From: a virus
IMG/VR virus record: IMGVR_UViG_3300047480_000598
Location: 1-64,000 of that record
Direction: 5' to 3' (one strand)
Length of the DNA stretch: 64,000 nucleotides
Made by a program: the position numbers and the translations under genes
Shown here: positions 1 through 64,000 of the stretch, one piece after another
Position numbering within the stretch: the first letter of the stretch is position 1
Layout: the number at the start of each line of letters is the position of its first letter
The notes under the pieces: generated by a model
What the model was told of the DNA's origin: nothing
The model's database searches: none
What the model saw: only the letters and a program-made list of their open reading frames with translations

Positions 1-2
1 GT

Positions 3-203
3 ATATACTTTGTTAACGGTGTACAAGCAACTAAACAACAAGTAGCATCGTATTGCACAGCAAGCGCAGCGCAAAAGCTACTACAAGATAACAGCATTGT
101 ACATAACGTAACACACGATGTACTGCATACTGTACATATACGCACTATAGCACTTGCTAACATTGTAAGTATAGCAGCTAATAAACAACAGCTTGTAGTG
201 TAA
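3..203 (+). CDS. 3' part of a hypothetical phage protein (5'-truncated by the window edge; not in ORF track)
   Basis: Open frame 3..203 = IYFVNGVQATKQQVASYCTASAAQKLLQDNSIVHNVTHDVLHTVHIRTIALANIVSIAANKQQLVV*, TAA at 201-203, followed by a terminator. Confidence 0.75.
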   Translation: MYFVNGVQATKQQVASYCTASAAQKLLQDNSIVHNVTHDVLHTVHIRTIALANIVSIAANKQQLVV

Positions 204-221
204 TAGCAACGCATTGTTGCA

Positions 222-254
222 AGCGCACAACTAAAAATTGTGCGCTATTTTTTT
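222..254 (+). terminator. Rho-independent terminator
   Basis: Stem AGCGCACAA (222-230)/TTGTGCGCT (238-246), then a T7 tract (248-254); a small GCAAC/GTTGC hairpin lies just upstream (206-220). Confidence 0.8.
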
Positions 255-256
255 AT

Positions 257-356
257 TATACACCCCGTCTTGCAGCAAAAAACCTAAGCAGCAGCGGTCG
301 GGAAGTACTTCGTATAGCACAGCAGCAGGTTTAAAAAACTACGGTCGGGGTATATA
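257..356. repeat. Nested dyad-symmetric element with internal direct repeats
   Basis: Palindrome GAAGTACTTC 302-311; AAACCT 280-285/AGGTTT 327-332; TATACACCCCG 257-267/CGGGGTATATA 346-356 (1 mismatch); all centred at 306-306.5. Direct repeats AGCAGCAG (287, 321) and CGGTCGGG (295, 342). Confidence 0.7.
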
Positions 357-389
357 TTTTAAATTGTTGCGCAAAAACAACAAACGCTG

Positions 390-445
390 TTCTCTTTTCT
401 CTCTTTTTCTTCAAATTCTCTTTTTCAAATCTTTTTCTTCTTCTT
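390..445. repeat. Polypyrimidine (T/C) low-complexity tract
   Basis: tctcttttctctctttttcttcaaattctctttttcaaatctttttcttcttctt; no G, and CTCTTTTTC..CAAAT occurs twice. Confidence 0.7.
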
Positions 446-580
446 AAAATTCATGGTATATAGGTAAGAAATCACCAGGGGAAAAGTTTAAGTACTGTTC
501 TTTTATTTTTCGTAAATCATTTTTTTACCCTGTAGGACCCATTTCGGAACAACGTGAAGAAGTGTGTCTCATTCGGGCAT

Positions 581-588
581 TATAAATA
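581..588 (+). promoter_or_regulatory. T4-type late promoter TATAAATA
   Basis: Exact T4 gp55 consensus, 5 nt upstream of ATG 594, with no Shine-Dalgarno in between. Confidence 0.7.
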
Positions 589-593
589 CTGTT

Positions 594-1124
594 ATGAAAA
601 TTAATGAAATCATCTCAGAAGCTCACCATTCCATATATCAATCTATTGGCATTGGACATTGGATTGTAGATATTGACACACATTTTATAGTTACTCTTAC
701 TGATCGAAGTGATGTGCTCAATCCAAAGGAAGTTTTCAATATTATAACACATGCCTGTCTCTCAGAAGAATTACAAAAGATTCCTCGTGGCACAGGTGCA
801 TTTGTTCAAGACGTAGTTTCTAAAATTTCTGTTTATCTATACCGTTATAAGAACAAGCCCAACCGATTACGTTTAGAAACCGTTCTCACTCCAGATATGA
901 TTCCAAAGGATCCCATTATTCATATATATGTTATACCTGATGACTACACAATATCTGCCCGTGACGTTAAGCGGATGGATCGAGCAAGATCAACTGTTCG
1001 CTCTATGGGCAGGGACGCTATTAGCCAAGATCTCGAGCAGGATAAGAATATTATGCACACCATGTCACAAATGAGTCGTAACGAGCGTAGGGCATTTAAA
1101 AAGTTTCTTCAGCGTACCAAATAG
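594..1124 (+). CDS. Putative internal head protein with CTS-like N-terminus (MKINEIISE)
   Basis: ORF track 564..1124; start moved to ATG 594, behind the late promoter; N-terminal motif shared with neighbours. Confidence 0.7.
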   Translation: MKINEIISEAHHSIYQSIGIGHWIVDIDTHFIVTLTDRSDVLNPKEVFNIITHACLSEELQKIPRGTGAFVQDVVSKISVYLYRYKNKPNRLRLETVLTPDMIPKDPIIHIYVIPDDYTISARDVKRMDRARSTVRSMGRDAISQDLEQDKNIMHTMSQMSRNERRAFKKFLQRTK

Positions 1125-1555
1125 CCCATTTTACCGTCGGAACTTTGAGCAGATTTAGTTTTGAATCCTTGTTGTTTAAGTATTCTCACAAATCTGTTAT
1201 AAAGTTTCTGACGGTTCAATTCTTCTGCGGTAAACTTTAGGGTAGCATCTTTGTGTTGCTGTTTAAAGTTTCTCAGAATATCTATTACAGTAGCAAACAC
1301 AGTTTTTGACTCAGATCCAAATTTGCCCGTAATACCATAAGGGTCGTTTGATTCAGGGTCTTTAAACTCCACATCCCAAACGTCCATAAACTTAAGTTCA
1401 CCGTGTTCGTCATATATGGGGATGAGGAGGAAAGTCACTTCCATATCAATATTGTTAACTTCAAAGTGTGCGACCTTATGATCGTTAGCCTGGATGTGCC
1501 ATTGCCAAGGTGCGGGTCGATCTAAAAATTCTGTAATAAATTCTTGTGCTTTCAT
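1109..1555 (-). CDS. Putative internal head protein with CTS-like N-terminus (MKAQEFITE)
   Basis: 148-aa ORF; N-terminus close to the T4 IPII/IPIII CTS MKTYQEFIAE. Confidence 0.7.
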   Translation of the reverse strand: MKAQEFITEFLDRPAPWQWHIQANDHKVAHFEVNNIDMEVTFLLIPIYDEHGELKFMDVWDVEFKDPESNDPYGITGKFGSESKTVFATVIDILRNFKQQHKDATLKFTAEELNRQKLYNRFVRILKQQGFKTKSAQSSDGKMGYLVR

Positions 1556-1656
1556 AGTATTAATGTGGGTAGATAATCGATTATATAATCTGTGCTACCG
1601 TTTTTCCGCTTCGCGGTTTTTGTGTTCTTCTATATTTATTTTTGATAATTAAGTAT

Positions 1657-2388
1657 ATGTTATGGATATATGGAGATAGTTACTCGGCAAATTTTGTTCA
1701 TTTGAAATCCACCTGGTCGTGGGTTCGCCGAATTAATCAAAGATTAGCTTGTGAATCAAAAAATTTTAGTTTTGCTGGATCTGGGTTGGGATATACGTAT
1801 TGTAAGTTCAATGAAACGTGTGATCAGTTTTCCGAAGGGGATCATGTTATCATTACTCTTACAAGTTTAAACCGACGATATTTCTTTTATGATCAGCCTA
1901 TGTTAGTAAACTTGTGGAATTTGAAATATCCTTCTTACGATATGAACGGGGACAGGATTAAATTCAACCCGTCGGAAGCTGATGCATTTAGAAAGTATTT
2001 TATGTTTTTAGATAAGAATACAAAGTTAGAAGAAGTAAATCTCATTAACTTTTTGACTATGGTAGATAGTATTAGTCGAAGGAAAAAGTTGGGTAGTGTA
2101 ACTATTATGTCTTGTTTTGAAGATTCTTATCTAGTTGCTAAAACAGTAGCAATGGAAAATGCAATTGTAGCTAGCGGGTGGTTATATAAGATTAGTACAG
2201 AAGAGTGTGCTCGAGAAGAGTTAGTTAGTCAAATTCAAACAGATGATAAGCGTGCATGTCATCTAAGTCAGCATAATCATGGCATTCTTTTGTCTAAACT
2301 CTATAATTCAATAGTGAATAAAACTCCGTTAGACCTTACGCAGGGATTTAAGAAAGGATTCATTCATGAGGTATGTGATGTTAAATGA
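1657..2388 (+). CDS. SGNH/GDSL hydrolase-like protein
   Basis: WIYGDSY (block I), NFSFAGSG (block II), C-terminal DKRACH; start at ATG 1657 matches paralogue 15013 (MTLWVFGDS); TAATTA 5 nt upstream. Confidence 0.65.
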   Translation: MLWIYGDSYSANFVHLKSTWSWVRRINQRLACESKNFSFAGSGLGYTYCKFNETCDQFSEGDHVIITLTSLNRRYFFYDQPMLVNLWNLKYPSYDMNGDRIKFNPSEADAFRKYFMFLDKNTKLEEVNLINFLTMVDSISRRKKLGSVTIMSCFEDSYLVAKTVAMENAIVASGWLYKISTEECAREELVSQIQTDDKRACHLSQHNHGILLSKLYNSIVNKTPLDLTQGFKKGFIHEVCDVK

Positions 2389-2935
2389 AAGTAGCCCCGA
2401 TACACCTCTTGGTAGTATTAGTCCCGATTTAAACCTAAGTAAGTTATGGTTATGTAACATGCTTAAGAAGTTTGAATTGACGAAATTTGATAACATTTAT
2501 ATTCTAGGTTCTTGGTATGGATCGATGGGCCTATTCTTATTAACAAAGGGTATTGAGTTTGATGATGCATATAACATTGACTGGGATCATGAAAAGACCA
2601 CCAATGTAATGCATATGTTAAAGCGTATGAAGTTAAATGATTGTATTCATGCTGTTCGAGCCGATGCAAATGATATTGAATATAAAGGTGATTGTCTAGT
2701 GATCAATACTTCAACGAATGACATCGAAGGGCGAGATTGGTTTGATAATATACCTTCGGATACTCCTGTAGTATTGCAAGGTAAGAGTGATCAAGAAAAG
2801 TCTAATGGGGAAGATACTATGGAAAAGTTTAATCGTGCATATCCGTTGAGTCAAACTTTATTGTTAGATTTCTTAACGGTGGAAGATGTTAAGGGCAATC
2901 CATATTCTAGATTTATGAAGATAGGTTACAAATGA
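2366..2935 (+). CDS. Class I SAM-dependent methyltransferase-like protein
   Basis: IYILGSWYG (motif I-like), NIDWD acidic second strand, ADAN, LVINTS. Confidence 0.55.
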   Translation: MRYVMLNESSPDTPLGSISPDLNLSKLWLCNMLKKFELTKFDNIYILGSWYGSMGLFLLTKGIEFDDAYNIDWDHEKTTNVMHMLKRMKLNDCIHAVRADANDIEYKGDCLVINTSTNDIEGRDWFDNIPSDTPVVLQGKSDQEKSNGEDTMEKFNRAYPLSQTLLLDFLTVEDVKGNPYSRFMKIGYK

Positions 2936-2958
2936 TCTTGTAGCGGTAAATATAAATT

Positions 2959-3771
2959 ATGCGTATACATGAAATTATTAGCGAAGCGGATACAGACCCT
3001 AAATTAATTCAACGAATGAAAGACTTGTGGGATCAAGGATACAGTTCGAAAGAAATCAGCAATGCACTTGGTTGGACTAAGAGTCAAATAGGCCATAATT
3101 TGAATCGACATTATCATGATCGCGAAGGCAAAAGAAAACCCCACCCTCCTGAACTAATTGCAAGAGTCGGCGAGTTGTGGGACGAAATTCCAAGTCCCAC
3201 AAAGATAGCAAAAGAATTAGGAAAAACAGTTCAAGAAATTAATACTATTCTATATCTATATCATTCTGATAGGATAAACAAGTTCGATAATTCTCGTAGT
3301 TTAACTGATCAAGAAATTCAAGATATAATATCGAGTTATTCTCAAGGCGAGACTACTAATAGTATATCCAGGAAATATAAAGTGTCTCCAACCTTTATAC
3401 AAGACCTTATTATGAGAGAGATTGGTAAAGATGCATATGATGAGATAATGAATTCTCGTAGATTAGTTCCAGGAGCCTTTGTACCTAACAAGATGACAGA
3501 CGAGATGAAAGAAACAATTATTAAATTATTTGTCTCTGGTTATAATTTTACTGACATAAAGAAACAAATTAACGATGTGTTAGTAAGAAGTACAATTAGT
3601 AAATTTTTAAAGAATCATCCAAATTGGAACCAAATGCTACAGGCACATAAGTTAGCTAGAGATCAAAAGAAGCCTCAAGTAGCAACAACTAAACGAATGA
3701 CCAGTAAGCCAATGAGCAAAGGCATTAAAGCTATTCGTAAAATCGGCCCTGTCACCGGAGGTAAATTATAA
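2959..3771 (+). CDS. Tandem helix-turn-helix protein with CTS-like N-terminus (MRIHEIISE)
   Basis: Four HTH-like units (GYSSKEISNALG, SPTKIAKELGKT, GETTNSISRKYKVS, GYNFTDIKKQI); basic C-terminus; TAAATA at 2947-2952. Confidence 0.65.
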   Translation: MRIHEIISEADTDPKLIQRMKDLWDQGYSSKEISNALGWTKSQIGHNLNRHYHDREGKRKPHPPELIARVGELWDEIPSPTKIAKELGKTVQEINTILYLYHSDRINKFDNSRSLTDQEIQDIISSYSQGETTNSISRKYKVSPTFIQDLIMREIGKDAYDEIMNSRRLVPGAFVPNKMTDEMKETIIKLFVSGYNFTDIKKQINDVLVRSTISKFLKNHPNWNQMLQAHKLARDQKKPQVATTKRMTSKPMSKGIKAIRKIGPVTGGKL

Positions 3772-3772
3772 G

Positions 3773-4621
3773 ATGAGATATAGAGAATTTTTACTAGAAA
3801 GTAGTTATGATTCTATGATTGTCAGTCTTAAGAATCAATATCGTGGGTCGAAACAACGTGAATTTATTGATAATTGTGTCCTCTTTGCAAAAACTAAATT
3901 AAAGAAAGATGAGCGTGTTGTATGGTTTTTACGTATAGCAAGATCTATTTTATTTGATATTAAAAATAAAACTAATACTAGATTTGAGCTTATAGGGTAT
4001 AATACTGTTCCTACAAAATTTTTAACTTATACTGTACCTTATTTTGAAGACGAACTTAGAGTTGCAGAGCACATTAATCAAGGGAATGTTAAATTTGATA
4101 ATTATATATTTGGAAACAAATCGTTATCGACAGTAATACATGATTTCAACAATATATCCGAAGAGTGGAAAGTAAAAAAATCATTAAAAAAAGTCCCTAT
4201 TCAACCCGGTGATAAAAAACTTATTGATTTTGGAGATGGGAGTGCATGGTGGTTTTTAGATCGTGCGGCGTGTGAGAAAGAAGCCACTGCCGGAAGACAT
4301 TGCGGGAATCGACCAAATCAATGGAGATCTAATCACCGATTACTTAGTTATCGAGAAAATGGTCGAGTAAAAATGACTTTTGTACTAGAAACTGACACTG
4401 GTATGCTATTAGATCGACGTGCAGTTGCAAATCAACATCCAGATCCAAAGTATTATGAAAAAATCATAGCACTTTTAAAACTTCCGATTATAACCGATCT
4501 ACTTCCTAAAGACGTAAGAAACGATTTTCAATTGTCGAATTTATCTCCAGCACAACAACACCAGCTTCGTATTGAAAAGCCTAGTTTGTTCAAACAAACT
4601 GATAAATGGGAAGCTGACTAG
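3773..4621 (+). CDS. PcfJ-like domain protein with CTS-like N-terminus (MRYREFLLE)
   Basis: EATAGRHCG...LLSYRE...MTF...RAVANQHP resembles the PcfJ EG..M.HCV..SLR..T.E..G..N..P pattern. Confidence 0.55.
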   Translation: MRYREFLLESSYDSMIVSLKNQYRGSKQREFIDNCVLFAKTKLKKDERVVWFLRIARSILFDIKNKTNTRFELIGYNTVPTKFLTYTVPYFEDELRVAEHINQGNVKFDNYIFGNKSLSTVIHDFNNISEEWKVKKSLKKVPIQPGDKKLIDFGDGSAWWFLDRAACEKEATAGRHCGNRPNQWRSNHRLLSYRENGRVKMTFVLETDTGMLLDRRAVANQHPDPKYYEKIIALLKLPIITDLLPKDVRNDFQLSNLSPAQQHQLRIEKPSLFKQTDKWEAD

Positions 4622-4638
4622 CGTAAGAGAAATAAGAC

Positions 4639-5496
4639 ATGAGATTTAAAGAATTTTTAATAGAGGCCTCTATCTATAATCTGATCAAGGGACATCCGCA
4701 TCGTAATCATATATTGGACACTGGTATCGTAAAAGAACTCAGTCATCAAGCAGATTTCAAAGAAGCGCCATTAGAAGATCTAAGCGAGTTTCCCGAAAAG
4801 TATCCTTATGATGATGCAGAGTATTATATCTATGTTCTTGTGTTAGGTGATCAAGGATCGGCATTATTACGGTATGATCGATATTATGACGATCATTCAT
4901 TTCTTGTCTATGGTATACAAACAATGCCAAATGGGGAAGTCAAAACTCGCTATAGTGTAACCGAACTCTTTTATCCTTATAATATTGTACAATTTTTACA
5001 TGGATATACCGGGGAAAATTCTAAAATGTATATGGCTCTAAACCCCGGAAATCAAGTTCGAGAACGACTTCGTCGTTCAAGAGTACAAACAAGACAGGTC
5101 CCATCGTTCGGCGAGTCCCTTAGAATCATGTATAAACACATTTTACCGATTATATCCGATGAAGTTCCTAAAGCATTATTTCGTATGCAATCTCTATACA
5201 GACAAGCAATTGAACAATCTAATTATGCACTTGCAGAACAGATCTCTCAAAAAGGTACACAACTTGACGCATTTTTAAGAGTAAAAGATACAGGTATTCT
5301 CAGGGTAGAAATTCACCCGATAGTATCTGGTATTGCTAAAAGAGGATATAAGACATGGGCACTTAAACGACGGCCAGGTGTTGTACCGCCTATTGAGCGA
5401 TGGGCACATAATGCTTCATCAATGTCAAAGCCAGAATTTAACTCGTTTGTAGAAGCATTTAAAGAATACCTATTTAATACTGAACCGATGGATTGA
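4639..5496 (+). CDS. CTS-tagged protein (MRFKEFLIE), member of the local six-gene paralogue family
   Basis: LSHQADF, LVLGDQGSAL and ILPII..AIEQSNYALAE motifs shared with genes at 7990-13875. Confidence 0.65.
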   Translation: MRFKEFLIEASIYNLIKGHPHRNHILDTGIVKELSHQADFKEAPLEDLSEFPEKYPYDDAEYYIYVLVLGDQGSALLRYDRYYDDHSFLVYGIQTMPNGEVKTRYSVTELFYPYNIVQFLHGYTGENSKMYMALNPGNQVRERLRRSRVQTRQVPSFGESLRIMYKHILPIISDEVPKALFRMQSLYRQAIEQSNYALAEQISQKGTQLDAFLRVKDTGILRVEIHPIVSGIAKRGYKTWALKRRPGVVPPIERWAHNASSMSKPEFNSFVEAFKEYLFNTEPMD

Positions 5497-5498
5497 CT

Positions 5499-6452
5499 AT
5501 GAGAGCAAATGAATTCATAAGTGAAGCGTTAAACACATCACGATATTCGGCACAAGTAACTAATGCTATGCTTGATAGTCTTGCAGAAATTATTATCACC
5601 GATTATAACGAATCTAATCGAAGAAGAGAATTTAATTTTGATATACAAAATAGTTTTTTAGAAGCTGCCGAAGCCTCCTTAAATTCTACTAAGCGGTGGG
5701 GGAACAAAAAGGTTAGTCTAGCATTTAGTAATAACACCGAAGGGGCAAGATTTAATAGAGCCACTTATGAAATGACTGTGTCATCTGGTTTTGTAGATAT
5801 ACTAGTACAAAACATTGAAGAATTTTGTGAGTTGTATATAAAGGAAAGACAAATTCCATTAAAGATATCTAACATCAAACCAGGATTATACAATAGTCCT
5901 GTTCATGATACTGTTTCGTTCATTGTAGGGTTAATAATACATGAATTCACACACGGAGTACAACAAACTCTACAAAAAAACATATACCCAACCCACGGGT
6001 ATCTTGCACCAAGAGCTGACGACTATGATGCAGCAATGTCTAGAATCAATAAATTGCCTTTGGAAAAAGATCATAAAATTTATGCTAGTAGTCCGGACGA
6101 AATCGGTGGTCATGCCGCGCAAGCAGCCGGTCGAATAATTTCGTTAATGGCTCATATGCCAAAAGAAGAACAAATTAAGAAATTACAAAAATTACTTAGC
6201 AACCCTAAAGAGTTTGTTTCTATAGTAGCTCGTGGTGTTAAAGATACTGCGTTTAATGTATTAAGATTTAATCAATCGCATAGAAAGGAAAAATATGTAT
6301 TTGATCAATATTTAAAACGATGTTATGAGTTACTTCTTGATTATTTAAAATATATTCAAGGTCGTAATGTTAATCCTACGATCGATGATAAAGTTAATGC
6401 TAACTATGAAAAATGGTTAAAATCTCAAAAAGGGCCGGGAAACAAAAAATGA
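5499..6452 (+). CDS. Zincin-like metallopeptidase domain protein with CTS-like N-terminus (MRANEFISE)
   Basis: IIHEFTHGVQ (HExxH) plus downstream YASSPDEIGGHA third-ligand motif; start moved from 5493 to ATG 5499. Confidence 0.65.
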   Translation: MRANEFISEALNTSRYSAQVTNAMLDSLAEIIITDYNESNRRREFNFDIQNSFLEAAEASLNSTKRWGNKKVSLAFSNNTEGARFNRATYEMTVSSGFVDILVQNIEEFCELYIKERQIPLKISNIKPGLYNSPVHDTVSFIVGLIIHEFTHGVQQTLQKNIYPTHGYLAPRADDYDAAMSRINKLPLEKDHKIYASSPDEIGGHAAQAAGRIISLMAHMPKEEQIKKLQKLLSNPKEFVSIVARGVKDTAFNVLRFNQSHRKEKYVFDQYLKRCYELLLDYLKYIQGRNVNPTIDDKVNANYEKWLKSQKGPGNKK

Positions 6453-7669
6453 GATATAGAGAATTTTTACTAGAAGCCAAACCTGACAATTTAGGTGATG
6501 GATTAATCAAAAAAATTGGGCAAGCATATTTTCGAAAAGTAAGAGTTATGCCCAATGCTGAATCTACCGATCCTGTTGCAGTTGATCAAGCAGTATTACA
6601 AACAGGATATAGTTTAGCAGATAGCATGTATAATCATGTCGGACCTAAGAATCTAATATGGGTTGCAAAACAATTTGTACAAGATCCTCACTTTATGCCC
6701 GAAGATTTTCCTGCGTGGGCTGATACATTAGGTGAATATACTTCGGCAGTCGATGCCCGTAAACCTATTGAAAGAGATCTTAACAAGTTTGCAAACATTA
6801 ATCAATTAAGGACAGAAATTCGCAAGTATCAAGATGAAGCTGTAGGAGAAGTTTACGACATTATTGTTCCTGTATTAGACAAGTTTGTTCAACAAGGTCA
6901 AGCAGCATGGTTATATAAAGGAAAAGACTATGCTATCTATCGTCCCGACACTTGGCAAGCCAGTAATGAGTTTTATCGAGTATTAAACAACAAGGGAATC
7001 AACACAAGTTTGTGTGTAACATACAGTGAAGATATGTATAAACAGTATACTAAGCGTGGCGTATTTGTTTTAATCATTGCACCGGATACGGCTTACATCT
7101 CTTATATTAGTACTGGAGATACTAACGGCCATTATGCTGCAACTTCGGAGTTTTCGGATATGTACAATGATCATCAACATGGATTAGAAGAACAAATTAA
7201 GATGTTCCCGAGACTTAAACCGATCCTAGCCGACTATGCAAAAGAGAGTAATGATGTCGAAGTATTAATCTATCTAAATCCTGCATTAGCAAAGAAGAAG
7301 TATCCAGAGATGATGAATCTTGTAGAGAAATATAATATACGACTTATTAGCCCTGAATCTGATGTAGCAGTCGAGCATGGTGACCCCGAATACTTAGATG
7401 TTGATCAAGCAGAAAATTTTGTGAAAGTTATGAATGATCCGAAGAACTCTAAAGAAGTTAACAGACTAAAAAACCTAAAAGAATATGGGTTACGTGCTTT
7501 AGGTATCTCAAAGACTGAAAAATCAATCTTCGGAACTCCGCTTATATTATGCCAGATTCCTGGCTCTAGTTTTGGTTTTGGAGACAGGGATAACTTTGAA
7601 CTATTTCCAGCCGAATTCCTGTGGTCAGACATACATGAAGATTACTTGATTAATATTCTAGCTTTTTGA
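6449..7669 (+). CDS. CTS-tagged protein (MRYREFLLE), related to the 13880 protein
   Basis: ATGA overlap with the upstream stop at 6449-6452; YAIYRP..AS...TSLCVT..MYKQYTKRGVFVLI aligns with YKIFIV..AA...AIWCTG..HFIHYTSKAMVFVV. Confidence 0.65.
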   Translation: MRYREFLLEAKPDNLGDGLIKKIGQAYFRKVRVMPNAESTDPVAVDQAVLQTGYSLADSMYNHVGPKNLIWVAKQFVQDPHFMPEDFPAWADTLGEYTSAVDARKPIERDLNKFANINQLRTEIRKYQDEAVGEVYDIIVPVLDKFVQQGQAAWLYKGKDYAIYRPDTWQASNEFYRVLNNKGINTSLCVTYSEDMYKQYTKRGVFVLIIAPDTAYISYISTGDTNGHYAATSEFSDMYNDHQHGLEEQIKMFPRLKPILADYAKESNDVEVLIYLNPALAKKKYPEMMNLVEKYNIRLISPESDVAVEHGDPEYLDVDQAENFVKVMNDPKNSKEVNRLKNLKEYGLRALGISKTEKSIFGTPLILCQIPGSSFGFGDRDNFELFPAEFLWSDIHEDYLINILAF

Positions 7670-7912
7670 TTGTTGAAATTTAGTAAATCGTCCCTTCTCA
7701 CCACGTACTTGAGGACCAATCGGTTGACGACCTTGTTTAGCTTGACTAATAGCAATGTCTGTGCCGTTATTAAAGCTATTGCTCGGTGTAGATTGTTTAC
7801 GTCCAGTATTATGTTTTCGTTCCCATTCCCATCCGGCTTTATGCCCCGAACAGTCTTTTGTACATTGGCGCCCAAAGAAACTTAACTCGGTAATAATTTC
7901 TATAATTTTCAT
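7658..7912 (-). CDS. Small CTS-tagged protein (MKIIEIITE) with CTKDCSGHxAG motif
   Basis: 84-aa ORF; TAAATA (7918-7923, minus strand) 5 nt upstream; C-terminal RGEKGRF. Confidence 0.65.
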   Translation of the reverse strand: MKIIEIITELSFFGRQCTKDCSGHKAGWEWERKHNTGRKQSTPSNSFNNGTDIAISQAKQGRQPIGPQVRGEKGRFTKFQQSKS

Positions 7913-7989
7913 TATAATATTTATGTGTTCTTAAAGTTAAATGTAAAATAAAAAGAGAATAAATATACAATAACCATTTGGACAAAAAT

Positions 7990-10260
7990 ATGCCAACTAA
8001 ACCTACAGATACAAGAACAAATGCATTCCCAGAATTAGATGATTTTGACGGAATTCTAAAACCAAAGAAAGTAAACCCTTTATCAAAAGTTGAACCAGAA
8101 CCAGAACGTCATAGTCGTTCTAAAGCAGGTGACCCGGACTTAAGAAGAGCTTCTGCTGCTGATACAAGAGCAGCAACATCTGGAATTAATATTTCAGCAG
8201 GTGGAAGAGATAGATTACATCAAATGCCAGATCTTGGTCCTGACGAAATTGACGATGAAGAAGCGGCAAGACGAGCTGGATTAAGGCATGGCGGAGGACT
8301 TGAACCTCGTGAACCGGGTACTGACTTAGTGCAGCCGCGAGATTTAGCGAATGCTGCTCAAAATGCAGTTCAAGTTCAAGGTATGCAAAATCCTAAGTGG
8401 CATGCTATAAGACATTTGCCTGCATACTTAGCTAGTCAAGTTCGTAAGATGGGACGGGGAACATTTGGATTAATAACAGATACTCCTATTGAAGATATTA
8501 TTACTATTGCAAATTTAGGCGGACAAGGCCCAAACACTATAGAAGAAGTTAATGCAGTAGCAGGATGGATAATAGCCAACGGAGAGTTTGTTCGTAATGT
8601 TGATTTTGATTTTAGTCAAGTTATGCCCGATTACGAACCGTTAGTACGAGAATTTCGTGTTGGCGGTATACGATTCCACCTTGTACAAGATGATCGAGGA
8701 AATCCGGACGACTTTGACCCAAACGATCCAAGCAAGAAGGGAACATACGTTTATGCTTATCCTGAGCAAGATGCCAAGGAACCAGAATCGTTAGTAGTTA
8801 CTGATATTGGTCTTCCGGGACCCCCCGGCGGTATGCGTAGATTACCGAGATTTGAAGGTGAATCTTTAGCAAACGAAATGAGAAGAACTATTCAATTATT
8901 AGAATCGTCATATAGTAGTCCTTACGATATATTTAAAATGCAACAACCACAGGATAATAAAAAGGAGAGTAAAGTGGCCAGTTTATCGGATGAAATTAGA
9001 AAGAACATTCAATTATTAGAATCATTAGAAGAAGATATCGAAGGTTCGAAAGAAATTGATCAACTAATGGAAGAATTAGTTGCATTAGAAGCATATCGTG
9101 GAAAAGCGTCGAAGGCACGATATATGGACCCAGAAGCTCAAAAGAAGCGTATGGCTCGTCATTCGACATTAGCACCTTTAATATCAAAAGATCCTGGCGG
9201 ACCTCGATTAATTAGTTGGTTGCATAAGCAGTTAGGACTATCGGCGGAAGCTGACTGGGGCAGAGATCAGGCAGTTCGTTACAATGCAGCAACAATGCCG
9301 CATATGCCTAAGCAATCAGACAAAGAAATTTCTACTAGGTGGGGTTCCGGTGTATGGAGTGACAAAGTTAGAGATTCTCGTCAGTTATGGAGTATCATTA
9401 AGAGCTCTCCGGATAATTTCATCGTTTTTGTTGGAGAAAAAGGTGTAGGTGCAGTTCGTCCGAAGCCTGGTTATATCGAATCCATGAGAAAGTCCAAGGA
9501 CAACTATGAACCGGCGGCCGATAGAAACTTACCTTACATTTATGCGTTCTTTACAGCTGATCAGCAATGGTATAATAACAGCTCCGATGATGCTGGGGTA
9601 TTTGATCCGGACACCGGAAAGATTGCAACTAGAGGAGGATTATTCCATGGAGGAGATCAAAATTTTAATATAGTCGATGCTGTTACATCAATGATCGGTA
9701 AACTTAAACGAGCATATGCTGCATATCCTGCACCGGCTGATTATCCTCATCCTGAAGATCTAGAGTACGACGACGAAGGAAATCCGATCCCACGTTCGAA
9801 AGATAGACCATCGGTTGAAAGAGAAAAGATTGCTCAAAGAGCAGCATCAAGAGCAACCCCGGCAAATACTCGTAGTAAACATCAATTAGAAAGTGATGTA
9901 TTTGAAAAAATTAAACCTGTTATGTCTAAACTTTGCAAAAATGCTGTAGGAATGGTTAATCGAAAGGCACAGAGAGCAGTTAACGGCGGTAACTGGGACG
10001 AGGCCCAAAGAGTGGCTAGAGTAGGTAACACGCTTAACACAATTATTGCTGCACTTGACAATCCGCAAGAACCAGGTGTGCCTTATCAACTAAGTGAGAA
10101 ATATAGAAGCGCATTGCAATATGCTGCATCGGAACACGGAGTCAATATCAGAGATGATCAAGATTACAAAGACTTCTTATTGTCTGCATTAACCGCCGGT
10201 CCCGAAACTAAGTCGATCCTTGATGCGGTACGTTCGGTATTAGTCGGTGTACAACTTTAA
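7990..10260 (+). CDS. Large multidomain putative head protein; C-terminal half belongs to the local paralogue family
   Basis: ORF track 7978..10260 (TTG start); ATG 7990 more likely; TAAATA 7960-7965; internal repeats EMRRTIQLLES / EIRKNIQLLES. Confidence 0.7.
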   Translation: MPTKPTDTRTNAFPELDDFDGILKPKKVNPLSKVEPEPERHSRSKAGDPDLRRASAADTRAATSGINISAGGRDRLHQMPDLGPDEIDDEEAARRAGLRHGGGLEPREPGTDLVQPRDLANAAQNAVQVQGMQNPKWHAIRHLPAYLASQVRKMGRGTFGLITDTPIEDIITIANLGGQGPNTIEEVNAVAGWIIANGEFVRNVDFDFSQVMPDYEPLVREFRVGGIRFHLVQDDRGNPDDFDPNDPSKKGTYVYAYPEQDAKEPESLVVTDIGLPGPPGGMRRLPRFEGESLANEMRRTIQLLESSYSSPYDIFKMQQPQDNKKESKVASLSDEIRKNIQLLESLEEDIEGSKEIDQLMEELVALEAYRGKASKARYMDPEAQKKRMARHSTLAPLISKDPGGPRLISWLHKQLGLSAEADWGRDQAVRYNAATMPHMPKQSDKEISTRWGSGVWSDKVRDSRQLWSIIKSSPDNFIVFVGEKGVGAVRPKPGYIESMRKSKDNYEPAADRNLPYIYAFFTADQQWYNNSSDDAGVFDPDTGKIATRGGLFHGGDQNFNIVDAVTSMIGKLKRAYAAYPAPADYPHPEDLEYDDEGNPIPRSKDRPSVEREKIAQRAASRATPANTRSKHQLESDVFEKIKPVMSKLCKNAVGMVNRKAQRAVNGGNWDEAQRVARVGNTLNTIIAALDNPQEPGVPYQLSEKYRSALQYAASEHGVNIRDDQDYKDFLLSALTAGPETKSILDAVRSVLVGVQL

Positions 10261-10290
10261 TATTAATTGGTGTAGACCTTTAGTATAAGT

Positions 10291-11175
10291 ATGTCACTTG
10301 CGGCTGAGAGAATTAGAGAACTATTAAACGCGATCGAACTCTCTCAGCCGCATCTTCTACTCGAAGAGACGGATTACAACATCTTAAAAAATGCTGTTGG
10401 TGGAAAAGAATTGTTTAAGTTCTTACGACAGAAAAATTTAACTAATCATTTAGGTGATTTTCAAGAAGCAGAGACTGGTCCTAATGGGTATCCTTCGATA
10501 TACCAGTTTGGGATTGCTGTAGGGGATAGCGGATGTGCATTTCTTGAATATGTCGGTGTTACTTATAGTCAATACAAAACAAATATATGGGTCCGAAATA
10601 ACAATGGGGAATTAGAACATAACGTTAAAAATGCTAATGCATTTGCTGTAAAAGAGCTTGTAGGACCAAATACAAAATTCTTTACAACTGGAATGTTTAG
10701 TACTGGAAAAGGCGAAGATGATCGTTTAAAATCTCGCAATTTAACACGGGTTAGAAATTACTCTAAAAACGAAAACTTGAATTATAACTTTAAACATATT
10801 ATATTTTATAACCTAATTCCAGTTTTAGTTCCTATACTTAAAAAATCTTTGTTAGATTCTCGGGATACTCTAAAAGATGCATTTGCTCGAGGTGATTACG
10901 CAGCAGCTGAGTCTTTAAGTAAACAATTAAATGATATCAATTCGGCAATAGTTGATTTGGGTCCCACAGAAAGAATTACACTTGGAGTGATGCCTCACAC
11001 TTTTATTCGAAATTTAGTTTTTGATGCTATCGAACAAACTTTTAACAGAATAGACAGCTCACACCCTGGAAAAGAAGCTAGAAGAATCGAATGGGGTGTA
11101 GCTGTAGCAAAGGGAGATAAGAAAGGCCTAGCGCAAATCATTCGAACTATTAAACAAAAGTTACATGTGAGATAA
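10291..11175 (+). CDS. Paralogue-family putative head/ejected protein
   Basis: N-term ERIRELLNAIE; GGKELFKFLR, AVGDSGCAF, LIPVL..DAFARGDYAAAE. Confidence 0.7.
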   Translation: MSLAAERIRELLNAIELSQPHLLLEETDYNILKNAVGGKELFKFLRQKNLTNHLGDFQEAETGPNGYPSIYQFGIAVGDSGCAFLEYVGVTYSQYKTNIWVRNNNGELEHNVKNANAFAVKELVGPNTKFFTTGMFSTGKGEDDRLKSRNLTRVRNYSKNENLNYNFKHIIFYNLIPVLVPILKKSLLDSRDTLKDAFARGDYAAAESLSKQLNDINSAIVDLGPTERITLGVMPHTFIRNLVFDAIEQTFNRIDSSHPGKEARRIEWGVAVAKGDKKGLAQIIRTIKQKLHVR

Positions 11176-11177
11176 AA

Positions 11178-12050
11178 ATGTCTACAGAACAAATTCGATC
11201 GTTATTAAACATACTGACAGAAGAACAAGATACTAAAATATTGAAGGGTGTAATCGGTGGGAAACAACTAGTACGATATCTTCGTCAAAGTGGTGTGTTT
11301 ACTCACTTAGCAGACTTTGTCGAAACTCCGTACGATATTAATCAAGCATATTATTCTCAAACAATCGTAGTCGGCGAACATGGCTGTGCATTTATGACCG
11401 GAAAGTCGACCGGAAGAATAGGTGATCTGCCTGACTGGAGTATTAAAGTATTTTATGATTCTGGATATGGGACTGCCCTCTTTAGCGTCGAAGGATTTCC
11501 TTACGGTATGGAGGAAAAAATCGGTCCAATTCGAAAGATGTATGTAAATGTAGAACCTGAAAAAAGTCAGCCTCGAAAATTTCCTAGAAAAGTAAATCGA
11601 AATCAAGAATTACAAGATCAGTATAGATTTGTTAGACACGAATTTGTGACAAGGATGTTTGAAAGACTAGTACCAGTTATGATTCCAGTAATTAAGCAAT
11701 CAGTAAATTCAATCAAACCAGCAATGAGTGATGCAGTTAATAACGGTGACTATGATCGATTAGAAATATTATCTAGAAGAGCAAACGTTCTAGATTATGT
11801 AATTGCCGGAATTAACCAATCAGAAAACGAATTATCTCCGCAACTCGAAGCTATTCTCAGTCAAATTATTATTCGTGTTTATTCTTTAACTACTGGGACA
11901 GAAGTCGACGATTACGATGATGTACGAGGTAGAACTATGATAGGTTCAACATACGACTATGTTGAATGGGCGTATACAACATATCGAGACAACAAATACC
12001 TCCCACAATTTGTTAAAGCATTTAAAGATTACTTGGCAGGAAAGATATAA
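11178..12050 (+). CDS. Paralogue-family putative head/ejected protein
   Basis: MSTEQIRSLLNILTE; GGKQLVRYLR, VVGEHGCAF, LVPVM..DAVNNGDYDRLE. Confidence 0.7.
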   Translation: MSTEQIRSLLNILTEEQDTKILKGVIGGKQLVRYLRQSGVFTHLADFVETPYDINQAYYSQTIVVGEHGCAFMTGKSTGRIGDLPDWSIKVFYDSGYGTALFSVEGFPYGMEEKIGPIRKMYVNVEPEKSQPRKFPRKVNRNQELQDQYRFVRHEFVTRMFERLVPVMIPVIKQSVNSIKPAMSDAVNNGDYDRLEILSRRANVLDYVIAGINQSENELSPQLEAILSQIIIRVYSLTTGTEVDDYDDVRGRTMIGSTYDYVEWAYTTYRDNKYLPQFVKAFKDYLAGKI

Positions 12051-12910
12051 TGAGCACTGAACAAATTAGATCACTATTAAATTTATTAAACGAATCGATA
12101 TTAGTCGAAGATAATATAAGTCAAATTTTGAATAGTGCCCCTTCTGGAGAATCTCTTAAGAAATATCTTTTAGGACGTATAATGTCTCACAAATCTAATT
12201 TTGAAAAAGGCACATTGTCGAGTATTATGAAAAGTAGAACTAAATTTTCTAAAGATAATAATGCAATAATAATCGGAACACAAGGGTGTGCATACAAACC
12301 AGCCGACGATGACGATTTTACTGACGGGGGAGCAGTACATATGTTTTCACCTTATGCTACTAGTCGCAGCAGGCCATATCTCGGATCGTATATGGTTATC
12401 AGTGGTAGGGTTGCAGATTTAAAACAAGTAATCGGTGATATAAAGGCAGTATATGTTGCAACAAATTTAATCGCTAAGGAAAAATCGGATGAGCAACGAT
12501 TTAGCAGATTCAAAGATCATTACAGTTACGTGCATACAATTAATAAAACAATATTACCGGTAATAGTTTCATATGAGCATCAGGTAATTAACAATTTAAA
12601 GAATAAAATTCATGATTTGTTTCGTGACGGAAAATATGAAGAAGCAGAACGAGTATCTAAATTTGCAAATTATGTTGTAAGATTATACACAGATTTTAAA
12701 AATCCTAATTCTGGAGCAGCATTTCGTTTTATGGAAACTGTCTTAAAAAATTTACTTATGAATCGTAGTATGGATTCTACCGGAGATTTTCAGGGGTTTA
12801 TAGATCAAGAAAAATTATCAAATTTTGTGATGGATGTTGCAACCGGAAGCACGACAAATCGATTAAAAGTGATACGATTCATTAAAAATTATTTGTCCGG
12901 AAATCAATAA
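12050..12910 (+). CDS. Paralogue-family putative head/ejected protein
   Basis: MSTEQIRSLLNLLNE; IIGTQGCAY, ILPVI..DLFRDGKYEEAE; TAATG stop/start coupling. Confidence 0.7.
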   Translation: MSTEQIRSLLNLLNESILVEDNISQILNSAPSGESLKKYLLGRIMSHKSNFEKGTLSSIMKSRTKFSKDNNAIIIGTQGCAYKPADDDDFTDGGAVHMFSPYATSRSRPYLGSYMVISGRVADLKQVIGDIKAVYVATNLIAKEKSDEQRFSRFKDHYSYVHTINKTILPVIVSYEHQVINNLKNKIHDLFRDGKYEEAERVSKFANYVVRLYTDFKNPNSGAAFRFMETVLKNLLMNRSMDSTGDFQGFIDQEKLSNFVMDVATGSTTNRLKVIRFIKNYLSGNQ

Positions 12911-13875
12911 TGAGTACGCAAGATTTTCGACATTTAATCAATCTTCTAACGGAATCGGCTGAACAGTTAAACGAAGCGCGGGCAACATCTATCTTAAAAA
13001 TTAACGAAAGTCGAAAAATTCTCTTAGAAGATCAACTCGGTCGAGTGTTAAGTAAAGAAGTCGGCGGCGATCAACTAATGAATATGTTAAGGTCTTTTCG
13101 AATAGTGTATAATGATGCAAAATTTGAAGAAGTTCCTTATAGTACATTACTCGACGATGATTTTTTTAAGCAACCGATGCAAGCAGTTGTCGTTGGGACA
13201 ACAGGTTGTGCTGTAGTACGTCCCGGAGGCCCGGGCCCATTTTTAAAGTATTTTGTTCGAGGCTATGAGAAAAAAGCAAAACTAAATCCGGAATATTTTA
13301 CAGCTAATCAACCTGGTCAGATGCTACACTTTATCGGCAATATTAAAAACTGTTATTTGATTCGTAATCCAAGACCGCAGACACAAGGATTAGAAATAAG
13401 AAGACAAAATAGAGCAAGTGAATATAAAAACGAAGAAACTTTAATGGATCAAATCTTTAAACGAATTCGTCCGATATTAGCACCAATCATTAAAAAATCT
13501 TTCTTAGAAGTGCAACGCTTGTACAAAGATGCTATCAATAATGGAGACTATCAGACCGCAGAGATGTACGGTAGTGCTGCTTCTAAATCAAATACTTTAC
13601 TTGCTATTTTATCAAAAGATGATTTAACATCTCTCCCAGGGCACGATGGCGGAGTTAATTATAGTCGTAAATTTGTCGAGATAGTTCGAAATGCATTTAC
13701 TGATATGTATAAAAAATATCCTCCTTATGATTTATATGGTGGCCCGGAGGATACTGCTGAAGATGTAGAAGCTATGAAACTTTATTCGAACTTTTTAAGT
13801 AATGCAGCAGATAATACCGGTAAAGAGGTTAAATACATTATTGATAGATTTAGAGAATATTGCTTAACAGGATAA
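12910..13875 (+). CDS. Paralogue-family putative head/ejected protein
   Basis: MSTQDFRHLINLLTE; GGDQLMNMLR, VVGTTGCAV, IRPIL..DAINNGDYQTAE. Confidence 0.7.
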   Translation: MSTQDFRHLINLLTESAEQLNEARATSILKINESRKILLEDQLGRVLSKEVGGDQLMNMLRSFRIVYNDAKFEEVPYSTLLDDDFFKQPMQAVVVGTTGCAVVRPGGPGPFLKYFVRGYEKKAKLNPEYFTANQPGQMLHFIGNIKNCYLIRNPRPQTQGLEIRRQNRASEYKNEETLMDQIFKRIRPILAPIIKKSFLEVQRLYKDAINNGDYQTAEMYGSAASKSNTLLAILSKDDLTSLPGHDGGVNYSRKFVEIVRNAFTDMYKKYPPYDLYGGPEDTAEDVEAMKLYSNFLSNAADNTGKEVKYIIDRFREYCLTG

Positions 13876-13879
13876 TTAA

Positions 13880-15004
13880 ATGTTTTTACGTGAATTACTT
13901 TATAGAACAAAAAGAAGGCTTTTAAACGAAGCATTATCAAAAGGATCTCAAACTGTACTTACTCACAAAAGTAAAGCTAATTTGTTTCCAGCAATCGGAG
14001 ATGCATTAAGAGACGATGCAATGCACACTCCTCAATACTTTTTTGGACAAGCTGCGGCAGTTAAAAAAATGACCGACGAACAAGCAGTTACTTGGTTCCT
14101 TGAAAAATTAGATGCCATGGAAGAAGCAGGATACAACGGAGTTAGAACGTCAACTGACGGTAAGTTTAATTTGTGGGTTGCAACATCATATGCAAATGGT
14201 CGCGATACTTGGGAAGATATTAAAGGTAAGTTACAGCCAATAATGTATAAATTTAAAGTATTAAAAGATGCAAACCCATCTCCTCTTCGCCCAGAACATT
14301 CAAGTATAACAAATTTTTCCAGCATACGAGAAGCTGCTCTTTATATAACAACACATTACGGAAATGTACTCGACGAGTTACTGAAAAGAAAGGAGACATC
14401 TGTTGCTGAAAAGTTTAACAATAAATTTGCTAGGGCATTCGAACTAGTAGACAATGAAGATTACAAAATTTTTATCGTTTTAAATCGATGTGCTGCAATG
14501 AAATTAGCTAGAGGTGCAATATGGTGTACAGGAATGTTACATACTGATGATCATTTTATTCACTATACTAGTAAGGCAATGGTATTTGTTGTCCTCCCAA
14601 AAGATGCTCAACATGTCGACAAGGCGAAAGGAGGAAGACAAATTCAGGGACCAGAAAAATATCAGTTTGATGCCGGCGGTCCCTACTTTATGGATATTGC
14701 CGACGACATGCAATCTAGAGATTTTGTAAAAAACAGATTTCCTTATCTATATAAAGATGTAGTCGGTGCATTACAAGAAAATAAAGAAGATTTAACCGAC
14801 ATTATGATCAACTTATCTCAAGACGAAAAATTGTTAATGGACGATCGATCAAAAACATTGAAATACGATGTAGACAATGAAATTCAAAAATTGAGAGTCT
14901 TTATTGACCGAGGATATATGTCCGAAGTCGAACGGCCGCCGGCTCCTGAAGTAGATCCTAATGCAGCACCTGAAGCAGGAGCACAACCTCCGCAAATTCA
15001 ATAA
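13880..15004 (+). CDS. Putative head protein with WCT-motif domain (MFLRELL...LLNE)
   Basis: 374-aa ORF; GAIWCTG..F..Y..EKYQF motif; Pro/Ala-rich tail. Confidence 0.65.
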   Translation: MFLRELLYRTKRRLLNEALSKGSQTVLTHKSKANLFPAIGDALRDDAMHTPQYFFGQAAAVKKMTDEQAVTWFLEKLDAMEEAGYNGVRTSTDGKFNLWVATSYANGRDTWEDIKGKLQPIMYKFKVLKDANPSPLRPEHSSITNFSSIREAALYITTHYGNVLDELLKRKETSVAEKFNNKFARAFELVDNEDYKIFIVLNRCAAMKLARGAIWCTGMLHTDDHFIHYTSKAMVFVVLPKDAQHVDKAKGGRQIQGPEKYQFDAGGPYFMDIADDMQSRDFVKNRFPYLYKDVVGALQENKEDLTDIMINLSQDEKLLMDDRSKTLKYDVDNEIQKLRVFIDRGYMSEVERPPAPEVDPNAAPEAGAQPPQIQ

Positions 15005-15012
15005 ATAGATTC

Positions 15013-15828
15013 ATGACATTATGGGTATTCGGCGATAGCTATGCTAACGGTTATGAATCAAAAGATTGGTTTTGGTCCGAATCGTTAGCAACTAAACTTT
15101 CTACAGATTTACAAAATTTTGGCGAAAGTGGCACTGGTCTAGAGTATACATATGCTGAATTTCAAAATTGTTATCATAAAATTCAAAAGAACGATGTTAT
15201 TGTAATTTGTTTTACACAATTCCATCGACAATTTTTTATTCCATCTCATCCACAAATTTCAATAGCAGCTTCGTTAGATAATGTGTTTATAACACCTAGA
15301 GAAATTAAAAGAGAATATAAAACTGCATTTGAACTTTTTCATAAAAAGTTGTATAGAGAAGAAAATGCAAAAACTAACTTTACAAATTTTTTATTCTTTT
15401 TAGAATACGTATCTAATCAATTAGACTTACAAATTATCGGATTACCTTGTTTTTCCGATGTTGAAGAATTCTTATTGCATAACAAATATAAATTCCCTTC
15501 AATACATTTTGCATCCGGTAATTTATTTAATATATCAAAGGACGAGTGTGTTGACGACGAAGTAGTAGAAGTATTTTACTTTCACGAAGCAAGAGCAAAT
15601 CACATGTGTAGAAGAAACCATGAGGTACTGTTTAATAAGTTATTAAATTATCTAGATAACAAAAAAGACATTAATCTTAACACAGATTTTCATAAATCTT
15701 TTATGACCAAAGAGTTATGTATTGATAAAGATTTTGCAAATTACGAATATTTAGATCCTAATAAGATGTGTGAAGTAACAAAACACAACTTGTTTCATCG
15801 TTTTATCAAAAGACCAAACTTTCCTTAA
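15013..15828 (+). CDS. SGNH/GDSL hydrolase-like protein (paralogue of 1657..2388)
   Basis: WVFGDSY, NFGESGTGLEYTY, EARANH; TAAATA 15002-15007, 5 nt upstream of the ATG. Confidence 0.65.
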   Translation: MTLWVFGDSYANGYESKDWFWSESLATKLSTDLQNFGESGTGLEYTYAEFQNCYHKIQKNDVIVICFTQFHRQFFIPSHPQISIAASLDNVFITPREIKREYKTAFELFHKKLYREENAKTNFTNFLFFLEYVSNQLDLQIIGLPCFSDVEEFLLHNKYKFPSIHFASGNLFNISKDECVDDEVVEVFYFHEARANHMCRRNHEVLFNKLLNYLDNKKDINLNTDFHKSFMTKELCIDKDFANYEYLDPNKMCEVTKHNLFHRFIKRPNFP

Positions 15829-17249
15829 AAGTCGTCATCTGGCGGTAAGTTATTAAGAAGTTGCCTTAATTTTGAACTTTCAACATTGGCATTGATCTTT
15901 CCAACACTCATCGATGGCATTATTTCTCCAGTTGATTGATCTACAGTTGATCTATTTTTAATCTGCGTTAATAATGAAGATCCGGCCGATTGCGGAGGAC
16001 TATATCCACTATCATCCTCATCTAAATCTACAATTCTTAAAGTGTCGATGTTAAACTCTAAGTCAATTTTTTGCCCAACACCGCTAGAACTTCTTGTTTT
16101 CATAAGTTGTAATTGATATCTTCCTTTTTCTCTCATTGCTCTACTTGTAAAAATACCAAATACATTATCAGCAGTTTGAATTTTAGATAATCCGCCTGAG
16201 ATATGACTATGATCAAATTCTACTTCTTCTACTGCACCTCTGTTTAACTGACTAGCTGTTACAAAAATACAGTTCTTCTCAACGGCAAGATTTCTTAATT
16301 CTTCAGATACATATTTGTCTTTAATGAACAAATCTGCAGGACTAATTTTCTTACTGATAGGCATTAACAAATCTAAGTAATCTACTAACAATACATCTAT
16401 TTTTTGACCGATTCTAATTTCATACTCTTTAAGATATGATCGAAGGTCGTTTGCAGTTTTTCCGCTAGGCATATACTTAACTTGCATACTTCCTGCTTTC
16501 TTTCCGATCATTTTAACCTTCATTTCAACGTCATCCATATTTTTAAATATTTCTCGACTAGAAATGCCTGTAATCATACTATCGATACGCATAGATACTA
16601 GTTCTTCACTAAGTTCTAATGTTAAGTATAATACATTTAGTCCTGCAAGTGCCCAGTTGACTCCAAGATTTGCTAAGAACAAAGATTTTCCAGCGCCAGA
16701 GCCGCCTGCAAAAATATTCAGTTCTCCACGATTCATACCTCCAAACAATCTATCATCCATAGATTTCCATCCGGTTGATATTTGTCCGTTTTTATCTTTG
16801 ATCTTCATTAATCGTGCTCTTGGATTTTCAAAATAATTAGTTCCAAGATCCTTAGTAAGGCCGACTTGAACAGCCTTTTTAATCATATCTTCAACCGGTC
16901 CATATTCTCCTTTTTCGAGCATGTCTGAAGACTCTAAGATAGCTCTTTCAAGACCTTTATGTCGAATAAATGTCTCAAATTCGTTCAACAACCAATCGTA
17001 ATGCTTGTCTTGAAGATCGTGAGTCACTTTGAAATCAACTTTTGTAGCAGCGACAATAATTTGTTCAGTGGGCATAACATTATGTTCTTTAACATATTCG
17101 TTGATGAACTCAGCCGACTCTTGAAGTCTACGATCAAACAATGTATGATCAAATATCGACTGACATCTTGCAAATGATGCTGCATCCGAAAGCATCATTT
17201 CTAAATATAATTTTTGAATGTCATAGCCATAGTCGATATTTTGTTTCAT
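15825..17249 (-). CDS. gp41: DnaB-family replicative helicase (T4 gp41-like)
   Basis: Walker A GGSGAGKS, LTLELSEE, Walker B LLVDYLD, TASQLNR, KTR; likely start MKQNID at 17249 (ORF track 17285). Confidence 0.92.
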   Translation of the reverse strand: MKQNIDYGYDIQKLYLEMMLSDAASFARCQSIFDHTLFDRRLQESAEFINEYVKEHNVMPTEQIIVAATKVDFKVTHDLQDKHYDWLLNEFETFIRHKGLERAILESSDMLEKGEYGPVEDMIKKAVQVGLTKDLGTNYFENPRARLMKIKDKNGQISTGWKSMDDRLFGGMNRGELNIFAGGSGAGKSLFLANLGVNWALAGLNVLYLTLELSEELVSMRIDSMITGISSREIFKNMDDVEMKVKMIGKKAGSMQVKYMPSGKTANDLRSYLKEYEIRIGQKIDVLLVDYLDLLMPISKKISPADLFIKDKYVSEELRNLAVEKNCIFVTASQLNRGAVEEVEFDHSHISGGLSKIQTADNVFGIFTSRAMREKGRYQLQLMKTRSSSGVGQKIDLEFNIDTLRIVDLDEDDSGYSPPQSAGSSLLTQIKNRSTVDQSTGEIMPSMSVGKINANVESSKLRQLLNNLPPDDDF

Positions 17250-17265
17250 ATATAAATTGTAACTC

Positions 17266-18720
17266 CTAATTAAAAACTTTAACACCGTAATGGTGTTCGA
17301 ATGCTATTGCATCTTGATATGTATTAACCATCGGTTGTCCTTTAATATTTAAACTAGTGTTAAGTAATAAAGGACATCCAGTTTTCTCATACCATATTTC
17401 TAACAATCTTCGAATATGTCGATCGTCATTAGTTCCTACCGTTTGTACTCTGCTAGTACCGTCTTTGTGAATAATTGCAGGATATAAATTAGGATGTTTA
17501 CATCGAACAGTATATTGCATATATCTATGATCGTTACTTATTAGTTCGAAAATTTCGTCAGCATATTCTTCAAGTATCATAGGAGCAAACGGTCTAAATT
17601 CTTGCCGTTGTTTTATATTATTAACTCGATCTTTAATATCAATACCTCTAGGATCAGCTAATAAACTTCTATTACCGAACGCTCTAGGACCAAATTCAGC
17701 TTTGCCTCTTGCTACCCCACAAATTTGATTTTGTAACAAATATTCAACAATTTCTTCTTCAGTACTAGAATAGCCCATATCGTATCCTAAAAATGGACCT
17801 GGCCAATGCACATGTTTCCCTAAGTGAGCTAATACCGAACCCATGCTAGATCCTGCATCACCAGGATTTGGCATGATCCATACATTGTCAAATAATTTAT
17901 GTGCTATATCATTTGCTGCACAATTTAATGCACAACCGCCCATTAATACTAAATTTTTACTTTTACTTAATTTACGAGCACGTTGTAGTACTGAGTAAAA
18001 TAATGCTTCATAAGTGCTCTGGGTTCCTTTTGCAACGTCGAAATATCTACTAACTGGCGTATCAAGTCTCCAATCTAAACATCCTCGATGTAGATTCTTT
18101 TTAAAAGTTATTTTTTCAATATTATCAACAAAATCATCGAGGATAGTGAAATTGTAATTTCTATTACCATATGCAGCCATTCCCATTAGAATATACTCAT
18201 CTTCTAACGGTTTAAGTCCTAATCTCTGTGTCATAGCAGAGTACCAAAGTCCAATACTATGCGGGAACGATTGGCTCCACTTCTTCTTTAATTTACTATT
18301 TTGAGCGTCCCAGATAGTCGTAGTTTCAAATTCTCCGATTGCATCTAATACAACAATACATGCATTATCAAATTTGCTAGTATAGTATCCCCCAGCTGCA
18401 TGGCTAAGATGATGTGATGTAAACTTAACAGGGGCAGTAATTCCGTATGATTTAAGATAATTAACAATGTTATTATCTTTCCATTTCCATCCCTGACCCG
18501 CAAATAATTGTCGTATTGTTTTAAGATAGGGATTTTCATACCAAATAATTTCTTGAGGGTCTCCAAAAGTTAATGCATATTGGATAAGATCAGGATGCAA
18601 ATTACGATCATTTTTAACTCGACTAAATCTTTCGCTATGACTTGCAAATATTATTTTTTCGTCATAGAACACAGTAATCGCTGCATCATGACTATTTGCC
18701 GATATACCCCAAGTAATCAT
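17266..18720 (-). CDS. Carbamoyltransferase, CmcH/NodU/TobZ family
   Basis: SHDAA, ERFSRVKND, HHLSHAA, DAIGE, GGCALNC, PGDAG, EFGPRAFGNRSLLADPR, FRPFAP, DGTSRVQTV, LLNTSLN. Confidence 0.92.
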   Translation of the reverse strand: MITWGISANSHDAAITVFYDEKIIFASHSERFSRVKNDRNLHPDLIQYALTFGDPQEIIWYENPYLKTIRQLFAGQGWKWKDNNIVNYLKSYGITAPVKFTSHHLSHAAGGYYTSKFDNACIVVLDAIGEFETTTIWDAQNSKLKKKWSQSFPHSIGLWYSAMTQRLGLKPLEDEYILMGMAAYGNRNYNFTILDDFVDNIEKITFKKNLHRGCLDWRLDTPVSRYFDVAKGTQSTYEALFYSVLQRARKLSKSKNLVLMGGCALNCAANDIAHKLFDNVWIMPNPGDAGSSMGSVLAHLGKHVHWPGPFLGYDMGYSSTEEEIVEYLLQNQICGVARGKAEFGPRAFGNRSLLADPRGIDIKDRVNNIKQRQEFRPFAPMILEEYADEIFELISNDHRYMQYTVRCKHPNLYPAIIHKDGTSRVQTVGTNDDRHIRRLLEIWYEKTGCPLLLNTSLNIKGQPMVNTYQDAIAFEHHYGVKVFN

Positions 18721-18830
18721 TTGTATATGAACGGGTCTCTTTTACGAAGTTCTTCTAATCTTTTCTTAAATGCTCTATGTTCTTTCCAATATCTCCAAGG
18801 ATATGTAATAAATCTTATAATTGCGTTCAT
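18717..18830 (-). CDS. 37-aa basic peptide coupled to the carbamoyltransferase (not in ORF track)
   Basis: MNAIIRFITYPWRYWKEHRAFKKRLEELRKRDPFIYK*; ATGA overlaps with both the primase stop and the carbamoyltransferase start; fills the gap exactly. Confidence 0.75.
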   Translation of the reverse strand: MNAIIRFITYPWRYWKEHRAFKKRLEELRKRDPFIYK

Positions 18831-19801
18831 TTGTTTTTCTCCTTAAACCATGTTTTCATTCTGAGTCTAATTTTTAACTCGTAGGATTCTTTTGCTTTTA
18901 AAATAAGATATAATGTTGCTACTCTACCTAGTTTAACTACAGCATCATTAACATCTTTAACACCGTCTGGCCAATCTGGCATACTAACTGACCAGCCTAA
19001 GTCAATTGCTTGTTCGACGGATTTTGGACCTTCATGATCCTTATCCGGAACTAGTATAATCTCTCGTTGAAGTTGCTTAAGAAGCCAATCTTGACTCTTT
19101 TTAATATCGGCTCCCATAATAGCACACCCGTCAATACTTATTGCATCTATAGGTCCTTCGCAAACAATTACGAACTGTCTGTCGTATGTTTGTCTATCAA
19201 GATTAAAAACATATCCAGGTTGTTGTTCGCTTAAATATCTCGGATTACTGTTACTATTAATAACTCTTGCCGTATATCCAACTATTCTATTTTGAAAATA
19301 AAACGGAATAATTAATCGATTATCAAATCCCTTTCTAGGCGACCAGTAAAAGGGATAGTCTTCTAAAAATAAATTTCTTTTACATAGATACTCTAAAACC
19401 GGTTTTAAGTTATTAGGGAATGTAGAAATATCTGAAATTAACTGTGCATCCATCGGTAATGCACGATTATCAAATGTTGGTACAATACTTCTAATTTTTA
19501 GATTCGATTCTTCGTTTAATCGTAATGCTTCGAATCGTAATTGAGCAATAGTATCGTCGTCAATATTTAACAAATGCATTAATCTAAGCATTTTATTGCC
19601 TAATTGTCTACCAGGTTGCCAACTTGCTTTAAATTGACAATTGAAGCAATGATAACTTATTGCATTACCGTCATTAAAAATCATCCCGCCTCGTTGGCGT
19701 TTATCTCCGCAACAAGGAGCATTAAAACTAATCCATCCGGAAGGAGTATGTTTTCTGTTTAGAGGGAGATATAGTCTGATAGTATCTGTAATAAGGCTCA
19801 T
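18827..19801 (-). CDS. gp61: DNA primase (T4 gp61-like; Zn ribbon + TOPRIM)
   Basis: PCCGD...YHCFNC, RLIIPF..IVGYTAR, VCEGPIDA, VPDKDHEG, KDVND. Confidence 0.88.
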   Translation of the reverse strand: MSLITDTIRLYLPLNRKHTPSGWISFNAPCCGDKRQRGGMIFNDGNAISYHCFNCQFKASWQPGRQLGNKMLRLMHLLNIDDDTIAQLRFEALRLNEESNLKIRSIVPTFDNRALPMDAQLISDISTFPNNLKPVLEYLCKRNLFLEDYPFYWSPRKGFDNRLIIPFYFQNRIVGYTARVINSNSNPRYLSEQQPGYVFNLDRQTYDRQFVIVCEGPIDAISIDGCAIMGADIKKSQDWLLKQLQREIILVPDKDHEGPKSVEQAIDLGWSVSMPDWPDGVKDVNDAVVKLGRVATLYLILKAKESYELKIRLRMKTWFKEKNK

Positions 19802-19806
19802 ACCTT

Positions 19807-19835
19807 ATTATATTAAGATACTATCACTTTTTCAA
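19807..19835 (-). promoter_or_regulatory. Sigma70-type promoter for the primase operon
   Basis: Minus strand TTGAAA-N17-TATAAT, 5 nt upstream of the primase ATG. Confidence 0.65.
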
Positions 19836-20907
19836 CTAATCCGGCAACATTGTTACCGCTTACAAGATGCACGCCAGTTCCAGATTGTGCAGTTCCGGTC
19901 CAAGTAATGCTAGTAATACTACTCACGGCATAGCTAGACGTATATCCTGCTGTAGTAGCGTCTACATGTGTAACTGTTATTAATAAGTCATGTATACCGC
20001 TTGTTCCGCCTAATTGATCTCCGGGGACTAAAATTTGAGACCCCATAGCATATCCTGTGCCACCACTTTTAACAGTAACATTGTATTCGTTATTAGATCT
20101 AGTTACAGTAAAACTTGAACCGACTCCGTTAATAGTAGGACATTCAAATGACAATCTAAAGTAATTGTTTCGATTAATTGCTAAGTTCGATCCATAAGGC
20201 ACAACCCCTGTGAACGGACCGTCTTCGATAGTTCTAGTCCAAGACCCAAACGGCTTTCCGCCTTTTTTCCATGCTTCAGAATTTATCGTACTATTTTCAG
20301 TTGCATCGATCCAAATTGAACCAATGAATCCTGCTACATGTATTTCAAAGTCTAGTGTCGTAGTTGCTATTGCTTCGTAAAATTTTGTAGGAATTGCACT
20401 ACTGTGGTATGTGGGTTGACCTTTTAAATCAATCTCAGCAGTAAATGTGTCAAATGTCTTTGCATCTCTAAAGGTAGGTAATGCACTTCCTATTAATTCA
20501 ATAGTACCTACAGCACCAAATTTGCTGTCAGTATAGAGAATAACATCCTCGCCGTCTTTAGTTGCTGTTACGCTAAATTTAAGATATTGTTCTGATAAAT
20601 CTACTAAATCTTCTTGAGGAATAGTAGCTTTTCCAATTCCTTTATATGCTGTAGTATTAATAGTATATGGACTATTTGGAAGAGCATTGCCTGTTGCATC
20701 CATTAGATTTAGTTCTAATGATGTTAATGTTGACAGGTCGATTCTTTTTTGATCGCTATTTTTGACATCGAATTCTAATGTATTATCGATACCATTATAA
20801 ATCTTTACATTCTTTTGATACACGTTGGTATACTCCACAGTAAATCCTGTCAAATTGGCTAGTAGTTCAATTCTGTTTGGATATAAATAAGTTAGTATTT
20901 TTTGCAT
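19813..20907 (-). CDS. Hypothetical, probably virion protein
   Basis: 364 aa; C-terminal GGTGYAMG..I..PGDQLGG..DLLITV motif typical of fibre/appendage proteins; TAAATA upstream (20927-20932, minus). Confidence 0.55.
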   Translation of the reverse strand: MQKILTYLYPNRIELLANLTGFTVEYTNVYQKNVKIYNGIDNTLEFDVKNSDQKRIDLSTLTSLELNLMDATGNALPNSPYTINTTAYKGIGKATIPQEDLVDLSEQYLKFSVTATKDGEDVILYTDSKFGAVGTIELIGSALPTFRDAKTFDTFTAEIDLKGQPTYHSSAIPTKFYEAIATTTLDFEIHVAGFIGSIWIDATENSTINSEAWKKGGKPFGSWTRTIEDGPFTGVVPYGSNLAINRNNYFRLSFECPTINGVGSSFTVTRSNNEYNVTVKSGGTGYAMGSQILVPGDQLGGTSGIHDLLITVTHVDATTAGYTSSYAVSSITSITWTGTAQSGTGVHLVSGNNVAGLVEKVIVS

Positions 20908-20931
20908 GGTTATTAAACCCTTTATGTATTT

Positions 20932-21306
20932 ATGGCAAGATTAACAGATAATATAGAACACAGTTTACCTTTTATTTCAGTATTAACCTATGGTGGGGAA
21001 GAATATGTCGGGATCATTATTAATCAAGATCAATTCGTTACCTGCTTTTATGATTACAATGCAATAAAATCGACAGAAGAAAAATCGGCTTTCCTAAGCA
21101 TCGGTGAAACATGGTGGTGGGAATCAAATCGACAATTTCCTATTTCTATATTTTGCAGAGATCAAATACAACCCTTTCAATATGCTATTAGAACATTTAA
21201 TAGCAAAGATGTAAAAATTACCCTCGGACCTGTAGTAAATTTGATGAATCTAACTCTTAAAAGGGTTAAAAGAAAATCTGTACAGTTAGTTCGTAGGACT
21301 CGTTAA
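20932..21306 (+). CDS. Hypothetical protein
   Basis: 124-aa ORF with WWWESNR motif; fills the gap between minus-strand genes. Confidence 0.7.
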   Translation: MARLTDNIEHSLPFISVLTYGGEEYVGIIINQDQFVTCFYDYNAIKSTEEKSAFLSIGETWWWESNRQFPISIFCRDQIQPFQYAIRTFNSKDVKITLGPVVNLMNLTLKRVKRKSVQLVRRTR

Positions 21307-21878
21307 CTATTTTCTATACTTATACTTTCGCAAATTAGATTCATCTGCACAACTATTGCATGTGCGTATGCAATAGCATGTGCTTTCTTAAAATAATACT
21401 CGTTACTCGTCGGATTGGTCCATACTTCGTTCATCACTGTTTTCCAGTCCTGACCAATCAGATGGCGTTTTGCGGGCCGTATAATAGCGAGAACCGCGGC
21501 GAGCTGTTCCATTGAACGTGGCTTCATCTTCCTCAGGATGGTACCATGTCCGTTGACGTGAAATAGTAGATTTGTAAAGTCGTCTTGTTCGAGAAGATCC
21601 CATAGTGGCTCCGTATTCATTAATTCAAGTAAATGTTCTTTACTTCGAACATCTTCATATAGTTTAACGTTTAAAAAGTCAATTTTGAAATAGCCGCGAG
21701 ATTCTCCTTCTTTGTAATCTAAGGTACTAAGATTAGTAGAAGCATCATGCGGTATTGGTTGAAAGTAAACACCGGTATTGTGGGGAATTAATTTTTCATC
21801 AGCTGTTCGTGCTGCGACAATATGTTTAACATATGATAACGCTTTGGTACGATCAGCAAAATCGATATCAATATCCAT
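21303..21878 (-). CDS. dnaE: Miniature DNA polymerase III alpha (DnaE)-like catalytic core
   Basis: In order: DIDIDF, HNTGV, GYFKIDFL, KPRSMEQLAAVLAIIRP, YYFKKAHAIAY, matching C-family palm/finger motifs with all three catalytic Asp in 191 aa. Confidence 0.8.
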   Translation of the reverse strand: MDIDIDFADRTKALSYVKHIVAARTADEKLIPHNTGVYFQPIPHDASTNLSTLDYKEGESRGYFKIDFLNVKLYEDVRSKEHLLELMNTEPLWDLLEQDDFTNLLFHVNGHGTILRKMKPRSMEQLAAVLAIIRPAKRHLIGQDWKTVMNEVWTNPTSNEYYFKKAHAIAYAHAIVVQMNLICESISIENS

Positions 21879-22072
21879 TAGTGTTTTGTATCTGATTCAA
21901 ACAAAATTAACGGAAGAGATTCGCCTAAATATTCTGCATATTCGTTGGCATCTTCGAACGATTCAAACCCTGTAATCTTTAAGTATATAGAATTATCATC
22001 TTGATCAACAGCAATTTTTAAATCTAACGGCACTCCGTCAGAAATAGGTGGGGGTGTGATATAATTGTTCAT
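21878..22072 (-). CDS. Small acidic hypothetical protein
   Basis: 64-aa ORF translationally coupled to both neighbours. Confidence 0.6.
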   Translation of the reverse strand: MNNYITPPPISDGVPLDLKIAVDQDDNSIYLKITGFESFEDANEYAEYLGESLPLILFESDTKH

Positions 22073-22764
22073 AAATTAGATTCCTTAATTATCTGTTTCA
22101 CTAAACTTACATCTGCTGGGAGAGTTTTGAACTTCTTAAGCCAATATGGCAAATCAATCATTGTACTTATGCCTGCAAGTTGTTCGTCGTTAAACTTCTT
22201 TAACATTTCTTTGCCATTCGGACAATTTAACACTAACCATGGACTAATTTTTCCATCTTTTATATCATACATTGCTCGATTAAGGCTAACATATAAGAAA
22301 TATTGATTCCATGGACATTGATTAGAATCTGCCCATTCAAACATATGATTGAGACTTCTTTGTACAGCAGTTTCGACTGTTTCGGTTTTAATTAGGTGCA
22401 AAATGTATTTTTCGTACAATTCATCTCTACACCAGTGATCTAATTTAACACCACTAGTTACAACATATTCAATAAATTTTGTCGGATACATTGGGTTAAC
22501 ATTACTAACAAAACTTCCAAATTTAACAAAAGCATTGTAATAAGGGCTTTTGCAAAAATCTTCATATGTTTTATCTTCTGTTTTATGCTGAGTCTTTTTA
22601 TAAAATTCCAAATAAGTCGTAAATCCAATAACAACATGTTTTTCGGTTCTAGCTAGAGCTCTTCTTTTTTGCTCGCATACATGAACCGAAAGAGTTTTTT
22701 CTTTTGTGAATTTATGATCACAATATTTGCAAGTAAATGGTTTAGTTGACATTAAAGATATCAC
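22069..22764 (-). CDS. Hypothetical protein with N-terminal C2H2/C2HC-like zinc finger
   Basis: FTCKYCDHKFTKEKTLSVHVC. Confidence 0.7.
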   Translation of the reverse strand: MISLMSTKPFTCKYCDHKFTKEKTLSVHVCEQKRRALARTEKHVVIGFTTYLEFYKKTQHKTEDKTYEDFCKSPYYNAFVKFGSFVSNVNPMYPTKFIEYVVTSGVKLDHWCRDELYEKYILHLIKTETVETAVQRSLNHMFEWADSNQCPWNQYFLYVSLNRAMYDIKDGKISPWLVLNCPNGKEMLKKFNDEQLAGISTMIDLPYWLKKFKTLPADVSLVKQIIKESNL

Positions 22765-23237
22765 TTTAGTGCTTTGTCAATTGCCGAGTCATCCATCCCT
22801 AACTCTTTAGCTATTTGATACAGTTCTTTATTTGTATATTTAGAACATAAAAGATCTATTTCTTGACTGTTTTTATCCGGATATAGTTCTTCGATAAATC
22901 TAATCTTTTTATTTTCTGATTTTCTCTTCTTATGTCCGATCCATTTATGAAAGAATCTCTTTTTACTATCGTGACTACACATGCACAATAGTAACCATAA
23001 TAGTTTGGGATGTTTTTGCAAGTCAAACCAATGCTTATTAAAGTATTCGTTTACAGTTAACACAAAATGTTCTTGTATATGTCTTGGTTGCCCTTCTGCA
23101 TTGCTAATAAATCTATTGAGAATATACAATTCACTTTTGAGCAATTTTTGATTGGCTTCATCCATTGCATCCCATAGTTCTCGTAGATTTTCGTCAACAG
23201 CTTGAATTTTTTCAGTTAATTCTACTTTATCTTCCAT
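22761..23237 (-). CDS. gp62: Putative clamp loader small subunit (T4 gp62-like)
   Basis: YILNRFIS..VNEYFN..KRFFHKWI..IEELYP pattern, size and replication context. Confidence 0.5.
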   Translation of the reverse strand: MEDKVELTEKIQAVDENLRELWDAMDEANQKLLKSELYILNRFISNAEGQPRHIQEHFVLTVNEYFNKHWFDLQKHPKLLWLLLCMCSHDSKKRFFHKWIGHKKRKSENKKIRFIEELYPDKNSQEIDLLCSKYTNKELYQIAKELGMDDSAIDKALK

Positions 23238-23241
23238 TGTA

Positions 23242-23748
23242 TTAAAAAAGCCTATCTAGATATATAATTTCGTTTTGACGACTAATTTCCTTAACAAAAT
23301 ATGCACATAGCGGATTTGTAGTATGTTTGCTAGGTACTGCTAACAATTGCCCGCTTTTCATCTTTGGAAAGTACCACTTAACGTCATTATAAAAGTTTAC
23401 TATCTCGATACGTCGAAACTCAAGTCTAAAGGAGCTCAAGGGATTATACATCAATGCTTCAAATCCCCTATCATTTAAACTAGTTAAAGGTAATATTTCA
23501 ATGTCGTTTCCGGTTGCACTATCGCCGACTGCAATACACCAATCAATAGGCATTGTAATCTCGTCGTCTCCGATCTTTAGAACCATAGCCGGACTGTTAA
23601 ATGATTCAAGAAATATTAACGGAACAAAAAAGAAATCTGGATCTTTAGGATCACTATTGTCAAGTACTGCAAATCTAGTACTATCGTCGACTTCGTCGGG
23701 CAAATCGTTTAAAGAAAACGATACATTATCAAGGGTTAATATATTCAT
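23242..23748 (-). CDS. Hypothetical beta-rich protein
   Basis: 168-aa ORF in the UvsW operon. Confidence 0.7.
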   Translation of the reverse strand: MNILTLDNVSFSLNDLPDEVDDSTRFAVLDNSDPKDPDFFFVPLIFLESFNSPAMVLKIGDDEITMPIDWCIAVGDSATGNDIEILPLTSLNDRGFEALMYNPLSSFRLEFRRIEIVNFYNDVKWYFPKMKSGQLLAVPSKHTTNPLCAYFVKEISRQNEIIYLDRLF

Positions 23749-23751
23749 TAA

Positions 23752-25245
23752 TTATTTCCAATCTATTTTTTGTACTGTAAAAGGATAGTTAGCTTCTTTA
23801 TAAAACTTTTTTCTTTCGGTTAGATGTTTTTTTGCGTATTTGCATGTACTAGTAAAATCCCAAATATTTACAAAGTCTTTGTCTTCGGCTTTTCTAATAC
23901 CTCTTCCGATACTTTGTATAACTCTAACAAAGCTCTTTCCAGGTTCAATAAGGACCAAGTTAAAGATGCGAGGAATATTAATACCAACGGCAGCAACACC
24001 ATATGTAGCAATAGTGATTTTACTATTACTCGTTTTGAAATCGTCATAGTCTTCTTTCCGATCTTTTGTTTTTATTTTTCCGGATATAAACGCTACATCT
24101 GGATTCTCATTCAATATACTAAACGAATTACTTAAGTGTGCTTGTAAAAAATTACCAGTATCAATTAAGTTAACTAGCACTAGAGTATTACCTGTTTCGG
24201 CAATTTTCTTAATTTGATTAGACATATATTCTAATCTTTCGTTATTTGTTACTAGATATCTGTTTTCTTCGTGATAATTCTTAAAATCAAGCACATCTAG
24301 TAATTGCAATACGTTTACATGACAGTTAGATAATACCCCTCTATCTTGTAATTCGGATGCAGATATACCACCAACTACAGGCCCGATACTAGCAAAGATA
24401 CTCTGAGATTCAAATGCTTCTTTAGGTATTGTACCCGTTAATCCCCATCGTATAGGAGCATTAGACAAATTTTTTGTTAGAAGATTTTTTAAAACTTCGG
24501 CTTTTGCTTGATGTACCTCGTCAACAATAACTGCATTTACGTTATCTAAAAATTCAGCTAAAGTTAAAATTTCATGTTCGCTTGCTTTAGATTTTTTATC
24601 TAGAACATTTAAACTTTGCCATGTACATATAGTGTGTGTTTTAAATAGATCTTTTCGATCACCATAATAAACACCAACATCTAACCCTACATTAATAAAA
24701 TCTTCTTCTGTCTGTTCCACTAGGCCTTTGTTTGGAACTATAACAATTGTTCTTCCTACCGATTCGCAAATTTGTGCTAGTGTAGCTGTTGTAATAGTTT
24801 TCCCTGCGCCGGTTGCAATTTGTTGTAGTGATTGCGGATTATCAATAAATCGATTAATTGCTTCAACTTGATAATCACGAAGCATGATAGGTTGGCCTGC
24901 TTTTTCGTGTCCTTGTGGCCAAACTTTTCCTTGATCGTGCCAGTAGTTTTCTGTAATTTTTTTAAAGTTTAAATTACATGGTTTTCGATGATCGTCAACA
25001 TCTTCTACATGAATTCCGTTCTTACTCAATGTTTCTAATATTAATTCTAAACTATTTAAATAGCCAGAACCGCCCAATCCGAATAGTGTTACACTTCCGT
25101 CCCATCTTCCCAATTTGTACGAAGGTCGATATCTTGCAGTTGGGTCCACATATTTAAATTGTGATACTAATTTTTTTCGTATATCTAACGGAAGTCCTTC
25201 AAATTTAATGTTTACTTCATCTTTTATTATTAGTTTAACACCCAC
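23752..25245 (-). CDS. uvsW: UvsW-like SF2 DNA helicase
   Basis: WDG, LRDYQ, ATGAGKT, DEVH, GLTGT, GINIP, QSIGRGIR; likely GTG start at 25245 after GAGGA (ORF track 25302). Confidence 0.9.
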   Translation of the reverse strand: MGVKLIIKDEVNIKFEGLPLDIRKKLVSQFKYVDPTARYRPSYKLGRWDGSVTLFGLGGSGYLNSLELILETLSKNGIHVEDVDDHRKPCNLNFKKITENYWHDQGKVWPQGHEKAGQPIMLRDYQVEAINRFIDNPQSLQQIATGAGKTITTATLAQICESVGRTIVIVPNKGLVEQTEEDFINVGLDVGVYYGDRKDLFKTHTICTWQSLNVLDKKSKASEHEILTLAEFLDNVNAVIVDEVHQAKAEVLKNLLTKNLSNAPIRWGLTGTIPKEAFESQSIFASIGPVVGGISASELQDRGVLSNCHVNVLQLLDVLDFKNYHEENRYLVTNNERLEYMSNQIKKIAETGNTLVLVNLIDTGNFLQAHLSNSFSILNENPDVAFISGKIKTKDRKEDYDDFKTSNSKITIATYGVAAVGINIPRIFNLVLIEPGKSFVRVIQSIGRGIRKAEDKDFVNIWDFTSTCKYAKKHLTERKKFYKEANYPFTVQKIDWK

Positions 25246-26375
25246 ATGTTCCTCGGTTCGATAATCGGCTCTTTCTCTGTATAAGAAATAATACAGTCGC
25301 AATTTGCCGCATAAATTGCTGTTTTATTGTGTCGGAGATAATCATTGATTGAAATTACACTCATAGGTTTCCAGTCATTTGATAACATAAATTTAGGTAA
25401 TTTTGAAGGTTGTATACCTACAACTTGTGTGGTGGTATCTAACTGTTGATTATATCGATAATTTCCAATTTTTTGATTAAATTCTTTCCCATGTATATCG
25501 TTGTTGCTCAATCTAAAATAAATGCCAACGCCTGTAGTAATGTTATTTTTACTTAATGCATCATGTAATCTATCCAATTCAGCCAATGTCTTTTTTGGTT
25601 CTCTATGATCAAATACTACTAATAAGGGGAGTCTTTTTAACTCAATTAATGAGCCAATAATACCCCCTAATTCATATTCTGTAGAGTTTAACCATAGTTT
25701 TGATTGACCTCTGTATGCAATCTTTTCAGTAAGAGATGTTGGTTCGATCTTATTGATGTAGTATTGATATCTAGTACTACGATCAGCTATTAAATTTGTA
25801 GTTAAGGGAGTATTAATACCTAAATCTTCACCAATAATTTTTTGGAAATTTTGATGTTTTATAGTATTAATACGATATTGATCTACAACTTCTTCTTCTT
25901 TCCAAGAATCGATTAGATCATAATATTCTTTTAATTTTGGATCAATTTCGAAATTATGCGGGATCAATGCAGAAACAAGATCCTTTATATTTCTTTCAGT
26001 TAAGTCAGCATGATAAAATCGTCCTTGAGATTTTAATGATATTATACTCTTAGTTAAGTTATTCATCAAGTTTTTAAGTGTAGTCGAAAACGTAAATTCG
26101 ATTACAATGTTATTATCTTCTATATAGAGTTTTTTAACCATATTTACAAATCTAAAAGGTCTAGACCACATAGGATTATCAAGTAAATTAATATCAATAT
26201 TAGTATGTTGATAGTTATTTTTAAGAATTTTAACTAGTAACTTTGCCTGATTTTCGGTAAGAAAGTCGGGCGTTAGTATTCTCTTACATAAATCATTAAT
26301 TAATTTTACATCTCTAGAATCCATGTTTTTATCATCTAGTATAATGTTTATTAACGAATAATCGATATAATTCAT
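25230..26375 (-). CDS. Hypothetical protein upstream of UvsW
   Basis: 381-aa ORF with a sigma70-like promoter directly upstream. Confidence 0.7.
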   Translation of the reverse strand: MNYIDYSLINIILDDKNMDSRDVKLINDLCKRILTPDFLTENQAKLLVKILKNNYQHTNIDINLLDNPMWSRPFRFVNMVKKLYIEDNNIVIEFTFSTTLKNLMNNLTKSIISLKSQGRFYHADLTERNIKDLVSALIPHNFEIDPKLKEYYDLIDSWKEEEVVDQYRINTIKHQNFQKIIGEDLGINTPLTTNLIADRSTRYQYYINKIEPTSLTEKIAYRGQSKLWLNSTEYELGGIIGSLIELKRLPLLVVFDHREPKKTLAELDRLHDALSKNNITTGVGIYFRLSNNDIHGKEFNQKIGNYRYNQQLDTTTQVVGIQPSKLPKFMLSNDWKPMSVISINDYLRHNKTAIYAANCDCIISYTEKEPIIEPRNMWVLN

Positions 26376-26381
26376 ACTACT

Positions 26382-26410
26382 ATATTACACTCTTATAGAA
26401 CATTTGTCTA
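26382..26410 (-). promoter_or_regulatory. Sigma70-type promoter
   Basis: Minus strand TAGACA-N17-TAATAT, 6 nt upstream of ATG 26375. Confidence 0.55.
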
Positions 26411-26411
26411 C

Positions 26412-27323
26412 TTACAGCTTTGATTTCCAGATATTAATTGCTCGATCTAATCCTTCATTTAACTCAACTTTTGGCTTCCATCCTAAAATTCGTTCAGCCT
26501 TTGCAGACGACGAATTAAGAACATAAATTTCACCGACTCTAAATGGTTTTTTGTCCCAGTTAATAGTGCCTTTCCAATTTAACTTTTCTGCTATAATGTT
26601 AACTAATGTTTCGATGTTTAATGCATTAGCAGGACCTGTGCAAAAAATTTCTTTTTTTGCTAACTCCTCTTTTTTGAGCACAGTTTCGTATAAATCTAAC
26701 AAATCATCGATCCATAAAAAGTTTCTATAAGGCTTTTTGTATCCTAAATTTATTTCATTTGGATTTTTTAGCATTTGTGTTATAACTTGTTCTACTACAA
26801 AGAAGTCGTTATCTGATCTGCCATATGTATTAGTCTGTCTTAGAATACAATACGGAAAGTTATATGCTCGTCCTGCATATTCTAAATACTTTTCACATCC
26901 TACTTTAGCAACAGCGTACGGCGCATTAGGATGTTGGACGGTTTCTTCATCAAATACAGGAATTTCGCATTCTTTTCCGTCTCTAATTAAATCACTTTCC
27001 GGTTGCCATCCATATGATTCCATTGTTGAACTAAACACAAACAATTTTAGGTTCTTAAGTTGTTTAGCTGCTTCAACAATGTTAACTGTTCCTACATAAT
27101 TAACTGAACTAAAACTTGATTGTTCGTAAAAGCTCTTTTCTACTTCTGTTCTAGCTGCTAAATGTATAATATAATCTGGATCGACATATTGTAATCTAGC
27201 ATTTACTGCTGTTTCGTCTAATAAGTCTTGATCTAAGTCAAAAACTTGATATTTTCCTTCTAATCTTTCTTTTAAATTGGAACCAATAAATCCGCTTAGT
27301 CCGGTTATTAAAACTTTCTTCAT
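26412..27323 (-). CDS. NAD-dependent NDP-sugar epimerase/dehydratase (extended SDR)
   Basis: ITGLSGFIG, IIHLAA, SSTMESYG, YAVAK (YxxxK), RNFLWIDD, LGWKPK; AGGAG RBS. Confidence 0.88.
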   Translation of the reverse strand: MKKVLITGLSGFIGSNLKERLEGKYQVFDLDQDLLDETAVNARLQYVDPDYIIHLAARTEVEKSFYEQSSFSSVNYVGTVNIVEAAKQLKNLKLFVFSSTMESYGWQPESDLIRDGKECEIPVFDEETVQHPNAPYAVAKVGCEKYLEYAGRAYNFPYCILRQTNTYGRSDNDFFVVEQVITQMLKNPNEINLGYKKPYRNFLWIDDLLDLYETVLKKEELAKKEIFCTGPANALNIETLVNIIAEKLNWKGTINWDKKPFRVGEIYVLNSSSAKAERILGWKPKVELNEGLDRAINIWKSKL

Positions 27324-27332
27324 AAACTCCTC

Positions 27333-27788
27333 TTATAAGGTAGCATCTTCCATTCCAGCAACTCTTAATTTAACAATATTTGTAATTTGCCATTGCTTTT
27401 GATCAAGTGCTTTAGTAATGCCTAACCATTTGTTTCGGAGCAAGGCAAATTCGTTGACAACTTTTTCAAATTCAACAACATCTGCCTCTCCTTCAACAAA
27501 TCGATCACAATCTCGAGAACTTAAAGCTCTTTGATAATTCTCGAGATATTTTCGAAAGAACTGACTTTTTAATCGTCTAAGTTCGATATTAAGGAACTCT
27601 AATATAGCTTCGATTTCTTGCAATTGATTAAATCGATGTTCAACAATGCCGGGCATCTTAGCTGCTAATTTCTCTAAATTTCCTGATATTTGACATTCAG
27701 TCTTTGCATCAAGTAACTGATTATTATAGTATTCGATCGCATCCGGAATAAACGATATGTCTTTTGCTATATTAGAATAGTAACCCAT
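27333..27788 (-). CDS. uvsY: UvsY-like recombination mediator
   Basis: 151-aa helical protein ending KALDQKQWQITNIVKLRVAG, downstream of UvsX. Confidence 0.75.
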   Translation of the reverse strand: MGYYSNIAKDISFIPDAIEYYNNQLLDAKTECQISGNLEKLAAKMPGIVEHRFNQLQEIEAILEFLNIELRRLKSQFFRKYLENYQRALSSRDCDRFVEGEADVVEFEKVVNEFALLRNKWLGITKALDQKQWQITNIVKLRVAGMEDATL

Positions 27789-28015
27789 TAAAAATCTAAC
27801 TCCTCTTGATCTTCTTCCTGATCGTCTTCTAGATAATATGCTATAGCGTGATCTAATACTTGATCAACTCCGGTAGCATTTTGCAATGTACGGTCGTTGA
27901 CTCCTTGATCAACTAATAATTCGATATATCGTTCAGCTACTACATCAATTTGCTTTTTATCTAGATAATCAGAAAATAAAAGCCATACTTCTCCAATTTG
28001 TGTTTCATTCAACAT
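27788..28015 (-). CDS. Small acidic hypothetical protein
   Basis: 75-aa ORF coupled between uvsX and uvsY. Confidence 0.65.
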   Translation of the reverse strand: MLNETQIGEVWLLFSDYLDKKQIDVVAERYIELLVDQGVNDRTLQNATGVDQVLDHAIAYYLEDDQEEDQEELDF

Positions 28016-29060
28016 TCTCTTCTATCTCCTCGAGAGTTTCTTCCTTTTTAGGTGTGATATGGAAATTCTCCATTATCATATCTAATTTATCATCTTTCCA
28101 CTCTTTTCGGTATAAAAGGGTCTCTTCTTGAGTCAACGGGTGTACATACTTCAATCTGTTACCTTGTTGAACAAGTAATCCCATATCTTCAAACATGTCA
28201 ACTAAACCACTATAAGGATTCATACCTGTATCGTAAGGAATCTTTACTTGTACAGTCTCAAACGGCTTTGCATAACGTGTTTTCATAATCTTACATACAG
28301 CACGAATACCGTTAACACTAGTAGTCTTATTGCCGTCTTCGTCTTCCTTGAGTTTAAGTTTTTTCATAGCAACTACAATAGAACTTGCATAGATAAAACC
28401 TTGTCCTCCTGAAATTTTATCGTCTGGATCGAACATATCTTGACTTGCATAACTGTGATTAGTTGCTACAAGACCTACATTATGTGATCCGAACATGTTA
28501 ACACAATTACGAACAAGTGCAGTTAATGCCTTAGGTTTGCGACCCATATCTCCCTTTAAGTCACCTGCTTCGAACTGGTTAATATCAGTCGGAGTAAGTA
28601 ACATACCGAGCGAATCGATAACAAATAAGACTTTAGGTTTGTCCTCCATAGTCTTATATTCTTTCATAAACTCACTAATGGTTTTAGCAACATCGTCAAT
28701 CATTGCCATGTTAAGTTTAAGAAGCTTATCTTCATTTGTGTCTACACCTAGCGCATGTAACCACGACTCATCTAACGCATTTTCACTGTCGATTAGAATA
28801 CAGTAAATGCCTTGTGATTGAGCATGTTTTATAATATTACCGGAACAAATATAACTCTTACCTGCACCAGATTCTCCTGCAAAAACAGTCACTTTTCCTA
28901 ACGGAATTCCTTTATTGAAATCGTCACTAATTCGATAATTTAATGCATAGTTGCCTGTGCTAATCCAGTCAGTAGGATCGTTAAATCCTACACCTAGCCC
29001 GTCAATACTTTTTGTTAAAGTTTTTCTAAATTTTGATAGATCAAACGGCTTTGTTGCCAT
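28005..29060 (-). CDS. uvsX: UvsX/RecA-like recombinase
   Basis: WISTG, GESGAGKS, IDSENALD, FVIDSLG, GDMGRKPK, SGGQGFIYASS, KTR; AGGAGG RBS. Confidence 0.93.
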   Translation of the reverse strand: MATKPFDLSKFRKTLTKSIDGLGVGFNDPTDWISTGNYALNYRISDDFNKGIPLGKVTVFAGESGAGKSYICSGNIIKHAQSQGIYCILIDSENALDESWLHALGVDTNEDKLLKLNMAMIDDVAKTISEFMKEYKTMEDKPKVLFVIDSLGMLLTPTDINQFEAGDLKGDMGRKPKALTALVRNCVNMFGSHNVGLVATNHSYASQDMFDPDDKISGGQGFIYASSIVVAMKKLKLKEDEDGNKTTSVNGIRAVCKIMKTRYAKPFETVQVKIPYDTGMNPYSGLVDMFEDMGLLVQQGNRLKYVHPLTQEETLLYRKEWKDDKLDMIMENFHITPKKEETLEEIEENVE

Positions 29061-29074
29061 AATTCCTCCTAAGA

Positions 29075-29107
29075 TAAAAGATGTAGGGGGAAAAATCCCC
29101 CCTACAT
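29075..29107 (-). terminator. Rho-independent terminator after gp32
   Basis: Stem ATGTAGGGGG (29081-29090)/CCCCCTACAT (29098-29107), followed on the minus strand by CTTTTAT. Confidence 0.7.
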
Positions 29108-30078
29108 TAATTTTGTGTGTTACGATTACGAATCATAGCAAGAATATCTTGTGCTCTGTTATCGCCAGAAGCAGATTCGCTTGTAGGTGCTGTAGGAGTA
29201 ACCGTTTCTGTCTGCACAGGAGCCGGCTCATCATAACTATCGTCTTGAACCTTAGGAGCCGTTGTCTTAACAGGATCGCCTGTTCTCTGATTTGCTCCGG
29301 CTGGTCTAAAATGTGCTCCCCAACGTTCCATATCAAATGCATCTCCGTTTACACTTGCTTCGAACATTTGGGCCATTACCTTAAGTTCAACTTCGGTTGG
29401 CTTCTTAGGTAGGAAGTCTGAAAGATTAAACAATCCATATTGTTCAATTGCCGCAGTTTCCTTTTCATTTAATGGTCTTTCTCGACGTGACCATGATGAA
29501 GTAGAATAGTCAGCAAATCCGCCTTTGCTAGACTTCTTTAATCTAAAATCTAAACCATGTACATAGTCAGTTGGTAGATCGTCGAGTTCCGGATCTACTA
29601 ATGCGCTCTTGATTAGAGTAAAGATTTGAGGACCGATGATAAGTCTACGAATAGGATTTTCAGGTTGTTCCTGTTCATTTAATCCATCTTCAGGTACAAA
29701 TCCTTGAAAAACATAACTCTTCTTCTTCCAATACTTTCTACCTAGATCTTCTAGTGAAGGATTCTTAAACCAACCTCTTACTTCATTTAAGATTGGGCAA
29801 GATTCGTTATACATTTCCATACAAGGTACTTGTACAATAGTTTGCCTAGTATCTGTTTCTCCCTTTATTCCATGAAAAGGAAGTTTGATCATAGCACGTT
29901 CGACCCAGAAAAAAGAATTTTTATCGTTGCGATCTGGAAGGAATCTTAGCACAGATTCTCCGCCTTCTTTGAGATTCCAAAATGGATAAACTGAATTGTC
30001 TGTTGACCCGCGGTTGTTATCTGATCCGCGTGTTTCTGCCTCTTTTAATTTTGCCCTAAGTTCTGCTAGTTTGTTCAT
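29107..30078 (-). CDS. gp32: Single-stranded DNA-binding protein (T4 gp32-like)
   Basis: LRFLPD, CMEMYNESCPI, YWKKKSY, GLDFRLKK..GGFADYSTS; AAGGAG RBS. Confidence 0.88.
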   Translation of the reverse strand: MNKLAELRAKLKEAETRGSDNNRGSTDNSVYPFWNLKEGGESVLRFLPDRNDKNSFFWVERAMIKLPFHGIKGETDTRQTIVQVPCMEMYNESCPILNEVRGWFKNPSLEDLGRKYWKKKSYVFQGFVPEDGLNEQEQPENPIRRLIIGPQIFTLIKSALVDPELDDLPTDYVHGLDFRLKKSSKGGFADYSTSSWSRRERPLNEKETAAIEQYGLFNLSDFLPKKPTEVELKVMAQMFEASVNGDAFDMERWGAHFRPAGANQRTGDPVKTTAPKVQDDSYDEPAPVQTETVTPTAPTSESASGDNRAQDILAMIRNRNTQN

Positions 30079-30114
30079 ATTATTCTCCTTTTATGCCTTT
30101 AATTGTATTTGCCT

Positions 30115-30184
30115 AATTCTTAAATAAGAACAATTCTTAAATAAGAAACGCATACAACAAGATTATTGTATGCGTTTGTATTTA
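30115..30184 (-). promoter_or_regulatory. gp32 leader: late promoter, 5' hairpin and tandem palindromic repeats
   Basis: TAAATA 30179-30184 (minus); 12-bp stem AAACGCATACAA 30146-30157/TTGTATGCGTTT 30166-30177; AATTCTTAAATAAGAA at 30115 and 30132. Confidence 0.6.
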
Positions 30185-30230
30185 TATTATCAAGAATATT
30201 GATAACAAAAAGTGACCTAATATCACCAAA

Positions 30231-31088
30231 TTAATATTTAATTAAATCTTTAATTCTATTAAGTTCTGTGGATTCGTTCATTCTTGATGCAGCGTCGGTA
30301 TATATCTTTGCTCTAGCTGAATCACCTGCTCTTGTGAGTTCTGCTGCTTTTGCTAATAAATCTTGTTTTTGCTGACTCGGAGGAACAGTTGCATACGGAT
30401 TAGGCATACCTGTTGCTGCTGCCATGCTTTTGCTTAAATCTTGCTTTGCTGTACGTCCTTGTTGATAGTTTTGTGGAACTGGAGGATTTGGATCTGTTTG
30501 CCCCGGTTGTTGTCCGTACATTTGCGAATATGCTTGTCTATATGCTTGTTGAGTTTTTGGACCAAATTTTCCGTCGACTGCAATTGGATAACCCATAGAT
30601 ACAAGTTGTTGTTGAATTGCTTGTACTTCTTGAGGGCTATTATATCCGTATTGTGCACCTAAGTCTTTGAATGCAGGTTTTGCACTTGTTACAGGTTTTG
30701 TAGTTGGGGTTTTTGTTGCTGCTGTGCCTGATGCAGGAGCTTGGGTCGTTGCTTGCGCAGGTGCAGATGCCTGTGCAGTTGCTTGTGGTTTAACATCCCA
30801 ACCTGTTGTAGCAACTCCAGATGGAGAATATTGAGTTGGACTCGGTGCAGTTGCTTGTTGTGGATATGCTCGTTTGTATGCAGGATTTGTCGGATCTGAT
30901 GGCATAACATCTTGCCCTTGTCCTCTTGCGATTGCTGCATCTCTACGTCCAGATCGTGCCCATTTTTCAAGATCGTCTACTCCCTGACCGGCTTTTTGTT
31001 TAACCCACTCCCATCCAGTAGGATCTGTTGGATTATACCCCGGTTGCTCAGCTTCGACTAACTTAATATATTCATGAATTGATTTCAT
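30231..31088 (-). CDS. Peptidoglycan-binding-domain protein with CTS-like N-terminus
   Basis: EVQAIQQQLVSMGY..AVDGKFGPKTQQAY (PG_binding_1); MKSIHEYIKLVE; Ala/Thr/Pro linker; C-term MNESTELNRIKDLI. Confidence 0.75.
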   Translation of the reverse strand: MKSIHEYIKLVEAEQPGYNPTDPTGWEWVKQKAGQGVDDLEKWARSGRRDAAIARGQGQDVMPSDPTNPAYKRAYPQQATAPSPTQYSPSGVATTGWDVKPQATAQASAPAQATTQAPASGTAATKTPTTKPVTSAKPAFKDLGAQYGYNSPQEVQAIQQQLVSMGYPIAVDGKFGPKTQQAYRQAYSQMYGQQPGQTDPNPPVPQNYQQGRTAKQDLSKSMAAATGMPNPYATVPPSQQKQDLLAKAAELTRAGDSARAKIYTDAASRMNESTELNRIKDLIKY

Positions 31089-32929
31089 TTTTTAATTCCT
31101 GCTAATCTTATGATTGATTCAAACATTTCTTGTTCTACATTTGCGCTTGGATCTTTCATATCAATAAACTTTAATACTTTTGTAAGATCGTCCGAAGTAG
31201 CATTTGGGAACATACCGTCATCGAAATCTTTCTTAACTTTAATCTTTACTCGCATTCCGCCCAATGGAAAATTCTTTTCATCTCTATTATAGAAACCGGA
31301 AATATACTTTAACATTTCATGTAGTCCGGTTTCTCCTTGTGATTCTGCCATCGGAGGAGGAATAGGTTGTGCCGGTTCCGGAAGAGGAGTTGGTTCACCG
31401 CCCGGAGGAAGTGCACCTTCTGGGCTTGGCGGAAGTTCAGCTGTTGGTTCCGGCATTGGTTCTTCAGGAGTAGGCGGAAGTTCAGCTGTTGGTTCCGGCA
31501 TTGGTTCTTCTGCAGGTTCTGGAATATTATCACCACCGATCGGTTCTGGTTCTTTATTCATTACAAGTCGAGAAAATACTCCGGGATCTCTATCTAAGAT
31601 GTAGTCCTTAAGAACATCTCTAATGTCTTCATCTTGATCGAGTACTTTAACTTTTTCAATTAACTTAGGATCGTCAATGATTCCTTTTAAACTTAAAACA
31701 CCATTAAGTCCGCCAGTTAATTCTCCTGCTAATAAACTGTTTAATTCTTCGATTGCCTGATTTTGTGTGCCCGGCAACGGGCTAAACAATTCGTCTTTAT
31801 TTTCGTTAATGATATAATCCATATACGATTCAAACGTATTTTCTGGGTTGAATCCTTCATTTTTCTTTGACCCGCACTTACAAGGACGTTTTCCTGTTAC
31901 CGGACATAACTTTCCTTTTTCTTCTTCGCTTAATAAATCGTCAGCGGTAAGTTCTTTAACAGGTATATCTGACTCACCGATAAACTTGTATATGTAAGGA
32001 AAAGCTGCTTTTAATTCTTCATTGAATGTTCGAACAGTTAATCGATCAACTAGATCATTAACAATATCTTCGGGGATACTTTGTTCTTCTCTTTCTTCGA
32101 ATGATTCTGCAAATGTTTCATAAAATGCAGGTCGTTGTAATTGTTGTATTTCTTTTTTAATTTCGTCAATTCTACCAACTACGCGATCAGTCACAGCACC
32201 CATTGCTTCGGAAACCATAGGTGTGCGACCAACAAATCCTTTAAATTTACGTAGATGTGTAAGTTCTTCGCTTAATCCAGTAATATATTTCCCAATAGAA
32301 TCATAAGGATTGCCGCCGTGCTTGATATGTTCGGCTAACGCTCTTGCGCCATTAAGGTGTTTGAAAGGATATTTAAATCTTTCGCCTTCTACATTTTCAA
32401 CATAGATACTACCGATATGCATTGTTCTGCCAGCAGGTAAATCATAATTAACCGGTTGTGTATGTTTAATGATAAGACGTGCTTCGCCTAAATCTTGATA
32501 GCTAACTTTTGATGTGCCAAATAACTTACTTTCCATCATTGGGAATTCCTTACGTTTTGCTTGAAATTGATAATCTCTTTTATCTAAATTGCTTTTACCG
32601 ATGTTCTGTACGTCAAAGTTAAGTAGTCGATTCTTAGCAAATTGTCTAAATGACTTTATAAATTTGTACAAACTATGACCGATTACATTAGCATTTGCTA
32701 GTGCATCACTAATCTGTACAATAATACCGTCGTCTTCATCTAAAGTAATTGCAATAGTTCCTAATGACTCTCCGTTCTCTTCGTAATTAAACTCAAAAAA
32801 TCTTGCATTTGGAATATCTTGTTTTTTACTCAATACTTCGGCATTCTCGTCGCCGATTTTAATACTAGGAAATCTAGTTTGTATTTTGCCGTAAAGCTCT
32901 TGTGCGATTTTATCTAAATTCGAATTCAT
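31085..32929 (-). CDS. Putative head/prohead core structural protein with Pro/Glu-rich repeat
   Basis: 614 aa; TAAATA 4 nt upstream; multiple xxE-S sites; C-term FESIIRLAGIKK; next to terminase. Confidence 0.65.
   Translation of the reverse strand: MNSNLDKIAQELYGKIQTRFPSIKIGDENAEVLSKKQDIPNARFFEFNYEENGESLGTIAITLDEDDGIIVQISDALANANVIGHSLYKFIKSFRQFAKNRLLNFDVQNIGKSNLDKRDYQFQAKRKEFPMMESKLFGTSKVSYQDLGEARLIIKHTQPVNYDLPAGRTMHIGSIYVENVEGERFKYPFKHLNGARALAEHIKHGGNPYDSIGKYITGLSEELTHLRKFKGFVGRTPMVSEAMGAVTDRVVGRIDEIKKEIQQLQRPAFYETFAESFEEREEQSIPEDIVNDLVDRLTVRTFNEELKAAFPYIYKFIGESDIPVKELTADDLLSEEEKGKLCPVTGKRPCKCGSKKNEGFNPENTFESYMDYIINENKDELFSPLPGTQNQAIEELNSLLAGELTGGLNGVLSLKGIIDDPKLIEKVKVLDQDEDIRDVLKDYILDRDPGVFSRLVMNKEPEPIGGDNIPEPAEEPMPEPTAELPPTPEEPMPEPTAELPPSPEGALPPGGEPTPLPEPAQPIPPPMAESQGETGLHEMLKYISGFYNRDEKNFPLGGMRVKIKVKKDFDDGMFPNATSDDLTKVLKFIDMKDPSANVEQEMFESIIRLAGIKK
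31428..31510. repeat. 38-bp exact direct repeat (45-bp period) encoding EEPMPEPTAELPP twice
   Basis: ggcggaagttcagctgttggttccggcattggttcttc at 31428-31465 and 31473-31510. Confidence 0.9.
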
Positions 32930-32939
32930 GTTGTATTTA

Positions 32940-34535
32940 TCACATACTACTAGTTACATAGATTGGTAGAGGTGGTTCCCATTCCTCATCTAAATGCATT
33001 CCGACACTTAAAGTTTCGAACACATGAGGATCCCATTCTGCTAAAACTGCGCTCATTCTAATTACTAGTAGCAATGCAGATACTAAATCGTCGTGTTGTC
33101 CTTGTTTTGCTTTAAATGTAATACCTTGTGCAGTAAAACCTTTTAATTCGGAGATTAAAGGTTTACTGTATATTTTCATCTTATCTTCTTCGACTAAAAA
33201 TTTAAGTCTCGAACACGCAGAAATTTTGCTTGTGTATGTAGTATTAAACCCTTTTCTAAACTTTCTTACATGTCCTTTTCTACCGGGCTCGCTTAAGAAT
33301 AATCCAGGAAAAGTTTCTTCTCCTAAATCTTGTATTACAATTAACCCCGCTTCACCGACGGTATTATTTTCAATTGACCAATATATGTTAGTTGAATTTT
33401 CAGATCCTATTTCTGATTGTATATGTTTCAATACATCTCGAAATAGCTTAATTTGTCCTTGAATTGGAGTAATGTTATGCTGCCATTCTGCTACTTGATC
33501 GAAACTCGGAAGTTCAAATACTTGTATTCCGGCGTAGTCTCCTCCAGTCCCTAAACTTGGATCTAATGCAACTAAGTATAGATTTTTTGGACTCGGTTTC
33601 TTATACCATCTAACCTGCCCCATCTTTGTAATCGGGTCTTTTCCTAGCAATTCACTTAGTTTAATACTGTTGATTAATGTTTCATCATATACTAAGAATT
33701 CGCATCCATATTCACGGCGAAATCTTTCTTCGCCGATGCGACCCATTTCAGTTTTACGCCAGTCTTCGTCACGATCTGGATGTTCGTCCCATTCTGCTCT
33801 ATAGCCATAAAATCCATTAATTCCAGTTCCGTCGTCATTTTCGTTACCAAATTCGTCAAATAAATTCTGACTTTCCTTCCAAATTTGAGCAAAGGTATCT
33901 TCGTCTGAATTAGGTGTAGATGTTAGAATTGCGCGACCACCTGTTGCTAATGTAGGCGATATCGAAGTCCAAAACTCATCTGCAATATTAGGTTGTACGA
34001 ATGCAAACTCGTCGCAATATAGTAATGAAATTGACATACCTCTACCAGTATTGCCAGTCGTAGTTGCACTTACAATACGTGATCCGTTATCAAATTCCAT
34101 CGAACCTTTGTTATAACTAATAACCCCTGCTCTTAAGAAATCAGGGCATAATTCATAACCATATCGAATACGCTGCATAATTTCTTGTGCGCCTGTATAC
34201 TTGTGAGCAGCAACAAGAACCGTCTGATCTGGGTGAAACATTGCATACCAAAGTAGGTAAGCACTGGCACATGTTGTTTTTCCACTTTGACGCGGTAACA
34301 TGTTAATATTGAATCTATGATTATGATAACTTGATAATAAGCGTTCCTGATAAGGATACGGCTCGAATAGCAATTTCCCTTTTACAGCATGTTGAATGTG
34401 GAAAAAATGCTTGGCAAAATGCAAATATCCATTTTCTCTATCTGCGCATGTTAATAGATGTGTTACTTGTTCTTCTGTAAATTTTTCTTTTGAATGGGCT
34501 TTCTTTGTAAGTACCCCATCGAGTGATTTACTCAT
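32940..34535 (-). CDS. gp17: Terminase large subunit (T4 gp17-like)
   Basis: LPRQSGKTT, GRGMSISLLYCDEFAF, TSTPN, FRREYGCEF, ALDPSLGTGGDY, HDDLV. Confidence 0.95.
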   Translation of the reverse strand: MSKSLDGVLTKKAHSKEKFTEEQVTHLLTCADRENGYLHFAKHFFHIQHAVKGKLLFEPYPYQERLLSSYHNHRFNINMLPRQSGKTTCASAYLLWYAMFHPDQTVLVAAHKYTGAQEIMQRIRYGYELCPDFLRAGVISYNKGSMEFDNGSRIVSATTTGNTGRGMSISLLYCDEFAFVQPNIADEFWTSISPTLATGGRAILTSTPNSDEDTFAQIWKESQNLFDEFGNENDDGTGINGFYGYRAEWDEHPDRDEDWRKTEMGRIGEERFRREYGCEFLVYDETLINSIKLSELLGKDPITKMGQVRWYKKPSPKNLYLVALDPSLGTGGDYAGIQVFELPSFDQVAEWQHNITPIQGQIKLFRDVLKHIQSEIGSENSTNIYWSIENNTVGEAGLIVIQDLGEETFPGLFLSEPGRKGHVRKFRKGFNTTYTSKISACSRLKFLVEEDKMKIYSKPLISELKGFTAQGITFKAKQGQHDDLVSALLLVIRMSAVLAEWDPHVFETLSVGMHLDEEWEPPLPIYVTSSM

Positions 34536-34566
34536 AAAATTTCCTTTTATTGATTTTATTATTTAC

Positions 34567-34595
34567 AAAAAAAACGGGCAAAAATGCCCGTTTTT
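34567..34595 (-). terminator. Rho-independent (possibly bidirectional) terminator
   Basis: AAAAAAAACGGGCA-AAAA-TGCCCGTTTTT; TAAATA for terL immediately downstream (34560-34565, minus). Confidence 0.75.
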
Positions 34596-34624
34596 GAACT
34601 AAGTATACCAACGACAGTATTCTT

Positions 34625-35215
34625 TTACTTTCTTGTTTTAACTTCGTCGTAGTGTGAACTTAATCTACTAAGAAGTGACTCGCTTATTGATGAAATAACA
34701 GCAGCCTTCTTAATAGATGCCATAGCATTGTCGCCTTTTTGAGCCATTGGATACGCTGCTTTTTCCTTATTTAGATCGTCACCGCTAATAATATTATCAA
34801 ATTCTTGAGTGGCTGGTTCGTTTTCATATTCTTCCTCGTCCATCTCCGGTTCTTCCATTGGCTCTTCGTCAGGTTTGCTAACACCTAATGGTATTTCTTT
34901 TGGTTTATCTTGCGGATTACCTACAATGATAGAGTCTTTTTCTTTATTTGCCGACGGAAGATTGGTATCGATGTTTCGTAGAATGTCCATTAAGTCACGA
35001 ATACCGCCTGCACCCTGCCCGTTCATGTTAACACTCATGCTAACTGAATCTTGTTGCTTCGGTTGTGACGGTTGCTCTGCGGAACATTGGCCTTCCATAC
35101 CAGATCCACATTCGTTAGTTTCGGGCATAGACGGCGGAGCCATGATACCAGTTCCTTGATTCATGTCGCCTTCGTCGAGTCTTTTTAAAGTTTTATATAA
35201 ATCTAAAAAATTCAT
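34625..35215 (-). CDS. Acidic putative prohead core/scaffold-type protein
   Basis: MNFLDLYKTLKRLDE N-terminus; low-complexity acidic middle; C-term SESLLSRL. Confidence 0.6.
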   Translation of the reverse strand: MNFLDLYKTLKRLDEGDMNQGTGIMAPPSMPETNECGSGMEGQCSAEQPSQPKQQDSVSMSVNMNGQGAGGIRDLMDILRNIDTNLPSANKEKDSIIVGNPQDKPKEIPLGVSKPDEEPMEEPEMDEEEYENEPATQEFDNIISGDDLNKEKAAYPMAQKGDNAMASIKKAAVISSISESLLSRLSSHYDEVKTRK

Positions 35216-35832
35216 TATAGGTCTCCAGCTGTTGGCAACTTAACAGATTTGCTGCCAATAACACTCTGTGAACTACTTGATTTTTCTATAGCTTTAGCGG
35301 CCGGTCCTTTTTCAGATGGCGATTTTTTTGCTAAAATCTTATCGTTAACACCTTTATATTGTTCACCTTGGTGTTTAGTTTTGTTCAATTCTTTTAGTAA
35401 GTTCATTTTTTGCTTTTCACCGACTATATGTTGATTATTTTCTTTATCATAGTCAGTACCAAGCAATGCCTTACCCGATTTTGTATCAAATTGATGATTA
35501 AGTTCTTCTTCTTCTAGTTCTTTGGTGTTTCTAACCTTAACACAACAATCAGGAATTTTTAATGCTTCGGAAATTAAAACACCAATTTCTCGACTTGTGC
35601 TAGGGTAAGAGCAACATACGGTGCATGTAGTAACGCTAATGTTTTTTTGTTCTGGAAAATCTACTTGAGTTTCCTGAATAGGTGTTCGTTTTTCTTCTGA
35701 ACATGATTCAACATTAAACTTGGCTAATGCTTCTTTAATTTTGTCGGTGCAACCTTCATGGTCTCCGGCAATTTTAATCTTAAATTCGTAGGTTTTTTTG
35801 CTCTCAGTTAAGTATTCTTTAAATGATTTCAT
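35215..35832 (-). CDS. Putative head protein with CTS-like N-terminus (MKSFKEYLTE)
   Basis: Very close match to the T4 CTS; TAAATA upstream. Confidence 0.65.
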   Translation of the reverse strand: MKSFKEYLTESKKTYEFKIKIAGDHEGCTDKIKEALAKFNVESCSEEKRTPIQETQVDFPEQKNISVTTCTVCCSYPSTSREIGVLISEALKIPDCCVKVRNTKELEEEELNHQFDTKSGKALLGTDYDKENNQHIVGEKQKMNLLKELNKTKHQGEQYKGVNDKILAKKSPSEKGPAAKAIEKSSSSQSVIGSKSVKLPTAGDL

Positions 35833-35853
35833 GATAGTATCCTTATACTATAT

Positions 35854-36333
35854 TTATTTCAAATTCTTCAGTTTCTCAAGTAGGCTATTGCGATCGGCAA
35901 CAATATAACCGTCACCGGGTATACTGATTCCTTTGTCTTCACTTGAGTCTTGTTCGAGTTTTGCCTTCTTAAGTTGGAGCTCGATCATTTTAAGTTTCTT
36001 GTCAACCTTAGCAGCTTTAGCATCGATGGCATTTTTTAACATACTAGCAGCAACTTCAAATACTCTACCACTATATCGAGCCTCAACGTTCATTCCTAAG
36101 TCCATTAAGTCATCGTATGCGTTAGTTGCTCTTTGTGCAAGGTCATCAAACTCTTTATCCGAGATGTCTCCGAGACCTTTAACTTGAGGTAATGCAGCAG
36201 ATATCTTGTCAAAATCTTCAATATCTCTAAGGAAAGGTTCTACCTTCGACGGGGGATCAACTTTTGGCTCTTCTTCTTTGATGATTTCTTTGCTATCAGG
36301 TAAATTTAGTAAATCTTCGAGTTTTTTAGTCAT
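35854..36333 (-). CDS. Putative terminase small subunit
   Basis: 159-aa helical protein (LMDLGMNVEARYSGRVFEVA..ML..AIDAK, C-term DRNSLL) upstream of terL; TAAGTA 4 nt upstream. Confidence 0.5.
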   Translation of the reverse strand: MTKKLEDLLNLPDSKEIIKEEEPKVDPPSKVEPFLRDIEDFDKISAALPQVKGLGDISDKEFDDLAQRATNAYDDLMDLGMNVEARYSGRVFEVAASMLKNAIDAKAAKVDKKLKMIELQLKKAKLEQDSSEDKGISIPGDGYIVADRNSLLEKLKNLK

Positions 36334-36368
36334 ATTTTACTTATCAATTGTTCGGGTAAACTAATTGT

Positions 36369-36794
36369 TTATTGATGAAAGATGTCGTTTTCATTAACTA
36401 CTCGAAATTTAATACCTTGTTGTTTGCACCATGCATTAGCAGCAGCCCATTTTGCTTGATTTTTGATATATTGTATTTGATTGGCTTTGCTTTTGCCAAC
36501 TCTCTCTAAAATCGACTGACTTGCAGGTTTTATTTCAATTAGTTCAACTAGCATTTTTCCAGTTTTGTCGAGATATTGAATGAAAAAGTCCGGAACATAA
36601 ATGGTATTACGCCCGCTTGTTGGATCTCTGTAAGGAATTGAAATTGCTTCACTCGCCCACTTCTGTATACTTGGGTTAGTATCACAAAATCTCATAAAAT
36701 GCCACTCCCAAGAGCTTCTGTATATAGGAGTTTTAGTACCTACATACTTTTCTGGGTTTTTCATGACGAATTTATCCCGAGCAAACTTTGCCAT
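36369..36794 (-). CDS. gp4: Head completion nuclease (T4 gp4-like, PD-(D/E)xK/TnsA-like fold)
   Basis: KNPEKYVG..YRSSWE, WASE, YVPDFFI, IEIKP, NQAKWAAA..WC, FRVVNE. Confidence 0.8.
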   Translation of the reverse strand: MAKFARDKFVMKNPEKYVGTKTPIYRSSWEWHFMRFCDTNPSIQKWASEAISIPYRDPTSGRNTIYVPDFFIQYLDKTGKMLVELIEIKPASQSILERVGKSKANQIQYIKNQAKWAAANAWCKQQGIKFRVVNENDIFHQ

Positions 36795-37165
36795 TAGACT
36801 AAAATATTTCTAGATTCGTATGTATCAACTAAACTAGCAATTCGATAACCTAATAAACTAGTTTTTTCTCGATATGTGTTTAATATCTGAGCTACTACTT
36901 GACTTAATTGAACATCATTCAATGCTCTAAGTGAATCTATAAGTTGAAAAACGTCAACATTATCGATTTTTGCTTGGTTTAATAAGACAATAGCTACGCT
37001 TTGAGAGCTTTGTAAATCGAAACCGTGTTTAAGGAAAAAACCTATAGTTGCATCAATCTCGTTGCTAGGAAAACTAACTTTGTGGGTGTAAAATTTGTCA
37101 AAAAATTGACGAACCTCTAATGCGCTATCGGTATTGTCTACTGGAATATTAGTTATTACTGTCAT
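36794..37165 (-). CDS. Hypothetical virion morphogenesis protein
   Basis: 123-aa ORF coupled between tail and head-completion genes. Confidence 0.6.
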   Translation of the reverse strand: MTVITNIPVDNTDSALEVRQFFDKFYTHKVSFPSNEIDATIGFFLKHGFDLQSSQSVAIVLLNQAKIDNVDVFQLIDSLRALNDVQLSQVVAQILNTYREKTSLLGYRIASLVDTYESRNILV

Positions 37166-38142
37166 AGTTTAGTAAGTTTTGCTATAGTTTCTGTTGTAGT
37201 TTGATAAACAGGAAATTCAATACCAGTTATTCCGCTTACCCCCGATATTGCAGTTTGAGAAACATTATTAATAATACCGTATATACCCCCGACCGGTAAT
37301 GCTCCAGTATTTTGATAGGTATTAATTGTAGTAGACGAATTATTTACAAATGCTGTTTTATCTACAGTATATGCTGATGAAAAACTTGGACTAGCTGTAC
37401 CTGTTCTGACACCGGTTAATGGACTTGGAGTTTTATCGTAATGCTCTTGTCCAAATCCTTCTGGCGATCCTTCAGACACTGTGCCGGTATTATACGAAAC
37501 TGCTTCATATGCAATTTGCATAGTTTGATCGTGTATTCCAGTATCAGATGAACTGACTGCATTATGATTCCATGATGTAATTATTGGATTGTATAGACGA
37601 TATTCTACAAATTCATGTCTTGCCATTTGATAAATTTTAATGTATTTAAAAAACGGAAGTTGGCTACCGTTATCAAATCCATACGTATTTTTAACATAAC
37701 TAAAATTCTTAGTTGCATTTCTTGCATATGCTCCGGGGTCTTTAGAAGACGATGGATCAGCATAGTAATAGTTATAATAATTTTGCCATAACTGATTAAT
37801 TAACCCCATATTATCATCATGGAATGTGATACTAATCGGGTTATATGTATGAGTAACTTGTGTATTCTTTTTTCGATTATACTGATTTAAAGTTTCAGTT
37901 TTAATTGTAAAATTTGGTAAATCACACTTTTTAACAAGCATGTTGATTTCGTTATTATGTCTCTGTACCAGATTAATATTCATTAATGCAGCTGAATTGA
38001 TACCAAATGCTACATGAAATAGAAAGTTAAATTTAGGTGCTAATCGAAACTGATCGTCAACAAATAGCCTTGCAGCATGTTGTTGATCTCTCAATGTTAC
38101 TGTTTGATTTGCATTTAAAAATTGTGTTTGTACAAAGGCCAT
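37162..38142 (-). CDS. Tail-tube-fold baseplate/tube initiator protein (gp48/gp54-like)
   Basis: VKKCDLP..TETLNQYNRK..YNPISITFHDD tube-like pattern; adjacent to the tube gene; TAAATA 5 nt upstream. Confidence 0.65.
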   Translation of the reverse strand: MAFVQTQFLNANQTVTLRDQQHAARLFVDDQFRLAPKFNFLFHVAFGINSAALMNINLVQRHNNEINMLVKKCDLPNFTIKTETLNQYNRKKNTQVTHTYNPISITFHDDNMGLINQLWQNYYNYYYADPSSSKDPGAYARNATKNFSYVKNTYGFDNGSQLPFFKYIKIYQMARHEFVEYRLYNPIITSWNHNAVSSSDTGIHDQTMQIAYEAVSYNTGTVSEGSPEGFGQEHYDKTPSPLTGVRTGTASPSFSSAYTVDKTAFVNNSSTTINTYQNTGALPVGGIYGIINNVSQTAISGVSGITGIEFPVYQTTTETIAKLTKL

Positions 38143-38189
38143 ACTAATATTTATATTCTATAATTAACTACGTATATTATAAAATGTCA

Positions 38190-38213
38190 TAAAAATGCCC
38201 GCCGAAGCGGGCA
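38190..38213 (-). terminator. Rho-independent terminator with C(UUCG)G tetraloop
   Basis: Minus strand TGCCCGC-TTCG-GCGGGCA-TTTTT, directly after the tail tube gene. Confidence 0.85.
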
Positions 38214-38219
38214 AATTCA

Positions 38220-38846
38220 TTATACTCTTGCACCGGAACCAGTAGCAAGTACTCCTGTTCCTCGTGTAGTCGGAGCAGTTGCTCCTCCTGTAATCTGAAT
38301 GCAATTGTCTGGTTGAATTGTAAGATCAATTGTCATAGGATCTTGTGCAGTATAGCTTAATGTTTGATAGTTAGCTGCTTGTACATAACATCCGTAACAT
38401 TCCCATGTTTCTAAAACATTAGGTGTATGTATGCCGTTGCCTCCGTCTAACATTTCAATACGCATTAAGAACTTATAGTCGCCGCCTGAAGCAGCAGAAC
38501 TTTGTTCAAAGAAGTCGTATTGCTTCTGCATTTGTTCCCCGACAAGTTTGCTAACTGCGCCTGTTACATCGTCTCTTAACTTAATAGCAATAGTCTGCCA
38601 AACTGGGCGGCCTGCATAGTTAATTGTTGAATTGTACACTTGAATCTTTTGAGCATCAAAAGATACGTTCGGTCGAGCAGCATCTTGAACTTGCTTAGTT
38701 AATTCAGTAGTCGGCGTTGAAACTCCAAAATTTTCAAACATCACTCTAAAGCGAAATTTGAGTTTTGGCATTAACATACCTTGTGACGTTGCACTTTGGT
38801 CTGACGCTAACGGTACTGTGAATTTTGATAATGATGCGATTGCCAT
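38220..38846 (-). CDS. gp19: Tail tube protein (T4 gp19-like)
   Basis: PKLKFRFRV, ARPNVSF, NYAGRPVWQTI.I.LRDD, ETWECYGC; immediately downstream of the sheath gene. Confidence 0.85.
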   Translation of the reverse strand: MAIASLSKFTVPLASDQSATSQGMLMPKLKFRFRVMFENFGVSTPTTELTKQVQDAARPNVSFDAQKIQVYNSTINYAGRPVWQTIAIKLRDDVTGAVSKLVGEQMQKQYDFFEQSSAASGGDYKFLMRIEMLDGGNGIHTPNVLETWECYGCYVQAANYQTLSYTAQDPMTIDLTIQPDNCIQITGGATAPTTRGTGVLATGSGARV

Positions 38847-38865
38847 TTTATTACTCCGTTATTCC

Positions 38866-41800
38866 TTATCTACCTACTGTATTTTGAATTTCGCCAGTGT
38901 TCTTTAAACGTAGTGGAATGTAAATAAATTCTACTGCTTTAACTGGTTCGATAGCAATATCTAAATATAGTTCATTGCGATCAATTCTTGCAGGTGTGTT
39001 GTTTGATTCGTCGCAAACAACTATATAATCGTATAAAGCACGTTGTCCTACTAATTCTAATAGTAAGTTTTCTGCCGCACCTTTCAATTCGTCTCTTGTA
39101 ATTTTATCGTTCGGTTCAAACACATAAGGTCTTGCTAACTGTGCAAATCTTCTACGTAGGTATACAACTAAACGAGCAACATTAATACGATCTAATTGAC
39201 TTGCATTTCTAGAACGTGTAAATTGTCCGTAATTAACAAGTGCACCTGAGATAGTAGTAATTGGGTTGATCTTAACAAGGGACATTGCATCGCGTTGGCC
39301 CGATGTTAAAGATACAGTTACAAATTCGCCTTCGGAATCTATATAACCTACTGAAGTAGCGTTAGTAATTCCACCTCTTCTAGTACCAGCCGGAGCAAAC
39401 CATGGATAACTTACATTGTCGCTAAGTGAAAATGTACGTAACATCATGTGACTCGGTGGAACAACAACATCATTGCCTAAGTTATCTGAAGTGTACCCCC
39501 ATGGATAGAACACACCTAAATATTCGTCGCTGCTTGATAATCCAGATGAATTATTTGTTGCTGATTGAGCGGAGTTATTTCCCCAGCTAGTTAAGGAAGT
39601 TGCATCTGATGCTAAACGAGCAGGAGTATCACCGATAACAAATGCTGTTAATCCTCGATCATAATTTAATGCAACCATTTCGTCGATTAATTCTGGGTAA
39701 CCCGGACAAGCAATTAAGTTAAAGATTCTGCTTTCTTCTTCTCTAATCTTTTGATTGCTATTAACAAGTGCTTGTAATGCTTTTACTACTACACCTCTTT
39801 GAGCAAGTCTACCGAAAGATCCTACACCGTTTTCTTGATTTGGAGCTTCACTGACCCAACGATGTGGATAGTAAGTAGTCATTCCTTCGCCGTTGTAAAC
39901 AAGATTATCAGCAGTTGTATCAATGTAATCAGTTACATAACGCTTTACATTGAAGCCTGAACGACGTAAGTTCCATAATAACATACCTGTAGGATAAAGA
40001 GCAGGATCTACACAATCCGGATCAACAAAATCACTAGTTAATAACTCTGGAATTGTTCCTTGCGGTGAAGTTCCGGTTTGTGCAATCGGATCATAAGTTC
40101 CGCCCGAAGTCCCCCATCGAGCATCGGCAAATACTACACCATTTTCAGTTGTTTGATCAGTAGTGTCTATTTGTAACCACTTATTTAATTCTTTACTATA
40201 TCTGTAAATTGATGGATAGTTTTCAATTCCAGCATCACTAACGTCGATCCAAATATCACCTTCTTCAAGATCAGTTAAATCGGATTGCTTTTTTGGCTTA
40301 GTTGCTGAAATAATCGGACCATTATCATCAGTGTCAATGTTAGCAGCATAATTCTTATATCCTACCCATTCAGTACCGTTATTAATCATAATATCAACAT
40401 CGTGTAGATAACTGTTGTACCATAATTGACCGTCTACCGGTGTAGTTGTTAATGCTGTCGGGCTTGCTTCTGCTAACCAGCTATCACCGATACTAGAAGT
40501 CCATAAAGACCCTACATAGTGATCGGTTCCTAGTGCAAAAGCCGGATCTTCGTAGAAATTTGCTGAATCTGTAAATAAGGTACCGATCGGTGTTCCTGAT
40601 GTATCTACAAATTTAATTTCTCCACCTAACCTATGACGTAAAACAATTTTGTTAAATTCGTTTTTAGTAGCAACAATATTTGACGCATATGCATTACCGC
40701 TTAATGTTGTTTCTGCTAATTTAGTTGTTAGTGCTGTGATAAAGCTATCAGCATCTGCACTAGCACTACCAGAAGCAACAAATTGAACTGAAAGAGGTGC
40801 TGTAAAAACTGTGCTATTCTTTACAGATTCTGAAATAGTAAATGTATACGTTCCTGCTGTTACTGTGCTTTGTGATGTAAGAACAGTATCACCTACTGCA
40901 TTTCTAGCATAAATCTTAAAGTTTGCAATTTGAGGATCGGCTTCGCCTTCATTAAATTTTACATATAATGAGCCTAATGCTAAATTACGGCCGCCGCCGG
41001 TTTTATCTAATTCAGCTAATGCAGCAACATTTGATTCATATAAAGGAGCTGAAACATTTTCCCAAGCATCAGTAACTTGGTTAAACTTACGAACAATCCA
41101 GTTTGCACCAAAGTTTGGATTAGTTGTTTTAATCCAAATCGATCCAGTTGGCTTTCCTCTAGCAGAATTAGTTAAGCTAGTTGTTTTAAATACCGGAACA
41201 TCTGTGTGCTTAGAAATTTGCAATTCTGGTGCATAGTAAGTTTTACCCGATTCTAATCCGACTTTGCTTACTGATGTTCCTGCTAAACTAATCGGAGTTC
41301 CTGTAGAATATAGCTCTAATTTACCATTAATTCTGGCAGCAGTAACTCCTGGGATACTTGCTGCATTGATTGCAGTTACTAGTTCGGCAATTGTAGTTAC
41401 TGTGTTAATCGAACTATATGTTTGACTATTGGCAGTAATAGTAAATGTATCAGCATCTATTCCTGCACCGTCTAAAATGTCACCATTGCTCGATACTGTT
41501 CCTTGTGCTGTAGGCCAACTTGCAACCCATTCTTCAGATCCAACTTCTACCCATACTCCAGCAGGCTCGTCTGTAAGTGACTTTTTAAACCATAGTTTGT
41601 TTAATGTAGTTACCGAAACAAGAGCATAATCCCCAACTGCTCCGATACTTGATTTAGGAGTGTAATCTCCCGCTTCGAAGTCTACTACCTTAGTAGTTTC
41701 GGTGATTACTAAAGGAAGTTTATTAGTAAATGTCTGCCCGCCTGGTTCTTTAGCCGGAGCTGAATTCCACTCAAAAATACCAAATCTTGTCGAATTGGTA

Positions 41801-42216
41801 TTGAACCAAAGTGTACCGTCCTCTGGATTACCAGTCGGTTCGGTTGAAGTACCGTCAAGTTGTGATAAATCAAGATCTGCTCTAACAACATAGGCTCTAT
41901 TGCTAACACCTAAATAACTATAAGCTGCCTGCAATCCATATTCATTTTGCTCTCCAGCATGAATAGGATTGTTGTTAATATCAGTTTTAAATACAGGTGT
42001 TCCGAATGTGTCTACTAGTTCTCTTTGACTAGTAATTAAATATACTTGTCCGGAATTTACCTTTTCAGTTCCAGCAGCGGTTCCGGTTCCTCCGCTATTT
42101 TGCTTATTTTCTGCCGAAGCAACGACGATTAATGGTACAGTACCTGGTGCGGATGTAGCATAGAAACTTTCATCTGTAACTGTAACACTTACGCCTGGTG
42201 AAATTAATTGGGCCAT
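38866..42216 (-). CDS. gp18: Contractile tail sheath protein (T4 gp18-like) with a large insertion
   Basis: SPGVSVTVTDES N-term; C-term WFAPAGTRRG, INPI, LDRINVARL, FEPND..TR, VCDESNNTP..IDRNEL, EFIYIP. Confidence 0.93.
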   Translation of the reverse strand: MAQLISPGVSVTVTDESFYATSAPGTVPLIVVASAENKQNSGGTGTAAGTEKVNSGQVYLITSQRELVDTFGTPVFKTDINNNPIHAGEQNEYGLQAAYSYLGVSNRAYVVRADLDLSQLDGTSTEPTGNPEDGTLWFNTNSTRFGIFEWNSAPAKEPGGQTFTNKLPLVITETTKVVDFEAGDYTPKSSIGAVGDYALVSVTTLNKLWFKKSLTDEPAGVWVEVGSEEWVASWPTAQGTVSSNGDILDGAGIDADTFTITANSQTYSSINTVTTIAELVTAINAASIPGVTAARINGKLELYSTGTPISLAGTSVSKVGLESGKTYYAPELQISKHTDVPVFKTTSLTNSARGKPTGSIWIKTTNPNFGANWIVRKFNQVTDAWENVSAPLYESNVAALAELDKTGGGRNLALGSLYVKFNEGEADPQIANFKIYARNAVGDTVLTSQSTVTAGTYTFTISESVKNSTVFTAPLSVQFVASGSASADADSFITALTTKLAETTLSGNAYASNIVATKNEFNKIVLRHRLGGEIKFVDTSGTPIGTLFTDSANFYEDPAFALGTDHYVGSLWTSSIGDSWLAEASPTALTTTPVDGQLWYNSYLHDVDIMINNGTEWVGYKNYAANIDTDDNGPIISATKPKKQSDLTDLEEGDIWIDVSDAGIENYPSIYRYSKELNKWLQIDTTDQTTENGVVFADARWGTSGGTYDPIAQTGTSPQGTIPELLTSDFVDPDCVDPALYPTGMLLWNLRRSGFNVKRYVTDYIDTTADNLVYNGEGMTTYYPHRWVSEAPNQENGVGSFGRLAQRGVVVKALQALVNSNQKIREEESRIFNLIACPGYPELIDEMVALNYDRGLTAFVIGDTPARLASDATSLTSWGNNSAQSATNNSSGLSSSDEYLGVFYPWGYTSDNLGNDVVVPPSHMMLRTFSLSDNVSYPWFAPAGTRRGGITNATSVGYIDSEGEFVTVSLTSGQRDAMSLVKINPITTISGALVNYGQFTRSRNASQLDRINVARLVVYLRRRFAQLARPYVFEPNDKITRDELKGAAENLLLELVGQRALYDYIVVCDESNNTPARIDRNELYLDIAIEPVKAVEFIYIPLRLKNTGEIQNTVGR

Positions 42217-42322
42217 TTTATGATCTCCATCAAATACGATTTCTAATTGTATTTAGTGGATTGTTTTAATTTTGGACCGGTTAACTACACTATAAAAGGG
42301 GTGTAAAAGGTTTAAATAACAT

Positions 42323-42658
42323 ATGAGACCGATATGTAAGTGCGGAGAACGTCCTAAAGCCGTTAATTATATTAAAGACGGACGAACATACTATCGAAAG
42401 CTATGCGAAGTATGTATGAAAAATGGGTTATATCACGGTATACCTCGATGGAAGAGGGCCGGATATAAGTTACACAAGTGTTGTGATAAATGTGGATTCA
42501 AATCCCCGTACAAAGAAGTGTTTTCAGTGTTTCATGTTGACGGGGATCTAAATAATTGCTCGTTTTTAAATCTTAAAACAGTTTGCGCAAATTGTCAACG
42601 AGTTCTAGCGAGAGAAGGGATTACTTGGAGACAGGGGGATCTTGTACCAGATCTTTAA
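42323..42658 (+). CDS. Small zinc-binding HNH-like protein
   Basis: CKCG, CEVC, CDKCGF, FHVDGDLNNC..NLKTVCANC; TAAATA 4 nt upstream. Confidence 0.7.
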   Translation: MRPICKCGERPKAVNYIKDGRTYYRKLCEVCMKNGLYHGIPRWKRAGYKLHKCCDKCGFKSPYKEVFSVFHVDGDLNNCSFLNLKTVCANCQRVLAREGITWRQGDLVPDL

Positions 42659-44339
42659 TAGATTGATATAGTTCATCAATAGTTCCATCATTTTCAATAG
42701 TCACATCAATGTTAGGCCCTATCCAAGACATTTCGCTTTCGTGAATTTTACGATACTTTAGTTTATCAGCTGCACCAGATTTGCCGATGTTTGCATCGTA
42801 CGCAAATTTATACCAATCTGGTTCTGGCCCTCGTTTTATACGAACTACAATTCCTCCAGCTTCTTTGAGTGCCTTAATTTCGTTAGGAAATCGACAATCT
42901 GTAATTACAATGTTGTCGTTACTAAATCGAAGTTTGTTTTCTACACTAGCGATCCATATGTCAGGATGAAATTGATGTCGAAGTATTTCTGTTCCCCAAT
43001 GCTGAAGTACAAATCTCGGAGTTATAGTCATATCCAACCTGTTTGACCACCATTCATCGGGCTCTTCTCGCCATTTTCTTGATTCAGCTGTGCGTCCTTC
43101 TAGTAAGACACGATCCCAACCAAATATTGCTGATACTGCATCTTTTAAAGAACTTGCAAAACTTTCCCTTCTAAAACCATGAAAATTAACTAAGTAATCG
43201 GCAACAGTATCTTTGCCTGACCCTATAAATCCGCATATACCTATAATCATATTTCCTCTAAATAAAAAGTGATATTTGTTATTTTTATATTCAAATCGAT
43301 CTTTAGTGTAAACTATTTTATCATCATATTGAACTACTAATTTTCCAGCTTCTATTATAACTGTGTAAAAGTCATCAAGAACATCTGAAAAGACTGTTTG
43401 ATCGTATAGATGATGTGTATTATAATTTATTTCTTGCACAAAAATTGGACCTGATGTGCTAGTCATTCCGAATAGAGATATAATAGATGCATGTTTATCA
43501 ACTACAAGATCAGTAACTTGCTCACGAGATGGCGATAATATTGTATATATTGTTAGATTTAGTAACGACGATGCTCGATTATACTTAATAAAATTATCTA
43601 TCATAGTATCAAACATTATGCATCGAGTTATACCATAATAACTAATGTAAGATGGCCAGATATTATTGTCATCATCGCACCAAAATTGATTTTTACAAAA
43701 CTTAAATGCTGGCAAAAAGAATAATGCTAAACTAGTACCATGATGTAATATTCTAGTATGCATACATCTATCGTTATTATCAATTTTGAAGAGCTTACCG
43801 TTTCTATGTAATAAACGGTAATAAAACTCATGGGAGTGTTCTTCAATTGCGTCCGATCGTATTTTTTGTGTGTATTTTTCGCTAATCGATCTTGTTAAAA
43901 TAGATGAATTGTTAGCCCATTTAATGTCTTTTTTCGAAGTATCTTGATATGTTTTAATAATATTCGCATCAATTGCAGTATCTTTATATGTATTTGTAAA
44001 CTCTAATAGATCTTTCTTATCGAATGGTACAATTACATGATCAATCTTTCCATATCGATTATTTAATTCTTTGTAGTTTGAGATTTTATGTGATACTGCA
44101 ATTACAAATACTAATCCTAATTCGGCACACGCATAAAACCATGGAGTATAATAATTTCCAAATGTAATGATAACTTGGTCTCCGGCTTTAACATTAACCT
44201 CTTTAATTAAATAAGTTTTTGCCCTATCAATTAACTCAATTAGCTCATCGTACTCAAAAATTAACTCTTTGTCGACTATATGTAATGATAGGTCAGAATT
44301 GATACAAGCTCGAGTTATTATTTTATCATTCGACGACAC
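42621..44339 (-). CDS. In-frame fusion of a degenerate ANL (AMP-binding) N-domain and a deoxynucleoside monophosphate kinase (kinase part 42621..43250)
   Basis: C-part MIIGICGFIGSGKDTVAD..FASSLKD..TPRFVLQHWGTE..ITDCRFPNE..HESE (T4 gp1-like); N-part paralogous to 44318..45613; AGAGG just before the internal ATG 43250. Confidence 0.8.
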   Translation of the reverse strand: MSSNDKIITRACINSDLSLHIVDKELIFEYDELIELIDRAKTYLIKEVNVKAGDQVIITFGNYYTPWFYACAELGLVFVIAVSHKISNYKELNNRYGKIDHVIVPFDKKDLLEFTNTYKDTAIDANIIKTYQDTSKKDIKWANNSSILTRSISEKYTQKIRSDAIEEHSHEFYYRLLHRNGKLFKIDNNDRCMHTRILHHGTSLALFFLPAFKFCKNQFWCDDDNNIWPSYISYYGITRCIMFDTMIDNFIKYNRASSLLNLTIYTILSPSREQVTDLVVDKHASIISLFGMTSTSGPIFVQEINYNTHHLYDQTVFSDVLDDFYTVIIEAGKLVVQYDDKIVYTKDRFEYKNNKYHFLFRGNMIIGICGFIGSGKDTVADYLVNFHGFRRESFASSLKDAVSAIFGWDRVLLEGRTAESRKWREEPDEWWSNRLDMTITPRFVLQHWGTEILRHQFHPDIWIASVENKLRFSNDNIVITDCRFPNEIKALKEAGGIVVRIKRGPEPDWYKFAYDANIGKSGAADKLKYRKIHESEMSWIGPNIDVTIENDGTIDELYQSIKDLVQDPPVSK

Positions 44340-45613
44340 TTGATCCTCACGGCATTTGCATTAAACTTAACACCACTCATGAATCTACTTTTAGGAAGTG
44401 ATAGTTGTTTAGATATTTTATAATTACTTCCTAATAAAGTTTGTATATTTAGATTTAGTTCTTCTAAGTTTAGTTCACAAGTCGTTCTAAGATATATCTC
44501 ATTGAAAACAGAATCTATAACAATATCAAAATCGTTGATGTATTTTATGATAAGATTGTTTAGTAAATTAACATCAACGAGTTCATTGTTTATCGAATAT
44601 CTATTGCCTCGTCCTTGAAAGATCATACGATTGTCAATAACAGAAAACTGATCGCCCGTATCGATAATTTGACCCGACGGCATTGTTACTTGCAGCAAAT
44701 TATTTTTTATATTAATTTTGTAAAAATTATCAAGTAACTCCCCGAAATCGTTTGGTTGAAAAGAGAGTTTATTCTTATTGTTTAATTTTGACAAGAAAAT
44801 AGGACCCGATGTCTCAGTGCATCCGTACAGAGAAATAACTTCGATTCGATCATTAATTATTCGGTCAAAACCGTTGGGTAACTTTGATGCTACAAATATT
44901 GTAAAATTATAATCGATGTCATTGTCGAAGTTATTATGAATTGCATCTAGGTACTTTAAAAATACTAAACATCGATTGATTTTGTTCTCTTTTATAAACT
45001 TTACCCACTTATCTTTCTTACCGTCAAAGTAATAGTGATTTTTACAGGAAATGATGACCGGAAGGAAGTATACTCCTACAGTACTACTATGAGCTAAGGT
45101 TCGTGTATGAATGCATCTATCTTGCAGTTGTAAATTATATAACTTACTGTTACGATGCGCTAACTTATATAAAAAGTTATGTGTGTATTCGACAATTTTA
45201 GGATCGTTGGTCGACCCAGAACTTAAAGTTTCGATTAAAATCGAATCAGGTTCGGCCCAGTATTCATTTTGAAGCGAGGTGTCGGTCCAATCTAAAATTT
45301 CCCCAAAGTCTGATAATAAGTGGTCGATATTGCCGTATAACTTTAATGTGCTTTTAGATTCCTCTGCATTAGAATCAACGACAATAAACTTTAATCCAAG
45401 TTCGGCTCCTGCTAGAAACCAAATGAACAATCCGGGCCACTTGCTGTTTAAAATTAGAACACGCTGTCCTTTTTTAACTTGTTTAATTTTTATTAAGAAT
45501 GTTTTAGCACGATTGATATAATCAATAATATCATTATAACTGTAGTGGGTTTCTACAGTTTCAGAATTAACTGTAATATTAAGCTGTGAATTAAGTATTC
45601 TTCTTGTAATCAA
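44318..45613 (-). CDS. ANL-superfamily adenylate-forming enzyme (acyl-CoA ligase/AMP-binding)
   Basis: LSSGSTNDPK (A3), LAHSS (A4), YGCTETSG (A5), DTGD (A7), FQGR (A8), SGVK (A10). Confidence 0.8.
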   Translation of the reverse strand: MITRRILNSQLNITVNSETVETHYSYNDIIDYINRAKTFLIKIKQVKKGQRVLILNSKWPGLFIWFLAGAELGLKFIVVDSNAEESKSTLKLYGNIDHLLSDFGEILDWTDTSLQNEYWAEPDSILIETLSSGSTNDPKIVEYTHNFLYKLAHRNSKLYNLQLQDRCIHTRTLAHSSTVGVYFLPVIISCKNHYYFDGKKDKWVKFIKENKINRCLVFLKYLDAIHNNFDNDIDYNFTIFVASKLPNGFDRIINDRIEVISLYGCTETSGPIFLSKLNNKNKLSFQPNDFGELLDNFYKINIKNNLLQVTMPSGQIIDTGDQFSVIDNRMIFQGRGNRYSINNELVDVNLLNNLIIKYINDFDIVIDSVFNEIYLRTTCELNLEELNLNIQTLLGSNYKISKQLSLPKSRFMSGVKFNANAVRIKCRRMIK

Positions 45614-45845
45614 GACTATTTTGCAACCATGCTTTGTAAGAAGGATTAGGATGATTTTCTAATCGCTGTTTATATAGCTTTATAACAATAAATGCTGCTG
45701 TACCTTTGAAGAAGAAAGGAAAGATTGCATGTATAATTGATGCTATTGCTGCATAGAATAGCAGAAAACCGGCATAGATTGCAAATTTTAGATGTTCAAA
45801 ATACGATGTTTGGCTGTCTTTTAAATGTTGTGTTAAAAATTTCAT
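45591..45845 (-). CDS. Small hydrophobic protein (DUF6356-like)
   Basis: HL...SYFEHLKFA..G..L..A...IIHAIFPFFF pattern. Confidence 0.55.
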   Translation of the reverse strand: MKFLTQHLKDSQTSYFEHLKFAIYAGFLLFYAAIASIIHAIFPFFFKGTAAFIVIKLYKQRLENHPNPSYKAWLQNSLDYKKNT

Positions 45846-46630
45846 TACCCAATAATAAATGTATAAGGAGTGCCGCCCGGAATATTTAACTCTATTTCCT
45901 TATCGAGTCTTTCAATTTCTTGATTGCCTTCTGTAATAAGTGCAGTTCCGTTTAGTGTAATACCGCCACTTGGCCCTGCGATGTTTCCAAATAAACTACG
46001 TGCTTGCCCTAACATAGTCTTACAGGTCGCTAATGTATAATCTTTAATCCATTGCTTTGCATAGATGTCTTGCAATAATACAAAGTCTGGACGAAAGTTA
46101 TGAGTTCTTAGAAGAATTTGCTCGCCTTGTGCAAACGGACGTTGTAAGATTGTTAAGATATGACTAGTTGGTTTCCATTTAAACTCAACAAAACTACCGA
46201 ACATTCTTCCTACTAACTTTTGATATCCTGCAAATAGCTCGTAAGTTGCTAAACCGCCCATCATAGTTCCGCTTAACAAATAAGTGTTAGTGTATGCTAA
46301 GTTGAATGGTTCAAATAAAGTACCACCTGCACCTAAGCCGCTTCTAGAACCAATAGATCTACGAAAAATAGATTGAACTTCGATTACTTCGTCAGGAAGT
46401 CTATACTCGTTCACATCCTGCATTAATTCGAGAAACATATAACTTTCTTCGACTGCATTTGAACTTCTTTGACGGAATCTAGTCAATGCTCTATCTAATG
46501 CTGTTTCGTAATGCTTAGGATCGAGCTCTACATCAATCATGCCGTCACCGAGCATATTTCTCACATAATCAAATACTTTATTTCTTTCAATTAACGAGGT
46601 TGATTCGTTGCTAGCTGGTAGATCATCCAT
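45845..46630 (-). CDS. gp13: Neck protein (T4 gp13-like)
   Basis: LGDGMIDVEL, WIKDYTLA..K..LG..RS.F..I.GP.GGITLNG..L..EG..E; GGAG RBS. Confidence 0.85.
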   Translation of the reverse strand: MDDLPASNESTSLIERNKVFDYVRNMLGDGMIDVELDPKHYETALDRALTRFRQRSSNAVEESYMFLELMQDVNEYRLPDEVIEVQSIFRRSIGSRSGLGAGGTLFEPFNLAYTNTYLLSGTMMGGLATYELFAGYQKLVGRMFGSFVEFKWKPTSHILTILQRPFAQGEQILLRTHNFRPDFVLLQDIYAKQWIKDYTLATCKTMLGQARSLFGNIAGPSGGITLNGTALITEGNQEIERLDKEIELNIPGGTPYTFIIG

Positions 46631-46646
46631 TTTTAATTCTCCATGT

Positions 46647-46668
46647 ATATTTATCCTGCGATAAATAT
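46647..46668. promoter_or_regulatory. Back-to-back divergent late promoters forming a palindrome
   Basis: ATATTTATC-CTGC-GATAAATAT: TAAATA on the minus strand (46648-46653) toward gp13 and on the plus strand (46662-46667) toward gp14. Confidence 0.6.
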
Positions 46669-46672
46669 GAGT

Positions 46673-48244
46673 ATGCCTAGATTATCCCTTTATAAACCTG
46701 AGAAAGGTAACAATTATAAGTTTATAGATCATCATATATCTCAGATGTTTCAAGTCGGGGGTACTGATGTATATGTTCACAAATATATCGGACCTAAAAA
46801 TCCTACAGAAGGAACAGCAGATCAACCGATTTATAATGATATACAAGTAACTAATATACAAGATTTGCTATTCTTAGAAAATCGAGATAGAAAGTACGAT
46901 TCCGAAATATATCTTATAAGAGGTATTTACAATGTTCAAAATATTGATTTTAATTTAAGTCAATTTGGACTATTCATTGATAACGACACGTTGTTTATGA
47001 CTGTACATATTAACGATTTTATCAATTATATCGGAAGAAAACCCATTACAGGAGATGTTCTCGAACTTCCTCATTTGCGAGATACATTTCAGTTAGGAGA
47101 TTACGATGTAGGTCTTCCTAGATATTATGTAATCGAAGACGTAGGTCGTGCAAGTGAAGGATTTAGTGCAACATGGTATCCTCATTTATATAGATTAAAA
47201 CTAAAGAAACTGACTGCAAGTCAACAATTTGATGATATTCTTAATAAACCAGTCGGTGCTGATATTGATCGATTTGTCGGTGAATGGAATAGTAGCGATA
47301 TGTTTTATACTGGTAATATTGTAAGATATAACGGGATACTATACGAAGTTAAACCTGGATACGAGGCACCTAATGGAACTACATCATCACCGACGGATCA
47401 AACAGCATGGTCGGTATACTCCGGAAATACATTAGAAGATATTTTGAGTACTAGACAAAAAGAACTACAAATTAATGATTCAGTAATTGCACAAGCGGAA
47501 GCAGATGCACCATTAAGCGGATACGAAACTAGACACTTTTATACTTTAGCTGTAGACGACCAAACCGGACAAACTTTATTGCAAACAGCAGATCTTGATC
47601 GACTAAGTGCTAGTAATGCATCTTATACAGCCGACGAAACTAACACTCGACCAAAGAGAACTTCATATACTGGTTACCTAGTCGGCGACGGATTCCCTTC
47701 TAATGGTCATAATTTTGGACACGGTATACAATTTCCAGATAATCCAGGTCAAGATGATTATTTCTTAAGAACTGATTTTATGCCTAATAGACTATTTAGG
47801 TTCGATAAATCAAGATGGGTTCGTATAGAAGATGCTGTTCGTACAACAATGACTAATAATAACGCCCGAGCAACTCAGAAAACATCATTCATTAATAACG
47901 AAAATTATATTTACAATGAGATGGTTGCAGTCGATTATGTAAAATTAGAGCAAGGTGATACTATTTTTGATACAAATTTAGATGTTGTTTCGGCAATATA
48001 TCTAGTATTAAAAATACAATCAGATTTAGTGTATTCAGAAACTGCATACACTATTAACGATCATGCAGGTATAATTACAACTTATTTAAATGAGTTAGGA
48101 GATGAAAAAATTAGAGTTACTTTACCTAATGAGATTCCTGCATCTGGTTTATGGAAAATTAGTCTATGTAATAATCGAGAAGAACAGAGACAAAGTTTGT
48201 CAAAAGCTATTAAACCTAGAGCGTCCTTACAATCGGATATATAA
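46673..48244 (+). CDS. gp14: Neck protein (T4 gp14-like), extended
   Basis: MPRLSLY start 5 nt after TAAATA (ORF track 46643); LFLENRDRKY, LSQFGLF, GDVLELPH; lies between gp13-like and gp15-like genes. Confidence 0.7.
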   Translation: MPRLSLYKPEKGNNYKFIDHHISQMFQVGGTDVYVHKYIGPKNPTEGTADQPIYNDIQVTNIQDLLFLENRDRKYDSEIYLIRGIYNVQNIDFNLSQFGLFIDNDTLFMTVHINDFINYIGRKPITGDVLELPHLRDTFQLGDYDVGLPRYYVIEDVGRASEGFSATWYPHLYRLKLKKLTASQQFDDILNKPVGADIDRFVGEWNSSDMFYTGNIVRYNGILYEVKPGYEAPNGTTSSPTDQTAWSVYSGNTLEDILSTRQKELQINDSVIAQAEADAPLSGYETRHFYTLAVDDQTGQTLLQTADLDRLSASNASYTADETNTRPKRTSYTGYLVGDGFPSNGHNFGHGIQFPDNPGQDDYFLRTDFMPNRLFRFDKSRWVRIEDAVRTTMTNNNARATQKTSFINNENYIYNEMVAVDYVKLEQGDTIFDTNLDVVSAIYLVLKIQSDLVYSETAYTINDHAGIITTYLNELGDEKIRVTLPNEIPASGLWKISLCNNREEQRQSLSKAIKPRASLQSDI

Positions 48245-49746
48245 TGAAACATTTTTACGATGCCCAAATAAGAAGATACATTACACAAACTATAAGAATT
48301 TTAAGTAATTTTGTAGTAAAGTACGGAGATGGGTCTTTAGTTAGAGTTCCAGTAATGTACGGCGACATGGACAAACAAGTTGCTAACATTATTAGATCAA
48401 ATTCAGAAAATGCAGTAAATGCTTCTCCGAGAATTGCAGTATATGTGTCCGATCTAGATATTGACAGAGATAGATTAAGTGATTCGACTTATGTCGGTAA
48501 GTTACATATTAGGGAAAGGGACATTGTTGACGAAACATATACTGTAGGTCAGGGTCGTAACTACACAGTTGAACGCCTTATGCCTACTCCGTATAAGTTA
48601 AGTTTAAAGGTTGACATTTGGTCGTCAAACACCGATCAAAAATTACAAATCTTGGAACAAATTTTAGTACTGTTTAATCCTAGCTTAGAATTACAAACTA
48701 CAGATAATTATATCGATTGGACAAGTTTAACAGTTCTTAACTTAGATAGAGTTACATGGTCAAGTCGATCAGTTCCTATCGGTACTCAGGAAACTCCGAT
48801 TGATATTGCTACTTTAAATTTAACTACTCCAATATGGATCAGTCCTCCGGCTAAAGTTAAGCATCTCGGTGTTATAACTAAAATTATAACTAGTTTTTAC
48901 AATTCGGCAACGACTGAAAACGATGCAGGTTATGTCGAGGGGTTAGGTCATCCGTTAATCAACCCGTCATCAGAGGTAACAATGCAAGGTCAATTGTCAA
49001 GGGATTATACAACCATAACTGATTATAATCTTCAAGTTTACAATAATTCTCAAGGACAAGGACAAGCGATCGCTTTAGGCAAATCTGAAAATGTATCATC
49101 GAGAGATTCATCTTTAGATATTCCAGTAAGATCAGGAGCTCCTATTTTATGGAAGGATGTGTTTGATCGTTATCCCGGCCAATACGTTGCCGGATCGTCG
49201 ACATTATTTTTAACTCAATCGAACGGAACTGAAATTGTCGGTACTGTAGCTATAAATCCCTTAGACGAAACTATCTTAACAGTATCATGGGACCCGGATA
49301 CTTTAACTACTAACACAGGAATTGATAGCCAAGGATATCTAGACATGGATATTGATTACAATGCCGAAAGCAGTTATCGATCAAGTAGCCCAGGAACATT
49401 TGATGCAATTATTGATCCGTTAAAAGTCGGACCCGGACACGGAATTAGTAATTTGCAAGCAGGTGATAGATTTTTAATTATCGAAGATATTGGATCAAAT
49501 TTAAATACAGAAGGTGCAATAGCATGGAGAAATACTGATAACTCCGATCTTATTGCTTATGCTAATGATATTATAGAATGGTCAGGAACACAATGGTCGG
49601 TTATTTTTAACTCTAGTGTACAAACTGATTCGATTGTGTATCAAACTAATGTGTTTACCGGTGTACAATATGTTTGGAACGGAGTACAATGGTCTAAATC
49701 ATTCGAGGGAGATTATCGTCGAGGTTTTTGGAGAATCGAACTCTAA
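48244..49746 (+). CDS. gp15: Tail sheath stabiliser/terminator (T4 gp15-like), C-terminally extended
   Basis: HFYDAQIRRY..F..F, VPVMYG, PRIAV, MPTPY.L..IW..NTDQKLQILEQILVLFNP. Confidence 0.8.
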   Translation: MKHFYDAQIRRYITQTIRILSNFVVKYGDGSLVRVPVMYGDMDKQVANIIRSNSENAVNASPRIAVYVSDLDIDRDRLSDSTYVGKLHIRERDIVDETYTVGQGRNYTVERLMPTPYKLSLKVDIWSSNTDQKLQILEQILVLFNPSLELQTTDNYIDWTSLTVLNLDRVTWSSRSVPIGTQETPIDIATLNLTTPIWISPPAKVKHLGVITKIITSFYNSATTENDAGYVEGLGHPLINPSSEVTMQGQLSRDYTTITDYNLQVYNNSQGQGQAIALGKSENVSSRDSSLDIPVRSGAPILWKDVFDRYPGQYVAGSSTLFLTQSNGTEIVGTVAINPLDETILTVSWDPDTLTTNTGIDSQGYLDMDIDYNAESSYRSSSPGTFDAIIDPLKVGPGHGISNLQAGDRFLIIEDIGSNLNTEGAIAWRNTDNSDLIAYANDIIEWSGTQWSVIFNSSVQTDSIVYQTNVFTGVQYVWNGVQWSKSFEGDYRRGFWRIEL

Positions 49747-49783
49747 AACTCTTTCTTATTAAATTTTAAAAACTATATAGTGT

Positions 49784-50218
49784 ATGGTTGATAAAATTGT
49801 TTGTAGTGGTGCCCTAGTATATTCAAAAGAAACTAAAAGATTTTTATTATTACAAAAATCTCATGGAAAGCACTCCGGTACATGGGGTTTAGTAGGCGGA
49901 ACTACTGTCGAAGGAGAAAATCCGTGGCAAGGGTTGCAAAGAGAAATTGTTGAAGAAATTGGATCTATTCCGGCGATAATTAAAACTATTCCGATAGAAA
50001 CATTTGTATCTAACGATACTGTTTTTCATTTTCACACATACTTATGTGTAGTCGAAAACGAATTTATTCCAGTGTTAAGTGACGAGCATTGTGGATGGTC
50101 GTGGGCTACAATTGACAAATCGCCAAAACCTCTGCATCAAGGATTAAAAAATAGTTTTTCGAGTAAAATTATTCGAGCTAAAATACAAACAATTTTTGAT
50201 TTAATGGATTTAATATAA
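49784..50218 (+). CDS. NUDIX hydrolase
   Basis: WGLVGGTTVEGENPWQGLQREIVEEIG Nudix box; LSDEH..W. Confidence 0.88.
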   Translation: MVDKIVCSGALVYSKETKRFLLLQKSHGKHSGTWGLVGGTTVEGENPWQGLQREIVEEIGSIPAIIKTIPIETFVSNDTVFHFHTYLCVVENEFIPVLSDEHCGWSWATIDKSPKPLHQGLKNSFSSKIIRAKIQTIFDLMDLI

Positions 50219-51039
50219 TGTGGTTTAAAAAGAAAAGTTGGGTTCGATTTTATTCTCTAGATCAAAATGTTGCTACTGTTTATCCGATTATCGAATCTAA
50301 AGTAACTCCTCGAGATTGGAACGGGGTTGGAAATTTAGAGAGAAATAGGCCCGAACAAGGTAAACAAACTGTACTAAATTGTCCTGCAATAAAACAAGTT
50401 ACGAGCATAGGGTATGTATTAAAAGCGCCTGCTGATTTTGTTATTAAAACCGACGGTAACCATTCACCGATATCTTGGGAAACTCCGATTTTATTTAAAC
50501 GGCATAGTGACAAATACACATTTAGCACTTCTGATTATTATGTTAGTTGGCATAGCCCTGCACAAACAGAACCGGTTATTCCTCGCGAATGCCCTCATGC
50601 AGATAAAGAATACATGCATAGTGCGATAAAAGTCGAAACTCCATGGAGAGTAAAGTCTAGCGATGATATTGTATTATTACAATTACCTGTAACTTATAAT
50701 AACGAAGAACGATTTAGCGCCGCAGTTGGAATAGTTGATCCTCGATATATGCATGCCATTAGTGTACAACTGTTATGGCATATCACCAAAGGTGAAACTT
50801 TAATAAGAGCAGGTACACCTCTAGTTCAGTATATTCCCGTTAGTAGAAAACTACTAGAAAAGGGTAATATTGATTTTATTGTTGATACAGCAACCTCTGT
50901 TGAAGAGGAAATCGAAGATGCATATATTTTCTCAAATCATAGTCGATTTCCAAGAAGTGACACAGTAACAAATAAAATTAAAGTTATTACATCGTTGTTT
51001 GATTATTTTAGAAAGAAATATCCAAGATCTAAAATTTAA
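50218..51039 (+). CDS. Hypothetical protein, probable beta-clip (dUTPase-like) fold
   Basis: CPAIK..GYVLKAPAD, KVETPW, GIVD, IRAGTPLVQYIP. Confidence 0.55.
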   Translation: MWFKKKSWVRFYSLDQNVATVYPIIESKVTPRDWNGVGNLERNRPEQGKQTVLNCPAIKQVTSIGYVLKAPADFVIKTDGNHSPISWETPILFKRHSDKYTFSTSDYYVSWHSPAQTEPVIPRECPHADKEYMHSAIKVETPWRVKSSDDIVLLQLPVTYNNEERFSAAVGIVDPRYMHAISVQLLWHITKGETLIRAGTPLVQYIPVSRKLLEKGNIDFIVDTATSVEEEIEDAYIFSNHSRFPRSDTVTNKIKVITSLFDYFRKKYPRSKI

Positions 51040-51626
51040 ATTACTAATCGTGTAAGAGGGGCTAGATTAATATTACCTTTTACAAATGTATTAAATGCCA
51101 AACTAATCCTGGGAGTTTCTCCAATATATTCCTCAACTAAGTGTTCAACGTTACTTGGAAACAAAATCATCGATCCAACCTCTGGAGTCATAGACCAACT
51201 TCTAGAATTATATAAGTTAGCTTCTACGATATTATATTCAATAGTATCAAACTGGCTTGTGATAAATTTAATTCGTCCGCTGTCTCCAGCTGATTCAAGA
51301 AATACAACTCCGGATACTATCGAGTTTGGGTGCCAATGTCGATGATGGGATTGCCTACATTCTGTTTTATTAAACCAGCTTTCTGTAATATATATTTCAA
51401 CATCTTGATTAGCTCCCATTACCCCATAAAAGTATTCCGATAATCCATCTGATATTCCAGATAGTAAATTACTATATTTTGATTCAGATAATACATTCTG
51501 TGATGTACTAATCCAATTTTGATAATTTTGTGCCCATTGTATTTCCGATAAATCTACATTAGTAGTGTTTAAATACGTTTTAAATACAGGTTTTGAAAAT
51601 AAAGGTATTAACGACTTTTCATTCAT
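51036..51626 (-). CDS. Fe(II)/2OG oxygenase-like, TIGR02466 type
   Basis: ESWFN, HRHWHPNSIVSGVVF, ILFPSNVEH, RISLAFN. Confidence 0.8.
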   Translation of the reverse strand: MNEKSLIPLFSKPVFKTYLNTTNVDLSEIQWAQNYQNWISTSQNVLSESKYSNLLSGISDGLSEYFYGVMGANQDVEIYITESWFNKTECRQSHHRHWHPNSIVSGVVFLESAGDSGRIKFITSQFDTIEYNIVEANLYNSRSWSMTPEVGSMILFPSNVEHLVEEYIGETPRISLAFNTFVKGNINLAPLTRLVI

Positions 51627-51698
51627 AAATCTCTCTAAATTTAAGAAAAGTATATAGTCATTTGATATATATTACTACCAAATAAACGATATTTTCAC

Positions 51699-52277
51699 AT
51701 GGAATTAAAAGAACACATCGCATCATTTACAAAAGTAATGACGCACAAAGAATGTCAAATTCTTATCGATCATTATAACACATTGTCGAATCTAAATCTG
51801 AGCTTTACTCGAATTGATCTTAGAGATGCACCAAATCATAAAAAATCAGATACAGCAGTATTTGTATTAGAAGAATCGTCTGTACGAATTACTCCAGATA
51901 TGGGATTTTTAAATTTTTTCTTAGATAGGCTTTGGAAATGCTATGAAGAATATACTACTAAGTATAGCATCCTTGAACAAGCCAACAAACATCAAGTTAG
52001 ATCGATGAAAATTCAGAAAACTCTTCCGGGTGAAGGTTATCATGTGTGGCATTTTGAATCTGATACATTAGAACATTCATCTAGACTCATAACTTGGGGA
52101 TTATATCTCAATACAGTGGAAGAAGGAGGAGAAACTGAATTTTTATATCAAGGGTTGAGAGTTTCGGCAGTTGAAGGAACATTAGTAATGTGGCCAGCTA
52201 CTTATACCCATGTTCATCGAGGTAATCCTCCGTTAAGTGGAGAAAAGTATCTTCTTACAGGATGGATTGAATATTAA
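51699..52277 (+). CDS. Fe(II)/2OG oxygenase (prolyl-4-hydroxylase-like)
   Basis: GYHVWHFE, YLNTVEEGGETEF, WPATYTHVHRGNPP, KYLLTGW. Confidence 0.85.
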   Translation: MELKEHIASFTKVMTHKECQILIDHYNTLSNLNLSFTRIDLRDAPNHKKSDTAVFVLEESSVRITPDMGFLNFFLDRLWKCYEEYTTKYSILEQANKHQVRSMKIQKTLPGEGYHVWHFESDTLEHSSRLITWGLYLNTVEEGGETEFLYQGLRVSAVEGTLVMWPATYTHVHRGNPPLSGEKYLLTGWIEY

Positions 52278-52900
52278 TGGAAGTTCTTAATCTATTTCCT
52301 ACTGAAGTTTTTGTTTTTAAAAATTTAACAATTGATAATTCTAATTTAATTATTAATCTAGAAAAGTTTGCAGACCAAGTTAAACAATCAAGTAACATAA
52401 GTTATATTAGAAATATTCATGATAAACAAGAAACTAAAGAATTGTTCGATTGGTGCAAAAATTGCTTAGAAGAAATTAGATTAAAGAATCGTTATGATTG
52501 TGATCAATTTGAAATTACAAGTAGTTGGTTTAATAGAGCATTACCAAATTCCGGAATGTGCCAAAATTACCACAGGCATTCTTTAAGTTTTTTTAGTGCT
52601 GTTTATTATCTTACCGACGGATCTCCTACTGTTTTTGAAGATCCTGTAATTCATAGAACACAAGCACAATTAGAAGTATTACGAAAAGATTTCAATCCAT
52701 ATGAATACATACAACCCGAGCCGGGAAAATTAGTAGTTTTTCCAAGTTGGCTGTATCACACTTCTTTACCTCATGTTACAGGTAAGGATAGATATATTAT
52801 CAGTTTTAACACTTTGCCGACGGGGTACGTAAATTATAATGTTGCTACAGATTCCGTTGCTCATATCACATTAGAAACTAAAGAAAAAAAATATGATTAA
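52277..52900 (+). CDS. Fe(II)/2OG oxygenase-like, TIGR02466 type
   Basis: SSWFN, YHRHS..FSAVYY, VFPSWLYH, RYIISFN. Confidence 0.8.
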   Translation: MEVLNLFPTEVFVFKNLTIDNSNLIINLEKFADQVKQSSNISYIRNIHDKQETKELFDWCKNCLEEIRLKNRYDCDQFEITSSWFNRALPNSGMCQNYHRHSLSFFSAVYYLTDGSPTVFEDPVIHRTQAQLEVLRKDFNPYEYIQPEPGKLVVFPSWLYHTSLPHVTGKDRYIISFNTLPTGYVNYNVATDSVAHITLETKEKKYD

Positions 52901-54380
52901 TTCAGTATGTGTGTTAGGAGGAGGTAATGCAGGTCTAATGGCTGCACTTTATCTTAAAACTTCATTACCTGCATTAGATGTATTGCTTATTAAATCTAAA
53001 AAAATCGGTACAATCGGAGTCGGTGAAGGAAGTACAGAACATTGGTCAGCATTTGCCAATGCAGTTGGGATCAACATAGTCGATTTAATACAGCATTGTG
53101 GTGCTACTATTAAAATAGGTATAAAATTTGAAAATTGGCACGGAGATGGAACTAGTTATTTTCATAGTCTTCCGGAATTTTTAGCATCAATGCATTCATA
53201 CTCTGGTGCACCGTATACTTTAATGAGATTAATAGGCGACGGCATAGGAACTGAACAATTACATTGGGACTTACCGATGAAAGGATATGTTCGAGAACCG
53301 TTAACTGACTATTATCAATTTCATTTTGATAGTGAAAAACTAAATTTGTTTTTAGAAGATAGATGTAAGTTAATCGGAATTAAAATTATTGATACTGAGA
53401 TTGTTGGACCGGAATTAGACAATGAAGGATTTGTACAAAATATTGTCGATGTTAATAGCCGACGATTTTATGCTGATTTCTTCATCGACAGTAGTGGATT
53501 TAACAGAGTCATTGCTTCTAAATTAGGAGCAGAATGGGTTGATTGGTCAAAATATTTACCTTTGAATAGTGCCATTGCATTTCAAACAGCGTATGAAGAA
53601 GAGATCCCTCCCTATACTTTAGCAAAAGCTATGAGCAGTGGGTGGCATTGGAGAAGTCCAGTACAGGATCGATATGGAAACGGATATGTATTTAGTGACC
53701 ATTTTATCTCAGAGACACAAGCAATCGATGAAATTCAAAAACAGTTTAAAGATACCATTCATATCGGACGAAAAATAAACTATATCTCAGGGAAAGTTAA
53801 TCGAGCATGGATTAAAAATTGTGTGTCTATTGGACTTAGTAGTAATTTTGTTGAACCTTTAGAGGCGAGTAGTATTTCGACTACTATAAAACAACTACAG
53901 TTATTAACTACTACAATGTGGAATTGGTCTAAAGAAGATGTTAATGGAATTAAATCTTATAATGCAAACGTCGATGATATGATGAATAACATCTTAGACT
54001 TTATACAGCTTCATTATTTTACACAAAGAGATGATACTAATTTTTGGAAATGGTGTAAGAATGAGATTGTCATGACTGATTTTAATAAAGAAAATTTAGA
54101 ATATTTTAAGAAAAATTTTGTAAATCATGCATTATTACCCGAGGACAGTGTATTCCAGAATTATCGTATATATGATTGTTTAAATTGGATTCAAGTAATG
54201 CACGGGTTACGAATGTTTGATACTGCAAAAATTAAAGAATTATATGAAAAGCATTTTGGTTTTATGAGGTATGCAGATGAACAAAATATTTCTACAATTC
54301 AAAATAATAAAACCGACGAATGGATGACTTGTCGTGAAGCGATTAATTTTGTTAAGAATCCAAAGGTATATAAATTATGA
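52893..54380 (+). CDS. Flavin-dependent (tryptophan-halogenase family) halogenase 1
   Basis: GGGNAG, GVGEGS, ATIKIGIKFENW (catalytic Lys), FIDSSGF, GWHWRSP, FVEPLEAS. Confidence 0.88.
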   Translation: MINSVCVLGGGNAGLMAALYLKTSLPALDVLLIKSKKIGTIGVGEGSTEHWSAFANAVGINIVDLIQHCGATIKIGIKFENWHGDGTSYFHSLPEFLASMHSYSGAPYTLMRLIGDGIGTEQLHWDLPMKGYVREPLTDYYQFHFDSEKLNLFLEDRCKLIGIKIIDTEIVGPELDNEGFVQNIVDVNSRRFYADFFIDSSGFNRVIASKLGAEWVDWSKYLPLNSAIAFQTAYEEEIPPYTLAKAMSSGWHWRSPVQDRYGNGYVFSDHFISETQAIDEIQKQFKDTIHIGRKINYISGKVNRAWIKNCVSIGLSSNFVEPLEASSISTTIKQLQLLTTTMWNWSKEDVNGIKSYNANVDDMMNNILDFIQLHYFTQRDDTNFWKWCKNEIVMTDFNKENLEYFKKNFVNHALLPEDSVFQNYRIYDCLNWIQVMHGLRMFDTAKIKELYEKHFGFMRYADEQNISTIQNNKTDEWMTCREAINFVKNPKVYKL

Positions 54381-55882
54381 TTAACTCTTTGTGTATTTTG
54401 GGCGGGGGTACTAGTGGATTAGTCTCAGCATTAATACTTAGGAAAGGTTGGCCTGAACTTAAAATTACTATTATCGAAAGTTCAAAATATGGAATTGCCG
54501 GAGTTGGAGAAGGTAGTACCGAACATTGGAAGAACTTTATTCAGCATGTTGATATTACAATACCTGATTTAATCAGAGAGACAGATGCTACATTTAAAAT
54601 GGGTATTAAATTTACAAATTGGCATGGTGATAATACACACTATTTCCATAGTTTATCAGAACAATGGGGCGGTATAAGTAGAACTAATGGAGTTCCGTTT
54701 ACTTTTGCAAAACAAATTAGTGAAAATGTTGATCCGTTAGAAACAGCATGGCATTTATCTAAAAATAGTCGACATATTGAACCTTTACATGATATTCTTA
54801 GCCAATATCATTTTGATACATTTAAATTAAATGAATTTTTACATAAAAAATGTATCGAACGAAATATCGATATTATTGATACTGAAATTAATGACGTGAT
54901 CTTAGATAACGAAGGTCATGTGAAGTCGTTACTCGATTGTAATAATAACATTCATTCTTACGAATTTTATGTTGATTGCAGTGGATTTCGACGTGTAATA
55001 GGTTCTAAATTAGGGGCTAAATGGATTGATAGAAGTGCGCAATTACCGATGAACTCTGCAATTGCATTCCCTACCAGTTACAAAGAAGAAATTCCATCAT
55101 ATACAGAAGCTACCGCATTAAGTAGCGGTTGGTGTTGGCGAATTCCGACGCAAGAAAGATTTGGAAACGGTTATGTATTTTGTGATCAATTTATTACCGA
55201 AACTAAAGCATACGACGAAGTACAACAACATTACAAAAATTTAGGTATTAATGATTCGATAGACATTGGACGAACTTTCAAATTTCAAGCAGGATATGTT
55301 GATAAATTTTGGATTAAAAACTGTGTAATGGTGGGGCTATCAGGTGTATTCGTGGAGCCACTGGAAGCTAGTTCGATAGGAACAACAATTCAACAACTCT
55401 TTATATTAGTAGCATCTTTATTTTATTATGATCGAACCAATTCCAATACTGCTACTAGATATAACAAACATATGACTGAAATTTCTGAAAATATTATTGA
55501 TTTTATACAATTGCATTATTTTACTCAGCGTGAAGATACTGAGTTCTGGAAATGGTGTAAACACAACATTAAATTAACAGATTTTAACGCCGAAAATTTA
55601 GATCATTTTAAAAATGATTTTGTAAATGCACAATTTTTTGGAACTCCGATGGTATTGTTTTCTCAATTAAATTGGATTCAAGTAATGCATGGACTAAGGT
55701 TGTTTAATATTCCTGCACTAAAGGAGAAATATGATAAACATATGAAGGATATTTATACTTCGGTCGTAAACAATATAATGGAAGAAGATCGCGAATTTGT
55801 TAAAAAGAGGGAATCCTTTCCTCATCGTATTGCATTAGAAATGATTAAGGAGAGGTTCAATGAAGTTAAAATACAACTCTAA
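54377..55882 (+). CDS. Flavin-dependent (tryptophan-halogenase family) halogenase 2
   Basis: GGGTSG, GVGEGS, ATFKMGIKFTNW, VDCSGF, GWCWRIP, FVEPLEAS. Confidence 0.9.
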   Translation: MINSLCILGGGTSGLVSALILRKGWPELKITIIESSKYGIAGVGEGSTEHWKNFIQHVDITIPDLIRETDATFKMGIKFTNWHGDNTHYFHSLSEQWGGISRTNGVPFTFAKQISENVDPLETAWHLSKNSRHIEPLHDILSQYHFDTFKLNEFLHKKCIERNIDIIDTEINDVILDNEGHVKSLLDCNNNIHSYEFYVDCSGFRRVIGSKLGAKWIDRSAQLPMNSAIAFPTSYKEEIPSYTEATALSSGWCWRIPTQERFGNGYVFCDQFITETKAYDEVQQHYKNLGINDSIDIGRTFKFQAGYVDKFWIKNCVMVGLSGVFVEPLEASSIGTTIQQLFILVASLFYYDRTNSNTATRYNKHMTEISENIIDFIQLHYFTQREDTEFWKWCKHNIKLTDFNAENLDHFKNDFVNAQFFGTPMVLFSQLNWIQVMHGLRLFNIPALKEKYDKHMKDIYTSVVNNIMEEDREFVKKRESFPHRIALEMIKERFNEVKIQL

Positions 55883-57419
55883 AGTAGTTATTTTAGGAGG
55901 TGGAACAGCCGGATGGCTTACTGGTTTGTTTATAAGAAGAAATTGGCCGAATACATCTATCACTATTGTAGAAGATCCAAATAGACCTCCAATTATAGCA
56001 GGCGAAAGTGGAAATACTACGTTTCTTTCTTTATTAAGACATTTAAAAATTGATAATGACGAGTTTATTCGAGAGGTAAATGCTACACCTAAATTAGGAG
56101 GAAAATTTACAGACTGGAACGGAGTTGGAACAGAATTTATACATTGTTTGCAAACCGATTATGCTCCTTGGTTAGATGGTTGGACTGACTATGTAACTCA
56201 AAATATCGATAAGGACGATGACTTAACCTTAGGGTCATTAGTTAGTATCATGGACAACGAACGGTCTAAAGATGCTTATCTAAAAACTTTAATCGGAAAT
56301 AATATACCCTTAGCTGATGCATTTTTTGCTACATATTTTATTAAAGAAGATAAAGTTCCATTTGGATCATTGCTAGATATCCCGTGTATTCCGATGTGGC
56401 ATTTTGAAAGTCGAGGAGCTGCTGCATATTTTAAAAAAATTGGATTAGAAAGAAACATTACATTAGTCGAAGGGGAATACAAACATTCAATTCAATGTGA
56501 GAATGGAGATATTAGTAGCATCACATTAAATAACGGAGTTTCTTTAGAGGGGGATTGGTTTTTTGATTGTTCAGGATTTTCAAGGTTATTGCTTGGCGGT
56601 GTTTTAAAAGAGCCAATAGTAGATTACACGAATTATTTTCCTGCAAGATCAGTAGTTGCATGGTGGGATCAATCTTGCCCATGTGTTACAACTAATTCGA
56701 TAGCTATGAAATACGGCTGGTCTTGGAATATTAATATACGTTGTCGATCAGGAAATGGATATATCTACGATCCCGATCATATAAATCTCGATCAAGCAAT
56801 CGACGAAGTGAATCAGCGATTTAACCTTAAAATCGATCCTATTGCAAATTTCACATTTGTCCCCGGAATGATGCGTAAAGCATGGAAAAATAATGTTTTT
56901 GCCATAGGGTTAAGTAGCGGATTTTTAGAACCGTTAGAAGCAAATGGCATTGCTGTAATTGTAGAAAGTTTGTTCGGGTTACAAGATTATTGGAGTCCTT
57001 CTCAAAAAAATTATGAAAAATCGACTATAGATAGATTCAACGATCGTATTTGGTATATTACAGAAGATATTAGAGATTTCCTAACTTTACATTATCGAGG
57101 CCATCGTTCTGATAGTGATTTTTGGAGGAGTCATAATAATGACTCGTTTAGAGTACCTGATTCTCTAAAGGAAAAACTAAGTTTATGGGATCAGTTTTAT
57201 CAAGGAAAGGGACCAGAACCATATATAACCGGATATTCTCCTGCTGCTTGGTTAATGGTATTACAAGGATTAAAGATTTTTGACCATACTCGTATTGCTG
57301 ATTTAAATAAAAATTTATTACCGTTAGGTAAGAAGATACTAAATATCAATGAAAATAAATATAAGTCTATGGTTGATTCATGTTGGACTATACATCAATG
57401 GATTAAAAATATAAAATAA
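55860..57419 (+). CDS. Flavin-dependent (tryptophan-halogenase family) halogenase 3
   Basis: GGGTAG, IAGESG, ATPKLGGKFTDW, FDCSGF, GWSWNIN, FLEPLEANG. Confidence 0.88.
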   Translation: MKLKYNSKVVILGGGTAGWLTGLFIRRNWPNTSITIVEDPNRPPIIAGESGNTTFLSLLRHLKIDNDEFIREVNATPKLGGKFTDWNGVGTEFIHCLQTDYAPWLDGWTDYVTQNIDKDDDLTLGSLVSIMDNERSKDAYLKTLIGNNIPLADAFFATYFIKEDKVPFGSLLDIPCIPMWHFESRGAAAYFKKIGLERNITLVEGEYKHSIQCENGDISSITLNNGVSLEGDWFFDCSGFSRLLLGGVLKEPIVDYTNYFPARSVVAWWDQSCPCVTTNSIAMKYGWSWNINIRCRSGNGYIYDPDHINLDQAIDEVNQRFNLKIDPIANFTFVPGMMRKAWKNNVFAIGLSSGFLEPLEANGIAVIVESLFGLQDYWSPSQKNYEKSTIDRFNDRIWYITEDIRDFLTLHYRGHRSDSDFWRSHNNDSFRVPDSLKEKLSLWDQFYQGKGPEPYITGYSPAAWLMVLQGLKIFDHTRIADLNKNLLPLGKKILNINENKYKSMVDSCWTIHQWIKNIK

Positions 57420-57439
57420 ATATAGTATGGGAGAAAAAC

Positions 57440-57646
57440 ATGGCTGTTTATAAAATGATTCTAAGAGACGGTGAAAATCCGGACACTTCTAAATTGCATG
57501 TAATTGCATACTTTTGCAATGCAGAAACTAAACTTGAAGCTGCAAAATTATTTGACGACAAGTTTGGGCCTAAGTGGAATGTAGCAGGTCCAACAAAAAT
57601 TGAAGACGAATCTTCAATTCCAGGCGACGCAAATTTTATTAATTAA
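57440..57646 (+). CDS. Small hypothetical protein
   Basis: 68 aa; GGGAG RBS and TAAATA (57417-57422) upstream. Confidence 0.65.
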   Translation: MAVYKMILRDGENPDTSKLHVIAYFCNAETKLEAAKLFDDKFGPKWNVAGPTKIEDESSIPGDANFIN

Positions 57647-58278
57647 ATTTTACTTGCATTATCTATAAGATCTTTAACAGTTGCAATATGTTGTAACTCA
57701 GACTGCACTGCCTGGCTGGTGTACTCGAACGGTAATCCTAAGCACGGCCGAGTATCATATTTTAGCCAGGCATCTGTACCTGTTGCATCTACATATTGAA
57801 GGAAACATTGTATATGCTTTGAACTAGTCAACGGATCTCTCCAATGTGCATGTTTTCTTCCACTATAAATTCCAGCATCTCCGACTTCTAGTCGGATTTC
57901 ATGCGTTGTGCCGTTTTCGTTTTTAACGTACAATGGCCAAATTTCGGTTTGCATCAAACATATACTAACTGTTACTTCAGAGCTTGCTCTGTCAAAATGA
58001 TATTGCAGTTTGCTTCCTTCGTAGTAAATTCTAGCATAGGAATATGTAGGATACAATTTCATTTGTACTGCTTCTTCAATTTTCGGTTGTATTTTTACAG
58101 CTAATGCTTCTATCATGAGAGGACTATATCTTGCAAATGTATTTTCACACAAATCGGCTAAATTTGCAGTAGGATAAAGATGCTTACATACATCTTCCAT
58201 CATTTGATATTCTAATGCAATAAATTCTGCTAACTCTTTACTAATAATGTTTTTAATAATTTTATAATCTTCTTTCAT
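57643..58278 (-). CDS. Fe(II)/2OG oxygenase-like
   Basis: PTYSYARIY..G..L..HFDR..E, GDAGIYSG..H.HWR, QCFLQYV. Confidence 0.8.
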   Translation of the reverse strand: MKEDYKIIKNIISKELAEFIALEYQMMEDVCKHLYPTANLADLCENTFARYSPLMIEALAVKIQPKIEEAVQMKLYPTYSYARIYYEGSKLQYHFDRASSEVTVSICLMQTEIWPLYVKNENGTTHEIRLEVGDAGIYSGRKHAHWRDPLTSSKHIQCFLQYVDATGTDAWLKYDTRPCLGLPFEYTSQAVQSELQHIATVKDLIDNASKI

Positions 58279-58829
58279 AATAGCGGTATTAAACTCATGT
58301 TTCCAAAAGGTCGTTCAATATATTTTGTTACATATTTTTGTAAAGGTAGTGTGTGAACATCGTATCCGATAGTTGTTCGGATTCCTTCAAACGGCTCTAT
58401 TAATTCAACTTTATGTTTTCTATAACCGGGAGCAAAATAAATCTGTCCTACTTCGTTTTTAATAGTATAATTTTCGAAAATAGTGTTAGTATTTTTTGGT
58501 TCAATTGAAATGTATCCGTGATATTCAAATTCGTGAGCATGCCAATCTAACATCTCATCAGAACTATGATAATTAATCCACGCTTGTATCCATAAAGGTC
58601 GATCGTCGCCCAATTGCGATCTAATAAGTGTTCTAAGTTCCTTATATATTTGATGAAATGCACTAGATGGTGCTGTGAGAGCAAATACATTATATTTGTG
58701 ATAACTCCATGTTGAGTCATCTGCTGGAAATACTTGTTTAAACACTCGATGAGCGATTGCAATATCTTCTTTAATTAAATCGATATTATCGACAATATAT
58801 TGAGATTGATGAAGAATATAATCATTCAT
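58275..58829 (-). CDS. Fe(II)/2OG oxygenase-like (DSBH)
   Basis: QAWIN, WHAH..HGYISI, YFAPG..HKV, RTTIGYD. Confidence 0.7.
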   Translation of the reverse strand: MNDYILHQSQYIVDNIDLIKEDIAIAHRVFKQVFPADDSTWSYHKYNVFALTAPSSAFHQIYKELRTLIRSQLGDDRPLWIQAWINYHSSDEMLDWHAHEFEYHGYISIEPKNTNTIFENYTIKNEVGQIYFAPGYRKHKVELIEPFEGIRTTIGYDVHTLPLQKYVTKYIERPFGNMSLIPLL

Positions 58830-59437
58830 AAAATTATAGATCCTAAATTAATGTTTATCAAGCATCTAAATTCTGATTCTTTGCAAAAACTTGCTGTGTG
58901 ATAATAATGCCCGGGAAATAATAATAGTTTTCCTTGTTTAGGAGTAATACGTCTTTTAACACTAAAAGGTCCTAATTTTATTTTATTAATATCCTTTTCT
59001 CCAGAATCAAAATCGTCATTCGTTTCATTAAAAATAATTGTATCCCCGTCACTGTTATTAACATAATAAATTGCCACATAATGAGGGAAGAAACTATCAA
59101 TATGAGGCATGAACTGATCTAATTCCGTAGACTGGCCTGATAATGTAAGATTAGCTCGCATTCTTAATAACCTATTGATTGGTAGATTCTTAACTTGGCT
59201 TGTTAATGATAATACTATCGGATATACCATATCGAAAAAGTTACTAGTTGATTTATTATGCTCGTAAAAAAAATGGTTGAATCCTGGGGGATTATTTTTT
59301 TGATTTAAAAAACAATCGTCGCCAGACACAATATTTTTGTTTAATACCCACGGGAAACTAAATCCAGTCATAATGTCGGCGATATATTTTTGTTGATCTA
59401 CAGGAATTATGTTGTCAATTTCGATTATGTCAGTCAT
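58826..59437 (-). CDS. Fe(II)/2OG oxygenase-like
   Basis: RMRANL, PHID, YYVNNSDGDT, LLFPGHYYH, RCLININ. Confidence 0.8.
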   Translation of the reverse strand: MTDIIEIDNIIPVDQQKYIADIMTGFSFPWVLNKNIVSGDDCFLNQKNNPPGFNHFFYEHNKSTSNFFDMVYPIVLSLTSQVKNLPINRLLRMRANLTLSGQSTELDQFMPHIDSFFPHYVAIYYVNNSDGDTIIFNETNDDFDSGEKDINKIKLGPFSVKRRITPKQGKLLLFPGHYYHTASFCKESEFRCLININLGSIIL

Positions 59438-60051
59438 TGCTTTTTTCGTATATTACCGGATATAGAAATTCGATAGCCATCGGCTGTAGAAAAAGGATAA
59501 ACCATATGCGGAAGTGCAGATGGAAATAACATTATTGTCCCTTCAGATGTCCGATCAACTACAAATTCAGATTCTCTTGATTCTCCAAATACATTAGTAT
59601 ATACAAAAGAGAACATACCCGGGCGGGGCATATTGGTTAATTTACACATATCAGTTAATATTTCGTCTTGAAAATAAAATGGTACTTTTAACCATATTAC
59701 GAAACTATATATACCATCATGTGTATGCATGGGATTAAACTCGTGTTTTTTTTGAAAATTGGACCAATATACATACATTTCAAGATTATTAGAACTTAAA
59801 TTGTTGCGAGTATATGTAATATCCCAGTTTTGCTCGTATTGTTGACATAAAGTTAACACATACTGTTCTAACTCTTTATGGCATTTACTCAACTTAAATT
59901 CTAACGAAATATTTCCAGCAAGATTATTATTATATCTTTCTGCTGTGTTAAAATCTAACTCGTTTATTTCTGTGTTTAGTTTATTAAATAATGATTGAGG
60001 AACGCTATCTTTAATAAATCCATAGTTTGCAAAATTGCCGTATAGTGTCAT
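59434..60051 (-). CDS. Fe(II)/2OG oxygenase-like, TIGR02466 type
   Basis: WSNFQKKHEFNPMHTHDG.YSFVIW, LFPSALPHMVYPF, RISISGN. Confidence 0.8.
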   Translation of the reverse strand: MTLYGNFANYGFIKDSVPQSLFNKLNTEINELDFNTAERYNNNLAGNISLEFKLSKCHKELEQYVLTLCQQYEQNWDITYTRNNLSSNNLEMYVYWSNFQKKHEFNPMHTHDGIYSFVIWLKVPFYFQDEILTDMCKLTNMPRPGMFSFVYTNVFGESRESEFVVDRTSEGTIMLFPSALPHMVYPFSTADGYRISISGNIRKKQ

Positions 60052-60659
60052 ACAGCTAAACCAAAAAAGTTAATAGTTAATCTAGAATCATCTAAATTGT
60101 TTCCAAAAAACTTATCTGCACCGTGCCATTGTTCCGGATGAAACATTAAACACCGATTAAAAATGTTTTCCACCGACATTGTTCTTGTAAACAGTTTTTT
60201 CTGATCTAATTTAAATTTTTCAAAATTAGAACGTTCATCTAAATTAGCAGAAATTTCGTCAAAAAATAGCTGATTAAAGTTAGTATCACTCGACGATATT
60301 TTGTTATAAAAACTTGTCCCTGTCCCTTCTGGCGGATCTGGGTTTAAATAAATTACTCCTGCTACATTATATTGTGGTTCGTCTTGATGCAGCCAACCGG
60401 ATCCAAAACTTCCGTCAACACTTGTAAAATTTACCTTAAGATGTAAAAAATTATTTTTATCGTGTATATGCAACATAAGTTTCGATGCAAGAGAATTAAA
60501 TAGTTCCATATCTAACTCGTTTAACGTTGCTGATCTTACACCCGGCCATGTTGAGGTCTCATCTCTCGAATACTGCTGTTTTAATGCAAAGATTCTCCAT
60601 AAATCCGGAGACTCAAAAAAGTTATCGATAACTTTAATCGGTTGTTTTAATTTTCTCAT
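60048..60659 (-). CDS. Fe(II)/2OG oxygenase-like (DUF6445-type)
   Basis: VIDNFF..PD, WPGVRS, WLHQD, AGVIYLN, GTSFY, FNRCLMF...WH, RLTINFF. Confidence 0.75.
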   Translation of the reverse strand: MRKLKQPIKVIDNFFESPDLWRIFALKQQYSRDETSTWPGVRSATLNELDMELFNSLASKLMLHIHDKNNFLHLKVNFTSVDGSFGSGWLHQDEPQYNVAGVIYLNPDPPEGTGTSFYNKISSSDTNFNQLFFDEISANLDERSNFEKFKLDQKKLFTRTMSVENIFNRCLMFHPEQWHGADKFFGNNLDDSRLTINFFGLAV

Positions 60660-61363
60660 GACTTTATAAAAAATACCTGTGTTAATCTAGAATCTTCTTT
60701 CGTTTTTCCGAAAAAGTTGTCGGCGCTATGCCAACACCTTGAATCAAACATAATAAGACGATTAAAAACATTCTCGACTACAATACTTTTTTCGAATTTT
60801 GATATTTGATCTTCTCTATATTTTTGATATTTTTCTCGATCGTTAGGTGACGACAAATGTACATCTTCAACAAACGCTTTTGAATACTGGTCCCCGTTGA
60901 AATCTACCGAATCCTCGTATATCGTTGTACCTGCACCTAACGGTGCATCTTTATTTAAATATATAATCCCTGCTACTTGAAACGAAGGGTCGTCATCATG
61001 TACCCATCCTCGGCCATATGTTTCGTCGATACTTTGAAATCCGGTTTGAAGTTCTGATACTTCTGTTATTCCGTATTCTTTTAAGATAAACAAAAGTTTT
61101 TTTAACGTTACATTAAACAGATTTCGATTTAATCGATGTAATAATTCAGTTCTAAGACCAGGCCAATTCCCTCGATCACCTTTAAAAAATTCTTGACTTA
61201 ACGCAAAATCTCTCCATAAATTAGGATCTTCATAAAAATTATCTACTACGATAGTCGGTATGTATGGATATAAAAATCTGTTTTTTAAATCATTAAGTTT
61301 GATAAAATCTGAACTACTTTGATTTAACTCATTAGTGAAACGATTAATAAAATGATTATTCAT
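60656..61363 (-). CDS. Fe(II)/2OG oxygenase-like (DUF6445-type), paralogue of 60048..60659
   Basis: VVDNFY..P, WPGLRT, WVHDD, AGIIYLN, GTTIY, FNRLIMFD..WH, RLTQVFF. Confidence 0.75.
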   Translation of the reverse strand: MNNHFINRFTNELNQSSSDFIKLNDLKNRFLYPYIPTIVVDNFYEDPNLWRDFALSQEFFKGDRGNWPGLRTELLHRLNRNLFNVTLKKLLFILKEYGITEVSELQTGFQSIDETYGRGWVHDDDPSFQVAGIIYLNKDAPLGAGTTIYEDSVDFNGDQYSKAFVEDVHLSSPNDREKYQKYREDQISKFEKSIVVENVFNRLIMFDSRCWHSADNFFGKTKEDSRLTQVFFIKS

Positions 61364-61940
61364 GGTGTGTAGCTTTAAAGTTTATGGTTATAGCTAATCT
61401 TTTTGTATGTACTTTTGGGCATGTACTTGAATGATAATGTGCTCCATTAAAAATTAATAGTTTTCCTTGTTCAGGAGTGCATTTATGCATAGGATAATAT
61501 TTTTCCGATTGTTCAAGTTCATGAAAAACTACCGTATCACCGTCGGATTTATTTACATAATAAACTGCTACATAATGATCAGTATGGAAGTCTTTATGGG
61601 GTATATTATATCTATAAGGCATACTCGGAAGTGAATACTTTGTGTTTAATAAAAACCCTGCCCTAACTCGTAATAAATCTACAATTTTTAAATTTGTTTT
61701 TTCATTAATTGTATTTACTAGCGGTTCAATAAATTTAAAATGTGGATTTTCAGTTTGATCGTAGTAATATAATAGATTTCCAAATGCCGGAGTACTTATT
61801 TCCGGAGTATTAGAATATACAGTTGTAGAATCCTCCATGAAGTGCCAATCAAATTTTATATCAGTAAGATATTGGTATATTGCTTTTTGGTACTCATAGT
61901 CTACAAAATTATTAATTTCAATCGGTTTAAATATGCTCAT
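61356..61940 (-). CDS. Fe(II)/2OG oxygenase-like, paralogue of 58826..59437
   Basis: RVRAG, PHKD, YYVNKSDGDT, IFNGAHYHSS, RLAITIN; start likely MSIFK at 61940 (ORF track 61967). Confidence 0.8.
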   Translation of the reverse strand: MSIFKPIEINNFVDYEYQKAIYQYLTDIKFDWHFMEDSTTVYSNTPEISTPAFGNLLYYYDQTENPHFKFIEPLVNTINEKTNLKIVDLLRVRAGFLLNTKYSLPSMPYRYNIPHKDFHTDHYVAVYYVNKSDGDTVVFHELEQSEKYYPMHKCTPEQGKLLIFNGAHYHSSTCPKVHTKRLAITINFKATHHE

Positions 61941-62652
61941 GATTAATCCTATATATATTTCTATCAATAGAGTTAGTCGGTAATTCTGTAGGGAATCTAT
62001 TCCAACAAGGAATACTCATACTTAGTCTCTTTGTGGTTGGATTTGCAACGTGGAAACATCTAGATGGTATATACAATCCATCGCCGGGTGTTAAAACTAC
62101 ATCGATTGCAAGATCTAATTCATCTTCTTGAATTAAGTTATTCATTATTCCTGTTCGATGCATATACGATATTCTATTATTAAATACCTTCCAGTGTGTT
62201 TCTCCTTCTACTTGAATAATAAAGTTACACGGGTAATCGTCATGGATAGGAAACGAAGTCGAAGAACCTAATCCGCAATACACATGAATAGCAGCATTCA
62301 CACTAAACATCTTTTCAAATATCGATAATAAATGATTTGTTTTTTCGCTATAGAATCCATAATTTGTTATTACAAGTCCGTATCCTTGATTAACTTTACT
62401 AAACATGAATTCTTTATCCTGCACTTTTCGATCCCATATCCATGCTTTAGAATGCTCAGGGATTTCAATCTTCGAATTCGTTTCTGGATCAATCAGTTCA
62501 AATGTATATAGTTCAGGTCTATTTAAACAATTTTCAACATCAGACCATGTAAGAAGATCATTAGAATTAGGTAGTAAATTTTTAAAAAAATGAGGGTTAT
62601 CATTAGTTAATAAATTTGTCTCATTTAATATACGTTGACCTAAATAATTCAT
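61927..62652 (-). CDS. JmjC/Cupin_4 (YcfD/ROX-like) oxygenase
   Basis: HVY...SFPIHDD..NFIIQVEG..HW, LTPGDGLYIP..FHVA, RLSMS. Confidence 0.8.
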   Translation of the reverse strand: MNYLGQRILNETNLLTNDNPHFFKNLLPNSNDLLTWSDVENCLNRPELYTFELIDPETNSKIEIPEHSKAWIWDRKVQDKEFMFSKVNQGYGLVITNYGFYSEKTNHLLSIFEKMFSVNAAIHVYCGLGSSTSFPIHDDYPCNFIIQVEGETHWKVFNNRISYMHRTGIMNNLIQEDELDLAIDVVLTPGDGLYIPSRCFHVANPTTKRLSMSIPCWNRFPTELPTNSIDRNIYRINHEHI

Positions 62653-63248
62653 TCTTCTGTCCTAATTAATTTTACATTGAACGCTACTGATATTCTATCA
62701 TCTTTAGTTGGGTTATGACCAACTCCGTGAGGCAAATGCCCTGGAAACATTACTAATCTTCCGGTCATTGCTTCATATGTTATAGCACTTGCACTAATAG
62801 GTGTATAATTTTTAATTATAGCTTGAGAACTTACAATATAATCGAGTGCATGATTTTTGTAGAAGGTAATATTTCCTTGTCCGGGTTTTGCTTTAACATA
62901 AAAGCAACCGGATAGAAAAGAATTATCGTGAATGTGTACCGAATTACTATTTCCGAAATTGTTAATATTAAACCAAAAATTTTCAATTTTAAGTTTACAA
63001 TAATCTTCATTATACCCGTAATCTCTAATACAATTTTCAGATTGAATTAAAATTTTATCCTCTAACTCTTGCATCTCGGCATAAAGTCCTGGTCGGAAAT
63101 CTTTGCTTTGCCATCCGCCTTCATTGCTTAGTTTTCTTCCTTCCTGATCCGCGTCTCTCATCGTTAAACATAATGATAAAATCGGTTCTGGGTCTATCGA
63201 TGATTGTTCCCACCAAATAGGTGTCGGAAAGTATAGATCATAATTCAT
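62649..63248 (-). CDS. Fe(II)/2OG oxygenase-like, TIGR02466 type
   Basis: FPTPIW, SNEGGWQS, WFNIN..N..HIH..LSGCFY, MFPGHLPHGV, RISVAFN. Confidence 0.82.
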   Translation of the reverse strand: MNYDLYFPTPIWWEQSSIDPEPILSLCLTMRDADQEGRKLSNEGGWQSKDFRPGLYAEMQELEDKILIQSENCIRDYGYNEDYCKLKIENFWFNINNFGNSNSVHIHDNSFLSGCFYVKAKPGQGNITFYKNHALDYIVSSQAIIKNYTPISASAITYEAMTGRLVMFPGHLPHGVGHNPTKDDRISVAFNVKLIRTEE

Positions 63249-64000
63249 CGAAATAGATCTCCTATAGTGCGTGGAGGTAATTCATGGCTAAATGCAAATG
63301 CATGGCTCCATCGAAAATCTACCGTGTCTGATATATAAGCAAGATGACATATATTAGATTCATACATTGTTACAGTTCTCGCTCGAGTAGGTACTATTCC
63401 TATAAGATCAAATCCCCATCTCAGTAATTCGTCATCAGACAAATTGAACCAGTTATTAGACCTTGTTGGATTTTCGCTCATTATTTTCCATTCTTTATGC
63501 ATTATATGATGTTCGTCTATTTGAAAATCATATATTTCGTTATACATTCTTCCGTTATATCGGTATAATTTAGTACCGCTTTCATTTATAGAATGATCAG
63601 TAAACCACATATTTGCCACCATACCGTGTACATAGTCAATATGAGGAATTCTCCAACACGAAATAGGTCTACTTCGATTTTTAAAATATACATTTCCCCA
63701 CTCATGTATTTGTGGATCAAACCAATCAGTCCGTACATTTTTATGATAAAAATCTCTAACTAAAAAACACAATCGATTACTAACCCACTCCGGCACATGG
63801 ATAGTATCAAATGGATTAGGATCAACATTATCGTCGTGATTGTTGTCTTTTTGTATTGGAAAACATGAAATTAAATTTTTATAAATCTCAAATCCGTTAT
63901 CGATAAATGGATCTTCGGCAATCCAATATCCTATCGATTTATCGAGCTTTATATATTCGACATTCCAGTCTTCGACATTCTTAACTTTGATTACCTTATC
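63245..64000 (-). CDS. Fe(II)/2OG oxygenase-like protein, 5'-truncated by the window edge
   Basis: Frame stays open from 63796 to 64000 (DKVIKVKNVEDWNVEY...DTIHVPEW); PHID, GTKLY, YESNICH, RWS. Confidence 0.7.
   Translation of the reverse strand, partial: DKVIKVKNVEDWNVEYIKLDKSIGYWIAEDPFIDNGFEIYKNLISCFPIQKDNNHDDNVDPNPFDTIHVPEWVSNRLCFLVRDFYHKNVRTDWFDPQIHEWGNVYFKNRSRPISCWRIPHIDYVHGMVANMWFTDHSINESGTKLYRYNGRMYNEIYDFQIDEHHIMHKEWKIMSENPTRSNNWFNLSDDELLRWGFDLIGIVPTRARTVTMYESNICHLAYISDTVDFRWSHAFAFSHELPPRTIGDLFR

What the first reader, a model, noticed from the sequence alone, without database searches (positions are those of the whole stretch)
1..256. Coding DNA purged of GA/GG/TC/CC dinucleotides, apparently at the cost of protein sequence
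Seen: positions 1-240 contain only four GR/YC dinucleotides (GA x2, GG x1, TC x1, CC x0). A sampled ordinary 60-mer of this window (601-660) has about 14, and GATC, TCGA and GAATTC sites are common elsewhere (e.g. GAATTC at 3450 and 5511). The encoded 66-aa fragment has no Glu, Pro or Trp, one Gly and two Asp, and is Q/N/A/V-rich (NGVQATKQQVA..TASAA), as if E>Q, D>N and P>A substitutions were forced at the DNA level. The depletion is strand-symmetric (GA=TC, GG=CC) and ends at the terminator. Established: many restriction sites contain these dinucleotides, T5 first-step-transfer DNA lacks common restriction sites, and some phage base-modification enzymes are context-specific. Inference: this is the right edge of a specialised zone, either first-injected DNA that evades restriction or context-specific damage, or DNA kept free of the phage's own modification so host RNA polymerase can read it.
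Basis: partly seen in the sequence, partly recalled or inferred. Interest (0 to 1): 0.88.

Follow-up and report, generated by a model that had tools for sequence, protein, structure and literature searches.

The report
Phage early genes banning four dinucleotides
The first 250 bases of this window end a block of first-expressed genes of an uncultured giant phage that selection has rewritten, proteins included, to avoid the DNA steps TC and CC (here also GA and GG), probably so these genes escape something that reads those steps, most likely the phage's own guanine modification or the host terminator Rho.

Summary
Observation confirmed and much enlarged. Window 1-240 has 4 GA/GG/TC/CC against a mean of 43 elsewhere. 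It is the 3' end of a real, conserved 203-aa early gene at the right edge of a ~7.6-kb array of sigma70-promoter/terminator cassettes that lies mostly upstream of the contig start.

The basic rule is strand-specific. Early transcription units lack 5'-YC-3' on the sense strand, which means no GA/GG on the template, whichever way they point. A subset, including the window's gene, also lacks GA/GG on the sense strand, and its proteins lose Asp, Glu, Gly, Pro and Trp.

76 related loci keep the rule. Unpurged homologues carry D/E/G/P at the conserved columns where purged ones have N/Q/A/S, so the nucleotide constraint bends the protein.

General restriction-site avoidance, a chimeric join, hypermutation and UV are rejected. 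The agent is unproven. My ranking:
- A template kept free of the phage's own GA/GG guanine modification, as inferred for the relative PA5oct: 0.4.
- Rho-proof transcripts, since Rho's primary site binds YC: 0.25.
- Another YC-specific enzyme: 0.15.

This scan has noted the same phenomenon on other phage DNA at least ten times. I found no publication of it.

The parts
1..203 (+). Last 66 codons plus stop of a conserved 203-aa early gene. It is 'class D': free of YC and GR on both strands. The protein is nearly devoid of D/E/G/P/W.
   Evidence: It is the only frame of six without stops over 203 codons. It has 170 homologues at 50-95% identity. The AF2 model has pLDDT 94.9. Against an 84%-identical relative there are 28 synonymous and 27 non-synonymous codon changes.
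222..256 (+). Intrinsic terminator of the cassette: stem AGCGCACAA / TTGTGCGCT followed by a T-run. The stem is itself built without the four dinucleotides.
   Evidence: L002 12561-12585 corresponds to window 222-246
257..356 (.). Boundary or inter-cassette dyad element, CACCCCG (261-267) ... GAAGTACTTC (302-311) ... CGGGG (346-350). It marks the end of the purged domain. Related CCCC...GGGG-bracketed elements separate all cassettes.
   Evidence: first-reader note e1-5740322
383..452 (+). TC-rich, G-poor tract (15 YC and 2 G in 70 nt) just after the zone. It is a candidate transcription barrier between early and late genes, either as a rut-like site or as a GA-dense template.
   Evidence: It ranks 6th on the + strand of 162 kb, and the others I inspected in that list look like antisense of acidic coding sequence. 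It is the top-scoring tract of its locus. Counterparts in relatives are tandem arrays of period 11-12.
582..589 (+). T4-type late promoter motif TATAAATA in front of the first normal-composition gene (594-1124, N-terminus MKINEIISE).
   Evidence: Read directly from the sequence. The late-gene assignment is my inference from knowledge of T4.

Best explanation
Window 1-256 is the end of the last cassette in an array of about 15 monocistronic early cassettes of a partial (about 44% complete) uncultured T4-like jumbo myophage. Each cassette has a sigma70-type promoter, a small gene and an intrinsic terminator.

Shown: selection keeps every early transcription unit free of 5'-GA/GG-3' on its template strand, which is the same as no TC/CC in the message. 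In some cassettes, this one included, both strands are kept free, even at the price of removing Pro, Asp, Glu, Gly and Trp from the proteins.

Inferred, and my preferred mechanism: the phage replaces or decorates guanine at GA/GG steps throughout its genome, with a 7-deazaguanine-type modification as inferred for its cultured relative PA5oct. The genes that unmodified host RNA polymerase must read from the incoming DNA are written so that their template carries no modified guanine. For the most urgent cassettes the whole duplex, including the -35 hexamer, carries none. This would avoid either a stall of the polymerase or template lesions made by host enzymes that attack modified bases. The TC-rich tract after the zone would then be a GA-dense template barrier in front of the late genes.
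For: 1. The rule follows the sense strand. In relative L008, + genes have TC 0 and CC 0 with normal GA/GG, while - genes have GA 0 and GG 0 on the + strand. In 54 of 65 single-strand-purged domains, including all 5 minus-strand ones, the longest ORF is on the YC-free strand.
2. Tolerance is close to zero per site. YC-free runs reach 1,729-1,975 nt. Observed YC is 0 against 5-38 expected given the proteins. This fits a one-hit obstacle.
3. The double purge covers untranscribed -35 hexamers. Class D zones use TTGCAA or TTGCAT (six times in L021), while class S zones use TTGACA. This points to a DNA-level reading.
4. The dinucleotide set is exactly the one inferred for the modified G of PA5oct. 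PA5oct's tail sheath is 49% identical to this phage's. [quoted passage not shown] Phage iggy modifies at GA and CAjan at GA and GGC (PMC10484667 and PMC7544227, seen as title and abstract).
5. Relative G001 encodes FolE (1e-47), PTPS (2e-13) and a radical-SAM/Fer4_12 QueE-like protein.
6. Specificity varies by lineage. In L015/L052, GA/TC is purged more than GG/CC. The purge has been lost at least 4-6 times on the family tree. This is what one expects from a variable enzyme.
7. PA5oct itself has a 311-nt GR-free (and 217-nt YC-free) segment with two TTGCAA-17-TATAAT promoters in front of its tRNA array.
Against: - No deazaguanine gene (TGT, QueC, FolE, PTPS, radical SAM) was found in the 162 kb held for this phage.
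- No TGT/DpdA was found in five related records. This is uninformative, because complete PA5oct has none either.
- G001, the one relative with the pathway, has an almost unpurged homologue.
- PA5oct's early region is not purged.
- Class S promoters keep TTGACA, whose G would be modified.
- Late genes of normal composition must be read by the same core polymerase, so an extra adaptation step has to be assumed.
- No base modification has been measured in this phage.
Confidence: 0.4

Rival explanations
1. Rho-proof early transcripts. The RNAs are written without YC, the dinucleotide bound by each of the six primary-site clefts of the host terminator Rho. Rho therefore cannot load on early messages before ribosomes or phage anti-Rho functions protect them. 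Each cassette ends in an intrinsic terminator, and a YC-rich, G-poor tract after the zone acts as a deliberate rut site that insulates the late genes.
For: - The purge is exactly YC and sits on the RNA-sense strand.
- The Rho primary binding site has six clefts, each taking one YC (PMC5314796; PMC12360218).
- Rho restricts T4 transcription to immediate-early RNA in vitro (PMC2988021).
- The cassettes have strong intrinsic terminators.
- At the zone edge sits the locus's top YC-minus-G tract. In two lineages it is a perfect tandem array of period 11 or 12 with about 5 copies, 51-69 nt long. This matches [(YC)N9-13]n and the 57-nt primary-site footprint (PMC6144790).
- YC occurs in promoter spacers down to -13 but never from -12 onward (n=18).
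- Weak lead: the best structural match of the 203-aa protein is the Sm-like Rho inhibitor YaeO/Rof (Z 6.9, 68 residues aligned).
Against: - Rho binds cooperatively to several YC, so zero tolerance and the loss of all prolines are more than expected.
- The extra GA/GG purge, including -35 hexamers and non-coding DNA, is not explained.
- In L015/L052, CC is relaxed while TC stays purged, although CC is a good Rho ligand.
- T4 early genes and PA5oct show no YC depletion.
- The arrays could instead be phased T-tracts or GA-dense templates.
Confidence: 0.25
2. Escape from another enzyme with YC (or GR) dinucleotide specificity that acts on early mRNA or on the exposed non-template strand. Candidates are a cytosine deaminase, an endoribonuclease or an ADP-ribosyltransferase. 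It could be a host defence or a phage-injected host-shutoff effector to which the phage's own first messages are immune.
For: - The purge is sense-strand specific with one-hit strictness.
- Enzymes with dinucleotide-level specificity on mRNA exist. From my own knowledge, CmdT ADP-ribosylates A in GA; the preprint appeared in the list (10.1101/2024.02.24.581662) but I did not read it.
- Specificity varies by lineage.
- The zone lies next to an array of genes with capsid-targeting-like N-termini, so injected effectors are plausible (note e1-5740323).
Against: - I know of no enzyme with YC specificity on RNA or on transcribed ssDNA in bacteria, and none was found in the window.
- It does not explain purged -35 hexamers or the double purge.
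- C content is not lowered in the zone (0.225 against 0.178 genome-wide), so this is selection rather than a mutational footprint.
Confidence: 0.15
3. Double-strand target avoidance in first-entering DNA, as in T5 first-step transfer. The zone would lack restriction sites or CRISPR PAMs (CC, TTC, NGG) so that it survives until anti-defence proteins are made.
For: - In the window's cassette the purge is strand-symmetric and includes non-coding DNA.
- From my own knowledge, many PAMs and restriction sites contain these dinucleotides.
- The zone proteins are small and very acidic, like typical anti-defence proteins.
Against: - Most of the zone is purged on one strand only, and that strand flips with gene orientation. 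A duplex-reading nuclease cannot explain this.
- Allowed palindromic 4-mers are enriched, not avoided.
- A cut anywhere else in the genome would still be lethal unless DNA entry is stepwise, which is unknown. No terminal repeat is seen in the contig.
Confidence: 0.07
4. Not a real feature: an assembly chimera at the contig start, or simply an odd Q/N/A-rich protein whose composition produces the dinucleotide pattern.
For: - The contig begins inside the gene, and two other assemblies break at or in this gene.
- Homologues share the odd amino-acid composition.
Against: - Contigs from at least 4 samples span the site at 99.8-100% identity.
- Synonymous sites and codon boundaries are purged beyond what the protein dictates.
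- Non-coding promoters, UTRs and terminators are purged too.
- Homologues with normal DNA composition have normal amino-acid composition.
Confidence: 0.01

Closest known systems
Motif-specific 7-deazaguanine DNA modification of phages (CAjan: GA and GGC; iggy: GA; PA5oct: modified G inferred at GA and/or GG)
   Same: It has the same dinucleotide set (G followed by a purine). PA5oct is a structural relative of this phage. One relative of this phage carries FolE, PTPS and QueE-like genes. Motif specificity varies between lineages.
   Different: No modification has been measured here. No DpdA/TGT was found, though PA5oct has none either. None of the titles, abstracts or passages I saw for these phages mentions a kilobase-long motif-free early region or recoded proteins. 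PA5oct has only 200-300-nt motif-free promoter islands.
Phage strategies against Rho-dependent termination (lambda N and Q, P4 Psu; endogenous Rof and Hfq)
   Same: The goal would be the same: early phage transcripts that Rho cannot stop. The recognition unit avoided, YC, is exactly what Rho's primary site binds.
   Different: All known strategies use trans-acting proteins or RNA elements. Immunity written into the whole transcript by removing every YC has not been described. It also would not explain the GA/GG purge.
Dinucleotide suppression in viruses of eukaryotes (CpG against ZAP, TC against APOBEC3) and restriction-site or PAM avoidance in phages
   Same: The principle is the same: remove the short word that an enemy, or one's own enzyme, reads.
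   Different: Those cases are partial and genome-wide, and mostly affect synonymous sites. Here the purge is local (early units only), strand-specific, essentially absolute, and overrides amino-acid choice.
T5 first-step-transfer (pre-early) region
   Same: Both are specialised blocks of first-expressed small genes, bounded by repeat- and palindrome-rich DNA.
   Different: Whether this zone is at a terminus is unknown. There is no general lack of restriction sites. The rule is a strand-specific dinucleotide ban.

Membership tests
7-deazaguanine (DpdA-type) phage DNA modification system | preQ0/CDG biosynthesis genes (FolE, QueD/PTPS, QueE, QueC) in the phage genome | tested here: inconclusive
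   None was found in the 162 kb of G000, which is 44% complete. Relative G001 has FolE, PTPS and a QueE-like radical SAM protein.
7-deazaguanine (DpdA-type) phage DNA modification system | DNA-guanine transglycosylase of the TGT/DpdA family | tested here: inconclusive
   PF01702 was not found in G000, in 5 related records or in complete PA5oct. PA5oct is nevertheless inferred to carry modified G, so the absence is uninformative.
7-deazaguanine (DpdA-type) phage DNA modification system | Modified guanine present in virion DNA at a defined short motif | not testable with these tools
   This needs LC-MS, restriction digests or native long-read signal.
Rho-dependent termination signals (rut) and Rho evasion | Recognition through 5'-YC dinucleotides on the nascent RNA | tested here: met
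   The purge is exactly TC plus CC on the sense strand of each unit, whichever its orientation.
Rho-dependent termination signals (rut) and Rho evasion | rut site: G-poor, unstructured, about 60-90 nt, with YC spaced by 9-13 nt | tested here: inconclusive
   Window 383-452 and the period-11/12 arrays in L012 and L008 fit by sequence. Function is untested, and other readings exist.
Rho-dependent termination signals (rut) and Rho evasion | Dependence on Rho activity (bicyclomycin, rho mutants, in vitro termination) | not testable with these tools
   This requires experiments.
Rof/YaeO Sm-like Rho inhibitors (for the 203-aa protein) | Sequence membership in the Rof family, or clear fold identity over the domain | tested here: inconclusive
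   No Pfam family matched at E<=0.1. VIA-align gave Z 6.9, rmsd 2.2, 68 of 77 residues, with Hfq/Sm and WYL domains at Z 5-5.8. This is below the level at which fold identity can be trusted.
T5-like first-step-transfer DNA | General scarcity of restriction sites | tested here: not met
   Allowed palindromic 4-mers number 59 against 45 expected. GCGC, AGCT, GTAC, ACGT and TGCA are all enriched.
T5-like first-step-transfer DNA | Location at the leading genome terminus inside a terminal repeat | tested here: inconclusive
   The contig has no terminal repeat, but it is a fragment and the ends are unknown.

The most novel reading that the evidence does not exclude
A clade of giant phages writes its entire immediate-early programme in a reduced alphabet of 14, or in places 12, of the 16 dinucleotides. 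This forces proline-free and even Asp/Glu/Gly/Trp-free proteins. In the most novel reading that is not excluded, the agent is not the phage's own base modification. It is a sequence reader of the transcription process itself. One version is cis-encoded immunity to Rho, with designed rut arrays as insulators. Another is a phage-injected YC-specific effector that destroys host messages while sparing the phage's own.
Probability: 0.35. Interest if true: 0.92.

Novelty: new variant of a known kind. Interest (0 to 1): 0.85.

Why it matters
This appears to be the strongest case I know of in which a nucleic-acid-level constraint dictates protein composition in a virus. Whole folded proteins (AF2 pLDDT 95) are built without five amino acids.

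Whatever reads GA/GG or TC/CC is important enough to shape kilobases of sequence in many uncultured freshwater and saline giant phages, and marine ones according to earlier notes of this scan.

It would predict the presence and motif of DNA hypermodification from metagenomes alone, mark the true immediate-early genes, and imply that modified G is a barrier to host RNA polymerase or a target of host enzymes.

Either way the zone pinpoints a rich set of unknown host-takeover proteins, including a SutA-like RNA-polymerase binder. It also gives design rules for modification-free or terminator-proof expression cassettes.

Tried and rejected
**Searches that found nothing**
- No DNA or protein match for the region or the 203-aa protein among 50,697 GenBank phages.
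- Rfam gave nothing above threshold.
- PHROGs and Pfam gave no family for the 203-aa protein, even using its normal-composition homologues.
- A PDB profile search and Foldseek against PDB gave nothing. BFVD gave only uncharacterised phage proteins.
- The window's own contig has no terminal repeat and no continuation at its other end.
- Why assemblies break in this gene is unresolved. An 84%-identical strain shows no mosaic boundary at window position 1.

**Jobs that gave no usable result**
- Complex prediction of the E. coli Rho N-terminal domain with the 203-aa family gave no verdict, neither support nor evidence against.
I therefore have no read depth, no RNA evidence and no check for antisense transcripts.

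**Ideas rejected**
- RNA structure as the cause of the double purge: the mRNA folds no better than shuffles (z = -0.48).
- UV-photoproduct avoidance: AA and TT are not depleted (odds 0.88 and 1.22).
- Deaminase hypermutation as a purely mutational origin: C content and GC are higher in the zone than in the genome.
- General restriction-site avoidance.
- A codon or tRNA explanation: codon boundaries and non-coding DNA are purged too.
- T4 as a precedent: its first 50 kb of early and middle genes show no YC depletion.
- A promoter-boundary test to separate the RNA-level and template-level models was not decisive.

Full report
**1. The observation**

Window 1-240 contains GA twice, GG once, TC once and CC never. 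That is 4 in total, against a mean of 43.2 (sd 7.6) for 240-nt windows of the 64 kb. The lowest unrelated window has 20. Poisson P is 3e-14. In the whole 162,335-bp contig no other place comes close.

The window is the start of an IMG/VR record that is linear and estimated 44% complete. The phage is a myovirus. Its tail sheath is 42-49% identical to those of the jumbo phages Phosso, Atu_ph07 and PA5oct. The other contig end is ordinary and there is no terminal repeat.

**2. What lies upstream**

A JGI metagenome contig (L001/L002) is 100% identical to window 1-7830 and runs 12.3 kb further upstream. Contigs from three more samples agree at 99.6-99.98%. So there is no chimeric join.

The 66-codon fragment in the window is the end of a 203-aa gene. 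Upstream lie about 15 monocistronic cassettes. Each has a near-consensus sigma70 promoter, a small ORF and a hairpin-plus-T-run terminator. They are separated by repeat elements that do contain the four dinucleotides. One 45-aa product passes the Pfam threshold for the SutA RNA-polymerase-binding domain (1.9e-7). Most of the others are very acidic (D+E 19%). I read the block as the early, host-takeover region; this is an inference.

Downstream of the zone comes a TATAAATA motif, the T4 late-promoter type (my knowledge), and then genes of normal composition.

**3. The gene is real**

- Over the 203 codons only one of six frames is open. The others hold 5-22 stops.
- There are 170 homologues at E<1e-3 and 50-95% identity, on contigs up to 345 kb.
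- Against an 84%-identical strain there are 28 synonymous and 27 non-synonymous codon differences.
- AlphaFold gives pLDDT 94.9 and pTM 0.87.
- No Pfam, PHROG or PDB family is recognised. BFVD gives only uncharacterised phage proteins.
- The exhaustive fold comparison puts the Sm-like Rho inhibitor YaeO/Rof first (Z 6.9, 68 residues). Hfq/Sm and WYL domains follow at Z 5-5.8. At this level that is only a lead.

**4. The rule behind the observation**

Counting by gene and by strand shows that the wider zone is depleted of TC and CC on the sense strand only. The relative L008, at 60% protein identity, makes this plain:

- Its + strand genes have TC 0 and CC 0 with normal GA/GG and no proline.
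- Its two - strand genes have GA 0 and GG 0 on the + strand.

Resampling synonymous codons gives YC 0 observed against 5-17 expected, with GR as expected, in these 'class S' genes. In 'class D' genes both are purged:

| Gene | YC observed / expected | GR observed / expected |
|---|---|---|
| L008 homologue | 0 / 37.7 | 1 / 17.3 |
| This phage's 203-aa gene | 6 / 45.8 | 8 / 21.3 |

Across 76 related loci, 54 of 65 single-strand-purged domains carry their longest ORF on the YC-free strand. This includes all five minus-strand domains. YC-free runs reach 1,729-1,975 nt, even in a locus with 52% GC.

The window shows the symmetric variant only because it holds a class D cassette.

**5. The protein is bent by the nucleotide rule**

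Of 56 homologous genes, 23 have no YC at all and 24 have at most two GR. About ten are not purged. Those ten carry D, E, G and P at conserved columns where purged members have N, Q/T, A and S:

| Unpurged homologues | Purged homologues |
|---|---|
| YFEH-TDCYS | YFTH-TNCYS |
| LTPSA | LTASA |
| IALENI | IALANI |
| IDG | INN |

On the family tree the unpurged members are scattered (at least 4-6 changes) and sit on long branches. This phage is 'partial', while its sister L025 is fully purged. One lineage (L015/L052) purges GA/TC more than GG/CC.

**6. What it is not**

- Not general restriction avoidance. GCGC, AGCT, GTAC, ACGT and TGCA are enriched.
- Not a mutational footprint. C is 22.5% in the cassette against 17.8% genome-wide.
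- Not UV avoidance. AA and TT are not depleted.
- Not RNA structure (z = -0.48).
- Not codon usage. Codon boundaries, UTRs, promoters and terminator stems obey the rule.
- T4's early and middle genes show nothing similar.

**7. Candidate mechanisms**

Two readers with exactly this specificity are known.

[quoted passage not shown] PA5oct also has QueE and PTPS genes (PMC12191111). Phage iggy modifies at GA and CAjan at GA and GGC (abstract and title seen).

Relative G001 has FolE, PTPS and a QueE-like radical-SAM protein. TGT/DpdA is absent from all records searched, but also from complete PA5oct. PA5oct has two small doubly purged islands. One holds tandem TTGCAA-17-TATAAT promoters before its tRNA array, in the same style as this phage's class D promoters.

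This model explains four things:
- the template-strand rule;
- the one-hit strictness;
- the purge of -35 hexamers in class D zones, which use TTGCAT or TTGCAA against TTGACA in class S zones;
- the lineage-specific subsets.

Its weaknesses are these:
- nothing has been measured;
- G000 shows no pathway genes;
- G001 is nearly unpurged;
- PA5oct's early region is not purged;
- class S promoters keep a GA.

(b) *Rho.* Its primary site has six clefts, each binding one YC (PMC5314796; PMC12360218). Rho limits T4 early transcription (PMC2988021).

After the zone edge comes the locus's most YC-rich, G-poor tract: window 383-452, with 15 YC and 2 G in 70 nt. In L012 and L008 the counterpart is a perfect tandem array of period 11 or 12 with about 5 copies. 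This is the geometry of [(YC)N9-13]n and of the 57-nt footprint (PMC6144790).

The same tract is, however, a GA-dense template and a phased T-tract. Rho also does not explain the zero tolerance, the GA/GG purge or the CC-relaxed lineage.

A third class, an unknown YC-specific enzyme acting on RNA or on the non-template strand, cannot be excluded.

My ranking is: own modification 0.40, Rho 0.25, other enzyme 0.15, duplex target avoidance 0.07.

**8. Context and novelty**

This scan has noted the same kind of island on at least ten other phage DNAs. Those are unchecked notes. One of them led me to PMC12191111. Others report GG/CC-only variants, which I did not test.

My six literature searches returned no published description. 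I rate it a new variant of a known principle (removing the word that is read), but an extreme one: local, strand-specific, near-absolute and overriding amino-acid choice.

Noticed in passing
window 257-356: A 100-bp dyad element sits exactly at the composition boundary: CACCCCG ... GAAGTACTTC ... CGGGG. Every cassette spacer upstream is bracketed by CCCC ... GGGG in the same way. The residual YC islands in relatives are a conserved element, gCCCC-N5-CCCCGCTGCTTACGTG ... GGGGCAC. The core GGCCCCGCTGCT is shared by L002, L008 and L021. Its function is unknown.
   Followed up: partly
window 594-15004: A series of normal-composition genes begins with T4 capsid-targeting-like N-termini (MKINEIISE, MKAQEFITE, MRIHEIISE and others). 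The first is preceded by TATAAATA. Relatives have similar genes beside their purged zones (MRYREFKIVEG, MRIDEIIDE, MKIFEIISE). None of ten tested has a Pfam family.
   Followed up: partly
L002 5375-5512 (about 6.9 kb upstream of window position 1): A 45-aa early protein passes the Pfam gathering threshold for the SutA RNA-polymerase-binding domain (E 1.9e-7). This suggests direct targeting of host RNA polymerase and a proteobacterial host.
   Followed up: partly
window 1 (contig start); L007, L022, L092: At least four assemblies from different samples begin or end inside or right beside this gene. Two of them start at the very same base. The cause (repeats upstream, coverage change, strain variation) was not resolved because read data were unavailable.
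   Followed up: partly
L094/L097/L093 (relative G001: 243-249 kb and 211 kb): A gene cluster of GTP cyclohydrolase I, phosphoribosyltransferase, a GMP-reductase/IMPDH-like protein, a HIT protein and a radical-SAM/Fer4_12 (QueE-like) protein. A PTPS gene sits elsewhere, next to an NAD-dependent sugar epimerase/dehydratase. This is a candidate pathway for a 7-deazaguanine-type, possibly glycosylated, base.
   Followed up: partly
L112 3254-3560 (PA5oct 267,253-267,563): The cultured phage PA5oct has a 311-nt GA/GG-free (and 217-nt TC/CC-free) intergenic segment. It holds two tandem TTGCAA-17-TATAAT promoters directly upstream of its tRNA array. A second such island lies at 239,300-239,498.
   Followed up: partly
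L012 1521-1571; L008 10812-10880; L026: Perfect tandem arrays (TTTCTTCTATT x4.6; TCCTACGCTTTT x4.8) lie 200-250 nt after the stop of the 203-aa gene, on the sense strand, where the purged zone ends.
   Followed up: yes
L002 10572-10874 (window -1767 to -1465): A second doubly purged gene encodes a 100-aa protein with weak HTH_17/MerR-type helix-turn-helix matches. It has almost no D/E/G/P. It has no Shine-Dalgarno sequence, and neither do the other class D genes whose upstream sequence I read.
   Followed up: partly

Follow-up and report, generated by a model that had tools for sequence, protein, structure and literature searches.

A C-run/G-run hairpin overlapping a promoter-like box near the edge of a dinucleotide-purged zone in an uncultured myophage

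Sequence comparisons suggest that the element at positions 257 to 356 of a viral DNA window of 64,000 nt is best read as the last member of a family of intergenic C-run/G-run hairpins found in a zone purged of the dinucleotides GA, GG, TC and CC (hereafter, the forbidden dinucleotides). As to its function, we see an even chance that it is a piece of transcription punctuation, in which a hairpin located behind a terminator would overlap a sigma-70-like promoter box, much as in the promoter-early stem-loops (PeSLs) of T4-type phages, at a recombination junction. Taken alone, such an element would be ordinary phage transcription punctuation, and its value is that of a landmark. Real protein-coding genes across the clade have been purged of four dinucleotides, and it is in the arms of these hairpins that most of the exceptions lie; a study of the purge gains a defined unit, composed of the purged genes, the exempt hairpins and an edge module, that can be compared across about 20 loci.

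The purged zone, its hairpins and its right edge

The window forms the opening 64 kb of an IMG/VR contig of 162,335 bp; this contig is classed as linear, and from its completeness of 44% a genome size of about 370 kb follows. The contig encodes a contractile tail sheath, a T4-type large terminase and a DnaB-like helicase, and its closest cultured phage, based on the terminase, is the Pseudomonas jumbo phage PA5oct (54% identity). The clade carrying the element is one of uncultured myophages with genomes of about 370 kb. A search of cultured-phage DNA and exact-pattern scans of metagenome contigs gave no match, while pattern scans of viral contigs returned a second IMG/VR contig, G001, as the sole match. 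A search with the adjoining 186-aa protein gave no match, and no tRNA was found in the window or in the loci of its relatives.

The sequence-only reading had suggested that the purged DNA, together with the element, could define a staged-entry or terminal-repeat system. Comparison with the related loci, about 20 in all, indicates that positions 1 to 203 are ordinary coding DNA and no special terminal stretch, namely the 3' end of a conserved gene family: positions 3 to 203 of the plus strand carry the final 66 codons of the gene, whose product has about 196 aa, and contain hardly any forbidden dinucleotides. We consider this a real gene because its product had 23 homologues with 62% to 97% identity across all 66 residues, because the differences among ten copies of the gene fell mostly on third codon positions (3932, versus 2132 and 1864 at the other two) and because the AF2 model of the ~196-aa protein has a confident predicted fold (pLDDT 84, pTM 0.76). 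Searches of Pfam and PHROGs with this protein gave no match, Foldseek gave no PDB structure at E ≤ 0.001, and VIA-align gave only weak Sm/WYL-like barrels, with Z ≤ 5.3, which is under the stated noise level of the tool. A scan of genome contigs for the same protein found no relative and thus gave no clue to the host. An antisense cysteine-rich frame of 71 aa (positions 2 to 214) was rejected as a gene since the antisense frame stays open over anything between 89 and 193 of about 200 codons, depending on the relative.

The purge was confirmed and extends to the relatives: across this clade of jumbo phages, several genes encoding well-folded proteins have almost none of the four dinucleotides on either strand. 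The ~200-aa gene of five relatives contained no GG, TC or CC and one to three GA per 600 to 750 nt, and all four forbidden dinucleotides were absent from the neighbouring gene of 119 to 126 aa. The gene of the window is followed by an intrinsic terminator (positions 222 to 255, plus strand), made of a hairpin with a 9-bp stem and a 7-nt loop (222 to 246) and of a T-run, and most relatives have an equivalent hairpin and T-run after the gene. The claims that the element is non-coding and follows a terminator were borne out, the sole open reading frame across it being an unsupported 69-aa TTG frame.

The start of the window is an assembly break and not a genome end. The first base of G001 is the same as that of the window contig, the whole gene is present in contigs arriving from the left, and the homologous site is crossed uninterrupted by contigs of at least 10 relatives. 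The contigs from the left end at varying points of a tandem-repeat tract, 217 to 273 nt past the stop codon, as is expected of assembly artefacts. A hairpin telomere derived from the palindromic first 8 bases was also rejected, since assembly would be expected to produce a palindrome close to k-1 bases long and since the gene extends leftwards in relatives.

Counts of the forbidden dinucleotides were 4 in positions 1 to 256, 17 in positions 257 to 356, 0 in positions 357 to 386 and 24 in positions 387 to 486. Almost all of the 17 found in the element lie within its repeat arms, and the first dense forbidden dinucleotides begin at position 391. By these counts, the element is an island of C-runs and G-runs within the purged zone and not a divider. 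The composition boundary that had been placed exactly at the element is real, and its association with the element is conserved, but the change is located about 35 to 40 nt further to the right.

An arm scan of the related contig G006, whose purged zone covers about 8.6 kb and multiple genes, gave four hairpins of the form X-CCCC...GGGG-X' with 9 or 10 of 10 arm positions paired, and a fifth hairpin that is a shifted copy at position 11943. All are intergenic and located after a terminator, with loops of 21 to 79 nt, and their outer arms differ from copy to copy while being complementary within each copy. Positions 8,500 to 12,630 of G006 contain 99 forbidden dinucleotides versus about 731 expected, and 76 of these 99 are in C- or G-runs of at least three; the runs of at least four recur as C-run/G-run groups. 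As no copy is followed by a T-run, these hairpins are not canonical terminators.

The right edge of the purged zone is marked by a conserved block at positions 455 to 545 (plus strand), whose motifs are unique in the 162-kb contig and which probably supplies the first ordinary gene with its promoter and leader. A strict regular expression for this block matched once per locus in 9 of 9 loci, where the fraction of forbidden dinucleotides was 0.002 to 0.057 upstream and 0.13 to 0.24 downstream. The block is still found at the edge in G006 and L037, even though other purged genes separate it from the ~200-aa gene in these two loci.

Anatomy, symmetry and conservation of the element

The repeats described by the sequence-only reading were all located with the sequences and coordinates that it gave. 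The outer dyad is formed by a left C-run arm (positions 257 to 267, plus strand) and a right G-run arm (346 to 356), complementary at 10 of 11 positions and separated by an interior of 78 nt; the one mismatch is C.A on the plus strand and would be G.U on the minus strand. The right arm belongs to a conserved G-rich box (the G-box), which together with a TATA-type hexamer, a candidate -10 box, occupies positions 341 to 358 of the plus strand, and just four T follow the dyad. Between the outer arms, positions 280 to 332 hold inner 6-nt arms (280 to 285 and 327 to 332) and a central 10-nt palindrome (302 to 311), with which 8-nt direct repeats starting at 287 and 321, and at 295 and 342, are interleaved.

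To the right of the dyad, a small hairpin or inverted repeat with 6-bp arms and an 8-nt spacer (positions 364 to 383, plus strand) begins 5 nt past the -10-like hexamer and is a candidate leader hairpin or operator. It is followed by a C/T-rich tract with T-runs (387 to 450, plus strand), in which ordinary dinucleotide content begins. This tract is a variable tandem repeat in relatives (11 nt x 4.6 in L006, 12 nt x 10 in L007 and 26 nt x 3 in L018), within which the contigs of several relatives terminate, and TRF gave no array in the tract of the window itself. The first gene of ordinary composition (594 to 1124, plus strand) opens a hypervariable gene array, which runs to about 15 kb in this contig and covers about 4 kb in G001; the start codon of this gene is 238 nt past the end of the right arm, and this gap holds the C/T-rich tract and the second promoter-like block.

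The three dyads had been described as sharing one axis. Two of them do, and the inner arms are displaced by half a base (306 instead of 306.5), as had also been stated. Their nesting exceeds chance only marginally to moderately: the same-axis score was matched at 41 of the 162,335 axes of the contig and was reached in 43 of 1000 dinucleotide-preserving shuffles of the spacer (positions 204 to 593), or in 177 of 1000 when the axis was allowed to shift by one base. The outer arm pair is better supported, since the best partner of the G-run arm beat 500 of 500 shuffles in the window and was also significant in L008 (p = 0.01) and L022 (p = 0.004). Folding of the element as single-stranded DNA was no better than that of shuffles (z = 0.04), which makes the extrusion of a cruciform, proposed earlier, unlikely. 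As RNA, the plus strand gave an unremarkable fold (z of -1.4 to -1.9) and the minus strand a better one (z of -3.6 to -4.3). Neither the window nor the loci of 9 relatives gave a meaningful match in Rfam.

In the nearest relatives, the non-coding DNA upstream of the gene contains scattered copies of a motif (five in L008 and two in L009), of which the left arm is a variant. A minus-strand copy of this motif lies at position 308, so that the centre of the dyad is an inverted copy. The nested inner symmetry is, on this comparison of motifs, incidental, since the dispersed motif, 15 to 20 nt long, is present once in direct and twice in inverted orientation. The interleaved direct repeats and the nested look follow from the left arm and the central palindrome both being variants of this motif.

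Most relatives with a homologous junction share one order of features: the terminator, a variable segment, the G-box with its TATA-type hexamer, the small hairpin 5 nt further on, a C/T- or T-rich tract and the 455–545 block. Identity to relatives was lowest in the dyad interior (24% to 65% for positions 257 to 340, the minimum of the spacer) and reached 70% to 97% in near relatives for the G-box segment and small hairpin (341 to 400). The G-box is present in the window, L008, L009, L012, L013, L022, L006, L017 and L037, and related G-rich boxes were found in L007, L018, L015, L029 and L036. The stem of the small hairpin is kept with differing loops in L006, L017 and L022, and a different palindrome occupies the equivalent place in L007 and L018.

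Conservation and covariation of the arms, proposed earlier as a check, gave a mixed answer. The G-run arm is kept in most relatives with the homologous junction, while relatives lack both the inner arms and the central palindrome and the C-run arm is patchy. L008 and L022 have the same C-run arm, L012 and L013 a degenerate one; as a partner of the G-run arm it is significant in the window and G001, L008 and L022 (p ≤ 0.01 each), marginal in L012 and L006 (p of about 0.07) and absent in L017, L018, L007 and L037. The distance between the two arms varies from 4 to 91 nt across loci. Since L017, L018 and L037 keep the G-box while missing the C-run partner, the outer pairing is dispensable.

These results bear on the possibility that the dyad itself is idle, a by-product of three copies of the dispersed motif in an A/T-rich spacer of low complexity, with the G-box as the only functional part. 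We consider this unlikely. It agrees with the frequency of equal scores among shuffles and contig axes, with the unconserved interior, with the loss of the left arm from loci that retain the G-box and with the repetition in L008 and L009 of the motif that the left arm and the centre match. It is opposed by the significance of the outer pairing in three lineages and by a comparison of L006 with the window, in which two positions differ on both arms with pairing preserved. The hairpins of G006, with their differing complementary arms in a zone that otherwise bars GG and CC, also argue against it.

Transcription punctuation and the comparison with PeSLs

In the transcription-punctuation reading, which we favour, the hairpin would attenuate or cap read-through RNA from the last purged gene, and the overlapping sigma-70-type promoter, with the 3' arm of the hairpin as the G-box, would restart transcription towards the ordinary genes. 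The conserved flanks would act as linkers at which related phages recombine, thereby swapping the genes downstream. The anatomy of the locus, the hairpin family, the pattern of conservation, the placement at the composition edge and the mosaic junction are observed; the promoter activity, the attenuator activity and the role in recombination are what we infer.

The G-run arm (346 to 356) abuts or overlaps the -10-like hexamer (353 to 358) in the window, as it does in L008, L022 and L006. The promoter-like match of the window (positions 330 to 358, plus strand) consists of TTTAAA, a weak -35-like hexamer (330 to 335), a spacer of 17 nt and TATATT, and agrees at 9 of 12 positions, a level also reached by shuffles. 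The homologous place holds a 12/12 promoter (TTGACA-18-TATAAT) in L015 and a terminator-like hairpin in L006, and an upstream promoter in L008 likewise has a small hairpin 5 nt after its -10-like hexamer. In PA5oct, transcription by the host RNA polymerase uses TTGAC/TATAATA promoters (PMC7318152). An 8-nt box, GGTATATA, was rejected as a repeated phage promoter, its 12 copies in 162 kb being mostly inside genes.

Several observations count against the punctuation reading: the weak -35 of the window, the unremarkable fold of the plus strand beside the better one of the minus strand, the missing T-runs behind the G006 hairpins, the dispensable C-run partner, the gap of 238 nt to the start codon and a position of the -35 relative to the G-box that varies among relatives. 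In G006, L018 and L037, moreover, a better promoter sits upstream of the G-box, which would therefore lie in the transcript and not in the promoter. The G-box has a single intergenic copy in the 162-kb contig, a fragment without the early region, versus at least 5 such hairpins in 4 kb of G006.

Comparison of the window with G001 (the window being G000 in this comparison) showed 100% identity over positions 1 to 496 and 41% to 52% in the next two segments, with 65% to 77% identity for genes shared further on. The switch falls at a conserved 8-nt box, and the gene content downstream differs, with about 14 kb in the window contig versus about 4 kb in G001. At the level of sequence identity, this shows a mosaic (recombination) junction, although the same switch might possibly be produced by an assembly chimera.

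PeSLs have been described in the T4-type phages RB49/phi1, T4/PST and KVP40/nt-1 (Arbiol et al. 2010, PMC2839356; Comeau et al. 2014, PMC4122927). They consist of a sigma-70 promoter and a stem-loop "generally involving GGGG...CCCC" located between or over the -35 and -10 boxes, and their stem-loops terminate upstream transcription and serve as recombination points or linkers (PMC2839356, PMC4122927). The element resembles them in being intergenic and placed after the stop codon of an early gene, in having a C-run/G-run stem-loop that overlaps a candidate sigma-70-like promoter box and in adjoining a hypervariable gene region. At the conserved flanks, moreover, two phages pass from 100% identity to about 70%, as a recombination linker predicts.

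The element differs from PeSLs in other respects. PeSLs number about 50 per genome, whereas one copy was found in the 162 kb of this phage and multiple copies only in the purged zones of relatives; the loops, at 4 to 91 nt, are long and differ in length, and the -35 is weak. A PeSL cassette is compact, at about 100 bp, and closes with a ribosome site and the start codon of the next gene, whereas 238 nt and a second conserved block intervene here. Since the element is not such a compact cassette, we call it PeSL-like and do not class it as a PeSL. Surroundings free of GA, GG, TC and CC have no counterpart in these two published descriptions of PeSLs (PMC2839356, PMC4122927).

Other functions of the hairpins and of the boundary

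The hairpins could also be RNA processing or stability signals between early genes, which we consider improbable, and they may then even be the targets of whatever factor the purge avoids. The early region of T7 has RNase III processing hairpins between its early genes. The hairpins described here are like these in being long and imperfect, with internal loops, and in recurring after early-type genes. Most of the forbidden dinucleotides of the purged zone sit in their C- and G-runs, which argues for strong selection for exactly these runs, and the absence of a T-run behind every G006 copy is a further point for a processing role. Unlike the T7 sites, however, each hairpin is preceded by an intrinsic terminator, so that little RNA should reach it, and the plus-strand fold of the window copy is no better than that of shuffles.

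In a related and speculative proposal, to which we give only a small chance, the C-run/G-run hairpins would be the designated recognition or processing sites of a factor whose off-target action the purge avoids, and the last hairpin and the edge block would form the border of a protected segment that is expressed first. The proposal builds on the hairpins being almost the sole sites that tolerate GG and CC in the purged zone. If so, the segment bounded by the last hairpin perhaps enters first or sits in a terminal repeat. A nuclease, an RNase, a deaminase or a host defence with GR/YC specificity can be listed as candidate factors.

Taken jointly, the readings as a boundary acting at the level of DNA, in which the site would bound a long terminal repeat, serve as an injection-stop, pac or cos site or be a replication origin, are very unlikely. 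In their favour, the contig has a single copy of the junction module, which stays conserved between phages that share just about 50% to 60% identity in their ~200-aa proteins, the module adjoins variable tandem repeats of 11 to 26 nt, and breaks within or close to the purged gene occur in contigs from several samples. A terminal-repeat edge is not absurd in itself, given that PA5oct has a 39-kb terminal repeat rich in early genes (PMC7318152). In G006, the cumulative GC skew dips at the boundary to a local minimum that is small and not convincing. Against a DNA boundary, many contigs cross the site and those from the left have scattered ends inside the tandem repeats, the terminase is T4-like, and GC skew elsewhere in the contig tracks gene direction; at the site itself the contig begins and its left side is missing.

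Of these DNA-level readings, the injection-stop site had been proposed by likeness to T5. The T5 injection-stop region measures about 1.2 to 1.7 kb, lies within a known terminal repeat, keeps the order of its repeats in all relatives and has eight paired DnaA boxes (Davison, bioRxiv 10.1101/866236). The spacer described here is like it in being non-coding, with many direct and inverted repeats, located beside early genes and conserved next to poorly conserved coding DNA. It is unlike it in its size (390 nt, about a quarter), in having no known terminal repeat and in the lack of conservation of its repeat order and interior. A search for DnaA boxes (TTWTNCACA) gave 8 in 64 kb versus 9.7 expected and none in positions 1 to 600. 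The likeness to terminase or protelomerase dyads also failed, since the arm spacing of the element is not fixed, its partner arm is missing in relatives and its DNA fold is at the level of chance. The present sequence evidence thus lends no support to the pac, cos, injection-stop or cruciform readings. A promoter, a G-rich non-template box, a T-rich unwinding tract and iteron-like repeats are the parts that an origin of the R-loop type would use here.

Action of the hairpin in a minus-strand RNA, for example one antisense to the purged gene and started from the mirror-image TATAAT beside the left arm, is the least credible of these readings: the minus-strand fold of -33.6 kcal/mol (z = -4.3) was matched by no shuffle, the single arm mismatch becomes G.U and both the window and L008 have a minus-strand TATAAT beside the left arm, but this TATAAT is missing in L009, open frames antisense to the gene show no conservation, and the strand preference is not conserved either, the plus strand folding better in L006 and L012.

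Dinucleotide purge across the clade

The near-absence of GA, GG, TC and CC extended over several genes and was clade-wide, being found in the window (1-386) and in five loci of related phages: L006 (714-1319), L007 (3481-4750), L017 (2529-3606), L018 (1039-2127) and L038 (4000-12630), the last of which lies in contig G006, where the purged zone was 8.6 kb long. In five relatives, the gene of about 200 codons, whose 3' end occupies positions 3-203 of the window, contained no GG, TC or CC and one to three GA per 600-750 nt, while the neighbouring gene of 119-126 codons was free of all four dinucleotides. Codon junctions were also clean, with 0-1 forbidden dinucleotides per approximately 200 junctions. 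The proteins encoded by the purged genes were without glycine, proline and tryptophan, and glutamate and aspartate were absent or nearly so. Because the purge was symmetric, affecting both strands alike, the constraint behind it looks DNA-level or two-stranded.

Modelling of the purged protein of about 196 residues (window 3-203 together with proteins P0002-P0024, alignment A1) gave a confident alpha/beta fold (pLDDT 84, pTM 0.76). No family was found for this protein in Pfam or PHROG, and a Foldseek search of the PDB with the model gave no match; VIA-align showed only a weak Sm/WYL-like barrel similarity, with a Z of 5.3 that is below the noise level of the tool.

The junction with ordinary-composition DNA

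The purged stretch of the window was followed by a C/T-rich tract (387-450) in which T-runs were spaced by about 10-11 nt. Its counterpart in the relatives (L006 1521-1571, L007 4891-5010 and L018 2317-2389) was a perfect or near-perfect tandem repeat with a unit of 11, 12 or 26 nt and a variable copy number, and several Logan and JGI contigs ended inside this tract. The adjoining block (455-545) was non-coding and conserved, carried motifs that are unique within the 162-kb contig, and was situated at the purged zone's right edge in all nine loci matched by a strict pattern. The first ordinary-composition gene (594-1124, + strand) probably has its promoter and leader here; L006 also kept the block, although no + strand gene follows there.

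Examination of the start of this gene showed a TATAAATA box located 5-7 nt 5' of the start codon both in the window (581-596) and in G006 (L038 12750-12770). This sequence is the consensus of T4 late promoters. No Shine-Dalgarno sequence was present at either start, and the mRNA may be leaderless or have a very short leader.

Comparison of the contig of the window (G000) with a second IMG/VR contig (G001, locus L004) showed that they share their first base and are 100% identical over positions 1-496, while identity beyond 496 fell, reaching 41-52% over the two segments that follow and 65-77% in the shared genes. The switch sits at an 8-nt box (489-496) that was kept in all relatives, and has two possible origins: the phages recombined recently at a conserved linker, or the assembly joined co-occurring strains into a chimera. 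The gene array directly to the right of the junction was hypervariable, occupying about 14 kb in the window (594-15004) versus about 4 kb in G001 (L004 563-4564); L006 was devoid of it, its DUF6934 and DnaB-like genes coming almost directly after the junction.

Contig breaks and repeats

In six right-hand contigs from different samples, the break fell within the purged gene of about 200 codons or a short distance upstream; it was base 1 of G000, G001 and G005 (locus L034), and L012, L006 and L036 started within 0.1-0.7 kb upstream of the gene. These breaks would be explained if the purged zone held intergenic cassettes that are nearly identical to one another, such as those of G006; the alternative is a coverage step at the edge of a terminal repeat. 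The intergenic stretches from terminator to hairpin in G006 (L038 8720-8790 and 10190-10260) were nearly identical between cassettes, which suggests that the purged zone grew through duplication of gene-plus-spacer units.

In the nearest relative, a stretch of approximately 1 kb that precedes the purged gene (L008 406-1400) contained no called gene and was crowded with direct copies of the dispersed 15-20-nt motif and with other repeats, making it a candidate non-coding RNA region. The terminal repeat of the Pseudomonas jumbo phage PA5oct, the nearest cultured relative, carries two abundant ncRNAs (PMC7318152).

Follow-up and report, generated by a model that had tools for sequence, protein, structure and literature searches.

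An array of T4-like tagged, probably head-targeted proteins in an uncultured giant phage

At least 13 genes in a 15-kb array at the left end of the window (the whole stretch of DNA analysed, 64,000 nucleotides of IMG/VR record IMGVR_UViG_3300047480_000598) begin with a short tag or a longer leader that resembles the capsid-targeting CTS peptide of phage T4. We consider it likely, though far from certain, that the array encodes head-targeted proteins trimmed by the prohead protease, i.e., internal head proteins of a jumbo phage of the T4 superfamily. That is, a large and fast-changing set of proteins is probably shipped with the phage DNA.

In the proposed mechanism, an address peptide at the N-terminus would dock each protein on the scaffolding core during prohead assembly. 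A gp21-type serine protease would then cut at (L/I)-x-E, behind its terminal Glu, and thereby free the mature protein inside the head, and the cargo would leave with the DNA and act first in the new host. The putative address peptide is mostly a 9-mer (M-[KR]-hydrophobic-x-E-[FI]-[IL]-x-E), while one family has a longer leader and one gene starts with MxLRELL. Core binding, cleavage, presence in the virion, ejection and the roles of the cargo, anti-defence included, are what we infer from these N-termini.

The contig (162,335 bp) belongs to a giant freshwater phage, uncultured and related to T4. By sequence, we assign the phage to the PA5oct / Atu_ph07 / Rak2-like branch of the T4 superfamily. 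Neither the array (megablast) nor the protein starting at 4639 (tblastn) has a match among 50,697 phage records.

Results

The genes of the array, their neighbours and the tagged genes of the head region are as follows.

594..1124 (+): 176-aa basic protein, pI 9.3; tag MKINEIISE, then A
1109..1555 (-): 148-aa protein; tag MKAQEFITE, then F; sub-threshold DUF6934
1657..2935 (+): untagged pair of a 243-aa GDS-motif protein (1657-2388) and a 189-aa protein (2366-2935)
2959..3771 (+): 270-aa basic protein, pI 9.7, several HTH-like repeats; tag MRIHEIISE, then A
3773..4621 (+): 282-aa basic protein; tag MRYREFLLE, then S
4639..5496 (+): 285-aa member of the ~290-aa family; tag MRFKEFLIE, then A
5499..6452 (+): 317-aa basic protein with HExxH (HEFTH); tag MRANEFISE, then A
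6449..7669 (+): 406-aa acidic protein; tag MRYREFLLE, then A
7658..7912 (-): 84-aa very basic protein, pI 10.1; tag MKIIEIITE, then L
7990..10260 (+): 756-aa two-domain protein, N-terminal tag absent; C-terminal domain of the ~290-aa family
10291..13875 (+): four tandem paralogues of the ~290-aa family (294, 290, 286 and 321 aa)
13880..15004 (+): 374-aa protein; leader of a third type, MFLRELLY..RRLLNE, then A
15013..15828 (+): 271-aa protein, untagged, paralogous to 1657-2388 (E 2e-26), just past the right end of the array
30231..31088 (-): 285 aa, basic, peptidoglycan-binding domain; leader MKSIHEYIKLVE, then A
35215..35832 (-): 205 aa, encoded next to the terminase; tag is the 10-mer MKSFKEYLTE, in the exact register of the T4 CTS

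Every N-terminus quoted in the first-pass annotation was found at its coordinate, including those of the head-region genes starting at 35832 and 31088, and its estimate of about 14 tagged genes compares to at least 13 here; about 18 tagged genes lie in 44% of the genome. The description of 594-15004 as a tagged array holds for most of its genes, the exceptions being the untagged pair and 7990-10260. For the 406-aa protein, the choice of start 6449 rather than the ATG at 6413 is confirmed by three orthologues that begin at the tag. Many of the cargo proteins are basic.

Next, we considered the functional labels proposed earlier. HTH is the only one with profile support: 2959..3771 matches PHROG 323 at E 5e-10, while its Pfam HTH matches are below the cut-off. 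The label peptidase for 5499..6452 retains the HEFTH motif, but Pfam gives no match and the nearest Atlas structure clusters, putative metallopeptidases, are weak neighbours (TM 0.35-0.44). PcfJ-like, suggested for 3773, 6449 and 13880, finds no support in Pfam, i.e., the first two have no Pfam family at E <= 5 and the third yields unrelated marginal matches only. A common family for these three was rejected: a MAFFT alignment can be drawn, but BLASTP shows no significant similarity beyond the tag. The protein of 594..1124 has no family in Pfam or PHROG, and the domain of 30231..31088 is PF01471 (E 3.6e-6, above cut-off).

To quantify the short tag, the strict motif ^M[KR]xxE[FILVY][ILVF]xE was scanned over the whole contig. 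It heads nine ATG-started ORFs of 84-406 aa (594+, 1555-, 2959+, 3773+, 4639+, 5499+, 6449+, 7912- and 113231-), 8/9 of them within 594-7912 and the ninth beyond the 64-kb window. The actual tags are narrower, namely M-[KR]-x-x-E-[FI]-[IL]-x-E. As a background model, 30 block-shuffled versions contained 0.03 strict motifs on average. Within proteins, the motif occurs twice in 51,908 called residues, which predicts 0.005 occurrences at 135 N-termini. The equivalent DNA pattern has 9 matches in the contig and its reversed control 0, and 2.05 Mb of related-phage loci hold 10 strict motifs compared to 8 in 7.3 kb here. The remaining ~120 genes, which include replication, recombination, halogenase/oxygenase, tail and highly expressed structural genes, are without it. 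That is, the motif is not equally frequent in replication and other genes, a possibility raised by the first-pass annotation. A bare (L/I)xE is present within the first 20 residues of 14/16 array genes and also of 29/119 others (24%), so it is unspecific and only the full motif counts as evidence. The terminal Glu is kept in 9/9 short tags and followed by Ala or Ser in 6/9, a feature shared with T4.

We also investigated whether peptide or DNA is conserved. Ser at tag position 8 is written by four codons (TCA, AGC, AGT, TCT), and it is the tag peptide that is conserved, not the tag DNA. The tags of 3773 and 6449 nevertheless agree in DNA for exactly 27 nt; with the peptide fixed, P is about 0.003. 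These observations bear on a second explanation, in which the shared N-terminus is a translation-initiation feature or a helix for a chaperone or protease adaptor (degron) instead of a head address. The tags are AT-rich with a Lys or Arg codon right after the start, as in many well-expressed genes, and most array genes have no clear Shine-Dalgarno sequence. Yet the peptide is conserved despite varied codons, initiation needs neither two fixed Glu nor hydrophobic residues at the T4 targeting positions, and the motif is missing even from highly expressed structural genes while it matches the experimentally defined signal of a phage with the same protease family. We thus regard this explanation as quite improbable.

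With regard to gene expression, ATAAATA, a late-promoter-like motif, is found upstream of structural operons as well as of 594, 2959 (one mismatch), 7912 (13 nt from the start) and 7990 (32 nt). The sequence TATAAATA lies 13 nt upstream of the ATG at 594. By motif, ATAAATA is thus a candidate late promoter of array genes. Scanning 1-17500 for sigma-70 promoters and terminators yielded nothing informative except for a terminator at 222-246, ahead of the array.

In orthologues of the 6449, 3773 and 7912 genes the pattern is kept while the x positions vary. Three orthologues of 6449 begin MR..EFL.E, then AKPENLGDG, with M, R, E5, F6, L7 and E9 invariant. The orthologue of 3773 (P0111) begins MRATEFINE, then SSYDSMI, i.e., its tag has four changes and is followed by seven unchanged residues. 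Those of 7912 begin MKLKEILSE (then LSFYGR) and MKISELIDQEILE (then QLTYFGR). In one relative (L114), a homologue of the 1109..1555 protein is fused behind a homologue of the 84-aa protein, and in another (L127) the orthologue of the 13880 protein begins MLLRELFSS.

Most tagged genes have almost no homologues: word-indexed protein searches yield only 1-3 close orthologues per array protein, and a related-locus search with the 5499 protein found no relative. They are also missing from a sister phage (G001) whose scaffold is 81% identical. This phage carries 8 strict tags plus variants on proteins without homology to the array, among them a VanY peptidase (E 1.7e-11) and a kinase of the Zeta_toxin family (E 1.6e-11), i.e., unrelated Pfam families. 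The idea that the array is a conserved syntenic block beside the helicase was discarded, given that the loci of eighty relatives are almost without tags there.

A third explanation is common descent, i.e., the tagged genes would be diverged paralogues that keep their first nine codons, the tag being functionless now. Five genes and one domain in the interval are truly paralogous, and the long-leader genes form a tandem set of four duplicates. The remaining eight short-tagged proteins, however, range from 84 to 406 aa and show no pairwise BLASTP similarity at E <= 0.01. Neutral decay would not leave exactly nine codons, and in the 3773 orthologue it is the tag that differs and the following sequence that is identical. 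Since the relative's tagged proteins also come from unrelated families, we consider common descent highly unlikely.

The paralogous set comprises the 4639 gene, all four genes of 10291-13875 and, in 7990-10260, the C-terminal domain (BLASTP E 1e-6 to 2e-20). The earlier view that the tagged proteins are otherwise unrelated is thus mostly correct but does not extend to this ~290-aa family, which has 99 metagenomic clusters. Like the 756-aa family, the ~290-aa family is widely distributed and conserved. The leaders of the tandem paralogues measure 15-40 aa, each with one to four (L/I)xE sites. In 4639, the long family leader is swapped for the short tag MRFKEFLIE, i.e., the family bears either. 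The AF2 model of the family shows a leader helix (3-18) followed by a linker (19-26) with a nearly invariant Glu25. Foldseek searches of this model against PDB and a wide VIA-align comparison returned generic helical hairpins only (best Z 8.2, across 71 residues), so no function is assignable from the fold.

The first-pass annotation had taken the long leaders as a second of two address labels. This is not supported: the leaders of the second class are conserved within one family and occur in the interior of large proteins too, where they have no N-terminal address role. In 7990-10260, for instance, internal IQLLE|S (twice) and VALE|A precede the family domain. The long leader is better read as the apparent ancestral leader of the ~290-aa family, i.e., a family-specific propeptide or cleavage segment.

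We next evaluated the head module. The same contig encodes a portal (PF07230), a protease (PF03420, E 2e-25), a gp23 capsid protein (PF07068) and a scaffold, i.e., a T4-type head module. The S77 protease matches PHROG 207 (E 4e-58) and T4 gp21 (BLASTP E 2e-20), and its VDHP and GVSSRG align with the catalytic His and Ser of T4 gp21, the residues mutated in PDB 5JBL. Between the portal and capsid genes, in the positions of the T4 core proteins (gp22, gp67, gp68), lie a 364-aa coiled-coil scaffold (PHROG 10922), an acidic 161-aa protein and a 79-aa protein (PHROG 13986). Pfam has no family for any of the three and PHROG none for the 161-aa protein. Judged from Pfam and PHROG profiles, the scaffold is not recognisably gp22-like. 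A complex prediction of two scaffold copies with the 84-aa tagged protein gave no answer (score 0.00) and counts neither way with regard to binding.

In a further explanation, the tags load the proteins and are cut, but the proteins would be core or scaffold accessories or permanent internal components and not effectors delivered to the host. The MxLRELF start of the third leader type is also on the 79-aa protein, which sits at the T4 gp67 position between portal and protease, and this start is invariant in 46/48 relatives. In T4, the core proteins gp22, gp67 and gp68 are gp21 substrates as well (PMC9026906), and the conservation of the ~290-aa and 756-aa families is unlike that of typical fast-turnover effectors. 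Against this stands the turnover of most tagged genes, absent even from the sister phage, which fits accessory cargo better than assembly parts, as well as the host-directed enzymes (VanY, zeta-toxin-like kinase) in the cargo of that relative. On balance, we rate a purely structural role as unlikely.

Among cultured relatives, PA5oct, Atu_ph07, CBB, Ecwhy_1, Phosso and Vibrio 2.275.O have 0-2 pattern matches, i.e., near chance. The only tagged protein of the contig with a cultured homologue is 35215..35832; this homologue, PA5oct gp282 (E 1e-14), carries a virion-protein annotation based on ESI-MS/MS. The aligned N-terminus of gp282 reads YDA instead of LTE and may thus belong to the mature protein there. 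We know of no proteomic precedent within the PA5oct/Atu_ph07/Rak2-like clade.

Comparison with known systems

The CTS on T4 IPI, IPII and IPIII was reportedly described by Mullaney and Black in 1996. In the T4 record NC_000866, ipII and ipIII start with MKTYQEFIAE, ipI with MKTFKEF..ITE, gp24 with MAKINELLRE and Alt with MELITELFDE, which confirms the proposed likeness of the tags here. The CTS of IPI, IPII and IPIII is removed by the prohead protease gp21 (PMC9026906, PMC3012670), and genetics places targeting at CTS residues 4 and 7 and processing at 8 and 10 (PMC9026906). The aligned residues in our tags are I/Y/F/A, F/I, I/L and E, respectively, where the first targeting position is Ala in two tags.

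Both systems have an N-terminal peptide ending in (L/I)-x-E (here nine 9-mers, one 10-mer and leaders of 12-40 aa), such that MKTYQEFIAE compares to M[KR]xxE[FI][IL]xE and MKSFKEYLTE. Both genomes encode an S77 protease together with a gp20/gp23 head module, their cargo is unrelated and often basic, and the tag stays while the cargo varies among relatives. Even the sharing of tag DNA between two genes recurs (ipII/ipIII, identical 30 nt; 3773/6449, 27 nt). In contrast to T4, whose propeptides measure 10-19 aa, the main tag here is one residue shorter. Cargo reaches 406 aa, one large family has a longer leader that is also found inside bigger proteins, and the scaffold is not detectably gp22-related by profile; the present phage is known from its sequence alone. 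With at least 13 tagged genes in the array versus 3 matches to the corresponding 10-mer pattern in T4, and with turnover between relatives, the earlier claim of a more numerous and more diverse cargo is sustained.

In phiKZ, 201phi2-1 and SPN3US, a diverged homologue of gp21 cuts the ejection or inner-body proteins at S/A-x-E (PMC9026906, PMC5694885, PMC10052503). These are likewise giant phages with many packaged proteins trimmed after Glu by a gp21-family protease, as we infer for the array, and their propeptides can have several cleavage sites, as do the (L/I)xE sites of the long leaders here. Their propeptides are, however, long and have no common short tag, while the phage studied here retains the T4-type L/I-x-E and a T4-like CTS.

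For P1 DarB, an N-terminal signal suffices to load the anti-restriction protein or a reporter into the head (PMC9024508), i.e., it acts as a head-loading address as proposed for our tags. In contrast, P1 has no short motif common to many genes, gp21-type signal cleavage is not reported, and DarB is the single known client within the stepwise Dar system.

Discussion

The array extends known T4 biology by a large new case; it introduces no new principle. We tentatively put forward a wider reading, possible but doubtful as a whole, in which the short tag would be both an address and a portable recombination cassette. By sharing identical tag DNA, unrelated genes could be swapped, such that this freshwater jumbo-phage clade could bring any gene into head delivery, and some large proteins would travel as precursors to be split by the head protease at internal copies of the leader. 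The result would be a hyperplastic set of pre-made effectors, i.e., wall enzymes, kinases, DNA binders and a new ~290-aa family with a built-in leader.

The persistence of a T4-like CTS next to a scaffold that is not recognisably gp22-like suggests a signal-protease pair of greater age and portability than would be concluded from the T-evens. The tag may also be useful for engineering protein delivery. If it works as in T4, the proteins that a giant uncultured phage injects before any gene expression could be listed from sequence, and these would be the likeliest to meet host defences first. Given that almost all of the cargo is without a known family, the array would thus be a shortlist for new anti-defence or takeover activities.

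Occurrence of the tag motif

All N-termini quoted in the first-pass annotation are present at their coordinates. A six-frame search of the whole contig, in which each ATG was compared with the tag motif ^M[KR]xxE[FILVY][ILVF]xE, gave nine instances.

Instances of the tag motif (start coordinate, strand)
594 (+)
1555 (-)
2959 (+)
3773 (+)
4639 (+)
5499 (+)
6449 (+)
7912 (-)
113231 (-), outside the window

Each of the nine begins an ORF (84-406 aa), while 30 composition-preserving block shuffles yield a mean expectation of 0.03. The equivalent degenerate DNA pattern also has 9 matches in the contig (reversed control: 0), and without its Met the motif occurs internally only twice in 51,908 aa of called proteins. 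Strict tag density is 8 in 7.3 kb here vs. 10 in 2.05 Mb of related-phage loci. As to the first-pass concern that the motif might be equally frequent on replication and metabolic genes, the N-terminal scan found no strict motif on any replication, recombination, metabolic or tail gene of the contig, so that this check does not refute the first-pass reading. A bare (L/I)xE within the first 20 residues is an unspecific criterion (14/16 array genes vs. 29/119 others).

The constraint lies on the peptide. Codons vary among the nine tags, e.g., Ser8 is written TCA, AGC, AGT or TCT, and in metagenomic orthologues, which begin right at the tag, M, R, E5, F6, L7 and E9 are retained and the remaining residues change. 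For the 6449 gene, orthologues start with MRATEFLLE, MRYKEFLIE or MRVNEFLLE, each followed by AKPENLGDG. Since they begin directly at the tag, this comparison settles the predicted gene start as 6449 and not 6413. Likewise (a slash marks the end of the tag), the orthologue of the 3773 gene reads MRATEFINE/SSYDSMI vs. MRYREFLLE/SSYDSMI here, and orthologues of the 84-aa protein start with MKLKEILSE/LSFYGR and MKISELIDQEILE/QLTYFGR.

Comparison with the T4 capsid targeting sequence

T4 N-termini were taken from record NC_000866.

T4 N-termini used for comparison
IPII, IPIII: MKTYQEFIAE/A
IPI: MKTFKEF…ITE/A
gp24: MAKINELLRE/S
Alt: MELITELFDE/D
gp21: MNEPQLLIE/T
gp22: MLKEQLIAE/A

In T4, gp21 cuts after the Glu of L/I-X-E, internal-protein propeptides have 10-19 residues, IPIII residues 1-10 suffice for head targeting, and residues 4 and 7 of the capsid targeting sequence (CTS) serve targeting while residues 8 and 10 serve processing (PMC9026906). 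The 9-mer found here equals the T4 CTS minus one residue after Lys/Arg. Tag positions aligned to T4 residues 4, 7, 8 and 10 hold I/Y/F/A, F/I, I/L and Glu, the latter in 9/9 tags, and Ala or Ser directly follows the tag in 6/9. The 10-mer MKSFKEYLTE at 35832 aligns with the T4 CTS without any shift and is close to a match of the IPI start. This sequence logic supports the CTS-like reading of the first-pass annotation well, and we regard a T4 CTS-like nature of the tags as fairly probable.

The 10-mer CTS pattern has three matches in T4 (ipII, ipIII and gene 61.1), and the pattern has 0-2 in six cultured jumbo relatives, i.e., near chance. Gene 61.1 (NC_000866 19101-19130, -; locus L198) is a 54-aa hypothetical ORF adjoining the primase gene and starts with MKTFKEFIKE. 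The single 9-mer match of Pseudomonas jumbo phage PA5oct, MKIKEIILE (NC_071039.1 180226-180252, -; gp213), is found in a hypothetical gene, five codons downstream of its annotated start; this gene is the divergent neighbour of the head maturation protease gene.

Phage identity and head module

The 162,335-bp IMG/VR contig, whose first 64 kb form the window, has an estimated completeness of ~44%. The large terminase shares 54% identity with the PA5oct counterpart; the scaffold protein is nearest to PA5oct (~41%), followed by Atu_ph07, Phosso and the Rak2/CBB group. The phage is thus an uncultured jumbo phage of the T4 superfamily, and IMG/VR holds 577 homologues of the scaffold. On the contig, a T4-type head module with the gene order of T4 lies outside the window.

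Head module
portal: PF07230, E 1e-109
79-aa protein: gp67 position beside the portal
acidic 161-aa protein and 149-aa protein
prohead protease: PF03420 Peptidase_S77, E 2e-25
364-aa scaffold
gp23-type capsid protein: PF07068, E 2e-99

The prohead protease, of 208 aa at contig 105414-106040, aligns with T4 gp21 (E 2e-20) and retains the His and Ser that are mutated in the crystallised T4 enzyme 5JBL. The 161-aa and 149-aa core-position proteins are two overlapping ORFs here (contig 106051-106948, -) and a single 289-aa ORF (250911-251780) in the sister phage contig G001; a frameshift, a programmed shift or differing assemblies could account for the split. A very acidic, low-complexity 196-aa protein (34625-35215, -) is encoded between the terminase and the tagged 205-aa protein and starts with MNFLDLYKTLKRLDE; this start may be a further leader variant, or the protein may be a core protein.

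A third start type, MxLRELF/L, is found in the 13880 gene and its orthologue at a relative's locus (L127), in two large G001 proteins and in the 79-aa protein, where it is invariant in 46/48 relatives.

A family with its own leader

One family of ~290 aa (mutual BLASTP E 1e-6 to 2e-20) unites four tandem genes (10291-13875), the short-tagged 4639 gene and, from the 756-aa protein (7990-10260), the C-terminal third. Searching 1.84 billion representatives with a profile gave 99 clusters, each of metagenomic origin. About 55 of them are ~290 aa long and share the leader x…F..L(C)E-S-x-L-x-E/A-S-T, whose last Glu is among only four to six nearly invariant columns of the family and always has L, I or V two residues before it. 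In 4639 and one other member (MKYRELLQE/AST), the short 9-mer sits exactly at the end position of the long leader. The AlphaFold model (51 sequences, mean pLDDT 84.8) has a helix (3-18), a non-helical linker (19-26) with the invariant Glu, and then a small beta domain and a helical bundle; we found no convincing solved-fold match for it.

In ~40 members of 450-1440 aa, the domain is C-terminal and a leader-like segment, …LLExLLxE/STLS…, is internal, so that by its position it cannot act as an N-terminal address there; it may mark an internal cut. Of the "two address labels" initially proposed, a second leader class does exist, but it belongs to one family and is internal in these large members. 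For this reason, it is best seen as a leader specific to this family that holds one or several protease sites, and it is possible that it also targets proteins to the head.

The 756-aa protein (7990-10260, +) itself belongs to a widespread metagenomic family whose members carry an FPELDDLDDLL-like motif conserved at the N-terminus, followed by a middle domain (W-H..LPGY..GQGPN..RFHVVQD..YIYAYPE) and by the ~290-aa-family domain as the C-terminal part.

Modularity and turnover of the cargo

The neighbouring-helicase loci of relatives (n=80) are almost without tags. We therefore rejected the array as a conserved block; it is, as far as these loci indicate, a variable region. G001 (259 kb, scaffold 81% identical) has six tag matches by DNA pattern and eight by protein pattern and, in addition, variants such as MRFNEFNILNE, MRAIDFITE and MKLRELFES, and we found no homologues of the window's array proteins in it.

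Positions of the VanY, zeta-toxin-like and DUF6267 proteins of G001 described below (loci L098, L100, L105)
23720-24724
62062-63015
165097-167304

The tagged or variant-tagged cargo of G001 includes a VanY D-Ala-D-Ala carboxypeptidase domain (E 1.7e-11), a zeta-toxin-like P-loop kinase of the Zeta_toxin family (E 1.6e-11) and DUF6267 (E 6e-35), with sub-threshold matches to a cell-wall hydrolase and Peptidase_M91.

The genes 3773 and 6449, although unrelated, have tags that agree over exactly 27 nt, and identity ends at the tag boundary (P ~0.003 given the peptide and genome codon usage). Because the tag of the 3773 orthologue differs, a recent tag copy between both genes seems the simplest reading. 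T4 is similar in that the CTS-encoding 30 nt of ipII and ipIII are identical.

At the helicase locus of the closest relative (L114:13142-13828, +), homologues of the 84-aa and 148-aa proteins are fused in one 229-aa ORF with one tag only (MKLKEILSE); in the window they are separate genes (7658-7912 and 1109-1555), each with its own tag.

Cargo identities

Nearly all array proteins are without a Pfam or PHROGs family; many are basic (pI 9-10). The cargo names suggested at first hold in part. Profiles find repeated HTH-like segments in 2959-3771 (PHROG 323, E 5e-10; every Pfam HTH match is below cut-off), the peptidase (5499-6452) comes down to an HExxH motif and weak structural neighbours that are putative metallopeptidases, and the PcfJ-like label finds no support in Pfam. 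In the 30231-31088 protein, the leader MKSIHEYIKLVE occurs together with a peptidoglycan-binding domain.

Two untagged paralogues (E 2e-26) lie near the left end of the array, after the first two tagged genes (1657-2388, +), and at its right end (15013-15828, +). In both, a G-D-S-Y motif that recalls SGNH/GDSL hydrolases comes almost directly at the start, and neither has a Pfam match even at E <= 5.

Late-promoter motif and virion hints

ATAAATA is the core of the T4 late promoter TATAAATA. On the right strand, 23 genes have it at most 80 nt before their start, and many of these head structural operons; TATAAATA itself occurs 12 times vs. ~40 expected from base composition. ATAAATA precedes 594, 7912, 7990 and 15013, and a copy with one mismatch precedes 2959; at the level of motifs, it could drive the whole array late. 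In several genes it ends 3-6 nt before the ATG.

Closely spaced ATAAATA-ATG cases
window: 581-594, 7912-7925, 15000-15013, 32929-32941, 38142-38155
contig: 107300-107313, 111427-111437

If ATAAATA is the promoter, mRNAs of these genes would have little or no leader. In other structural genes, ATAAATA lies 25-30 nt upstream, together with an AAGGAG ribosome-binding site.

The only tagged protein with a cultured-phage homologue is 35215-35832, which matches PA5oct gp282 (E 1e-14), a structural protein by ESI-MS/MS according to its RefSeq record. The aligned gp282 N-terminus has YDA vs. LTE here. In T4, Asp at that position stops cutting and leaves targeting intact (PMC9026906). The YDA of gp282 fits this effect; it equally allows an N-terminus that is kept on the mature protein.

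Relation to known systems

T-even heads are known to take up diverse proteins that share only a CTS (PMC3012670; PMC9026906; bioRxiv 10.1101/2022.04.14.488369), and in the papers searched we found no description of tag sets expanded to this extent in uncultured phages of the T4 type. Packaging, cleavage, ejection and an anti-defence role of the tagged proteins are putative, as read from sequence. New aspects are the host clade, which is a jumbo branch from freshwater and distant from the T-evens; how many candidate clients there are, with 15 kb holding at least 13 and less than half a genome ~18, in contrast to the three pattern matches of T4; the clustering of the tagged genes; and the ~290-aa family with its built-in leader.

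Follow-up and report, generated by a model that had tools for sequence, protein, structure and literature searches.

A 191-residue protein of an uncultured phage is very probably one subunit of a split, minimal C-family DNA polymerase

Cyanobacterial DnaE is a C-family polymerase made from two distant genes, whose halves are spliced to full-length alpha by a split intein. The phage arrangement considered here differs from it, as neither phage half shows an intein and the junction is a clean cut inside the palm domain. This split minimal Pol III of the 'group 2.2' jumbo phages has already been described from sequence by Iyer, Anantharaman, Krishnan, Burroughs and Aravind, who termed its C-terminal protein 'Mg2+- and DNA-template-binding' (Iyer et al. 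2021, Viruses, PMC7824862). The group includes RaK2, 121Q, GAP32, PA5oct, Atu_ph07 and SCTP-2, together with many uncultured relatives. PHROGs and GenBank annotate the family of the C-terminal protein (C-half) as DNA polymerase; both the family and its split arrangement are already known. Our literature search found no experimental (biochemical, genetic or expression) study of the split enzyme, and a 2026 review of jumbo phages does not mention DNA polymerases.

We analysed a C-half gene in a stretch of 64,000 nucleotides (the window) of IMG/VR record IMGVR_UViG_3300047480_000598. The gene, its motifs and its neighbours are as follows.

20932..21306, plus strand: 124-aa gene (phrog_11637), convergent with the C-half gene and sharing 4 bases with its 3' end
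21303..21878, minus strand: 191-aa ORF, probable C-terminal subunit, equivalent to E. coli DnaE 401-784 less the thumb and some of the fingers
21366..21398, minus strand: codons Y161-Y171 (YYFKKAHAIAY), fingers motif equivalent to E. coli Y754-GFNKSHSAAY764
21474..21521, minus strand: codons P120-P135, helix pair of the fingers, closing with R134-P135 (E. coli ~625-640)
21672..21686, minus strand: codons K65-I-D67-F-L, which include the third catalytic Asp (E. coli K553, D555)
21768..21782, minus strand: codons H33-N-T-G36-V, the HxxGV palm motif past a vestigial thumb
21861..21875, minus strand: codons D2-I-D4-I-D6, strand with two metal-binding Asp (E. coli D401, D403)
21878..22072, minus strand: gene of a 64-aa acidic protein, its stop overlapping the C-half ATG (TAATG), translationally coupled
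22069..23748, minus strand: three packed, co-oriented genes encoding proteins of 231 aa (with a possible C2H2 zinc finger), 158 aa and 168 aa

The 191-aa ORF is intact and opens at the first ATG downstream of an in-frame stop. It matches phrog_11778 ('DNA polymerase', E 8.8e-68; residues 1-185 matching positions 7-194 of a 197-position profile) and resembles members of that family, such as 121Q gp16 and the Phosso 'DnaE-like DNA polymerase III alpha' (XYS97594.1), in length, DxD start, conserved residues and neighbourhood. Nothing essential distinguishes it from these cultured-phage copies; the window copy comes from a fragment of an uncultured low-GC phage and shares 33-52% identity, at most 52%, with cultured-phage proteins. 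An 81%-identical protein (P0002) is encoded on a 375-kb contig. In addition, the full DnaE family (phrog_405) matches the C-half at profile positions 578-679 (E 2.4e-6), and the C-half family profile, when compared with the PDB, found DnaE chains only (E. coli 2hnh, 538-641 and 741-768, E 1e-5). The curated models score low: Pfam DNA_pol3_finger (PF17657) gave 15.5 bits, under its cut-off of 22, with nothing beyond this fingers match in Pfam (PF07733 included), and TIGR00594 gave 14.5 bits against a cut-off of 434.

As the preliminary description of the locus had anticipated, the AlphaFold (AF2) model of the C-half (pLDDT 97.2) aligns to the palm and fingers of DnaE and PolC. The best 16 chains found by VIA-align were all C-family polymerases (Z 9.0-9.4, rmsd 3.2-4.0, 183-187 residues), the best unrelated chain reaching Z 3.6, and the top 17 Foldseek hits were likewise all C-family polymerases. 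Aligned spans were 401-784 of E. coli DnaE (C-half residues 1-189, Z 9.2), 462-841 of the Thermus enzyme and 972-1296 of PolC. The Asp-triad palm strands and core fingers helices of bacterial DnaE (2hnh; Thermus 2hpi/3e0d; M. tuberculosis 5lew) and PolC (3f2b) are all represented, at an identity of 15-24% in the structural alignments and Z ~9, and the KxDxL, LA..LA..RP and Y.F.K.H motifs are common to the C-half and DnaE. Unlike DnaE and PolC, however, the C-half has about one-sixth of their size, lacks the tau-binding part among others, and has the first third of the palm on another polypeptide. The preliminary description had called the protein a palm: it is indeed a DnaE palm and fingers remnant, but the N-terminal third with the Gly-Ser loop (DnaE 271-393) is missing.

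Every motif named in that description is present in the order given there. The structural alignment begins at E. coli residue 401, which supports the D2-I-D4-I-D6 assignment. Our equation of HxxGV with HAGGV near residue 511 of E. coli draws on general knowledge of DnaE and on how far the structural alignment extends. In the HMM alignment the KiDlL motif falls on E. coli VKFDFL, the fingers helix pair on ...ALVALFRPG, ending at 641, and the YYFKKAHAIAY region on 741-768. The spacing within the fingers is P120.S122...L126A127..L130A131..R134P135, followed by Y161.F163.K165.H167A168..Y171. In E. coli DnaE, K758 and H760 contact the incoming dNTP and its sugar, and the equivalents of R134, K164/K165, H167 and Y171 presumably face the incoming dNTP and template in the ternary complexes of DnaE and PolC.

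The reduction is as drastic as had been proposed. At the site of the thumb, 26 residues separate D6 from H33, against ~108 between D403 and H511 of E. coli, and ~18 residues replace ~100 of the E. coli fingers (641 to 741). The PHP, thumb, beta-clamp-binding, HhH and OB regions are not in the 191-aa chain, the whole of which is used by the palm and fingers alignment.

The catalytic residues have nevertheless been kept under selection, as the preliminary description had supposed. In 95 diverse homologues, down to 28% identity, D2, D4, K65, D67, R134 and P135 are invariant, no catalytic Asp being lost, and conservation is at least 90% for D6, H33, G36, P120, A127, A131, I133, K164, H167 and A172. 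The C-half is under purifying selection, with a median dN/dS of 0.14 (range 0.04-0.26, 174 pairs). These observations bear on whether the protein might be what is left of a captured host dnaE, no longer catalytic and kept for a structural or regulatory role or to decoy the host's replisome factors. Strong reduction relative to DnaE and scores under all curated DnaE cut-offs would suit such a remnant, but the invariance of the three Asp and K65 and the low dN/dS argue against it, as does the loss of those regions of alpha that engage host partners (PHP for epsilon, the beta-binding motif and the tau-binding C-terminus). We find it scarcely credible.

The Pol-beta-like nucleotidyltransferase core is defined in part by a Gly-Ser phosphate-binding loop. 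The 191-aa ORF, which starts at the DxD strand, contains no motif of the G[RK]GS type. Since it has neither the GRGS loop nor the first palm helices, the C-half alone cannot be a complete nucleotidyltransferase. A whole-genome search with phrog_405 revealed a second ORF, of 177-180 aa, in Phosso and 121Q, which matches profile positions 360-436 and belongs to phrog_11127 (N-half, the predicted NTP-binding subunit; gp56 in 121Q). In relatives the N-half is a separate gene of ~168 aa, 31 to ~220 kb from the C-half gene. Residues 61-168 of its model align to E. coli DnaE 271-393 (Z 8.4-10.6; next unrelated chain 2.5), and the GRGS-loop residues G134, G136, R137, G138, S139 and S140 are invariant. 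Its C-terminus reads ...VWGVGRGSSVASY...EFLR: the N-half stops where the C-half starts, at the FERFLN|PDIDIDF junction of DnaE.

The two halves occur in the same phage genera. The N-half was found in 109 phage records and the C-half in 96 jumbo-phage records; the former include 14 Bacillus phages, whose listed matches are annotated full-length DnaE or PHP-domain proteins. Records with the N-half and the C-half, respectively, number 34 and 34 for Escherichia, 11 and 11 for Pseudomonas, 8 and 8 for both Salmonella and Erwinia, and 10 and 11 for Klebsiella. The IMG/VR relatives G001, G002 and G004, whose C-halves are 65-69% identical to ours, carry the N-half 160-185 kb off.

Moreover, three metagenomic proteins of 375-376 aa from different samples (P0200, P0273 and P0274) contain the N-half and C-half in one chain. 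All three carry a precomputed PF07733 match; their C-terminal 190 residues are homologous to the 191-aa ORF (~36% identity), and a linker of ~10 residues joins the halves. A homologue of the phrog_11637 gene lies downstream of the fused form, too (L097, E 1e-6). In a quick midpoint-rooted tree the fused forms group together in a single clade (SH-aLRT 100) that lies inside the split C-halves (supports 88-93); this placement points to a secondary fusion without proving it. The 'precise internal deletions' invoked in the preliminary description are one of two evolutionary readings, the other being that of Iyer et al., who hold the small form of the polymerase to be ancestral (PMC7824862).

We then predicted the complex of the C-half with the N-half of the relative G001, a pairing that joins proteins of two different phages. 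The ipSAE was 0.91 in 3 runs, against 0.49 for the best control, although solved DnaE structures hold the same interface in one chain and the score may reflect that likeness; the ipSAE mark is attained by 58 of 80 solved complexes and by 2 of 110 mismatched pairs. The runs shared at least 98% of their contacts, and the pLDDT of the partner was at least 92. In the predicted complex, C-half residues 5-7 contact N-half residues 133-134, and at least 150 contacts bury C-half residues 1-8, 39-47 and 164-177. Co-occurrence, natural fusions and the complex prediction together support the view that the two halves work together, and among the roles offered in the preliminary description they favour that of one subunit of a split polymerase.

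The same data weigh on the proposal that the 191-aa protein acts alone, as a stand-alone nucleotidyltransferase or end-processing enzyme that needs no N-half. It has its own gene and start, distant from the N-half, in all but 3 members examined; it folds confidently alone (pLDDT 97); and the 162-kb contig that contains the window has no N-half. Yet the C-half is without the phosphate-binding loop, the loop-bearing N-half is present in the same genera in near-equal numbers, the three natural fusions unite the halves, and the N-half is predicted to complete the sheet and bury the C-half surfaces listed above. A signalling or modifying nucleotidyltransferase of this kind, as once envisaged for the locus, is thus disfavoured, and action of the protein on its own appears very unlikely.

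The contig itself is ~44% complete and low in GC (35%). The N-half was not found on it, either by six-frame regular expressions for GRGS-, GS..GS- and FERF-type motifs or with PF07733, phrog_11127 or the Phosso N-half protein; a phrog_405 search returned the C-half ORF itself only. Given this incompleteness, in this phage we infer the partner rather than see it; by analogy with the relatives, its gene would sit in the missing part of the genome. Searching for PolB and other DnaE pieces, as had been suggested, had a mixed result: none is on the 162-kb contig (PF00136 for PolB), but the N-half is in all three IMG/VR relatives, and a PolB of ~890 aa is also present in G001 and G004. One protein from the right end of the contig maps to G004 at 67 kb, and one from the left end has no match; a rough extrapolation from this one protein hints weakly that PolB and the N-half may lie past the right end. 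Megablast of the 8 kb around the C-half gene against the phage collection gave no match.

The C-half gene is surrounded by genes for a gp32-like SSB, UvsX, UvsY, a UvsW-like helicase and a primase, an order shared with 121Q and Phosso. The phrog_11637 gene occupies the equivalent position in both of these phages and is thus a conserved neighbour. The phage-specific 231-, 158- and 168-aa genes lie between the UvsW-like helicase and the C-half, again in the same order in 121Q and Phosso. Their products match phrog_11058, phrog_11758 and phrog_11279, all of 'unknown function'; they belong to no Pfam or NCBIfam family, and the Atlas gives viral hypothetical clusters only. The translational coupling noted in the preliminary description is real for the 64-aa gene, whose stop shares base 21878 with the C-half ATG, but its 'gp62-like' label for a gene upstream was unsupported by Pfam, PHROGs and NCBIfam. 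Homologues of the 64-aa protein are encoded directly upstream of the C-half in L014, L041, L057 and L059 (E 1e-14 to 1e-17), are absent from that position in L012 and L017, and were not detectable in 121Q or Phosso. We considered this protein as a universal third subunit and rejected the idea, as it is kept in some near relatives only. A DnaQ-like exonuclease, which we considered as a candidate proofreading partner, is encoded in the same cluster of 121Q (gp9, RNase_T E 6.7e-15); PF00929 (exonuclease) was found in G002 and weakly in Phosso, and not in our contig, G001 or G004.

Most probably, then, the 191-aa ORF encodes the C-terminal member of a minimal DnaE-like (C-family) DNA polymerase that group 2.2 jumbo phages make from two proteins. 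The C-half would contribute the catalytic carboxylates D2, D4 and D67 with K65, and the fingers helices with R134, K164/K165, H167 and Y171, while the ~168-aa phrog_11127 protein would provide in trans the GRGS loop, which binds the triphosphate, and the first helices of the palm. The prediction pairs the last strand of the N-half with the DIDID strand, a contact that would rebuild the Pol-beta-like nucleotidyltransferase core. The combined pair would amount to E. coli alpha 271-784 minus the thumb and ~100 fingers residues, and would also be without the PHP domain, clamp-binding region, HhH and OB. The heterodimer may be an active DNA-templated dNTP polymerase, auxiliary to the T4-like family-B replicase, with a putative role in short-patch synthesis connected with priming or with recombination-dependent replication and repair. 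A role of this kind is suggested by the position of the gene between the UvsW-like helicase and the primase.

Alternatively, the two-piece heterodimer may be real and yet be a template-independent or specialised nucleotidyltransferase, active in DNA-end addition, in priming or in making a nucleotide product. The enzyme has lost the thumb, ~100 fingers residues and every C-terminal module for binding DNA or the clamp, the phages already own a complete T4-like PolB replisome, and the N-half gene lies among those of nucleotide metabolism (in G001 near MazG, a clamp loader and dCMP deaminase). However, the fingers that were kept are precisely the conserved helices with R134, K164/K165, H167 and Y171, and the gene belongs to a replication and recombination cluster of conserved order. 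Iyer et al. also take the retained part as a template-strand-binding domain (PMC7824862). We therefore regard a non-templated activity as unlikely, and favour the auxiliary templated polymerase.

The gene, then, belongs to a known, published and computationally predicted phage family and encodes half of a catalytic core; it is not a new stand-alone enzyme. The C-half family is very abundant in metagenomes: a search of 90%-identity clusters gave at least 8000 candidates of 105-335 aa at E <= 0.001, and 403 50%-clusters reach the same E value, nearly all of 180-215 aa. To our knowledge, the thumb, clamp-binding, HhH and OB elements hold DNA in all characterised C-family polymerases, and processive synthesis by a pair lacking them is doubtful. 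It is conceivable, though we would not expect it, that the pair or its 375-aa fused form is the smallest working C-family DNA polymerase, sharing labour with the T4-like PolB. If so, it might extend primase products before hand-off, as Pol alpha does, or fill gaps during UvsX/UvsW-driven recombination-dependent replication. A two-polypeptide catalytic core of ~360 residues would be by far the smallest of the C family and a tractable model of its active site, and would thereby offer a model of how the core of the bacterial replicase works and arose.

The 191-aa ORF of the window (here the C-half) is uninterrupted from the first ATG past an in-frame stop, and the whole set of DnaE motifs named in the preliminary description is found in it, in the order claimed.

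21303-21878 (-): C-half ORF, 191 codons, uninterrupted
C-half residues: D2-I-D4-I-D6-F
C-half residues: H33-N-T-G36-V
C-half residues: K65-I-D67-F-L
C-half residues: P120...R134-P135
C-half residues: Y161-Y-F-K-K-A-H167-A-I-A-Y171
21878-22072 (-): strongly acidic 64-aa protein, coupled to the C-half

The stop codon of the 64-aa gene and the ATG of the C-half share base 21878 (TAATG), so the translational coupling to the preceding gene proposed earlier is real. Some near relatives conserve the 64-aa protein ahead of their C-half (E 1e-14 to 1e-17) and others lack it; no homologue was detectable in Escherichia phage 121Q or Sinorhizobium phage Phosso.

The C-half matched PHROG family 11778 ('DNA polymerase', 197 positions) with E 8.8e-68 and positions 578-679 of the full-length DnaE family phrog_405 with E 2.4e-6. 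Searched against the PDB, a profile of 95 homologues retrieved DNA polymerase III alpha chains only, placing KiDlL of the C-half on E. coli VKFDFL (D555), the LA..LA..RP helices on about 625-641 and Y.FKKsHA..YA on 754-765. Scores fell below the curated DnaE cut-offs of PF17657 (15.5 vs 22 bits) and TIGR00594 (14.5 vs 434 bits). Judged from these alignments, the likeness to DnaE is not due to chance. The family is abundant: at least 8000 matches of similar length had E <= 0.001 (90%-identity clusters; every candidate scored passed). Clustering at 50% identity gave 403 clusters that reached the same E value, almost all of them 180-215 aa long.

Across the 95 homologues, with identity down to 28%, D2, D4, K65, D67, R134 and P135 are invariant, and D6, H33, G36, K164 and H167 are at least 90% conserved. 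For 73 IMG/VR C-half genes, the median dN/dS was 0.14 (range 0.04-0.26; 174 pairs with 0.05 < dS < 1.5). As had been proposed, selection acts on the intact catalytic residues, and these sequence comparisons show a functional gene kept under strong purifying selection.

The AlphaFold2 model of the C-half, built from the 95-homologue alignment, was very confident (mean pLDDT 97.2, pTM 0.89), and its best 17 Foldseek matches were all C-family polymerases (E about 1e-3, query-normalised TM about 0.41-0.46). With VIA-align, residues 1-189 aligned to DnaE of E. coli (401-784) and Thermus (462-841), to DnaE1 of M. tuberculosis (420-811) and to PolC (972-1296), at Z 9.0-9.4 and rmsd 3.2-4.0 A over 183-187 residues, in contrast to a Z of 3.6 for the top unrelated chain. 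Structure prediction thus yielded the expected DnaE fold, and the C-half corresponds to the alpha segment from the DxD strand to the mid-fingers. Compared with E. coli DnaE, about 26 residues remain of the thumb, and about 18 stand in place of some 100 in the fingers (642-740).

A Pol-beta-like nucleotidyltransferase core requires a Gly-Ser loop before the DxD strand. Since the C-half begins at that strand, the loop lies outside it; the preliminary description, right about a DnaE-derived catalytic piece on both motifs and fold, missed that the C-half is only half of the catalytic core. A search of the complete Phosso and 121Q genomes with the full-length DnaE profile revealed in both another short ORF (177-180 aa; the N-half), matching profile positions 360-436 and belonging to phrog_11127, likewise labelled 'DNA polymerase'. 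N-half C-termini read ...GVGRGSSVASY...L(D/N)..EFL(R/N/K), and bacterial-type DnaE (P0286, P0287) reads ...GPGRGSGAGS...FERFLNPER..PDFDIDF; on the bacterial sequence, the end of the N-half coincides exactly with the start of the C-half. The N-half model from the IMG/VR relative G001 (pLDDT 89.7) matched C-family polymerases with Z 8.4-10.6 (next unrelated chain, 2.5), its residues 61-168 aligning to E. coli DnaE 271-393. Taken together, the two structural alignments show that the halves make up alpha 271-784 minus the thumb and one fingers segment. For N-half residues 1-60 (L099:4001-4180 (+), G001), the PDB list gave no match in structure.

By tblastn, 96 phage records have the C-half and 109 the N-half. 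Among the N-half records are 14 Bacillus phages, where the matches listed are annotated as full-length DnaE or PHP-domain proteins. Records per genus (N-half/C-half) were 34/34 in Escherichia, 11/11 in Pseudomonas, 8/8 in Salmonella, 8/8 in Erwinia and 10/11 in Klebsiella. The split halves were never adjacent in any record or contig where both were located; the distance between them was 31 kb (121Q), 34 kb (RaK2), 116 kb (SCTP-2), 182 kb (Atu_ph07) and about 224 kb (Phosso). In three close uncultured relatives (contigs G001, G002, G004), the C-half is 65-69% identical to that of the window and lies 160-185 kb from the N-half; G001 and G004 also encode a family-B polymerase of ~890 aa.

Three metagenomic proteins of 375-376 aa (P0200, P0273, P0274), 78-81% identical to one another and from three different samples, carry both halves in one chain with a linker of about 10 residues.

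L097:1066-2193 (+): fused single-chain form

The fused gene and the C-half gene of the window have a convergent downstream neighbour in common. In a quick midpoint-rooted tree the fused forms are one clade nested among split C-halves (enclosing branches 88-93), a hint of secondary fusion, for which the root and supports are too weak to settle the matter.

We predicted the complex of the window C-half with the G001 N-half, a cross-genome pair, using a separate alignment for each. The ipSAE was 0.91 in three runs vs 0.49 for the best control, passing a mark that 58 of 80 solved complexes attained, as did 2 of 110 mismatched pairs; contact agreement was at least 98% and partner pLDDT at least 92. 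The DIDID strand of the C-half (residues 5-7) is predicted to contact the N-half strand preceding GRGS (residues 133-134). Solved DnaE structures have the same interface within one chain, so this result may reflect DnaE likeness. N-half residues 1-60 contact C-half residues 39-47 and 61-64 in the model and could substitute for an absent DnaE element.

The window carries a T4-like replication/recombination block that comprises genes for gp32-like SSB, UvsX, UvsY and a UvsW-like helicase, then four small phage-specific genes and the C-half, then a 124-aa gene convergent with it and the genes of a structural protein and a primase. The gene order of the block is identical in 121Q and Phosso. The small upstream genes matched no named family and no subunit of a clamp loader, leaving the earlier 'gp62-like' assignment unsupported. 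Other genes within or beyond the block are:

17266-18720 (-): Nol-like carbamoyltransferase (phrog_1601, E 8.6e-97), in the block, where 121Q has a gp41-like helicase after the primase
25230-26375 (-): 381-aa ORF, no PHROG match and a sub-threshold Pfam match only, between the epimerase and UvsW-like helicase genes, where 121Q has a DnaQ/epsilon-like exonuclease (gp9)
26412-27323 (-): nucleotide-sugar epimerase (phrog_540, E 3e-56), in the block
G000:C1:127482-142079 (+): single 4865-codon ORF with large ORFs on either side, on the phage's own contig beyond the window
L099:4762-7350 (+): in G001, after the N-half, a GroES-like gene, MazG-like pyrophosphatase, gp44-like clamp-loader subunit and dCMP deaminase

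The 3' end of the 381-aa ORF overlaps the annotated TTG start of the helicase, whose true start is thus probably further downstream. The carbamoyltransferase and epimerase might be involved in modifying DNA or a surface. From the G001 neighbours, both halves sit in replication/nucleotide-metabolism neighbourhoods, though far apart. The window's own contig is a fragment from IMG/VR (162,335 bases, 35% GC, estimated 44% complete) and yielded neither the N-half nor PolB, as expected of a fragment given the distances in relatives; by analogy with these, we infer an N-half partner in this phage.

The split enzyme, a predicted templated polymerase that would act beside the PolB replisome, is already in the literature: the minimal form of 'group 2.2' jumbo phages was described by Iyer et al. 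2021 (PMC7824862), with a family-B polymerase as its companion, with which it may cooperate in one-strand synthesis or repair, and was taken there as a model for the ancestral enzyme. Both halves are also labelled DNA polymerase or DNA polymerase III alpha in PHROGs and many GenBank records. Our literature search found no experimental work on the split enzyme, and the parts of Iyer et al. consulted make no mention of fused forms. Among the roles offered in the preliminary description, a partly correct interpretation, it is 'one subunit of a split polymerase' that the data support. The present analysis adds a residue-level DnaE mapping of both halves, natural fused forms, selection figures and a supportive complex prediction.
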